Shown piece by piece: positions 1 to 29,211 of a stretch of DNA of 29,211 nucleotides. Where the stretch lies: positions 1-29,211 of the IMG/VR virus record IMGVR_UViG_3300031746_000121; one strand, 5' to 3'. Below the pieces are notes generated by a model that was not told where the DNA came from, made no database searches, and saw nothing but the letters and a program-made list of their open reading frames with translations. Source of the stretch: a virus. Lineage: Duplodnaviria; Caudoviricetes. A program made the translations under genes and the position numbers. Numbering within the stretch: the first letter of the stretch is position 1; each line of letters starts with the position of its first letter.

Positions 1-2067
1 CGCGCCGTCATCTTCTTCAACGCTGCCGTCACCCGCATCTTTGTCGCCGCTTGTTAAAGGGGTGTTGGCTACTGATCCACCTGACCCCGTGACTGGTAAC
101 GCTTGAGCGTTTGTGATTCCCGTTTCATATTTAAAGGAGTCAACAATTTCTGTGACTTTTGCCCCGATTTCAGCCTTTAGGTCTTTGACCACCTGCGTGT
201 TGCCAATCGCTGTGGCGACCGAACCAATAGCTGAGTTCACCGCACCCATGATCACGGCAGTACCAACATCGCCGCCGCGAGTAGCGGTTACGATTGCGGC
301 AGAAATTGAAGAGTTAACAGCCTTTTGAATTTCAGCGTTTGTGATACCTGCGTTTTCTAAAATGCCATTTGTGGTTGAGGGGATTACATTGGCAATCGTG
401 GCGCTGATCAAAGTATTAAACGCCGCTTGCATGGGGTCTTGACCACGCGCAGCCGCAGCGGTTGCGGCGATTGCTGTCTGTGTACCAATCTGCGCAACCG
501 CGCCACCGCCGAAGTATTGCGCCCCTGCAGCACCCGCACCCGCTGTCAATGCACCCGTTCCTGCAGCTTTCAAAACGTCAGAGAAGCTGCCGCCTGTTGC
601 TGCCGTGGTAGCGCCACTAATCGCTGCGTTCTTGAGCGCCACGCTTGATATTGCATTCCAGTCAAGTGCGCCTGTGCCACTCGCTAGTGTTCCGCCGACC
701 CCACCCGCTAATTCAGCAACGGTCATCCCTGCGTCAACCGCATACGCAGAAAATTCAGCTAACGAAATTCCAAGGTTGTACGCCGCCATTGCGGGGGCGA
801 TGTACGGCGCAAGCGCAAGGGGTGCTATTTTGAGCGCCGACCTGCCAAGTTCACGCCACTCAGCGCCGACATCGCGCTTGGACTCTTCGGCAAGGCGCAT
901 CTCCACGCCCGGCACTTTTAATTCATCTGCCGTATGCCAAGTGTAAAAGTCCGTACCTGTCAGACCCGTTGATGTGCCGAACCACGCAGCTAATTTGCCA
1001 GTCTTCGGGTCAAAATACTGAGTCGGAAGTCCTTCAAGCGCACCGCCACGCACCAACCCTTTTGCGTCAAACCCGCGCACGCCTTGCTCAAACTGCGTGT
1101 TTACGTCAGCGTTTGGATCAAGAAAAGGCATCTTCGCTTGCAAAAATTCAGGCGATACCGTCATCCCTTTAACTACGTCATCAAGGCTAGCCGCACCGCT
1201 CTGAATTTGGTTGTTGTAACTTGCGACCTCACTTGCGCTTGGCGTGCGACCAAGCAGGTTCTGATACAGGTCGGTGATCTCTTTGTTGTACCCAGTAATG
1301 TTTTTATCTAACTGCTTGGTGTCAATCGCCGCGCCCGTGTCAGCGTTCACATAGCTGATATTGCCCGACTCATCCCGAACCGTTTGAATGTTGGTGGGTG
1401 TGGCAAGATCACGCCGCTCACCTGTGTTGACATTCATCCAAAACGCAGGCGATGTACCGCCAAAATCATCATATGAGGGCGGTTGAAACTCCCATCCTGC
1501 GTTGGGGTTTGCGGCGGTCAACGGCGCTACAGTAGCGGCAGGGGCAGCAGGGGCAGCAGGGGCGGGTGACAGCCCCATTGATTGACCTTCCGCGCTAGAC
1601 GCAAGCGCAGCACGCATCTGTTCGCCAGTCATGCCTGCATTCAGCGCAGCGGTAAAACTTGCCATGCCGCTTGGGTCAGCTTGCCGCCCAAACGTCTGTT
1701 GATAAATATCGTTTACGGTTTGTTGCCACGAGTTTACTGCAGGCGCAAGCGGGGCGGGTGCAGGGGCAGACTCACCACCACCACCACCACCACCACCGTC
1801 ACCACCACCACCACCACCACCGTCACCACCACCACCACCACCACCGTCACCACCACCACCGCCACCACCGCCACCACCACCGCCACCGCCTGAGTCAGCG
1901 GCGGGTGCAGCTTCAGCCCATCCACCTGTACTTACATCACCTGAGTCAATGCCAACATTGCTGCCACCCATGTCACTGCCACCACACAACCGAAGACCTT
2001 GACCACCAATAGGCGTACCTCGCCCCTGAAAGGCGTTGATTGGCAGTAGGTCTAAGGTGTATTTCAT
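1..2067 (-). CDS. Large putative internal virion/DNA-ejection protein, partial (>=689 aa, runs off the left end); not in the ORF track
   Basis: ATG at 2067 overlaps the GNAT stop (ATGA). Reads MKYTLDLLPINAFQGRGTPIGGQGLRLCGGSDMGG..., then a poly-Gly tract, two DUF4214-like repeats and long Gly/Ala-rich hydrophobic segments. Segments translated by hand are open and 2067 is divisible by 3. Position after tail and GNAT genes is typical of ejection proteins. Confidence 0.8.
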   Translation of the reverse strand, partial: MKYTLDLLPINAFQGRGTPIGGQGLRLCGGSDMGGSNVGIDSGDVSTGGWAEAAPAADSGGGGGGGGGGGGGGDGGGGGGGDGGGGGGGDGGGGGGGGESAPAPAPLAPAVNSWQQTVNDIYQQTFGRQADPSGMASFTAALNAGMTGEQMRAALASSAEGQSMGLSPAPAAPAAPAATVAPLTAANPNAGWEFQPPSYDDFGGTSPAFWMNVNTGERRDLATPTNIQTVRDESGNISYVNADTGAAIDTKQLDKNITGYNKEITDLYQNLLGRTPSASEVASYNNQIQSGAASLDDVVKGMTVSPEFLQAKMPFLDPNADVNTQFEQGVRGFDAKGLVRGGALEGLPTQYFDPKTGKLAAWFGTSTGLTGTDFYTWHTADELKVPGVEMRLAEESKRDVGAEWRELGRSALKIAPLALAPYIAPAMAAYNLGISLAEFSAYAVDAGMTVAELAGGVGGTLASGTGALDWNAISSVALKNAAISGATTAATGGSFSDVLKAAGTGALTAGAGAAGAQYFGGGAVAQIGTQTAIAATAAAARGQDPMQAAFNTLISATIANVIPSTTNGILENAGITNAEIQKAVNSSISAAIVTATRGGDVGTAVIMGAVNSAIGSVATAIGNTQVVKDLKAEIGAKVTEIVDSFKYETGITNAQALPVTGSGGSVANTPLTSGDKDAGDGSVEEDDGA
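1774..1890. repeat. ACC/GGT trinucleotide repeat with 24-bp superperiod, encoding G14-D-G7-D-G7-D-G8 on the minus strand
   Basis: 39 codons read directly; (ACC)7GTC units repeated. Confidence 0.95.
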
Positions 2068-2510
2068 TGCGTAGCCTTAGTAAAATTCTTTTCGTAATTG
2101 ATGTAGCCAAGACCCTCAAGCAATGGCGTGTAGTCTTGGTAGGTCTTGCAACTAACCGTAATGCGCTTAACCCCACCCGCTTTCAATGCGCCTTCAGCGT
2201 TCTTAAACATTTTCTTGCCCCATCCGCGCCTACGGTATTCAGGCTTCAGGTAGTACCAATCTTCAAACGCCATCAGATAATTCTTGTGGCGAATGTGTGG
2301 ATGAACCCAAAAACCAATCCACCCGACTAATTCACCACCAACACGACAGGTGACAAAACAGTACATCTTCTGCCCTCTGCCGTACCGATCCCAATCAATA
2401 TCAAGCGTTGTGTCACTAAAAAAGTTCACTTCGGCGTGGTGATCAACCGTCAACGGCTTGAGTTCTTCAACCACATCAGCAATATGCTCAATCGCAAATT
2501 CAGGTGTCAT
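2064..2510 (-). CDS. GNAT-family N-acetyltransferase (148 aa; start moved to MTPEF)
   Basis: Acetyl-CoA-binding motif A 'YYLKPEYRRRGWGKKMFKNAE', preceding strand 'GELVGWIGF', C-terminal 'LLEGLGY'; ATGA overlap with the upstream gene. Confidence 0.85.
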   Translation of the reverse strand: MTPEFAIEHIADVVEELKPLTVDHHAEVNFFSDTTLDIDWDRYGRGQKMYCFVTCRVGGELVGWIGFWVHPHIRHKNYLMAFEDWYYLKPEYRRRGWGKKMFKNAEGALKAGGVKRITVSCKTYQDYTPLLEGLGYINYEKNFTKATQ

Positions 2511-2734
2511 ATGCTCATAATCCCGACTAGGTTCTCTGCCCATTCTTGCCACGTTTCAAACTGGTGGGTGCTAGGCACGCCTGAGTTCATAAAGTAGCCG
2601 ATCCCTGCCATTCCATCGCCCCACTCGCGCCATCGATCTTCAGGCAACGTACCAAGTTGCTGTGCCGCAAATAATTCAGCCATGAGCGAACACCAATTAT
2701 CCCAAAGCATCCCGCGAGGATCATACGTTGTCAC
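2507..2734 (-). CDS. Small Trp-rich hypothetical phage protein
   Basis: 75-aa ORF overlapping both neighbours by 4 nt. Confidence 0.7.
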   Translation of the reverse strand: MTTYDPRGMLWDNWCSLMAELFAAQQLGTLPEDRWREWGDGMAGIGYFMNSGVPSTHQFETWQEWAENLVGIMSI

Positions 2735-4503
2735 GGGTTACCATCGCCGCGAATGTCGCCTGCCTCGCAAGACAGCAAGATGTTGCCAGTCACATAGTTA
2801 CCATTCACCACGTTGCTTTCAAACCGCAAGCGCATCTCTCTACGCTGTTCGCGCATATCAATCTTTTCTGTGGTCGGGCTGAACACCTTGGCTTCGCTGA
2901 TAACGTCATCGCTGCGTGCGTAGCTTTTTCCGACCACATACAGGTTCATGTCGCCTTCTTGAACAAAGTCAGGTTCAACGCGCTCAAGGCGCATGGCGTT
3001 GGTTTTGCCTAAAATCTGCCCTTGCACGCCGGGGCCACCCGTCACCCACCCGATTGAGTTCGTTTCAAAGTAACTTTGGATTGCATTCTGCTGCGCCAAG
3101 TTCACCTCGTTCACACCAGTTTCATGCTGCCACAAGATGTAATTGTTTGATGAATTCGCTTCATTACCTGCCCATATAGGGAATCGGAACACCTCAGAGA
3201 ACGTACCCGCAGAGCGCCGTGCGCCTAGTGCGCCACCTGCGTCATACCAAACCTTGTCGCGCACGTTATAGATGACGGCATCGTTGCATTCAACCGAATC
3301 GCCGCTTGGGTAAAACCACCAAATTTCACCCCAACGAGGTACTTTCGACACCCACACTTTTTGGCGTTGGTTGTAGTTCAAGTTATCAAAAAAGTAGTTG
3401 ATGCTGTTGTTGTTTTGGAGTTCCGCGACCACGCCGTTGTACTGCAAGAATCGGTCAACGCCGCACCAATAAAAGATGCCGTCATATTCAATGACGCTTG
3501 ACGATGACAGGATTGATGACTGGCAACTGATCAGGTCGTACTTCCAATAAAGGGTTGACGCGCCGACCGTGGTAGGGGCGTAGCTAACCCGCACAAGCGA
3601 ATCAAGCGACCAAAACAACCCCGCAGGTGATGTCGTACCGCCGCGCACAGGCATACCCTTGACGATCTTTCCTGTAGCCACGTTGTTGGCGTTGGCATCC
3701 GCCGAAACCCAATTTTGGAAGTCACCCGCTGATGAATTCTGAATAAGTCCTTCATTGCCGTATACGAACAAGTAAGGGTAAATTAACACGCACCCGCCGC
3801 TCACGTTGATCTGATTATCAAACGTAAGGGTTTGCGTACCTGTCGTGCCTGTGTACGCACTTGAAAGCGTGACCACGGTGTTGGTGGATACAACAGAAGA
3901 AACGACCGTTGTACCTGCCGTAATGCCTGTTCCTGTAACCAATTGACCTGCTGACACCAAACCGTTGACACCCGTGATCGTACCCGTTGTCAATCCGTTA
4001 GTAAGAGCGACTGCGGCGGTGAACTGACCAACGGGTGACATTGAACCGCTCGGAAAGCTGCCATATAAAACGGGGGTGTTAACAGTTGAGTCGATGTTGG
4101 TAAGGTTTTGACCTGCGTGGGCGATGATGACATCTGTTCCGCTACCACTGCTGTTGAACCCGATGTCAAATTGCCAAAGGTTATTGCTGTTGGAGGTAAA
4201 ACCCGAAGTGAATGAAACCGTGTACGGGCCACTTCCCACGCCATCGTCATTGTCGGTTATCCAATACTGAAGTTGGTTATAAGTGCCGCTGTAAACGTAA
4301 TTAAAGCCGTTCTGCGCGTTCATAATCATGCCACGGCTGATCTGTGTGGCGTTTTGAAAGATTCCTCTGTAGCCGCCTATCTTGCGTGGGCGACCACGTT
4401 GGAATCGACACCATAAGCTGTCAACGTAGCAGACGGCATCAAACAACGTGCCATCGCGCTGAATGCCCGGTAATATCTTGAGCGCAATTACCTGCTTGCT
4501 CAA
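2731..4503 (-). CDS. Putative tail nozzle/DNA-stabilisation protein (P22 gp10 / T7 gp12-like position)
   Basis: 590 aa, beta-rich; 'PGIQRDGT..WCRFQRGRPRKIGG' and 'EIWWFYPS..ECNDAVIYN'; lies between the adaptor and the GNAT/ejection genes. Confidence 0.6.
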   Translation of the reverse strand: MSKQVIALKILPGIQRDGTLFDAVCYVDSLWCRFQRGRPRKIGGYRGIFQNATQISRGMIMNAQNGFNYVYSGTYNQLQYWITDNDDGVGSGPYTVSFTSGFTSNSNNLWQFDIGFNSSGSGTDVIIAHAGQNLTNIDSTVNTPVLYGSFPSGSMSPVGQFTAAVALTNGLTTGTITGVNGLVSAGQLVTGTGITAGTTVVSSVVSTNTVVTLSSAYTGTTGTQTLTFDNQINVSGGCVLIYPYLFVYGNEGLIQNSSAGDFQNWVSADANANNVATGKIVKGMPVRGGTTSPAGLFWSLDSLVRVSYAPTTVGASTLYWKYDLISCQSSILSSSSVIEYDGIFYWCGVDRFLQYNGVVAELQNNNSINYFFDNLNYNQRQKVWVSKVPRWGEIWWFYPSGDSVECNDAVIYNVRDKVWYDAGGALGARRSAGTFSEVFRFPIWAGNEANSSNNYILWQHETGVNEVNLAQQNAIQSYFETNSIGWVTGGPGVQGQILGKTNAMRLERVEPDFVQEGDMNLYVVGKSYARSDDVISEAKVFSPTTEKIDMREQRREMRLRFESNVVNGNYVTGNILLSCEAGDIRGDGNP

Positions 4504-5735
4504 AATGTTCCTCCTACAATCCCTGCCGCAACATAAAAAGATGTGTTGCTGAGAAGCATACTGTTTACGCCAGTCGAGGAAAAACCAATTACCCCGCTTG
4601 ACGGGTTGTACAAACCAGTTGAAGTGTTGCTTGCAAAGTTTACGGTGGGTGCGCCAACGCTACCGGGGTTCACCGATACTGATGTAATTGACGATGCTGC
4701 CGCAGAACCTGCGTTGAACACATTTGTGCCGTCACAGACAACCGTTAGGGTGGTGTTTTGTGCAAGAATTACGTTAGAGCCAAAACCCGAAGCGGTTTCA
4801 AACGTCAGACTGAAAGGGCCGGAAGTTGTGTTGTTTAGGTAATAAACCTGCACAGTTGACGGCAAAATAATGGTTTGATCACTAGTCAACACGCCGCTGT
4901 ACTGCTGCACCACGTTCGCGTACTCGACCGCGCTCAACGTGGTTGTGCCGCCAGTTACTACTTTAGATAGCTGCGTGTACTGAAACACGCTAGAACGACC
5001 GTAGGCGAACGTGAAGTAGCCGTTTACGCCGTTACTCACAATGACCATTGATTCGGTCAACTGAAGCTGTTTGTTAGCAACTCCATCAATCGTATCAGTA
5101 CCGATTGGGGTAATTGTTAAAACACCCGAACCACCATTGCGAATATTTACGAACCAACCATTGCCAACAGCAGACGCTGCTGACAAGGTAATCGTTCCAA
5201 CGCCTGATGACCAGACCCAAAATTCAGCACGATTTGCTGCTGTTAAAAACGTGCTTGAGTTGATTGCACTTTCAGGATACGACTGATTAAGCGTAGTGCC
5301 TTGAGCAACTAAACCATCACCCGCCAAAGTTGCGGCGTTAGCTGACGAAGTGCCTGCGCCAAACGTAACGGTAGACCAAATGCCACCAAATGTGGTGTTG
5401 TCTGTTAAAAAAATGTACTCAGCAATACCCGATGGTATAGATACGATTGTGACCCCATAAGGGTCTTTTACTGTAAATGTATTTGATCCTATATTTTGAA
5501 TCAATATTGACTGACCGTTGCTAACCTGAAGAGCAATTGGTGTAAACAACGTCAAGTTGGCGTAAATGGCATTAACTTGGATGATGTTTGCCGCAGGTTC
5601 TTGGTAAGCCACTGCGTTACCGTTGCCGTTGATGGGCCACTCCAATACCGTGTCTTGCGCCATCGATATTTCTACATAACCAACCTGCGAGGGGCTTATT
5701 GTTTGCCCAGTAAATGGGTCTGTGTAACTAGGCAT
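4500..5735 (-). CDS. Virion tail/fibre-associated structural protein
   Basis: 411 aa, Thr/Ser/Gly-rich beta repeats ('ITLSAASAVGNGWFVNIRNGGSGVLTITPIGTDTIDG'); ends GGTF. Confidence 0.65.
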   Translation of the reverse strand: MPSYTDPFTGQTISPSQVGYVEISMAQDTVLEWPINGNGNAVAYQEPAANIIQVNAIYANLTLFTPIALQVSNGQSILIQNIGSNTFTVKDPYGVTIVSIPSGIAEYIFLTDNTTFGGIWSTVTFGAGTSSANAATLAGDGLVAQGTTLNQSYPESAINSSTFLTAANRAEFWVWSSGVGTITLSAASAVGNGWFVNIRNGGSGVLTITPIGTDTIDGVANKQLQLTESMVIVSNGVNGYFTFAYGRSSVFQYTQLSKVVTGGTTTLSAVEYANVVQQYSGVLTSDQTIILPSTVQVYYLNNTTSGPFSLTFETASGFGSNVILAQNTTLTVVCDGTNVFNAGSAAASSITSVSVNPGSVGAPTVNFASNTSTGLYNPSSGVIGFSSTGVNSMLLSNTSFYVAAGIVGGTF

Positions 5736-5743
5736 GATTATCC

Positions 5744-6373
5744 TTAACTGTCAACGGCGATTGCGGAACGGTCGCCAACACGGGTTGTGTCTTCGGCTTT
5801 TATAGACTGCAACGCTGCTTCATATTTCTGTTGAAAAATTACCCGATCATCATTTTTTAAAAAGATCACGGCTTGTAAGAGTGCGCCAAACAGCATCAGG
5901 TTTGGGGCATTGTTGGTAATCCAGTTTGTCTGATTGATGCTTGATAGGGGTATCAGACGCTCGTAATACAGCACCTCAAACGGGTACGCCACATCAGGGG
6001 CGGGTGCAACCAACCAGTGGTCGTAGTCGTAATCGCCGTAATACAAAGGAATACCTGTTGCGCCGTTGCCGTTATAAGCATTGAGGTACTCATACTTACG
6101 CAAGAAAACTTGGCTCTTTACGCCGTTGACCGTGACCGACATACTAGTGGTTTTGCGCCAACGTGCGGGTTTTGGTAGGACTGGATTATTGATTGACATT
6201 GTGCTTTGCACAACTTGCATCTGCCCAAGCGTCTTGATCTGTTGAGCGATCTCAAACTCAGCCATTGCAATAAATGTTGGAATTTGATCAACAACAGAAG
6301 CGTCATTGCGCTCAAGGTACTGCTCAATAGCAGTTACCAAACTGTCATACGTCAGTGCGAATGCCACAGTCAT
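5744..6373 (-). CDS. Putative head-tail adaptor/tail tubular protein (209 aa; start moved to MTVAF)
   Basis: 'TYDSLVTAIEQYLER..QIPTFIAMAE', 'APAPDVAY..EVLYY', 'TNWITNNAPNLMLFGAL' resemble podovirus adaptor proteins. Confidence 0.6.
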   Translation of the reverse strand: MTVAFALTYDSLVTAIEQYLERNDASVVDQIPTFIAMAEFEIAQQIKTLGQMQVVQSTMSINNPVLPKPARWRKTTSMSVTVNGVKSQVFLRKYEYLNAYNGNGATGIPLYYGDYDYDHWLVAPAPDVAYPFEVLYYERLIPLSSINQTNWITNNAPNLMLFGALLQAVIFLKNDDRVIFQQKYEAALQSIKAEDTTRVGDRSAIAVDS

Positions 6374-6442
6374 AACGCTTTTCCTATAGAATTGAGTCGT
6401 GCTTTTTGGCAAAGCGCATGATTTGACATTTTAACTCTTTAT

Positions 6443-6871
6443 TTAACTATTAAATAGTTCAAAGTGTGGGCTGTCAGACTCGCCACGTTCATGGATGACC
6501 GCATCCATATCCCAGTTGCCGCCCCAACGAAGCGTCACGCCTAGTTCTTCAGCCGCCCAAAACATGGTGGTGGCTAATTGGTCAAAGCGCTTGAAGTCGT
6601 TCCAATCAATCGGGTAAGGCGCAAGGTCAACGGCGTGACCGAAACCATCCGCTTGGATGCCGTGCGTGCCGTTAGTCTGCACCCAAGTCACCACTTGACC
6701 GGGCTTTGTTCTCCCTTGCGCCCACAATTCATCTTGCCGCGCCTGTGAGCGCACGCCCTCTAACACGGTAAAGTCAATCAGGCTTAACGCAAGCGCACGG
6801 TGGACAACGGCAACTAGTTTAGGGTGTACGCCTTTCAAGTTATTCAAAGACCGCTCTGAGAATGTGAACAT
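6443..6871 (-). CDS. Endolysin, peptidase M15 family (L-Ala-D-Glu peptidase-like)
   Basis: 'EGVRSQARQDELWAQGR', 'HG...GHAVD', 'WGGNW', 'DSPHFEL' supply Zn-ligand His/Asp/His. Confidence 0.88.
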   Translation of the reverse strand: MFTFSERSLNNLKGVHPKLVAVVHRALALSLIDFTVLEGVRSQARQDELWAQGRTKPGQVVTWVQTNGTHGIQADGFGHAVDLAPYPIDWNDFKRFDQLATTMFWAAEELGVTLRWGGNWDMDAVIHERGESDSPHFELFNS

Positions 6872-7293
6872 TATTTAATACTCCGTACCCAATTTTGTAA
6901 TTCGGTCAACATCAAGGTCGTTTCAGCGCATTGTCGAGTAAATTCTGTGTTGGCGGGGGCTGCATTAGGGCATTGGGTGGGCTTGGAAACGGTGGGCAAA
7001 CCACCGCTGTTGGTACTGGTGTCGCGCACCCTGTCAGCGTAATAATTATGCACAGCACTAAGGCGAGCCTCATATTGATTTGCGATTGAAGTTGATACAT
7101 TTTCATGCTCTTTCACCTTTGCTTGATTGATGACTTCTTGTGCCTTACCTAAAGCGGCGACCTCTGCTTGATATGCAACAAACTTTTCATGTTCGCCTGA
7201 GTAACCTTTGTAATACGCAAATGCAATTGCAACTAAAAAAACACCAACAATTGAACCAATTTTAATTAGCAACGGGCTAGTGATTGGGAACAT
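6871..7293 (-). CDS. Rz-like inner-membrane spanin (140 aa; start moved to MFPIT)
   Basis: N-terminal transmembrane segment (IGSIVGVFLVAIAFAYY), coiled coil, two C-terminal Cys and 'LQNWVR'; contains an embedded lipoprotein gene. Confidence 0.8.
   Translation of the reverse strand: MFPITSPLLIKIGSIVGVFLVAIAFAYYKGYSGEHEKFVAYQAEVAALGKAQEVINQAKVKEHENVSTSIANQYEARLSAVHNYYADRVRDTSTNSGGLPTVSKPTQCPNAAPANTEFTRQCAETTLMLTELQNWVRSIK
6912..7073 (-). CDS. Rz1-like outer-membrane spanin lipoprotein embedded in Rz in another frame (53 aa)
   Basis: Signal peptide MRLALVLCIIITLTG-C with lipobox LTGC, followed by a Pro-rich mature part (CPPFPSPPNALMQPPP). Confidence 0.85.
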   Translation of the reverse strand: MRLALVLCIIITLTGCATPVPTAVVCPPFPSPPNALMQPPPTQNLLDNALKRP

Positions 7294-7504
7294 TTGGTTC
7301 TGCCTCTTTTTTGGCCCACACGCTTGCACCACCCGCGCCTGAAATGATTCCAAGTGACTCAGCAAGTTCTCTGAGGCTCACCGCGCCGTAAGCAAACACT
7401 TGATAGCCTGCCACGCCAAGCACCGCTAAAATACTCACAAACCACGCCACACGCGCAATGTCGTAAGTCGCATTATCTTTGCCAGTTAACAGTTGCTTGA
7501 TCAT
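7277..7504 (-). CDS. Putative holin
   Basis: 75 aa with two hydrophobic segments and a charged C-terminus, inside the lysis cassette. Confidence 0.6.
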   Translation of the reverse strand: MIKQLLTGKDNATYDIARVAWFVSILAVLGVAGYQVFAYGAVSLRELAESLGIISGAGGASVWAKKEAEPNVPNH

Positions 7505-7734
7505 TTATCAACCTTTTTATCTAGCTTGTCGAATATCTTCTCAAGCATGGTTTCAATTTTGCTGTACTGCGATTCCATTTCAGTTTTCTTGACGCAATTC
7601 TCAGCAACATGAAGTCGTAGTTCGGTAATGTCTGTCTTTAATTCCTTGACTGAATCCCACAGTTGACGGCAGAACCATCCCCCGACTGGTAAAGCTACAC
7701 CCAATACTAGGTTGAATAGGTTCTGCCAATCCAT
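7501..7734 (-). CDS. Small membrane protein with coiled coil (holin/antiholin-like)
   Basis: N-terminal transmembrane segment then 'KIETMLEKIFDKLDKKVDK'; first gene of the lysis cassette. Confidence 0.6.
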   Translation of the reverse strand: MDWQNLFNLVLGVALPVGGWFCRQLWDSVKELKTDITELRLHVAENCVKKTEMESQYSKIETMLEKIFDKLDKKVDK

Positions 7735-7739
7735 GATGA

Positions 7740-7901
7740 TTACGCCTCTTGTGCAACTTCAGGTGAATCAACTACTGCTTTTGCTGCAACATCAGCTTGC
7801 GCTTCAGCTTGTACTTTGGTGATGAAGTCAGCGACCTCAACATATGGGCGACTGCCAAGGTATTGCAAAATTGCGTTCATCAGTTCAAGAGAAATGTTCA
7901 T
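7740..7901 (-). CDS. Hypothetical protein, 53 aa (MNISLELMNAILQYLGSRPYVEVADFITKVQAEAQ...); not in the ORF track
   Basis: AAGGA ribosome-binding site upstream, ATG at 7901, TAA at 7740; fills the gap between genes. Confidence 0.75.
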   Translation of the reverse strand: MNISLELMNAILQYLGSRPYVEVADFITKVQAEAQADVAAKAVVDSPEVAQEA

Positions 7902-7953
7902 TCAAAGTCCTTTAAACGGTTCAGGGAATTCAATTTTATAACAACCTTTGCAG

Positions 7954-8634
7954 CTACTTGCTGCTGTACTTCACAAACTCAAGTTCTTTCTTAAGTTCAG
8001 CAATCGCGCTAAATGCCAACGCAATCATTTTTTCGTAATCAACCGCTAAATCACCTTCAGGGCGGGTACGAACAGCAAGCGGAAACGCCGCCTGAACGTC
8101 TTGCGCGATGAACCCAAAGTCAGCTTTGCGCACAAAGTAACCGTCTTCGCCGCCGTGATCTTGGATGTAATCCTCTGTCCAGTCAAACGTCTTGCCACCG
8201 ATTGCTGCGACCGTTGCAAGCGCATCTTTGATAGGCTGCACGTTCTCTTTGTGCTTAATGTCGGATACATAAAAGGCGGTGACGCTGCCTGTGGCGCGAA
8301 TCTCACCTACAACACCTGACGCTGCTGTACCAATACCAAGCGACCCAAAGCGAACGTCAGAGGTTGTGGCAATGCTTTGCGGTAAGGATAGGGTGTAGGT
8401 GTACGGGCCAGCCCCCGCTTGCGTGGCGATGACTTGGTTGGCTGTTCCAGTAATGCCGATAACTGTGCTTTTCTGCGCAATGGTTTGTAGTGCGCCCAAG
8501 CCATCTTTGTAAAATAGTTTTCCATCAGTAATGTTGATGGCTAACTCACCGTATGCAAGATTAGTAGTGCTAGGAACTGCTGCTACTGTTGCAGTGTAGT
8601 AAAGACTGATTGTATTAAATCCGACTGCAGCCAT
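7954..8634 (-). CDS. Short tail fibre with C-terminal intramolecular chaperone autoprocessing (peptidase S74) domain (226 aa; start moved to MAAVG)
   Basis: 'SDIKHKENVQPI...GFIAQDV...LAVDYEKMIALAFSAIAEL' matches the S74 signature; N-terminal 'GELAINITDGKLFYKDG' module. Confidence 0.85.
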   Translation of the reverse strand: MAAVGFNTISLYYTATVAAVPSTTNLAYGELAINITDGKLFYKDGLGALQTIAQKSTVIGITGTANQVIATQAGAGPYTYTLSLPQSIATTSDVRFGSLGIGTAASGVVGEIRATGSVTAFYVSDIKHKENVQPIKDALATVAAIGGKTFDWTEDYIQDHGGEDGYFVRKADFGFIAQDVQAAFPLAVRTRPEGDLAVDYEKMIALAFSAIAELKKELEFVKYSSK

Positions 8635-8636
8635 GA

Positions 8637-8963
8637 TTATTCTTCCGTGATTGGGGTTGCCCACGGCAAAGGCGCGGGTTGTGCTACTGATGTTTTTTGC
8701 CCATCAATTGATGCCTGTACTTGCTCTTCCACCGATACTACGCCCGACACCCCTAAAGTGTCCTGCACCCAACCAATAGCTTGTGTTTCGGTGATTTCTG
8801 CATATGGGGTGTAATTGTTCGGGTCGGCAACTGCGATATTGATGAAGTTGGTCACAACACCGACCAAACCATCTTGGGTATCTGTGACCGAATATTTGAC
8901 TCGCGTAACCATGTCAGGGGCTACGTCATTTGTAACTAGCAGTTCATTTATCAACCATTGCAT
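8637..8963 (-). CDS. Small fibre-associated hypothetical protein
   Basis: 108 aa; 'YTPYAEITETQAIGWV' and C-terminal 'PLPW'; located among fibre genes. Confidence 0.65.
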   Translation of the reverse strand: MQWLINELLVTNDVAPDMVTRVKYSVTDTQDGLVGVVTNFINIAVADPNNYTPYAEITETQAIGWVQDTLGVSGVVSVEEQVQASIDGQKTSVAQPAPLPWATPITEE

Positions 8964-8966
8964 GAC

Positions 8967-9926
8967 TTATCCTGTGTAGCTAAATGTCGAAGAGATAAAT
9001 TCGAGCAGAGTGTTTGAGCCGCTTGTGTAAGCCGCTGTGCGCAAAGTACCAGTAAATGTTCCTGAATAGTTTGCGGTTGGGATTGATAGGATCACAATAC
9101 CCGATCCACCCGCCATACCTGTACCTGCGTTATTAACACCACCCGCACCACCGCCTGTGTTTGCAGTACCAGCCACGCCCGTTGCACCACCGCCACCATT
9201 ACCGCCTGCGCTACTTGTGCCTGATCCCGCACCGCCACCGCCTGCGAGATAATAAGTGCCAGTAACTAGTTGACCTGCGGTTGAGCCTGTAATCGGATTA
9301 GCTAAACCTGCACCGCCTGCTGCGGTTGATGCGCCTGTTGATCCTGCTGCGCTTGCACCACCGCCACCACAAAACTGTGCTGAGCCTGTTGGAGTACATC
9401 CACCGTTGTTGCCTTCCAAAGGAATGCCGAACGGAACATATGGGGTGTTGTTTTGACCGCTATTACCTCCTCCTGAGCCACCTAAACCGCCATTCCAACT
9501 TGGGGCGCTGTTGATGGTTCCACCACCACCACCACCATGACACAAAAACCCTTGAAACGTACTATTGCCGCCTGTACCACCTGCTAGAGAGGAACTTCCT
9601 GCTGTACCACCTGCACCCACCGTGCCTGAAAAAACTGTTCCTGTAATAATTGGAACACCTGAACCTGAACGAAGACCACCCGCACCGCCACCGCCACTTA
9701 AAAACGCACCTGATCCACCGCCCCCTGCAACTACGCAAACACTAATAACATATGAGCCACCACCACCCGTTGCCGTTCCAAACTTCCACACGCCCGTACC
9801 TGCGGTGTTCTTCAAAAACAGAAAGCCGTCAGTCGTGTTCATAGCGAGTTCACCCGCCGCCAACTGACCCGTGGTGGGTACTGCCGCTGCGGTGGTTGAC
9901 CGCTTGATTAGGATTTTGGTTGCCAT
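8967..9926 (-). CDS. Glycine-rich tail fibre/receptor-binding protein
   Basis: N-terminal 'IKRSTT..VPT..LAAGELAMNTTDG' module followed by a Gly-rich domain ('VVAGGGG...GGGGAGG...ANTGGGAGG...GGSGIVI'). Confidence 0.75.
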   Translation of the reverse strand: MATKILIKRSTTAAAVPTTGQLAAGELAMNTTDGFLFLKNTAGTGVWKFGTATGGGGSYVISVCVVAGGGGSGAFLSGGGGAGGLRSGSGVPIITGTVFSGTVGAGGTAGSSSLAGGTGGNSTFQGFLCHGGGGGGTINSAPSWNGGLGGSGGGNSGQNNTPYVPFGIPLEGNNGGCTPTGSAQFCGGGGASAAGSTGASTAAGGAGLANPITGSTAGQLVTGTYYLAGGGGAGSGTSSAGGNGGGGATGVAGTANTGGGAGGVNNAGTGMAGGSGIVILSIPTANYSGTFTGTLRTAAYTSGSNTLLEFISSTFSYTG

Positions 9927-9930
9927 GTTT

Positions 9931-10110
9931 TTAAATCAAAGTGTGTTGGCAGGTAGCTTGATCCAACTTGATCACCGCTGTTCCCGCCGTGTTTAAAAAC
10001 GAGATTGTGCCGTCAGTCGAGTTGACCACTAATTCATTTTGAACCATACCCGCCGTTGATGATGGCGCACCCGCCGTGGTGGTCAATCGAATCTTAACTG
10101 TCGTAGCCAT
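9931..10110 (-). CDS. 59-aa stand-alone fibre N-terminal module (MATTVKIRLTTTAGAPSSTAGMVQNELVVNSTDGTISFLNTAGTAVIKLDQATCQHTLI); not in the ORF track
   Basis: ATG overlaps the upstream TAA; TAA at 9931; aligns by eye with the N-terminus of 8967-9926. Confidence 0.75.
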   Translation of the reverse strand: MATTVKIRLTTTAGAPSSTAGMVQNELVVNSTDGTISFLNTAGTAVIKLDQATCQHTLI

Positions 10111-13100
10111 TAGTACGTTCCTCCATCAATTACGTCTGTCCAAACTGGGTTGTTTGATACGTCTGTGGTCAAGATGCCGTAACTGGTTGTCGGCGCGTTT
10201 GTGCCGTTGGTAGACACCACATTGGTGACCGCTGATGTGCCGTTACCGATCACTACACCTTTTGCAGTGATCGTAACAACGCCTGTGCCGCCGTTGGCGA
10301 CGATTAAAGTGCCACCTAGTGTCAAAGTACCTGAAGTGGTGATCGCGCCGCCTGTGAGCGTTAAACCAGTCGTTCCACCCGAACCGCTAACCGATGTGAC
10401 CGTTCCTGTACCGCCAATTGTTGTCCATGATGCGGCAGCGCCTGATCCACCTGAAGTCAAGACTTGACCTGATGTACCTGTGTTAGTTCCCGTGTTACCA
10501 AGTGACCATGACCCATTACTAAAAATACGAAGCACTTCTGCAGTGCCATTACCTAAGATAAGCGTATTTGTTAAAGTAGCTGACCCACTGATTGAGCCAA
10601 TAATTACATTACCAGTACCAGTTGTAACCGATTGACCTGCATTTGTACCGATGAAGATGTTGCTTGATCCAGTTGTGACGGCAGAGCCTGCGCCACTCCC
10701 AACAGCCACGTTGAAGTCGGTTGTGGCTAAAGTTAGAGCGTTGTATCCAATTGCAACAGTTTGCTGACCTGTGCTGTTTGTTTTGTATGCACCATAACCA
10801 ATTGCGGTATTACTTGACCCAGTTGTGTTCGTATTTAACGCTTGGAATCCAACTGCAGTATTAGTAGCAATCGATCCCGATCCTTTACCTACAGTAAGCG
10901 TGTTAATTAATCCGTCTGTGCTTGCAGAATCTTTAAGTAATTTTCCAGTTGTTCCATTAAACAACGCAATGCCGTTGGCGGTAGCACTAGCAGGCCCAAC
11001 CACATCGCCTGTACCACTAACAGTTGTCCACGCAGGTAAACCCGCAACAACACTTAATATTTGACCATTTGAGCCAATGCCGAGCATCGCGGTGGTGTTT
11101 AGTGCCGATTGATAATGCAACGATCCCGCAGCACCACCAAGCACGTTTGTTGTGTTGGTTGAGTTTGTTACTGCAGTAGTGCTAATCGCACTAACAATTT
11201 GAGCCGCAGACGCAGCGGTAAATGCTGATGTGCCATTACCAAAAGCAATGCCGCTAAGTGTTGCCACACCCGTTCCACCGTTGCCGACAACTAATGTACC
11301 CGCAAGCGTGATAGTACCTGTGGTGGTGATCGGCCCACCCGAAGTAGTCAATCCTGTTGTGCCACCCGAAACAGCAACCGATGTGACCGTACCCGAACCA
11401 CTAACAGTTGACCATGCGGGAACACCTGTCACTAAAGTTAAAACTTGACCGTTTGTGCCAACAGACAATTTAGACAAAGCAGTCGTGGTTGAGGCATATA
11501 GAATATCGCCCACGGCATACGAAGATTGCCCCGTGCCGCCGTTGGCTGCTATCAATGTGCCGCCAAGGGTCAATGTGCCTGTCGTGGTGATTGGCCCACC
11601 AGTTAAAGTAAGCCCTGTTGTGCCACCTGCACCGCTCACGCTTGTGACCGTTCCTGTGCCTGTGACCGCTGTCCAAGTGGGGGCGCTTGCACCCTGCGAT
11701 GTCAACACATAACCCGCTGTTCCAGTTGAACCTGCAAGAGAAATCGTTGAATTGACTCGTAATGTTGTGAACGTACCCGCCGCTGCTGTTGTGCCGCCGA
11801 TTGCGGGAGGTGAAGACAAATCAAGCGTGCCGCCCAAGGTCAAGCTACCTGTGGTAGTGACCGTTCCTGTTAGAGTCAATCCGTTGACTGTGCCTGCACC
11901 GCTGACAGAAGTAACTGTGCCTGTTCCTGTGACGGTTGTCCATGTCGGTGCAGCGGCTGCGCCACCCGATGTAAGAACCTGACCTGAAGTGCCGTAATTT
12001 GTTCCTGTCGCGCCAATTGACCACGCGCCTGCAGTAAGAATACGAAGTCTTTCCGTAGCGCCTGCCGCAAGGATTACGGTGGTGGATAGGGCAGCGACAC
12101 CGTTAATGTTTCCGATGATTGTGTTGCTGCTACCAGTAGTTATTGCACTGCCTGCGTTGTAACCTAAAAGTGTGTTGTTTGTTCCTGTGCTGACAAACGT
12201 ACCCGCACTGTAACCAAAACCACTATTAAAACTCGCCGTAACATACCCCAAAGCACCGTCACCAAAAGCTGAATTTGAAGCGCCAATAATGTTTGCCGTC
12301 ATCGTTTGAGCGCCAAACGCAGAATTTCCCGACCCCGTTGTAATAAGTCCTAGCGTAGAAACTCCAAACGCCGTATTGCTTGAAAGTGAACCTGCGCCCC
12401 TACCGATTGTTATGCCGTGGATTGACCCATCAGTAGCAGAAGAATCTCTAAGCAATGTTCCTGTTGAGTTATCAAATAACGGGATTCCATATAAAGTTGA
12501 GGTGGCAGGCCCGACCACATAATTTGACAGTGTGCGCCAAGAGGGAAATCCTGCAAAGACAGTCAAAACTTGCCCCGCCGTACCAATTCCAAGCATTGTC
12601 GTACTGTTTATTGCGGATTGATAAGGAATTGAACTTGTCGCACCACCAAGCAGATTAGTAGCGTTGGTTGCGTTTGTTGCGTTGGTGGCGTTGGTAACCG
12701 CTGTTGCACCAATCGCACTTACTATTTGCGCCCCTGTCGCCGCAGTAAATGCTGACGTTCCATTGCCAAATGCAATGCCGCTTAATGTTGCTACACCTGT
12801 ACCGCCGTTGGAAGCAACCAACGTGCCGCCAAGGGTAAGCGTTCCCGCCGTTGTGATTGGCCCACCCGAAAGTGTCAAGCCAGTAGTACCGCCCGATCCG
12901 CTTACCGAAGTTACTGTACCCGACCCACCGCCGCTAGATACCCAAGCAGGTAAACCCGCAACAATTCCTAAAACTTGTCCTGCCGTACCAATTGGCAGCA
13001 TTGCCGTAACGCTTGTTGCAGACTGATACGGCAACGAACCCGCAAGTCCACCTATCAAACTTGTAGCCAACCCGCCGCCGCCACCGCCCCCTAGCGAGGC

Positions 13101-13214
13101 AATCGCCGCCGTGGTCGTTTGTACGGTCAAACCATTCTGCACAATAGGAACTAATTCCAAGCCTGTGAGAGCGGTCTGTGGTTGAGGTAGTGCGGAGATT
13201 CTTACGTCAGCCAT
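10110..13214 (-). CDS. Long repetitive tail fibre protein (1034 aa)
   Basis: Five 'GTVTSVS..G....LT..G..TT.GT.TL.GTL' repeats, YadA-head-like 'NTA.G..AL' repeats, C-terminal IDGGTY. Confidence 0.8.
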   Translation of the reverse strand: MADVRISALPQPQTALTGLELVPIVQNGLTVQTTTAAIASLGGGGGGGLATSLIGGLAGSLPYQSATSVTAMLPIGTAGQVLGIVAGLPAWVSSGGGSGTVTSVSGSGGTTGLTLSGGPITTAGTLTLGGTLVASNGGTGVATLSGIAFGNGTSAFTAATGAQIVSAIGATAVTNATNATNATNATNLLGGATSSIPYQSAINSTTMLGIGTAGQVLTVFAGFPSWRTLSNYVVGPATSTLYGIPLFDNSTGTLLRDSSATDGSIHGITIGRGAGSLSSNTAFGVSTLGLITTGSGNSAFGAQTMTANIIGASNSAFGDGALGYVTASFNSGFGYSAGTFVSTGTNNTLLGYNAGSAITTGSSNTIIGNINGVAALSTTVILAAGATERLRILTAGAWSIGATGTNYGTSGQVLTSGGAAAAPTWTTVTGTGTVTSVSGAGTVNGLTLTGTVTTTGSLTLGGTLDLSSPPAIGGTTAAAGTFTTLRVNSTISLAGSTGTAGYVLTSQGASAPTWTAVTGTGTVTSVSGAGGTTGLTLTGGPITTTGTLTLGGTLIAANGGTGQSSYAVGDILYASTTTALSKLSVGTNGQVLTLVTGVPAWSTVSGSGTVTSVAVSGGTTGLTTSGGPITTTGTITLAGTLVVGNGGTGVATLSGIAFGNGTSAFTAASAAQIVSAISTTAVTNSTNTTNVLGGAAGSLHYQSALNTTAMLGIGSNGQILSVVAGLPAWTTVSGTGDVVGPASATANGIALFNGTTGKLLKDSASTDGLINTLTVGKGSGSIATNTAVGFQALNTNTTGSSNTAIGYGAYKTNSTGQQTVAIGYNALTLATTDFNVAVGSGAGSAVTTGSSNIFIGTNAGQSVTTGTGNVIIGSISGSATLTNTLILGNGTAEVLRIFSNGSWSLGNTGTNTGTSGQVLTSGGSGAAASWTTIGGTGTVTSVSGSGGTTGLTLTGGAITTSGTLTLGGTLIVANGGTGVVTITAKGVVIGNGTSAVTNVVSTNGTNAPTTSYGILTTDVSNNPVWTDVIDGGTY

Positions 13215-13543
13215 TATGGACTCAATGTGTCAAGGTTTCCGTCAATCGGATTGGATGTTTGTTCAAGCGCGATACCCAAGCTGCCCGATGGGTTGGTGAC
13301 AAGCGCATTGTGCGCGGCAATAACACTCACATCAGGGCGGGGGAAGCGGATTGAAATCTTTTCTGTCTGTCGCGCAGGCAGGCGGTACGGGTCAAACTGG
13401 TCAGAGCAGCCTTCGTTGCACACCCGAAGCCCCGGTATATTCCCGTCTTGGCTGATGACCGAATACGCCCTCTTCATGCGGCATCGGTCGCAGATTGCGA
13501 TTGATAATGACGCATTGCCAAGGGTGTTTAAGAATCTGCCCAT
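13214..13543 (-). CDS. Hypothetical protein with putative Zn-binding Cys pairs
   Basis: CDRC...CNEGC followed by 'PRPD'; overlaps both neighbours by 1 nt. Confidence 0.7.
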   Translation of the reverse strand: MGRFLNTLGNASLSIAICDRCRMKRAYSVISQDGNIPGLRVCNEGCSDQFDPYRLPARQTEKISIRFPRPDVSVIAAHNALVTNPSGSLGIALEQTSNPIDGNLDTLSP

Positions 13544-14601
13544 TATCGTGTGTAGTAGCTGATGTTGGGTGCAAAGTAAATCGGTGACTTGTCGCGCTCT
13601 TCGTTCTCAGCCATCGCCCAATATTTTTCCCATTGCGCTTCGCAGTATTGAATCCGCGCAGGGTCAACCTGTGGAAGTTCCATCGCCATCTGATGCGACA
13701 ACCCGTTTAGGATCGCCATGTACCAACGCTGCGGGATTTCCAACTCGCCGTTCAGGTCGCCAACGTCTTGAATCTGACGGCTGACCCACAGTTCAAGTTG
13801 TGGCTGAATGTTGTCGGGTACGGGCCATAAATACATCGTGGGCTGCGGAATCGTGCGATCAAACCACCATTGGAGAGGGCGATTTGATGTGAAATTGCGG
13901 TTCGGCAGGCTTGAATAATCATCACGATTCATGCGCGACATATTGATGGCGATGGGCGATGACCCAAACACCACCTGATAGAACCCCATGTTCACGCCTG
14001 CTGACTGCTGAATGCGCCAGTAGGGGGCGTTCGCAGATGCGTTGATGTCGTAATAAATCCACTCGTTGACCGACCAAGCGGTCGCAGGAAGCGATTCCAC
14101 GGTTACCCATGTCGTACCATCAATTGAGTATTGAATCGCCGCTGTGACCGATCCTGACATCGCAGGGAGTATGCCAATCGTTGAAACGTAAACTGGGTTA
14201 CCCGTTCCGTTCGCAATGCCGATTGAACCCGTGTTTGATGTCAGTTGGCATATGCTCTGACCGATCCCGTCAAACGCATTTGAGGTGATCCCTGATGTGC
14301 TGTTGTAGCCTGTGCTGTTCGCGGTTAACGTGCGGTAGTTGGCGTTCAGTACGTCAACCGTGCCGACTGGTAGCGTGTACGACAATTGTTCAGGTTGCAG
14401 ACCAACGATGACCTTGTCAATGCACCAATACTGGATGCCCATGTTGACAAGGTTCGACAGCAAAAAATACAGGCTTTGCTTGGCGGCTAAGACCTGCTCA
14501 GAGGTCAACTCTTCAGCGAGTTTACCTGCGCGTCTTGCACCGTGATCGATGAGCGTCATTACCGAAATGGTAGTTTGCCCAACTGTGCCGCTTGTTGCCA
14601 T
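13543..14601 (-). CDS. Putative head-tail connector/adaptor with an inserted beta-sandwich domain
   Basis: 'AKQSLYFLLSNLVNMG', 'RMNRDDYSSLPN..RPLQWWFDR..YLWPVP', 'IPQRWY.A...GL'; position downstream of capsid genes. Confidence 0.6.
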   Translation of the reverse strand: MATSGTVGQTTISVMTLIDHGARRAGKLAEELTSEQVLAAKQSLYFLLSNLVNMGIQYWCIDKVIVGLQPEQLSYTLPVGTVDVLNANYRTLTANSTGYNSTSGITSNAFDGIGQSICQLTSNTGSIGIANGTGNPVYVSTIGILPAMSGSVTAAIQYSIDGTTWVTVESLPATAWSVNEWIYYDINASANAPYWRIQQSAGVNMGFYQVVFGSSPIAINMSRMNRDDYSSLPNRNFTSNRPLQWWFDRTIPQPTMYLWPVPDNIQPQLELWVSRQIQDVGDLNGELEIPQRWYMAILNGLSHQMAMELPQVDPARIQYCEAQWEKYWAMAENEERDKSPIYFAPNISYYTR

Positions 14602-14604
14602 TTG

Positions 14605-14856
14605 TTACCACCCCGGACATTTCCATCGTTTGAGAGAGGCTTTTGCGCGAGGCGCATCACCTTTTGCGTTCTTCACTACGCCGCTCATCCTTGCACAGAA
14701 CGAATCCTTACGACTGCCGCCTTCAGGCTGCGGCGCTTTTAAGTGGCTACCAGTTTCACGATTGTACTTTGCCCGACCCTTTTCTGTCAGCCCCGCACCT
14801 TGTTTGGTCGATAATTTTTCACCGCGACCAACTGAGAGTGATGTGCTTTTTGCCAT
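14605..14856 (-). CDS. Small basic protein, DUF6321-like (83 aa; start moved to MAKST)
   Basis: 'GLTEKGRAKYNRETGSHLKAP...RKDSFCARM.G...SLKRWKC' recalled as a widespread phage motif. Confidence 0.65.
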   Translation of the reverse strand: MAKSTSLSVGRGEKLSTKQGAGLTEKGRAKYNRETGSHLKAPQPEGGSRKDSFCARMSGVVKNAKGDAPRAKASLKRWKCPGW

Positions 14857-14858
14857 AA

Positions 14859-15302
14859 TTACCAACAAGTTTTCTTGGACAAGCCGCCTGTTTTCATCTT
14901 GGCAGTTTTTGCAGACTGTTTAAAAGCTGCAGCGGTCGGTGCGCCTGCACTACCAACCTTGCGCATTTTCTCGCCCGATCCTGCGGCGATACGTTCTTGC
15001 TTGGCGTGGATATTTGCGTACAAACCACCACCCTTCATCTTTTTGCTTAAAAATGCTTTTTCCACAATTTCTACCCTCTCAGGTTTAGTAGTTGCTTGGC
15101 TAACAATTTTCAATCGTTCAGGCTTGCTTTTGCCTTCATCGTAAAAGCCTGCCTTTTTTAAAGACTGGGCTATACCGCCGTCTTTCATCTTGTCAGCCTT
15201 TGCAAACTCCTTGCCCACCTTTTGAGGTACACCGCCGAATCCACCTTTTGTATGGGCAGCGGCTTTCATCAGCCTGTGTTGAGCAGGGGATTTGCTTGGC
15301 AT
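14859..15302 (-). CDS. Basic modular hypothetical protein with three MKxGG motifs
   Basis: 147 aa, Lys/Ala-rich; MKDGG, MKGGG, MKTGG. Confidence 0.75.
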   Translation of the reverse strand: MPSKSPAQHRLMKAAAHTKGGFGGVPQKVGKEFAKADKMKDGGIAQSLKKAGFYDEGKSKPERLKIVSQATTKPERVEIVEKAFLSKKMKGGGLYANIHAKQERIAAGSGEKMRKVGSAGAPTAAAFKQSAKTAKMKTGGLSKKTCW

Positions 15303-15304
15303 GG

Positions 15305-16081
15305 TTAAGCACCGCTATCAAGAATCAAATAACCTTCAGCACCAATTGAAGCTACATAGGTGTTGGCGCTTGCTCTAAACTTTAAAACAATGTCAGTCTT
15401 TTCCAAAAAAGGGCGTGGCATCACACGCTGCGAGTTATAGTTGACCACAAAAGGCGCTTGCTGAGTAGTCCTAGCAACACCAGTTGAAGAATAAGTTGAG
15501 TTAAGGTAAACCATATAATCTGCCGAACTTCCGTTGGCAGAAGTGTAAGCATCAACACGACTCAAATAAAATGTATAACCTGCAGGAACTGTATAAATTG
15601 ACATTTGACTGCGACCGATACTTTCACCCGCTACGGTAAGACCGATTTGTGCGTAAGTTGTGGTGTTGGTCAAATTTTTAAGCGTAATCGTTCCTGTTGG
15701 CATAGTACCTGCCGTTACAGATGCAACAAAGATGGAATTGATGCGCAAATATGATTTTGCGGTCATAACAGCAGTAGTGCCGTTCAGCGTCAAGTTTTCA
15801 CTAATTGCAACATAGCTTGAATCCAAACCCTGAATTGTAACAACCGTGCCTGTTTTGTCACCGCCAGTATTGATTGTGCTTACCAAGTTCATGGTTGTTG
15901 CGGCAGCAGGGAAAGTGTACGCCGTTGCGTTTTCCCAAGCAGGGATAGCAGTTGTTGTGATGGCAGAACCATAGCCGTAAATGTTTACCGTACTATGTCC
16001 CATAATTTGACTGCGAGCAACTTGCAAGTCAAAGGGTTCATATGTTCCGACACGGGTGACTGAAGAGATGATACTGCCCAT
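15305..16081 (-). CDS. Putative virion structural protein
   Basis: 258 aa, Thr-rich beta protein; AAAGGA ribosome-binding site. Confidence 0.7.
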   Translation of the reverse strand: MGSIISSVTRVGTYEPFDLQVARSQIMGHSTVNIYGYGSAITTTAIPAWENATAYTFPAAATTMNLVSTINTGGDKTGTVVTIQGLDSSYVAISENLTLNGTTAVMTAKSYLRINSIFVASVTAGTMPTGTITLKNLTNTTTYAQIGLTVAGESIGRSQMSIYTVPAGYTFYLSRVDAYTSANGSSADYMVYLNSTYSSTGVARTTQQAPFVVNYNSQRVMPRPFLEKTDIVLKFRASANTYVASIGAEGYLILDSGA

Positions 16082-16094
16082 AATCTATCCTTTG

Positions 16095-16122
16095 AAAAAA
16101 CAAGGGCGACCGCAGCCGCCCC
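16095..16122 (-). terminator. Rho-independent terminator
   Basis: Minus strand GGGGCGGC-TGCG-GTCGCCCT then TGTTTTTT, just after the stop at 16132. Confidence 0.75.
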
Positions 16123-16131
16123 GATTTATTA

Positions 16132-16884
16132 CTAGCAGTTGCCTTTCTTCATTGCCTTGAAGCCGCCGCCGTCTTTGCACTTTACTTTGGCAAAACCACC
16201 GTCAGCGTAACCCGCAGCGCCATTTACGACACCGCCTGTGGCAAATTTCTGAATAACACCGCCAGTTGCATAGCCCTTCATGCCGCCGTGCTTCAGCTTG
16301 AGCGTAGTACCCTTACCGCCCTTATGCTCTTGCATATCGTGCTGCTTGAACGCTTTGCCAATCATCGCCTTGTCTTGGGCTTTGTCCATCTTCATTTCTG
16401 ATTTGGTTTCAGCTTTTGACTCGCCGCCTTTAGCCATGCCGCCCTTCTTGCGCATCATAGGTGCTTGAGCGGCTTTTTGAGCCATTGCAGCCTCAATCAT
16501 CGCTTGGCGTGGGTCAGGCTTGCGTGCGCCCATTGCGGGGCGTGCAGGCATCGCACGACCCATTGCAGCACCCATAGGTGGGCGTGCGCCCATCGCAGGG
16601 GCGGCAGCAGTTGGAAGTGCGCCCATAGGCATACCGCCGCCCATAGCCATCTTCTTGGTTTTGCCGCCTGACTTCATAGCCATGCTAGGGTTGTATGCGT
16701 CAGGCATCATCGCGCCGCCCATGTTCATCTTCTTGGGCATACCGCCTTTTTTGGCAGCAAAAGCAGGTATTTTTTTACCGTCTTTCATGACCATTGGCAT
16801 ACCGCCCGACTTCATGCCCTTTGTGGTCACTTCGTCAGCAGTCATTTCCGTAGACTTCATCTTTGTTTCTGATTTGAAACCCAT
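16132..16884 (-). CDS. Met/Lys/Gly-rich low-complexity protein built from xxxGG repeats
   Basis: 250 aa, 13 GG-containing units; AGGAG ribosome-binding site. Confidence 0.8.
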   Translation of the reverse strand: MGFKSETKMKSTEMTADEVTTKGMKSGGMPMVMKDGKKIPAFAAKKGGMPKKMNMGGAMMPDAYNPSMAMKSGGKTKKMAMGGGMPMGALPTAAAPAMGARPPMGAAMGRAMPARPAMGARKPDPRQAMIEAAMAQKAAQAPMMRKKGGMAKGGESKAETKSEMKMDKAQDKAMIGKAFKQHDMQEHKGGKGTTLKLKHGGMKGYATGGVIQKFATGGVVNGAAGYADGGFAKVKCKDGGGFKAMKKGNC

Positions 16885-16894
16885 GATTTATCTC

Positions 16895-17872
16895 CTATGC
16901 CTGTGTAACGCCAAGAGCGCCAGTGCGGGTTGCGTTCGGGCCAGCCGCGATTGCGGGTAGGGCTATTCCCATCACAAGCCGTTTGATGCCGTCACAAGCA
17001 GATGAGGGCGCATAAGTACCCCTCACATCGCCTGTGGTTGTAGTAGCCGTCAAAGTAGCGGCAACAGTCATTGTGCCTGCATCTTCAGCCAAGGTGTTAT
17101 CCCAACCTGCACGGGCAACGTAACCTCTGTCGGTAATGCGCAATGGCGAACCCAAGATGTCAGTTGTACCCACAGCAACAGTCACCACGCTGCCGCCTGA
17201 AGCGGTAACGCTAGAGATTTGGTAAAAGGCTTTTTTACCGTTGACCGTTGTTGATGCGACTGTACCAGTTGCGATCACTTCGCTCATGGCTTGACCGTAA
17301 TAGTCGTAACCCGAAATGGTAATGTTGACAGAAGTCGGAGTACCTGCGCCTGTGGTTGTAGCAACTGCGCGAGGACAGTCAAGCTGCAAGCCTGTTGCGC
17401 CGCCTGTGATGGTCGTGGATATAACACCTGCACCTGCTGCGAGAGGGAGAGCGGCGGCAGTTGTGATGGCAGCGGCAACAATGTTTGTTGTCAGTTTTGC
17501 CTGTGGTACAGCATCCCAAATGAAGAGGCGACCCAATGGGCCAACACCTACGCTCATGGGTGATGGGTTTTGCAAAGAAGCATTACCCGAACCAATGATT
17601 GTGGCGCTTGCTACAGTTTGTGAGGCGCTTACGGTATACGTTCCTACGCCGCCTGTACCTGTACCAAAAGCGGTAATGCGTGTTCCATTGGTGAGTGCCG
17701 TTGAACTGTCAATAAACATACCAACAGTAATTGGGTCACCCGAAAGCATCGCAGTGACGGTCAGCGTGGTTGTAGCAATTGAACCAGTAAAGGTTGAAAC
17801 AGCAGGGTATGAATCTTCACCCTGAGTGGTAATGGCTGAACCTAAAAATAGGTCGTCTGAAAACTGGGGCAT
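16895..17872 (-). CDS. Putative virion structural (capsid-associated) protein
   Basis: 325 aa, Thr/Ala/Gly-rich, directly after the major capsid gene; AGGAG ribosome-binding site. Confidence 0.7.
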
Positions 17873-17911
17873 TTGAAAACTCCTGTGGCTTGAACCACTC
17901 AGAATTAAATT

Positions 17912-17943
17912 AAAAAAGGGGCGGGTATTTCACCGCCCCCCTT
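17912..17943 (-). terminator. Rho-independent terminator after the major capsid gene
   Basis: Minus strand GGGGCGG-TGAAATAC-CCGCCCC followed by TTTTTT. Confidence 0.85.
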
Positions 17944-17947
17944 TGCT

Positions 17948-18862
17948 TTACACGCCGGGCGTGCCGTACACAGCGCGTGGGTCAGTCCAACCCACGGTGT
18001 AACGCTCAGTAGCCTTGTAGCGCATTGAATCGCTCTCAAAGTCACCTTCCATAGTCTTCTCAAGACCACGGCGCATCATCAACTTCAAGCCTTCAGGCGC
18101 GTCAGTCTGCACCCACCAAGCTGTAGCTGAAGTCAAACGCGACAGAACTGCGCAACCTTCAGGCAACAAACCAATCGACTTGACTGGGTTGATGTCGTTG
18201 TTGGCAGTGCCTGCGCGAAGCACAGACTTCAACAGAACTTCGGCTTGGAACACGTTCCCGGGGGCAACAACCAACTGCTTCGGCTGAAGACGAATCTTCT
18301 TCCCATTATTGTCCACGGCTTGGCGAATCTGAATAAGCATCTGCTCAAGCGAAGTCTGCGACAGATTGGCTGATGTTGCCAACAAGTTGCTGAAGTTGCC
18401 GCTGACAATCGGGTGTGAAGCCGAACTGAGCGCAACGCCATCGCCGCCAACATACGAACTATTGAAAGCGCGGTTTAGCACGTTAGCTGACAGGGTTTCT
18501 TTGGTTTCGACCAAAGACTGTGCCAAGTGCTTGGCATAGACCTGACCCAAACGGATGTGGTCGCCGTCTTCAACGAGTACCTTGGTCAGTGCAAAGGCAA
18601 GCCCGTACACTTTGTAGAGGTAACGCTGTAAGAACAGAACACCACCCTGTTGGTACGTCACTGCGCTACCGTCAGGTAACTCAGGTGCTGCACCGAAGCC
18701 ATACAGGACTGGCTCTTCGTGGTAGTTGCGTGGAATGCCAGTCTGCTCACGGAACACTTTGTTCCACTCGTCAGAGCGTTGGTCATACACGCCATCAAAA
18801 ACTTCGCTCAAGATCGGCTCAACAACCGATCTAAAGTCGGTACTGCGCATTGGTGCTGCCAT
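17948..18862 (-). CDS. Major capsid protein (Mu gpT-like, HK97 fold)
   Basis: 304 aa; 'FGAAPELPDGSAVTY', 'GGDGVALSSASHP', 'LVVAP', 'GDFESDSMRYKATERY..GWTDPR'; followed by a terminator. Confidence 0.85.
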   Translation of the reverse strand: MAAPMRSTDFRSVVEPILSEVFDGVYDQRSDEWNKVFREQTGIPRNYHEEPVLYGFGAAPELPDGSAVTYQQGGVLFLQRYLYKVYGLAFALTKVLVEDGDHIRLGQVYAKHLAQSLVETKETLSANVLNRAFNSSYVGGDGVALSSASHPIVSGNFSNLLATSANLSQTSLEQMLIQIRQAVDNNGKKIRLQPKQLVVAPGNVFQAEVLLKSVLRAGTANNDINPVKSIGLLPEGCAVLSRLTSATAWWVQTDAPEGLKLMMRRGLEKTMEGDFESDSMRYKATERYTVGWTDPRAVYGTPGV

Positions 18863-18873
18863 GTCAGTTCCCC

Positions 18874-19461
18874 TTAGATGGCGTTAACAGTCGAAATGAA
18901 CTGAGGCTTGCTGACTTGTACCCGAACGATCACGAATGGATCGCCCCATGCATTATCTGCATACGGTGCAATATCAACAATACGGAACTGCGCTGCTGAA
19001 CCTGAACCCACAAGCGAAGCTGACAGAGTCATCTGCGATAAGCCAGTGGTGGTTGATCCTGCAGCGAAGTTGCTCAAGTTTGCTTCGTTACCGATAGCGG
19101 TTTGAGCCATTGTTGCGTCAGTCTGAATTTCGTAGACGAGTTGTTGGTCGTTATAAAAATAGGCGACCACGCTGCCTGCGATAGCAGCGGTGCTTGCGGG
19201 CCAGTAATTCGACACACGGCGGCGACCAGTTGTATCAGTCCACTCAACGCCTGCGAATACGCCTGAAACCAAGCCGCTGTTTGTTGTGGTATCCAAGACT
19301 GGCAGAATCACGCCTGCGTTAGGCGAATACTGAACAGCTTGACCCTTCAGGATGCTTGTTGCATACCCTGAAGCAATTCCATTGGCTAACGCCTGTGCTT
19401 TTTCCACACCAGTAGGGAAGTATGCGGGGCGAAGACCAAAAGGTGCGGATGTTGCACTCAT
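18874..19461 (-). CDS. Putative capsid decoration/minor capsid protein
   Basis: 195 aa; 'APFGLRP', 'GVFAGVEWTD..G', 'YEIQ'; immediately upstream of the major capsid gene. Confidence 0.6.
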   Translation of the reverse strand: MSATSAPFGLRPAYFPTGVEKAQALANGIASGYATSILKGQAVQYSPNAGVILPVLDTTTNSGLVSGVFAGVEWTDTTGRRRVSNYWPASTAAIAGSVVAYFYNDQQLVYEIQTDATMAQTAIGNEANLSNFAAGSTTTGLSQMTLSASLVGSGSAAQFRIVDIAPYADNAWGDPFVIVRVQVSKPQFISTVNAI

Positions 19462-19602
19462 TTGAAAACTCCTAAAATAGTTGAAAAGAAATTTTGATTT
19501 TCGCTTTGTTCAAAGCTACAGGCAAAATCACCATACAACGTGATTTTAGAAATTCTTGATTTAGCACCGCCCACCTTATGCAAAATGGGCGGCTATGTGA
19601 GA

Positions 19603-19629
19603 ATTATAAGGTAATTTTCACAAATACAA
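19603..19629 (-). promoter_or_regulatory. Candidate promoter for the decoration and capsid genes
   Basis: Perfect TATAAT (19603-19608) in the largest intergenic gap; TTGTAT lies only 15 nt upstream, so the -35 is weak. Confidence 0.4.
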
Positions 19630-19633
19630 CAGA

Positions 19634-20167
19634 TTACTCAAAAACAGGTAGACGAACATTGCTTTCATCAGGCATACCATCGCCTTCTGACTGAACAAGA
19701 CGGCGACCGCTGCTGTCTTTTGTGTTCAAAAGCTGCTCTTGCTGTGTCCGAATCTTGTCTGACTCTTCAATCGGCGCGAAGTGGTGAGTTTCAAGCATAT
19801 AGTCTTGATAAATCTCCATCGGCAAGCGATAAAGCACCATCTCGTTGATCGAAATGTGTCCGATATTCTCGCCTGACTTGACTTTGAGGTGTTCAAAGCC
19901 TTGCAAGTCATCCGTGGTCACCGCTTGGTAGCCCAAACGCATACGCTTGTGGATCGTGTCGTATGCATTTGTTGTAGAAAGCCAACAATAGTGCCAATTT
20001 GGATCATCAGGCACTTTTGGAAGCGATTCCTGCATGAACTCATCGCGGAACATCTTGCGGCGTGCCAAGGTTGACGCTAATTTCTCGTCTGCAGGGCTGC
20101 GATCTGCGTTTTGTGCTGCACGGCTCTCACGCCCTGCGCCTGAACTGCGTTTTAAACGGCTATCCAT
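19634..20167 (-). CDS. Hypothetical head-module protein
   Basis: 177 aa; 'P.WHYCWL......I..RMRLGY..V'; between scaffold and capsid genes. Confidence 0.75.
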   Translation of the reverse strand: MDSRLKRSSGAGRESRAAQNADRSPADEKLASTLARRKMFRDEFMQESLPKVPDDPNWHYCWLSTTNAYDTIHKRMRLGYQAVTTDDLQGFEHLKVKSGENIGHISINEMVLYRLPMEIYQDYMLETHHFAPIEESDKIRTQQEQLLNTKDSSGRRLVQSEGDGMPDESNVRLPVFE

Positions 20168-21132
20168 TATTGATTTCCTTTGTTAAGACGGTCATGTTCC
20201 ATGTAACGCTTCACCATTGCGGCTTTGCGTACTGGGTCGTTCCAAGCGCCTGTTTCTTTCATGGCTGCGACACGCTCAGGGCTGATGCGATACTCATTTG
20301 AGCGGGTGTTTGGCGCACTTTCACGCCCCGACCCAGTCACGATAGACCTTGGCGGCGTGCGCTGTGAGCGGTCATCACGCTGATTGCGACTTTCAGTAAA
20401 GCGGTGAGGCACATATTTCTTGAGTCGATCATCAAGTTCATCCCAATAGTCTTGTGATGAGGGGTCAAAACCCTCTTCGGTTAAGGTTTTGTCAATCCGT
20501 TGGGCAATTTCTGAGTCCAAGTTCTTGCCTTGAGGGTCGTACCACTTATGCTTTGCCATCCAGTCAGCAGCCATCTCTTGCACCGCAGGATCAGGTACAT
20601 TGATGTTCTGCTTTGGGGCTGACATTTGCTTGGTGGCGTTCGCTTTGATGTTGTTGAGCGCCTCTAGCTTACGCTGCGACTCATACATCAACTCTTGCGC
20701 TTTGACCACAGCATCGCCGTCTTGCTGACTGACAGCCTCACGCATCTTCATCTTGGAGTATTCGATCTGCACTTGCGTGTCATCGATCACTTTATCAACA
20801 CGCGCTAGTTCAGCGCCCGATGTGCGGGTTTCAAGATTAGCCAACCGTGACTCAAGCGCCTGATTCTGCTTCTTCAGCGCGTTGATCAGGTGGTTCGATT
20901 GACTCGCTTTCTCCTTATGAATCTGTTTCTTGAGGCGGCGTTCCTCGCGTCTTGCAGCACGAATCTGCTCACGATCAGGATCGTCATCGTCAACACCCGC
21001 AGTATCGTCAGGATGGTTATCAACATCGCCCCCTTCGGCTAGTGATTGTGGGTTTTCCTGTTCATCGGGCAGGTTGACTACCGCGCTGCCGTCAGCTTCG
21101 TCTTGCATTTCAAGTTTTTCAGTCGAGTTCAT
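20167..21132 (-). CDS. Putative capsid scaffolding protein
   Basis: 321 aa, acidic N-terminus, long coiled coil, 'W...HKWY', basic C-terminus; position between portal and capsid genes. Confidence 0.65.
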   Translation of the reverse strand: MNSTEKLEMQDEADGSAVVNLPDEQENPQSLAEGGDVDNHPDDTAGVDDDDPDREQIRAARREERRLKKQIHKEKASQSNHLINALKKQNQALESRLANLETRTSGAELARVDKVIDDTQVQIEYSKMKMREAVSQQDGDAVVKAQELMYESQRKLEALNNIKANATKQMSAPKQNINVPDPAVQEMAADWMAKHKWYDPQGKNLDSEIAQRIDKTLTEEGFDPSSQDYWDELDDRLKKYVPHRFTESRNQRDDRSQRTPPRSIVTGSGRESAPNTRSNEYRISPERVAAMKETGAWNDPVRKAAMVKRYMEHDRLNKGNQ

Positions 21133-21527
21133 AGGAACGCCTTAACTTTGAGTGGATCACCAGTTACTTTTGAGATCACTTCGATATCATTGAAGATGGC
21201 AAACAGAGCGCACTCTTTGTTATCTTCGCCAAGTGGTACTTCCCACCGATCACCGCCCCAACGTGGTACGCGCACATAGTCGCCTACCGCCGCCCAAACA
21301 CCTTCAGCCCACAACTCTAGCGTGTCGCGGTTGCGGTAAGCCAATGCGCCAAGTTCAATGACTTTGCACACCTGCGTGTTCCACTTTTCAGTTTCTTTGG
21401 TTTCTTCCACAAGAATGATTCCACTTGCTGTGGTCTTCTTGGGGGTTTGCTTGAACTGGACTAAGACTCTTCCACCAAGCGGGGCGCAACCTGAATCAAC
21501 TACTGGAAATGCTTCTTCTAAAGTCAT
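21129..21527 (-). CDS. groES: GroES/Cpn10-like co-chaperonin
   Basis: 'PLGGRVLV', mobile loop 'TASGIILVE', 'VIELG..AY', 'VGDYV', 'IFNDIEVISKV'. Confidence 0.85.
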   Translation of the reverse strand: MTLEEAFPVVDSGCAPLGGRVLVQFKQTPKKTTASGIILVEETKETEKWNTQVCKVIELGALAYRNRDTLELWAEGVWAAVGDYVRVPRWGGDRWEVPLGEDNKECALFAIFNDIEVISKVTGDPLKVKAFL

Positions 21528-21541
21528 ACGACTTCCTTGTT

Positions 21542-21594
21542 AAAAGCGCCATTCGGCGCGGGTATTGAAAGGTTTGTTTTTAAAGACAAACCTT
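21542..21594 (-). terminator. Two tandem hairpins; the second is terminator-like
   Basis: AAGGTTTGT...ACAAACCTT inverted repeat (21569-21594), then minus strand GCGCC-GAAT-GGCGC-TTTT (21542-21559). Confidence 0.45.
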
Positions 21595-21595
21595 C

Positions 21596-21775
21596 CTAAA
21601 TCTCGCGTTCATCCTCTTGCAATAGGTTGTCGAGCATCTCTAAGGCTTCACCAAGCCCCTGATACTCTCCGACCAAGCGGTGATACGACTCAATATTGAT
21701 TGCGCGACCTTCAGCAAGAGCAAGCGCGATTTCCACGCGCCGCTTCTTGATCTGATCGATTAACTGGTTGATCAT
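21596..21775 (-). CDS. Hypothetical protein, 59 aa (MINQLIDQIKKRRVEIALALAEGRAINIESYHRLVGEYQGLGEALEMLDNLLQEDEREI); not in the ORF track
   Basis: ATGA overlap with the upstream gene, TAG at 21596; helical 'Y..LVG..QGL..A' pattern. Confidence 0.8.
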   Translation of the reverse strand: MINQLIDQIKKRRVEIALALAEGRAINIESYHRLVGEYQGLGEALEMLDNLLQEDEREI

Positions 21776-22053
21776 TTGCCGTGACTAGCAGATTTAATTT
21801 TTCTGCGTTTAGGCAAAAGTTTTTCTCTGATGTTGCCGCCCTCTACATTGCCGCCTCTTTTAAATGTGGCAATCTTTGCGCCTGTTCCTTTGACCAATGG
21901 CATGACCTCACCCTTGGCGGGTAGGTTAGCGACCTTGCTCTCAGCCATGACTGCGCCGCCGCCTGCGAACTTGGGGAGTGACCCCTTGCCCTTTGCCATC
22001 GGAACGGATTCGCCCATTGCCATGCGTTTGTGTTGCGAGATACCTTCAGCCAT
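21772..22053 (-). CDS. Small basic hypothetical protein with FAGGG and FKRGG motifs
   Basis: 93 aa; AGGAG ribosome-binding site within the end of the portal gene. Confidence 0.75.
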   Translation of the reverse strand: MAEGISQHKRMAMGESVPMAKGKGSLPKFAGGGAVMAESKVANLPAKGEVMPLVKGTGAKIATFKRGGNVEGGNIREKLLPKRRKIKSASHGK

Positions 22054-22055
22054 GA

Positions 22056-24596
22056 TTAAACTCCTTGGGGTGGTTCAGTTGGGGGTTGTGCTGCTTCCTG
22101 CTGTGCTTGTGCTGCCTGTTGTGCTTGAAGTTGCTGCTCTTGCTGCGCCTGCAATTGCTGACGCTGCTGCTCATGTTGCTGCTCAAGCGTCAGCAAGTTG
22201 ATATCGTGCGTAAGTTCTGCGGCTTTAATTTGCTGATCAGCCACGTTTTTTTCTTGCTTGGCTTGAGTGTCTGCAGTTAACTTCGCTGCCTCAAACTGCA
22301 ATCGATCATTGTCGTTCTTCGCCTTGCGCTGAGTTTCAGCCATCTGCGTTTGAACCAGTGCCTGAACTGATGGATCATTCGGTTGTTGCTGCGATTTCAA
22401 TTGCTGAATCGTCTGAATCATCTGCTGCATGACAGGCATCATGCCTTGGAACTGTTCAGCCGTATCCTGATGCAAGTGCTGCGATGACAGGGCAAGCAAC
22501 TGCTGCGCTTTGTCAATGATCGGTTGCACCTTCAGAATGTTGAACGGTTCTTGCAGCGAATTGCTTGCGTATGCATCCATGCGCTGCAGATACCACAGCG
22601 TTAGGTGCTGCTTGATGTGTTCAAGCGCAGCGGGAATGAACGCAGGGGCTACGATGGGGTTTGCGCCGTACACAGGGTCTTTGGCGTAGTCCAAATGCAC
22701 CTGAAGGTGTGCTAGGTGGTCTTGATGCGGGAACGCGCCTGCAGGCTTGCCAAGCGTCATAGCCACGTTCTCAAGCGCGGGGTTCATCTCTTTAACGTCT
22801 TGCGGATCAGGTAGCACTTCATTGATATCAGGAAGTTTGATTTGCTTAAGAATGCGCTTTTCAACAGCCAAGAGGTTATAAAGATTTGGATTCGCCTGCG
22901 CTCTTGCGGCGAGAGCCTGAATCTGAGCATAGCGTTGCGACTCCGCAAAGATGTGGGGATCAGAAACTGGTACGACATCGGTGTTGCGCTCAAAGTCCTC
23001 CTTGGTCACGCCAAGTTCTTGAGCCATGTCGGTCTTCTCAACATCAAGATACCAACGGTTCAAGCGACCAAGAATCTTCAGTACACGCGCCTGACTTGTG
23101 TGCAACCGCGAGTGGATCGATGAGAACACCGCAGCGCCCTGTTCGATCAGCGCCTGAGTCGTACCAACGGGGGAGTTGGATGTGACGTTGGCGATCTTTT
23201 CTTCGGCGGTAGTGACTACCCCCTTGGCTGCGGTGGTCAGCCACCCTAGAAGCTGAAATAGCACGGCAGAGGGTGGGTTGAACGGCATGGGCATGGCGAT
23301 CTTGCGGATGTCATCGACACCGGGCGCACCTTCGATCTCCACCACCTGCGTGGGTTCAACCGTCTGACTCTGACCCGAAATCTTCCCGCCCTTCAGCTTC
23401 AGCATCGTGCTGCTGTTGTTGATGTGTGCGCTATCCAACAAAGCACGCAAGCTACCAGTAAGCGCGGCAGCAAGACCGCCGATCAGGTGTGGCAAGCCAA
23501 TTGCGTATGCGCCGCGCCACGGGATGAACTTGAATTCAACGATCCAATCCAACTTGATCATGTCCTCGTCACCGTCTTCCCAGTTCCGATACATCCCAAT
23601 CACTTCGGTTGTCTGATCATCGATCATCAAGATGTAGGGGGCGCGTTCGCCGCCTGACTCTTTATCGTCTTCGATCTCCATCCATGTGTAGATGTGATAC
23701 ACGCGCCGCACGCCATCAATGTTCTCGTTCTCAGACTTGCGACCCTCAATGCGGTCGTTCGCCTTTTCAGGTCGGCTTTGCTCAGGCTCTTGGCTTGCGC
23801 GGTAGATGTCGGTGTCGCGGTACATCCCTGATGCCACGCGCACGCCGTACTCGTCTTCGGTCAGGTCGTTGACTTCGGTCACACGCGAGGCGGTGTAGAA
23901 GTTTGCAGCCGCGAACGGTAGGTATACGTTGTCAATCGGCAGGAACTCAGCGCAGGGGCGGCGCTTACCCTCGTCATACCACATCTTCATGTACTGACTG
24001 CCGCCCAAGGGAAGCTGCGTCAGAAGCTGCTCTTCCTCATCGCGGTACTCTTCGATCTGTTCGGTAAGCTGCCAGTTCATAAAGTCGCGCTTGCGCTCTG
24101 CGAGTTTGGTCTTCTGCTCTGTGACCTCGCCTGCGATCTTGGTCTTGACTGGCCCGTCAGGCGGGAACAATTCCTTGATGGCGCGTGCTGCGAAGTCAAC
24201 GCAACCTTCTGCCATCACGGGATGCACGACACGCGATGCGCCGTTGAACTGAGCGCCGCCGGGGGCATCGTTGCCCATGCCAGTTCTGCGTAACCCGTCT
24301 TCGTATTGCTTGTCGCGCTCTTCACGCGCCTCTTTGTCTTTTTCGACCAGTTCAATGTACTTCAGCGCGATGTCGCCCAAGTCATACGAATCAAGTTCTT
24401 CAGCCATGTTGCTGTAAAAGTCAGGCGAGTCTTCGGGTGTCTTCAGATCATCAAGGTTGACAACCGCTGACCCGTCATCCATCTCTTGGATGCTTTCATC
24501 AAACAAGTGAACTTCAGCGATCTCACCTAGCGCACCCATGTCCTCAATCGGATCAATGTGGCGGTCGTAGTCCTGCGGTATAGGCATATCAGCCAT
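22056..24596 (-). CDS. Portal protein (P22-like) with Gln-rich C-terminal extension
   Basis: 846 aa; 'GASRVVHPVMAE', 'ELFPPDGPVKT', 'DFMNWQLTE', 'PVGTTQALIEQG...FSSIHSRLH', 'PVSDP'. Confidence 0.85.
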   Translation of the reverse strand: MADMPIPQDYDRHIDPIEDMGALGEIAEVHLFDESIQEMDDGSAVVNLDDLKTPEDSPDFYSNMAEELDSYDLGDIALKYIELVEKDKEAREERDKQYEDGLRRTGMGNDAPGGAQFNGASRVVHPVMAEGCVDFAARAIKELFPPDGPVKTKIAGEVTEQKTKLAERKRDFMNWQLTEQIEEYRDEEEQLLTQLPLGGSQYMKMWYDEGKRRPCAEFLPIDNVYLPFAAANFYTASRVTEVNDLTEDEYGVRVASGMYRDTDIYRASQEPEQSRPEKANDRIEGRKSENENIDGVRRVYHIYTWMEIEDDKESGGERAPYILMIDDQTTEVIGMYRNWEDGDEDMIKLDWIVEFKFIPWRGAYAIGLPHLIGGLAAALTGSLRALLDSAHINNSSTMLKLKGGKISGQSQTVEPTQVVEIEGAPGVDDIRKIAMPMPFNPPSAVLFQLLGWLTTAAKGVVTTAEEKIANVTSNSPVGTTQALIEQGAAVFSSIHSRLHTSQARVLKILGRLNRWYLDVEKTDMAQELGVTKEDFERNTDVVPVSDPHIFAESQRYAQIQALAARAQANPNLYNLLAVEKRILKQIKLPDINEVLPDPQDVKEMNPALENVAMTLGKPAGAFPHQDHLAHLQVHLDYAKDPVYGANPIVAPAFIPAALEHIKQHLTLWYLQRMDAYASNSLQEPFNILKVQPIIDKAQQLLALSSQHLHQDTAEQFQGMMPVMQQMIQTIQQLKSQQQPNDPSVQALVQTQMAETQRKAKNDNDRLQFEAAKLTADTQAKQEKNVADQQIKAAELTHDINLLTLEQQHEQQRQQLQAQQEQQLQAQQAAQAQQEAAQPPTEPPQGV

Positions 24597-27500
24597 GTTT
24601 ATTCCTTAGTAACTCTTTGCGCATATCGTCTGCGGATTTGGCGAACGACACCTTGCCGCCCTTTGCCATGTGAATGCCTGTGCTGAACTCTTTGCGCATC
24701 GCGGGGGTGATGTCCATGTAGTGCAGGGGTTCGGCAGCACCTTCTACGTCAACGGTTGTCTTGCCAACGCCTGCACCGTACTTTTTGCCGAATTTCTTGA
24801 GGTAGGTTGGGTATATCTCGTCGTAATACTTCTTCATGCCCTCGCCGCCGACTTCCAAGTCCACACCGCTTAAAGTTCTTGCGCCATATTTATTTGGTTC
24901 TGAATCTAATAATTTTTTTGCAACTTCTTTACCAACAATTGCACCCAATTCTTCGGGTTTTTTACCATTTAAACTTTTAACGCTGTCACGATTTTTATAA
25001 AAATATATATCGCCATTTTTGCCGTACACAATTTCGTCAACATGGTTGGTCAATTTAAACCGATCTGCCACCCGCGCACCAGTCGGCAGCGCCACACGGT
25101 CGTAGCCGCCATCGATTGCTTCTTTGACCGCACGGCGTAGGGCGAGTTGATACCAGTCGTCTTTGTAGGGGGCGTTGGGTACGCCTTCTTTGACTTTTCT
25201 TTCGTGAGTTTCATATTTGATGTCAACCATATTTTTCCAACCAACATCAATATTTGCTTCAGCCTCTTCTTTGGTTTTGCCAAACCCAATTGGGATTCGT
25301 TGACCATCTTTTGTTTCGTAATATGCCTCAACAGATTTTTCCATTGTTGGGCCATACCCCTGTTCTCTTCCCGCCTGATGCCAGTCAGACTGCACCTCAT
25401 CGACGAGCAGCGTCTTCTTGCCGTCAGTCACTCGATCGCTCATGCGCAGGTGGGCGAGTACGTTGGGTTCGTCAAAGTGTGATGAGCGGTAAGGATCGGT
25501 CATAGCTTTTTTCCAACTTTCAGCTAACTCATCTGAGCCGCCACGCTGCAAAATGTCGTTCACTGATATTCTGTCAGTTTTGTTTTTAGTGATACCTAGT
25601 GCTTTAATTTGATCCATCAACGCATCTTTTGGATCAGGCATCGTGATCACCACCTCGCGGTAGTTTTCGCCCCCGGGCAGCGCGTGTTCTTCGAACTTTG
25701 TAGGCTTAGAGTTAGGAATTTCATACGCGCTATTAGCTTCTGCATTTCTTTTGAGTTGCACGTTAATTATTTGATCTTCAACTTTGCGCCGAGATGCATT
25801 GTCACCTGCGTCAAAATAAGCATCATGTTTTTTGTACAACCTATCAATTTCAGGTTGATAAAAATCAAATATTTCTTTGCGATTTGCCATTCCAACAGGA
25901 TCTTCTTTAACTGCCCCATACAACGTCTCACCCAAGCCCAACTTGTTCTGCGCGATGTAGTCCTGCACTTCAGCCGCTGTGACGTTTTTCTTGTCCTTGA
26001 GCCATGTATCCAAGCCCATACCGCTGATCTCTTCAGAGCGCACGTTCTCGCCCTTCATAATGTCATTCAAAAACGCCTGACCGTTGCCTGACTTGCGCTG
26101 CAGGTTCAGTGCTGCCGCCTCAGTGGGCGAGTAGAACCCCTGCTCATTGGCGGGGGCGAGTGCCTTGGCAGGTTTAGGTGCTGACGGTTCAACCATAAAT
26201 GCGTTGGGGGCGACCATGCCGGGCATCTGCCCACGACCGTACAACTCCGCTGCCATCTCTGCCGCACTCTTGGCGAACGGAGTAATTGCTTTAGCGCCTG
26301 TTCTGACCACCTTCGTTGCAGCCTTGGCAGCAGGCCCACCAAACTGAGCGATGTCAAGCACCCGTGGGTCAAGCAGCGGCTCTGTTCCGTTGCTCAGATT
26401 CTTCCAATTTTTGTCAATAATTCCGCGCACAGGATTGTCTTCGTCTGTTTCGCGTACCGTGCCTGTCAAGTCTTGCATCAATGTACCCGCACCTTTAAGC
26501 GGATCAGCTAAAAACATATTAGCCAAGAAGTTTTTGACAGGGTGCTTCTCTGCGGTTGGCTCAATCGACTCGCTTATGAACTTTCCTGCTTTGTCCATGT
26601 ACCCGCCGAACGTACCGATCCAATCTTGCACTGGGTTGCGAGGCGTAGCTTGCATCACAGGGCTGTTGGCGAGTTCGTACCGCATCTGATCAAGCGATGC
26701 CTGACCGCCCTCGTCAAAGCGTTGCACCTGACCGCCGTTCGCCATGTGCCGACCGCCCTCATGCATCCCGATGGATGTGCGGTACTGGTCGAACGTCATC
26801 TTGCCCATATCGCCCTGAACTGGTGTCTGCACCTGACCGCCAATGGCTTCTGACAGCACCTGACCGCCTTGCGCCATGCGAACTGCGCCGCCGTGTGCCT
26901 TGGTGATAGACGGCTCGTTGGGGTCATATGTGCCACGGTTACCGATGGCTGATTTGATTTGGCGCTCAGGGTCGAGCATGATGTATTCGTGCGGCTCGTT
27001 GGACTTGTGCGGGTCGGCGTAGTGGATGTAGTCGTAACCCGCCTCTTTAATTGCTTTTGCCGTGTTTGGCGAAACCATATAGGGCAACTCGCCTTTGCCG
27101 CCTGCAAATACGTCATTCGCCCATTGTTGCATCTGCGGATCATCAATCAACAATGGTCGAGATGCGTTGCTGTAGACGGGCATCACGTTTGTGCCTTCTT
27201 TAAACCCGCGCTGCCCACCACCAATATTGTGTGCGGCGGGTTGATACTCAGGGTTGTCGGTCAGCCAAGTTGCCACACCGCTCATTGTTGGATCGTTGCC
27301 GCCTGCCTTAAACTGGTCAAAGTCCTTGGGCGTTGCGTGGTACAGCCGAAGCGGATCGCCTTCGTCTGTTTTGATCTTGCCGCTGCTCATCCACTGCTTC
27401 AGGTTCGCATCCTTCTCTGCCTGCGACAACGCAGCAGGTTTGGTCGCCGCCTTAGCAATCTTCTTCATCGCGCCGCCCCCACCCATGCGCTGCGGCTGAT

Positions 27501-28731
27501 TCATCAGCGCGTACTTGGCTAGGTCGAGGTCAAGCAGACGCGCAGCCTGTGGGTCGCGCACGGTGTTCTTGATTGCCTCTTCGGGTACTGAATCAACCAT
27601 GCCGCCATCAGCTTTGCGGATGATGCCGCCGTCAGCGTTGCCGTGCTTCTGCAGATGCGTTAGCCACTCTTCAGTAATGTTTTGGCTTGGCAACCCTTCG
27701 CCTTTAAAACCTTTAGTCAGATCGTAGTAGCTAGGATTGCGGTTTGGGTCGCGTGGTGACTGGGGATTAAGTCGTGCAAATTCAGCGTTACGCCGTGCAA
27801 ACTCGGCGCGGTAATCGGGTAGCGCAATCTCGTTAGGAACTGGGCGCACCTTTACGCCAAGGTCTTCTCCGTGTAATAACATCGGAAAGCCGGGGTGTAG
27901 GTCTGGTCGGAATGACGTTTCGCCGTTCATTGTGAAGAGGCGCGGGCCAAACGCAAAGGTTGGCACATCACCACGAAGACTAGGCTCAGTTTCACGGGTA
28001 AGAATACTAAGCGGATCAAAAATAACCCCCTTACCGCTCTTCGCGCCACCCAATGCTACGCCGCCTTTCTTTGGGGGAATACCCTCGCCGATCATAATAT
28101 CGGACAATGCCGCACGGCGGTCAAAACTGTCAGCCTCTTTCCAAATGTTCGGGTCGCGGATATCAGCGCCTTCGCCAAGGGTCAACGCTAAGTTGTGATT
28201 GATCTTGGCTTCTAGTTCTGGGCTTAGTTTCCCGTCTTTCATTGCTTGTCTAAATTCTTTTTCTAGCTTGGCAAAGACGATTGGGTTGGTCTTGAGTTGG
28301 GTTTGCGATCCCAATAGCGTTGTCCAAATTGTGCGAGGATCATTTTGATTGATCAAACCGCTTGCCGCGCTTTTGCTACCAACGCCCCAAACCATGTCTG
28401 CGTAGTTGGGATCAGCTAACGACATTGCGGAGAAGCCGGGGCCGCCAATGTTACCGCCCCCGACACGGGTTCGATCTGCTTGGGTGGCGACTAACCGCTT
28501 GCCTTCGGCGTTTAGGTTGCCCAACGCCTCAGACATCGGTAGTTCAGGTTGAGCAACGATCTGTGCTGCGGCTGCTCGACCTGCCGCTGCGCGTTGTGCC
28601 GCTGTGATTGTCTTGAGCGGCTCTTCACCTGACGCTTCTCTAATTGCATTCAACGGCGATGTCTTAGGCTTATTAGGCGTAACAAGGTCTATAAACGCAT
28701 TAGCTGCTGTCTTTGCTTTAGCCATGATCAC
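24589..28731 (-). CDS. Large polyvalent-type multidomain protein with an ADP-ribosyltransferase-like domain and a DEVQSDWHQ domain
   Basis: 1380-aa ORF; central 'LYHAT...WLTDN...NVMPVY...GYD.I....EYI..DP..QIKS'; C-terminal 'LPGGENYRE...SHFD..N.LAH.R..D...DEVQSDWHQ.GR'. Confidence 0.75.
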   Translation of the reverse strand: MIMAKAKTAANAFIDLVTPNKPKTSPLNAIREASGEEPLKTITAAQRAAAGRAAAAQIVAQPELPMSEALGNLNAEGKRLVATQADRTRVGGGNIGGPGFSAMSLADPNYADMVWGVGSKSAASGLINQNDPRTIWTTLLGSQTQLKTNPIVFAKLEKEFRQAMKDGKLSPELEAKINHNLALTLGEGADIRDPNIWKEADSFDRRAALSDIMIGEGIPPKKGGVALGGAKSGKGVIFDPLSILTRETEPSLRGDVPTFAFGPRLFTMNGETSFRPDLHPGFPMLLHGEDLGVKVRPVPNEIALPDYRAEFARRNAEFARLNPQSPRDPNRNPSYYDLTKGFKGEGLPSQNITEEWLTHLQKHGNADGGIIRKADGGMVDSVPEEAIKNTVRDPQAARLLDLDLAKYALMNQPQRMGGGGAMKKIAKAATKPAALSQAEKDANLKQWMSSGKIKTDEGDPLRLYHATPKDFDQFKAGGNDPTMSGVATWLTDNPEYQPAAHNIGGGQRGFKEGTNVMPVYSNASRPLLIDDPQMQQWANDVFAGGKGELPYMVSPNTAKAIKEAGYDYIHYADPHKSNEPHEYIMLDPERQIKSAIGNRGTYDPNEPSITKAHGGAVRMAQGGQVLSEAIGGQVQTPVQGDMGKMTFDQYRTSIGMHEGGRHMANGGQVQRFDEGGQASLDQMRYELANSPVMQATPRNPVQDWIGTFGGYMDKAGKFISESIEPTAEKHPVKNFLANMFLADPLKGAGTLMQDLTGTVRETDEDNPVRGIIDKNWKNLSNGTEPLLDPRVLDIAQFGGPAAKAATKVVRTGAKAITPFAKSAAEMAAELYGRGQMPGMVAPNAFMVEPSAPKPAKALAPANEQGFYSPTEAAALNLQRKSGNGQAFLNDIMKGENVRSEEISGMGLDTWLKDKKNVTAAEVQDYIAQNKLGLGETLYGAVKEDPVGMANRKEIFDFYQPEIDRLYKKHDAYFDAGDNASRRKVEDQIINVQLKRNAEANSAYEIPNSKPTKFEEHALPGGENYREVVITMPDPKDALMDQIKALGITKNKTDRISVNDILQRGGSDELAESWKKAMTDPYRSSHFDEPNVLAHLRMSDRVTDGKKTLLVDEVQSDWHQAGREQGYGPTMEKSVEAYYETKDGQRIPIGFGKTKEEAEANIDVGWKNMVDIKYETHERKVKEGVPNAPYKDDWYQLALRRAVKEAIDGGYDRVALPTGARVADRFKLTNHVDEIVYGKNGDIYFYKNRDSVKSLNGKKPEELGAIVGKEVAKKLLDSEPNKYGARTLSGVDLEVGGEGMKKYYDEIYPTYLKKFGKKYGAGVGKTTVDVEGAAEPLHYMDITPAMRKEFSTGIHMAKGGKVSFAKSADDMRKELLRNKHG

Positions 28732-29211
28732 ATCGCATAGGGGTTTTGGCGGCGGGGGCGCTCATCGTCATCATAGTCTGAATCGGGTGCGGGATCAATA
28801 CCGATGAATCCCATGTCGCGCAATACCCGCAGCCCCTGACTCAGCGCGTCAACGTAGTCATCGTGCCTTGCATTGGGAAAGCTGCACACCTGTGTCACGA
28901 ACGGTTGCAACCACTTGCGCGGCTTACCCTTGCGCTCTTCGCTCTCAGGCAAGTACACCCGCCCCCGCATGATCAGCGGCGCGACCAAGTTCAGGCGCAT
29001 GGTCTTGTCAGCGCGACCGGGGTTGTAGCTGCGCACAGGTAGCCCCGCACGCTGCAGGTCTTGAATCAGCACAATGCCTGCGCTTTTGTCTTCGATCAGC
29101 ATCAGGTCAACCTTCTTGCCCTGCCCGAACTCGTTCTCATCGCCGTACACCACAGTCGCCTCTTCAATCACCTTGGGGCGCAGGTCGGGGTACTGCATAT
29201 GCTCTGACCAA
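28728..29211 (-). CDS. terL: Terminase large subunit, C-terminal nuclease domain (partial)
   Basis: 'LIEDKSAG..LIQDL', 'DKTMR', 'GRVYLP', 'FPNARHDDYVDALSQ' RNase H-like terminase signature. Confidence 0.92.
   Translation of the reverse strand, partial: WSEHMQYPDLRPKVIEEATVVYGDENEFGQGKKVDLMLIEDKSAGIVLIQDLQRAGLPVRSYNPGRADKTMRLNLVAPLIMRGRVYLPESEERKGKPRKWLQPFVTQVCSFPNARHDDYVDALSQGLRVLRDMGFIGIDPAPDSDYDDDERPRRQNPYAM

Follow-up and report, generated by a model that had tools for sequence, protein, structure and literature searches.

A recurrent di-glycine motif at module joints of head-internal and ejection proteins in a podophage lineage: a candidate maturation signal

We observed that a short peptide motif, with the consensus [FYM]-[AK]-x-G-G-x-[VA] across 80 related loci, recurs at the joints between modules of proteins encoded among the head genes of a podophage genome fragment (the window: 29,211 nucleotides of IMG/VR record IMGVR_UViG_3300031746_000121). 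Our preferred, though tentative, reading is that the motif marks the joints of swappable modules and is likely cut before A/K-x-G-G in head maturation. The evidence for this reading consists of the enrichment of the motif, its position at joints, its constraint at the protein level, its confinement to genes for head-internal and ejection proteins, and a conserved domain that accompanies it. All features described below lie on the minus strand, and their coordinates are those of the window.

Motif Enrichment in the Window and the Lineage

Literal matches to [MFYL]xxGG number 24 in five proteins (nine in a 1380-aa protein, two in a 93-aa protein, one in the likely scaffold, nine in a 250-aa protein and three in a 147-aa protein), compared with 4.1 expected from full shuffles and 9.4 from shuffles with the glycines fixed, and 0 of 3000 shuffles reached 24 under either null. 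The excess over shuffled sequences is thus borne out in the five proteins in which an earlier note on this DNA had pointed to the motif, and all the copies named there were found in place. In the 1380-aa protein, however, two of the copies on its list, KADGG and KAHGG, are only near-matches with Lys in first place, and its count of about 12 copies in the 250-aa protein holds only if near-matches are added to the nine literal ones. The other 26 proteins of the window contain 21 literal motifs against 16.2 and 17.3 expected, which is chance level and not significant.

The same pattern appears in the lineage sample (the 80 related loci plus the window). Of the 802 distinct GG windows in the 250-aa family, 418 have Met, Phe or Tyr as the third residue ahead of GG; the figures are 28 of 39 in the 93-aa family, 44 of 110 in the 147/87-aa families, 68 of 236 in the large proteins and 11 of 65 in the scaffold, compared with 36 of 875 in control families. 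Two places before GG, the 250-aa family has Lys in 45% and Ala in 24%. Because the 521 motif copies comprise 364 distinct 15-mers and synonymous codons vary freely, the constraint lies at the protein level, and a role as a DNA recombination site was rejected for the same reason. We found no published description of the motif in the literature searched, which did not cover subscription journals, and the accessible text of the P23-45 and phi24B papers contains nothing on [FYM]-[AK]-x-G-G.

Carriers of the Motif

The largest carrier is a polyvalent-type cargo protein of 1380 aa encoded between terminase and portal (24589..28731). It comprises at least three modules (about aa 46–371, 421–615 and 800–1360), separated by motif clusters at aa 365–377, 416–420, 611–676 and 1355–1359. 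An ART-PolyVal ADP-ribosyltransferase domain (aa 456–601, 26929..27366; Pfam PF18760, E 9e-13, above the cut-off) is flanked by MGGGG (416) and KAHGG/MAQGG (611/619), and a match to phrog_21376 spans aa 422–611. NADGG, KADGG and MGGGG form one cluster (27472..27639); KAHGG, MAQGG, MHEGG, MANGG and FDEGG form another (26704..26901); and the C-terminal MAKGG(KV) (24655..24669) stands at the end of a phrog_7348 module (aa 1073–1358). This multi-domain architecture varies among relatives: the module at aa 46–371 lies at 38–379 in one genome (G010) and at 902–1190 in another (G009). BLAST matches of both the 1380-aa and the 147-aa proteins stop at motifs and, with the reordering of modules, they agree with the bias to domain boundaries in homologues on which the earlier note had staked its proposal. 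Its placement of the motif in linkers holds at the module joints but not for FKAGG (aa 474), which is internal to the ART-PolyVal domain. Phage-type polyvalent proteins (Iyer et al. 2017, PMC5512222) resemble the 1380-aa protein in its ART-PolyVal domain, its mosaic, variable architecture and its head-gene neighbourhood; the accessible part of that paper names no linker motif common to them and contains 0 occurrences of the word "glycine".

The smaller carriers are basic. The 93-aa protein (21772..22053; pI 10.7) contains FAGGG (21955–21969) and FKRGG (21850–21864), and an alignment of 13 members shows no change in either GG pair. A shorter, motif-free family, which takes the position of this gene at 25 of 51 loci, has the same N-terminal peptide and retains nothing else of the protein. 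The Met/Lys/Gly-rich 250-aa protein (16132..16884; pI 10.2) has nine literal motifs, which is also the family median, together with a conserved T/S-E-P-S peptide at its N-terminus and a final Cys that is present in 53 of 67 members. Judged from their sequences, the conserved N-terminal peptides of these two families could be an address. The T4 capsid targeting sequence is one short N-terminal peptide per cargo; the motif copies here differ from it in being internal or C-terminal, and a T4-like targeting part might fall to the two N-terminal peptides just described.

Three small modules make up the 147-aa protein (14859..15302), ending at MKDGG (15174–15188), MKGGG (15024–15038) and MKTGG (14883–14897); residues 1–40 and 92–137 match small, stand-alone PHROG families (phrog_16759 and phrog_16028). 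The 87-aa DUF6321 protein (14605..14868; PF19846) stands alone and lacks the motif. In most relatives DUF6321 is part of a fusion; of 52 fused proteins, 51 have the motif in front of it, and all four stand-alone copies lack the motif and start near the position predicted for a cut.

Among the structural proteins, the likely scaffold (321 aa, 20167..21132) has a lone LAEGG (21028–21042) that is not significant by itself (p 0.05–0.12); across the lineage, 25 of 60 full-length scaffolds have xAxGG among their N-terminal 75 aa, compared with 1.7 in shuffled sequences. The 846-aa portal protein (22056..24596; phrog_1216) lacks a clear copy and is a possible docking surface. The major capsid protein (304 aa, HK97/Mu gpT type, 17948..18862) contains YQQGG (18641–18655, aa 70), which the earlier note did not list; it is present in 79 of 79 close relatives and absent from HTVC023P, CRP-901 and other distant capsids, and we set it aside as clade-specific and likely coincidental. 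One copy in the capsid protein and one inside the ART domain speak against a cut.

The earlier note had raised the 177-aa core protein (19634..20167) as a possible partner of the motif, which the results do not favor. Its fold matches were uninformative: the AlphaFold model (pLDDT 75.5) gave no Foldseek match at E ≤ 0.001, a best VIA-align Z of 5.3 on one long helix with no protease-like fold, and only unnamed clusters in the ESM Atlas. A homologue is kept in CRP-901, a phage without the motif and without the domain described below, and a protease role for the protein is unsupported, although the fold results leave room for it. More generally, Pfam and PHROG searches found no protease family among the 31 window proteins or 19 large or ejection proteins of relatives, in keeping with the earlier statement that none is recognizable in the window.

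A Conserved Domain in the First Ejection Protein

The 5′ part of the gene for the likely first ejection protein (E1) lies at 1..2067, and the gene runs past the end of the window. Its positional counterpart in near-complete relatives (10 of 10) closes with one or more motifs followed by a conserved domain, here called the GG-module domain (pattern x-V-x-G-x-G-x-G-x-S-D-x-I-x-A-x-L-x-D-G-E-[YF]-V), which this phage's own E1 presumably carries too. In profile searches, the domain matches the C-termini of tape-measure proteins, including those of Douge (8zdo_S; E 4.5e-9 and 1.2e-11) and JBD30 (8rk3_A; E 7e-4), and tape-measure PHROGs match 18 of 19 of its members. It finds 20,365 clusters at E ≤ 0.001 and forms a stand-alone gene in MW202675. 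An Asp and a Glu are invariant, with no catalytic triad recognizable in the domain, and in the predicted model (pLDDT 55) the beta part is unresolved.

Across the 80 loci, the domain-bearing gene holds 96 motifs in 61,030 aa, the three genes next after it 41 in 100,638 aa, and the six genes upstream 5 in 109,208 aa; the motif is present in ejection proteins and absent from tail genes. Copies gather near C-termini, with 13 of 79 no more than 30 aa from the end (3.2 expected) and 12 of 37 copies in the downstream genes no more than 40 aa from it (2.3 expected), compared with 0 of 37 in these genes within 40 aa of the N-terminus. Gp066 of Caulobacter phage RW, for example, ends in YMDGGRV. Many copies are so C-terminal that only a few residues would be released, which speaks against a cut. 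Outside the domain-bearing protein, 13 of 16 genomes that encode the domain show a motif excess, as do 0 of 5 without it, these five being few, partly related and in two cases covered only in part. Taken from sequence data, these results make the GG-module domain of E1 a better candidate for the motif reader than the 177-aa protein. Lineage-wide enrichment, position at joints, presence in ejection genes and absence from tail genes also support the earlier idea that head-internal proteins with nothing else in common share an address.

Parallels in Other Phages

T5 pb2 is processed to pb2* and pb2C, and the accessible text of PMC10038345 places the cut after R1127, where the sequence reads FVPR before and AEGGMM after the cut; all 5 T5-family sequences aligned keep R-A-x-x-G. 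The site is disputed: available passages of PMC11937520 give V1148 as an alternative and note that R1127 is a trypsin site too. Lambda gpH yields gpH* and gpHC, reported as about 78 + 14 kDa in the portion of PMC12617516 at hand, which states the catalyst as unknown; a cut at FATGG (733) would give 80 + 12 kDa. The GG-module domain resembles the lambda protein weakly (E 0.0018, probability 15%, with phrog_24 positions in common), and no homology to T5 pb2C was detected (hhalign probability 0.4%). Both tape measures share x-A-x-G-G at or near the cut, followed by G..E-hydrophobic-V within 15–50 aa. Unlike these, with one or few copies in one tail protein, the podophages have dozens of free copies spread over head-internal and ejection proteins. 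The authors of the JBD30 work equate its "hook" (1022–1066) with T5 1085–1127, an equation that we did not adopt; in our reading, the T5 stretch of like sequence starts after R1127.

A further parallel is C1 (gp45) of crAss001 (Pfam crAss_CARG1, PF25725). According to the accessible text of PMC10172136 (PDB 7QOG), 12 copies of its portal-bound domain (425–552) sit on the portal wing, its density on the portal begins at residue 425, and the authors take C1 to be threaded through the portal without being cut. Residue 425 is the A of N-A-F-G-G, and both resolved pieces fall inside single inter-motif stretches. C1, an ejected cargo protein, is like the putative podophage cargo in its repeated A-x-G-G, and its resolved domain starts at the Ala and has a G-E-V-V strand, but its motif is A-[FY]-G-G and is confined to gp45. 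In the ESM Atlas, crAss_CARG1 is the nearest named cluster to the GG-module domain (0.85, 112 of 256 features in common), which serves as a lead only; 60 members of the domain gave no Pfam match to PF25725, and hhalign detected no homology to C1 (0.4%), with the G-E-x-V register the same. The T5 site (R before AEGG) and the crAss001 density start would thus place a cut ahead of A-x-G-G, with homology to either protein not detected.

Discussion

How might such a motif be used? We infer that the carriers are likely packed inside the podophage head, and that the motif would be cut just before A/K-x-G-G during head maturation. Such a cut would be expected to release single effector domains and small basic peptides, which could then be stored and ejected, and the GG-module domain, possibly docked near the portal, may be the reader or the catalyst. 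The T4 prohead protease gp21 cuts at sites that end in Glu. The likeness to gp21 and to SPN3US gp245 is one short motif on many head and ejection proteins, but the Glu-ended sites are read by a known prohead protease, and none is recognizable here. For SPN3US gp245, maturation by the prohead protease is described in the accessible part of PMC10052503.

A somewhat less probable alternative is that the motif is an uncut docking tag that holds cargo in the prohead by binding the portal, the scaffold, the inside of the capsid or the GG-module domain, with avidity from multiple copies. The strong C-terminal bias, the close tandem spacing (207 of 479 inter-motif gaps are no more than 13 aa), the copies in scaffolds, the portal-wing binding of the crAss001 domain that starts with A-x-G-G, and the lack of a protease match all suit such a tag. 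On the other hand, stand-alone DUF6321 does without the motif, the motif-free short family replaces the 93-aa gene while keeping the N-terminal peptide, and in T5 the cut falls right at a peptide of this kind if the disputed site is right.

It is unlikely that the motif is a flexible hinge or unfolding turn for threading modules through the portal, spread by short-repeat recombination and without a dedicated reader. Gly-Gly turns fit linkers, and a phage can do without the head proteins rich in the motif: no homologues of the 250-, 93-, 147- and 1380-aa proteins were detectable in Caulobacter phage RW. A hinge, however, would not need the fixed aromatic/Met, Ala/Lys and Val positions, spread by recombination does not agree with the freely synonymous DNA, and the motif excess occurs only where the GG-module domain is present.

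A cut after GG by a clan CE or C39-like cysteine protease of phage or host, on the analogy drawn in the earlier note, we consider improbable. Clan CE proteases (adenain, pS273R) have the consensus (M/L/I)-x-G-G, with the hydrophobic residue two places before GG. The likeness to the adenovirus and ASFV enzymes lies in a di-glycine motif on basic, core-like proteins; the Met/Lys/Gly-rich carriers recall viral core precursors, and the C-terminal Cys of the 250-aa family would also suit a cysteine protease. The hydrophobic residue here, however, stands three places before GG, the register is likely different, in T5 and crAss001 it points to a position ahead of A-x-G-G, and no such peptidase was found among the proteins searched. 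C39 leaders are single and N-terminal and go with a C39-ABC transporter, whereas the copies here are multiple and internal or C-terminal, and no window protein matched C39. Last, the view that the motif merely reflects the composition of low-complexity proteins rich in Gly and Met (17% and 14%, respectively, in the 250-aa protein) has next to no standing, refuted as it is by the excess that survives glycine-fixed shuffles, by Gly-rich fibres without such an excess and by the family-wide GG-window counts.

Could the A-x-G-G modules of podophage E1, siphophage tape measures and crassvirus C1 be one maturation peptidase family, which cuts itself between x and A-x-G-G and forms a portal-docked ring that cuts all motif-bearing cargo? 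This extension of the cleavage reading is speculative and rather improbable. If true, it would put a name to the long-missing enzyme that cleaves lambda gpH and T5 pb2, account for the presence of crAss001 C1 in head as well as tail by separate fragments, and provide a plug-in rule for loading and releasing shuffled effector modules.

How podophages choose, store and release the proteins that they inject is poorly known. With one motif, a predicted register and a candidate for its reader, both this question and that of the lambda gpH catalyst become testable in cultured phages, namely Caulobacter phage RW (whose capsid protein is 78% identical to that of the window), HTVC023P, crAss001 and lambda. 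The clade is very abundant, with about 2,200 IMG/VR stretches having this capsid, and a portable signal for loading or release would be of use in phage-based protein delivery.

The di-glycine motif is enriched in five late proteins

The window, which fully covers the 29,211-base virus record, contains the late module of a short-tailed phage, with all of its genes on the minus strand. The gene series runs from the terminase end through the 1380-aa, portal, 93-aa, 59-aa, GroES, scaffold, 177-aa, 195-aa and capsid genes to the 325-aa, 250-aa, 258-aa, 147-aa and 87-aa genes, the adaptors, fibres, lysis genes, nozzle and GNAT, and finally a likely ejection gene (E1; 1–2067), of which only the beginning lies in the record. 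About 2,200 IMG/VR stretches encode the window's capsid; our sample comprised 80 of these together with ten near-complete 49–60 kb relatives, examined whole. Cultured relatives are the Caulobacter phages RW, GB2A, RLK and KcrB, whose capsid is 78% identical; CRP-901/902, HTVC023P/027P and Pag-Yong1 are more distant. The GroES-like gene (21129–21527), between portal and scaffold, is kept in 10/10 near-complete relatives and in distant isolates, which suggests that capsid folding needs a phage co-chaperonin. In relative G001 (L081:63-3394 and the end of L083), several tail-fibre-region genes and a small motif-bearing 87-aa gene are present at both record ends, which may reflect terminal redundancy or an assembly overlap.

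The earlier note had seen a recurrent hydrophobic-x-x-Gly-Gly peptide in five proteins (the 1380-, 93-, 250- and 147-aa proteins and the likely scaffold). This recurrence is genuine: the five carriers hold 24 literal [MFYL]xxGG copies, compared with 4.1 expected after full shuffling and 9.4 with glycines fixed, and 24 copies were reached in 0 of 3000 shuffles. The remaining 26 window proteins hold 21, with 16–17 expected. The relatives' copies follow the consensus [YMF(L)]-[KA]-x-G-G-x-[VA], and Met, Phe or Tyr stands at −3 of GG windows in 72% (93-aa family), 52% (250-aa family), 40% (147/87-aa family), 29% (large proteins) and 17% (scaffolds), compared with 4% in controls. The 521 copies represent 364 distinct 15-mers at the DNA level; because synonymous codons are free, selection acts on the peptide. 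The scaffold copy is optional (25/60 scaffolds, 1.7 expected), and the capsid peptide YQQGG is present in 79/79 close relatives and missing from distant capsids.

The motif lies at module joints and marks ejection genes

Does the motif sit at particular places? The earlier note had tied its proposal to a bias towards domain boundaries in homologues, and such a bias is evident. In the 1380-aa protein, motif clusters coincide with the ends of homology blocks whose order differs among genomes; the block at aa 46–371, for example, lies at 38–379 in relative G010, 902–1190 in G009 and 610–931 in L043, and in G010 two MDKGG copies flank the ART-PolyVal block. The inter-motif pieces of the 147-aa protein equal small stand-alone PHROG families. 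The DUF6321 protein encoded by the neighbouring 87-aa gene has the motif in front in 51/52 fusions and lacks it in 4/4 stand-alone copies, including the window's. Beyond the region considered in that note, the motif also marks ejection genes: in 80 further loci its density is 1.57 per 1000 aa in the first ejection gene, 0.27–0.54 in the next three and 0–0.25 in six upstream genes.

Two of the carrier families also have conserved peptides other than the motif. An N-terminal T/S-E-P-S peptide occurs in 63/67 distinct complete members of the 250-aa family; 60 of the 67 have Cys among the last three residues (window gene end 16132–16140) and 53 at the C-terminus, in a family with 0.5% Cys. These ends are possibly a disulfide anchor or a targeting peptide. 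The 93-aa family shares an H-x-x-(M/L)-A-x-G peptide with a short motif-free family (~58 aa), and the slot between the portal and 59-aa genes (21772–22053) holds the 93-aa type in 15 loci and the ~58-aa type in 25. The window's 93-aa copy has lost the family's C-terminal sequence, which may reflect a frameshift.

A conserved domain of the ejection protein is a candidate reader

The C-terminal part of the first ejection protein has a common layout in 10/10 near-complete relatives: one to four peptides resembling the motif, then a conserved ~85-aa domain (the GG-module domain) with invariant Asp and Glu. In 120 close homologues, 276/302 motifs precede this domain by no more than 80 aa; the domain was mislocated in 4/120. 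The window's own phage presumably encodes it, to judge from these relatives; the record stops before that part of the gene. Close to its N-terminus E1 has poly-Gly repeats (G7-8 D; 1734–1900) followed by DUF4214 repeats, and E1 genes range from 590 to 3000 aa among relatives.

The domain spans about 20,000 protein clusters. A Pfam search gave no match for it; it matches the tape-measure proteins of Douge and JBD30 (PDB) and tape-measure PHROGs, and the available text of the JBD30 paper describes it only as a predicted hook (PMC11445458). The closest copies lie on two contigs that binning assigned to Burkholderiaceae and Limnohabitans, a weak hint of the host. The domain is a stand-alone gene in MW202675, where it forms a double copy (L144:8103-8684), and its gene adjoins the portal gene in HTVC103P. 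It is duplicated in tandem in L212, L219 and P0241-type proteins, where the second copy starts with A-x-G-G-x-V/I-x-A immediately before the conserved strand.

Of 21 genomes compared in addition to the window, 13/16 with the domain and 0/5 without it showed an excess of motifs outside the protein that bears the domain. The genomes without it are few, partly related and scored with this family's profile only. The three that combine the domain with no motif excess are RW, Pag-Yong1 (35 kb part) and HTVC103P.

None of the gene families shared by the ten genomes could be recognised as a protease; the Pfam scan behind this covered 31 window proteins and 19 others. The earlier note had likewise recognised none in the window. 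The 177-aa protein (19634–20167) is not supported as the protease: it gave no protease match and is retained in a motif-free phage. This core protein has a small alpha/beta domain, for which the model is confident at about aa 50–140 and which gave no fold match.

Known tail and cargo proteins suggest a cut before A-x-G-G

T5 tape measure pb2 is reported, from intact-mass measurement, to be cut after R1127 (PMC10038345), a site that is disputed (PMC11937520). The site reads FVPR|AEGGMM, and five T5-family sequences all keep R-A-x-x-G. Lambda tape measure gpH has FATGG at 733, where a cut would give 80 + 12 kDa; about 78 + 14 kDa is reported, with the catalyst described as unknown (PMC12617516). 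In crAss001, portal-bound density of cargo protein C1 (gp45) is reported from residue 425, with a second piece (214–245) in the tail (PMC10172136). The A of N-A-F-G-G is residue 425, and neither resolved piece extends beyond a single inter-motif stretch. The protein (L230:16988-19516) has six A-x-G-G peptides, at 207, 261, 330, 425, 560 and 826, which put the two cryo-EM-resolved pieces in separate stretches. Its authors regard C1 as uncut (PMC10172136).

T5 and crAss001 point to cutting before A-x-G-G rather than after GG, the place proposed earlier, and lambda is compatible with this. Against it stand the crAss001 authors' view of C1 as uncut and profile comparison, which finds no link between the podophage GG-module domain and T5 or crAss001 and only a weak one to lambda; an ESM lead to crAss001 scores 0.85.

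What might the motif do?

The most likely reading, which we hold tentatively, is that the prohead takes up the carriers, perhaps via their own N-terminal peptides, and that these proteins are then cut at the motif by the GG-module domain or with its help. Cutting would release basic peptides of 1–8 kDa and single effector domains of about 16–76 kDa. We infer all four elements: packaging, cutting, register and reader.

An uncut docking tag, which we consider less likely, would better account for tandem and C-terminal copies than cutting does; copies indeed concentrate near C-termini (13/79 within 30 aa of the end, 3.2 expected). A plain hinge, which would account for dispensability because RW lacks the motif-rich head proteins, is less likely still. 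Binding and cutting at the motif may go together.

Literature searches found no description of the motif, and the available text of the polyvalent-protein paper names no linker motif (PMC5512222). Short motifs that address cargo or serve in virion maturation are known; the one here is genuine, would be a variation on that theme and lends itself to direct tests in cultured phages.
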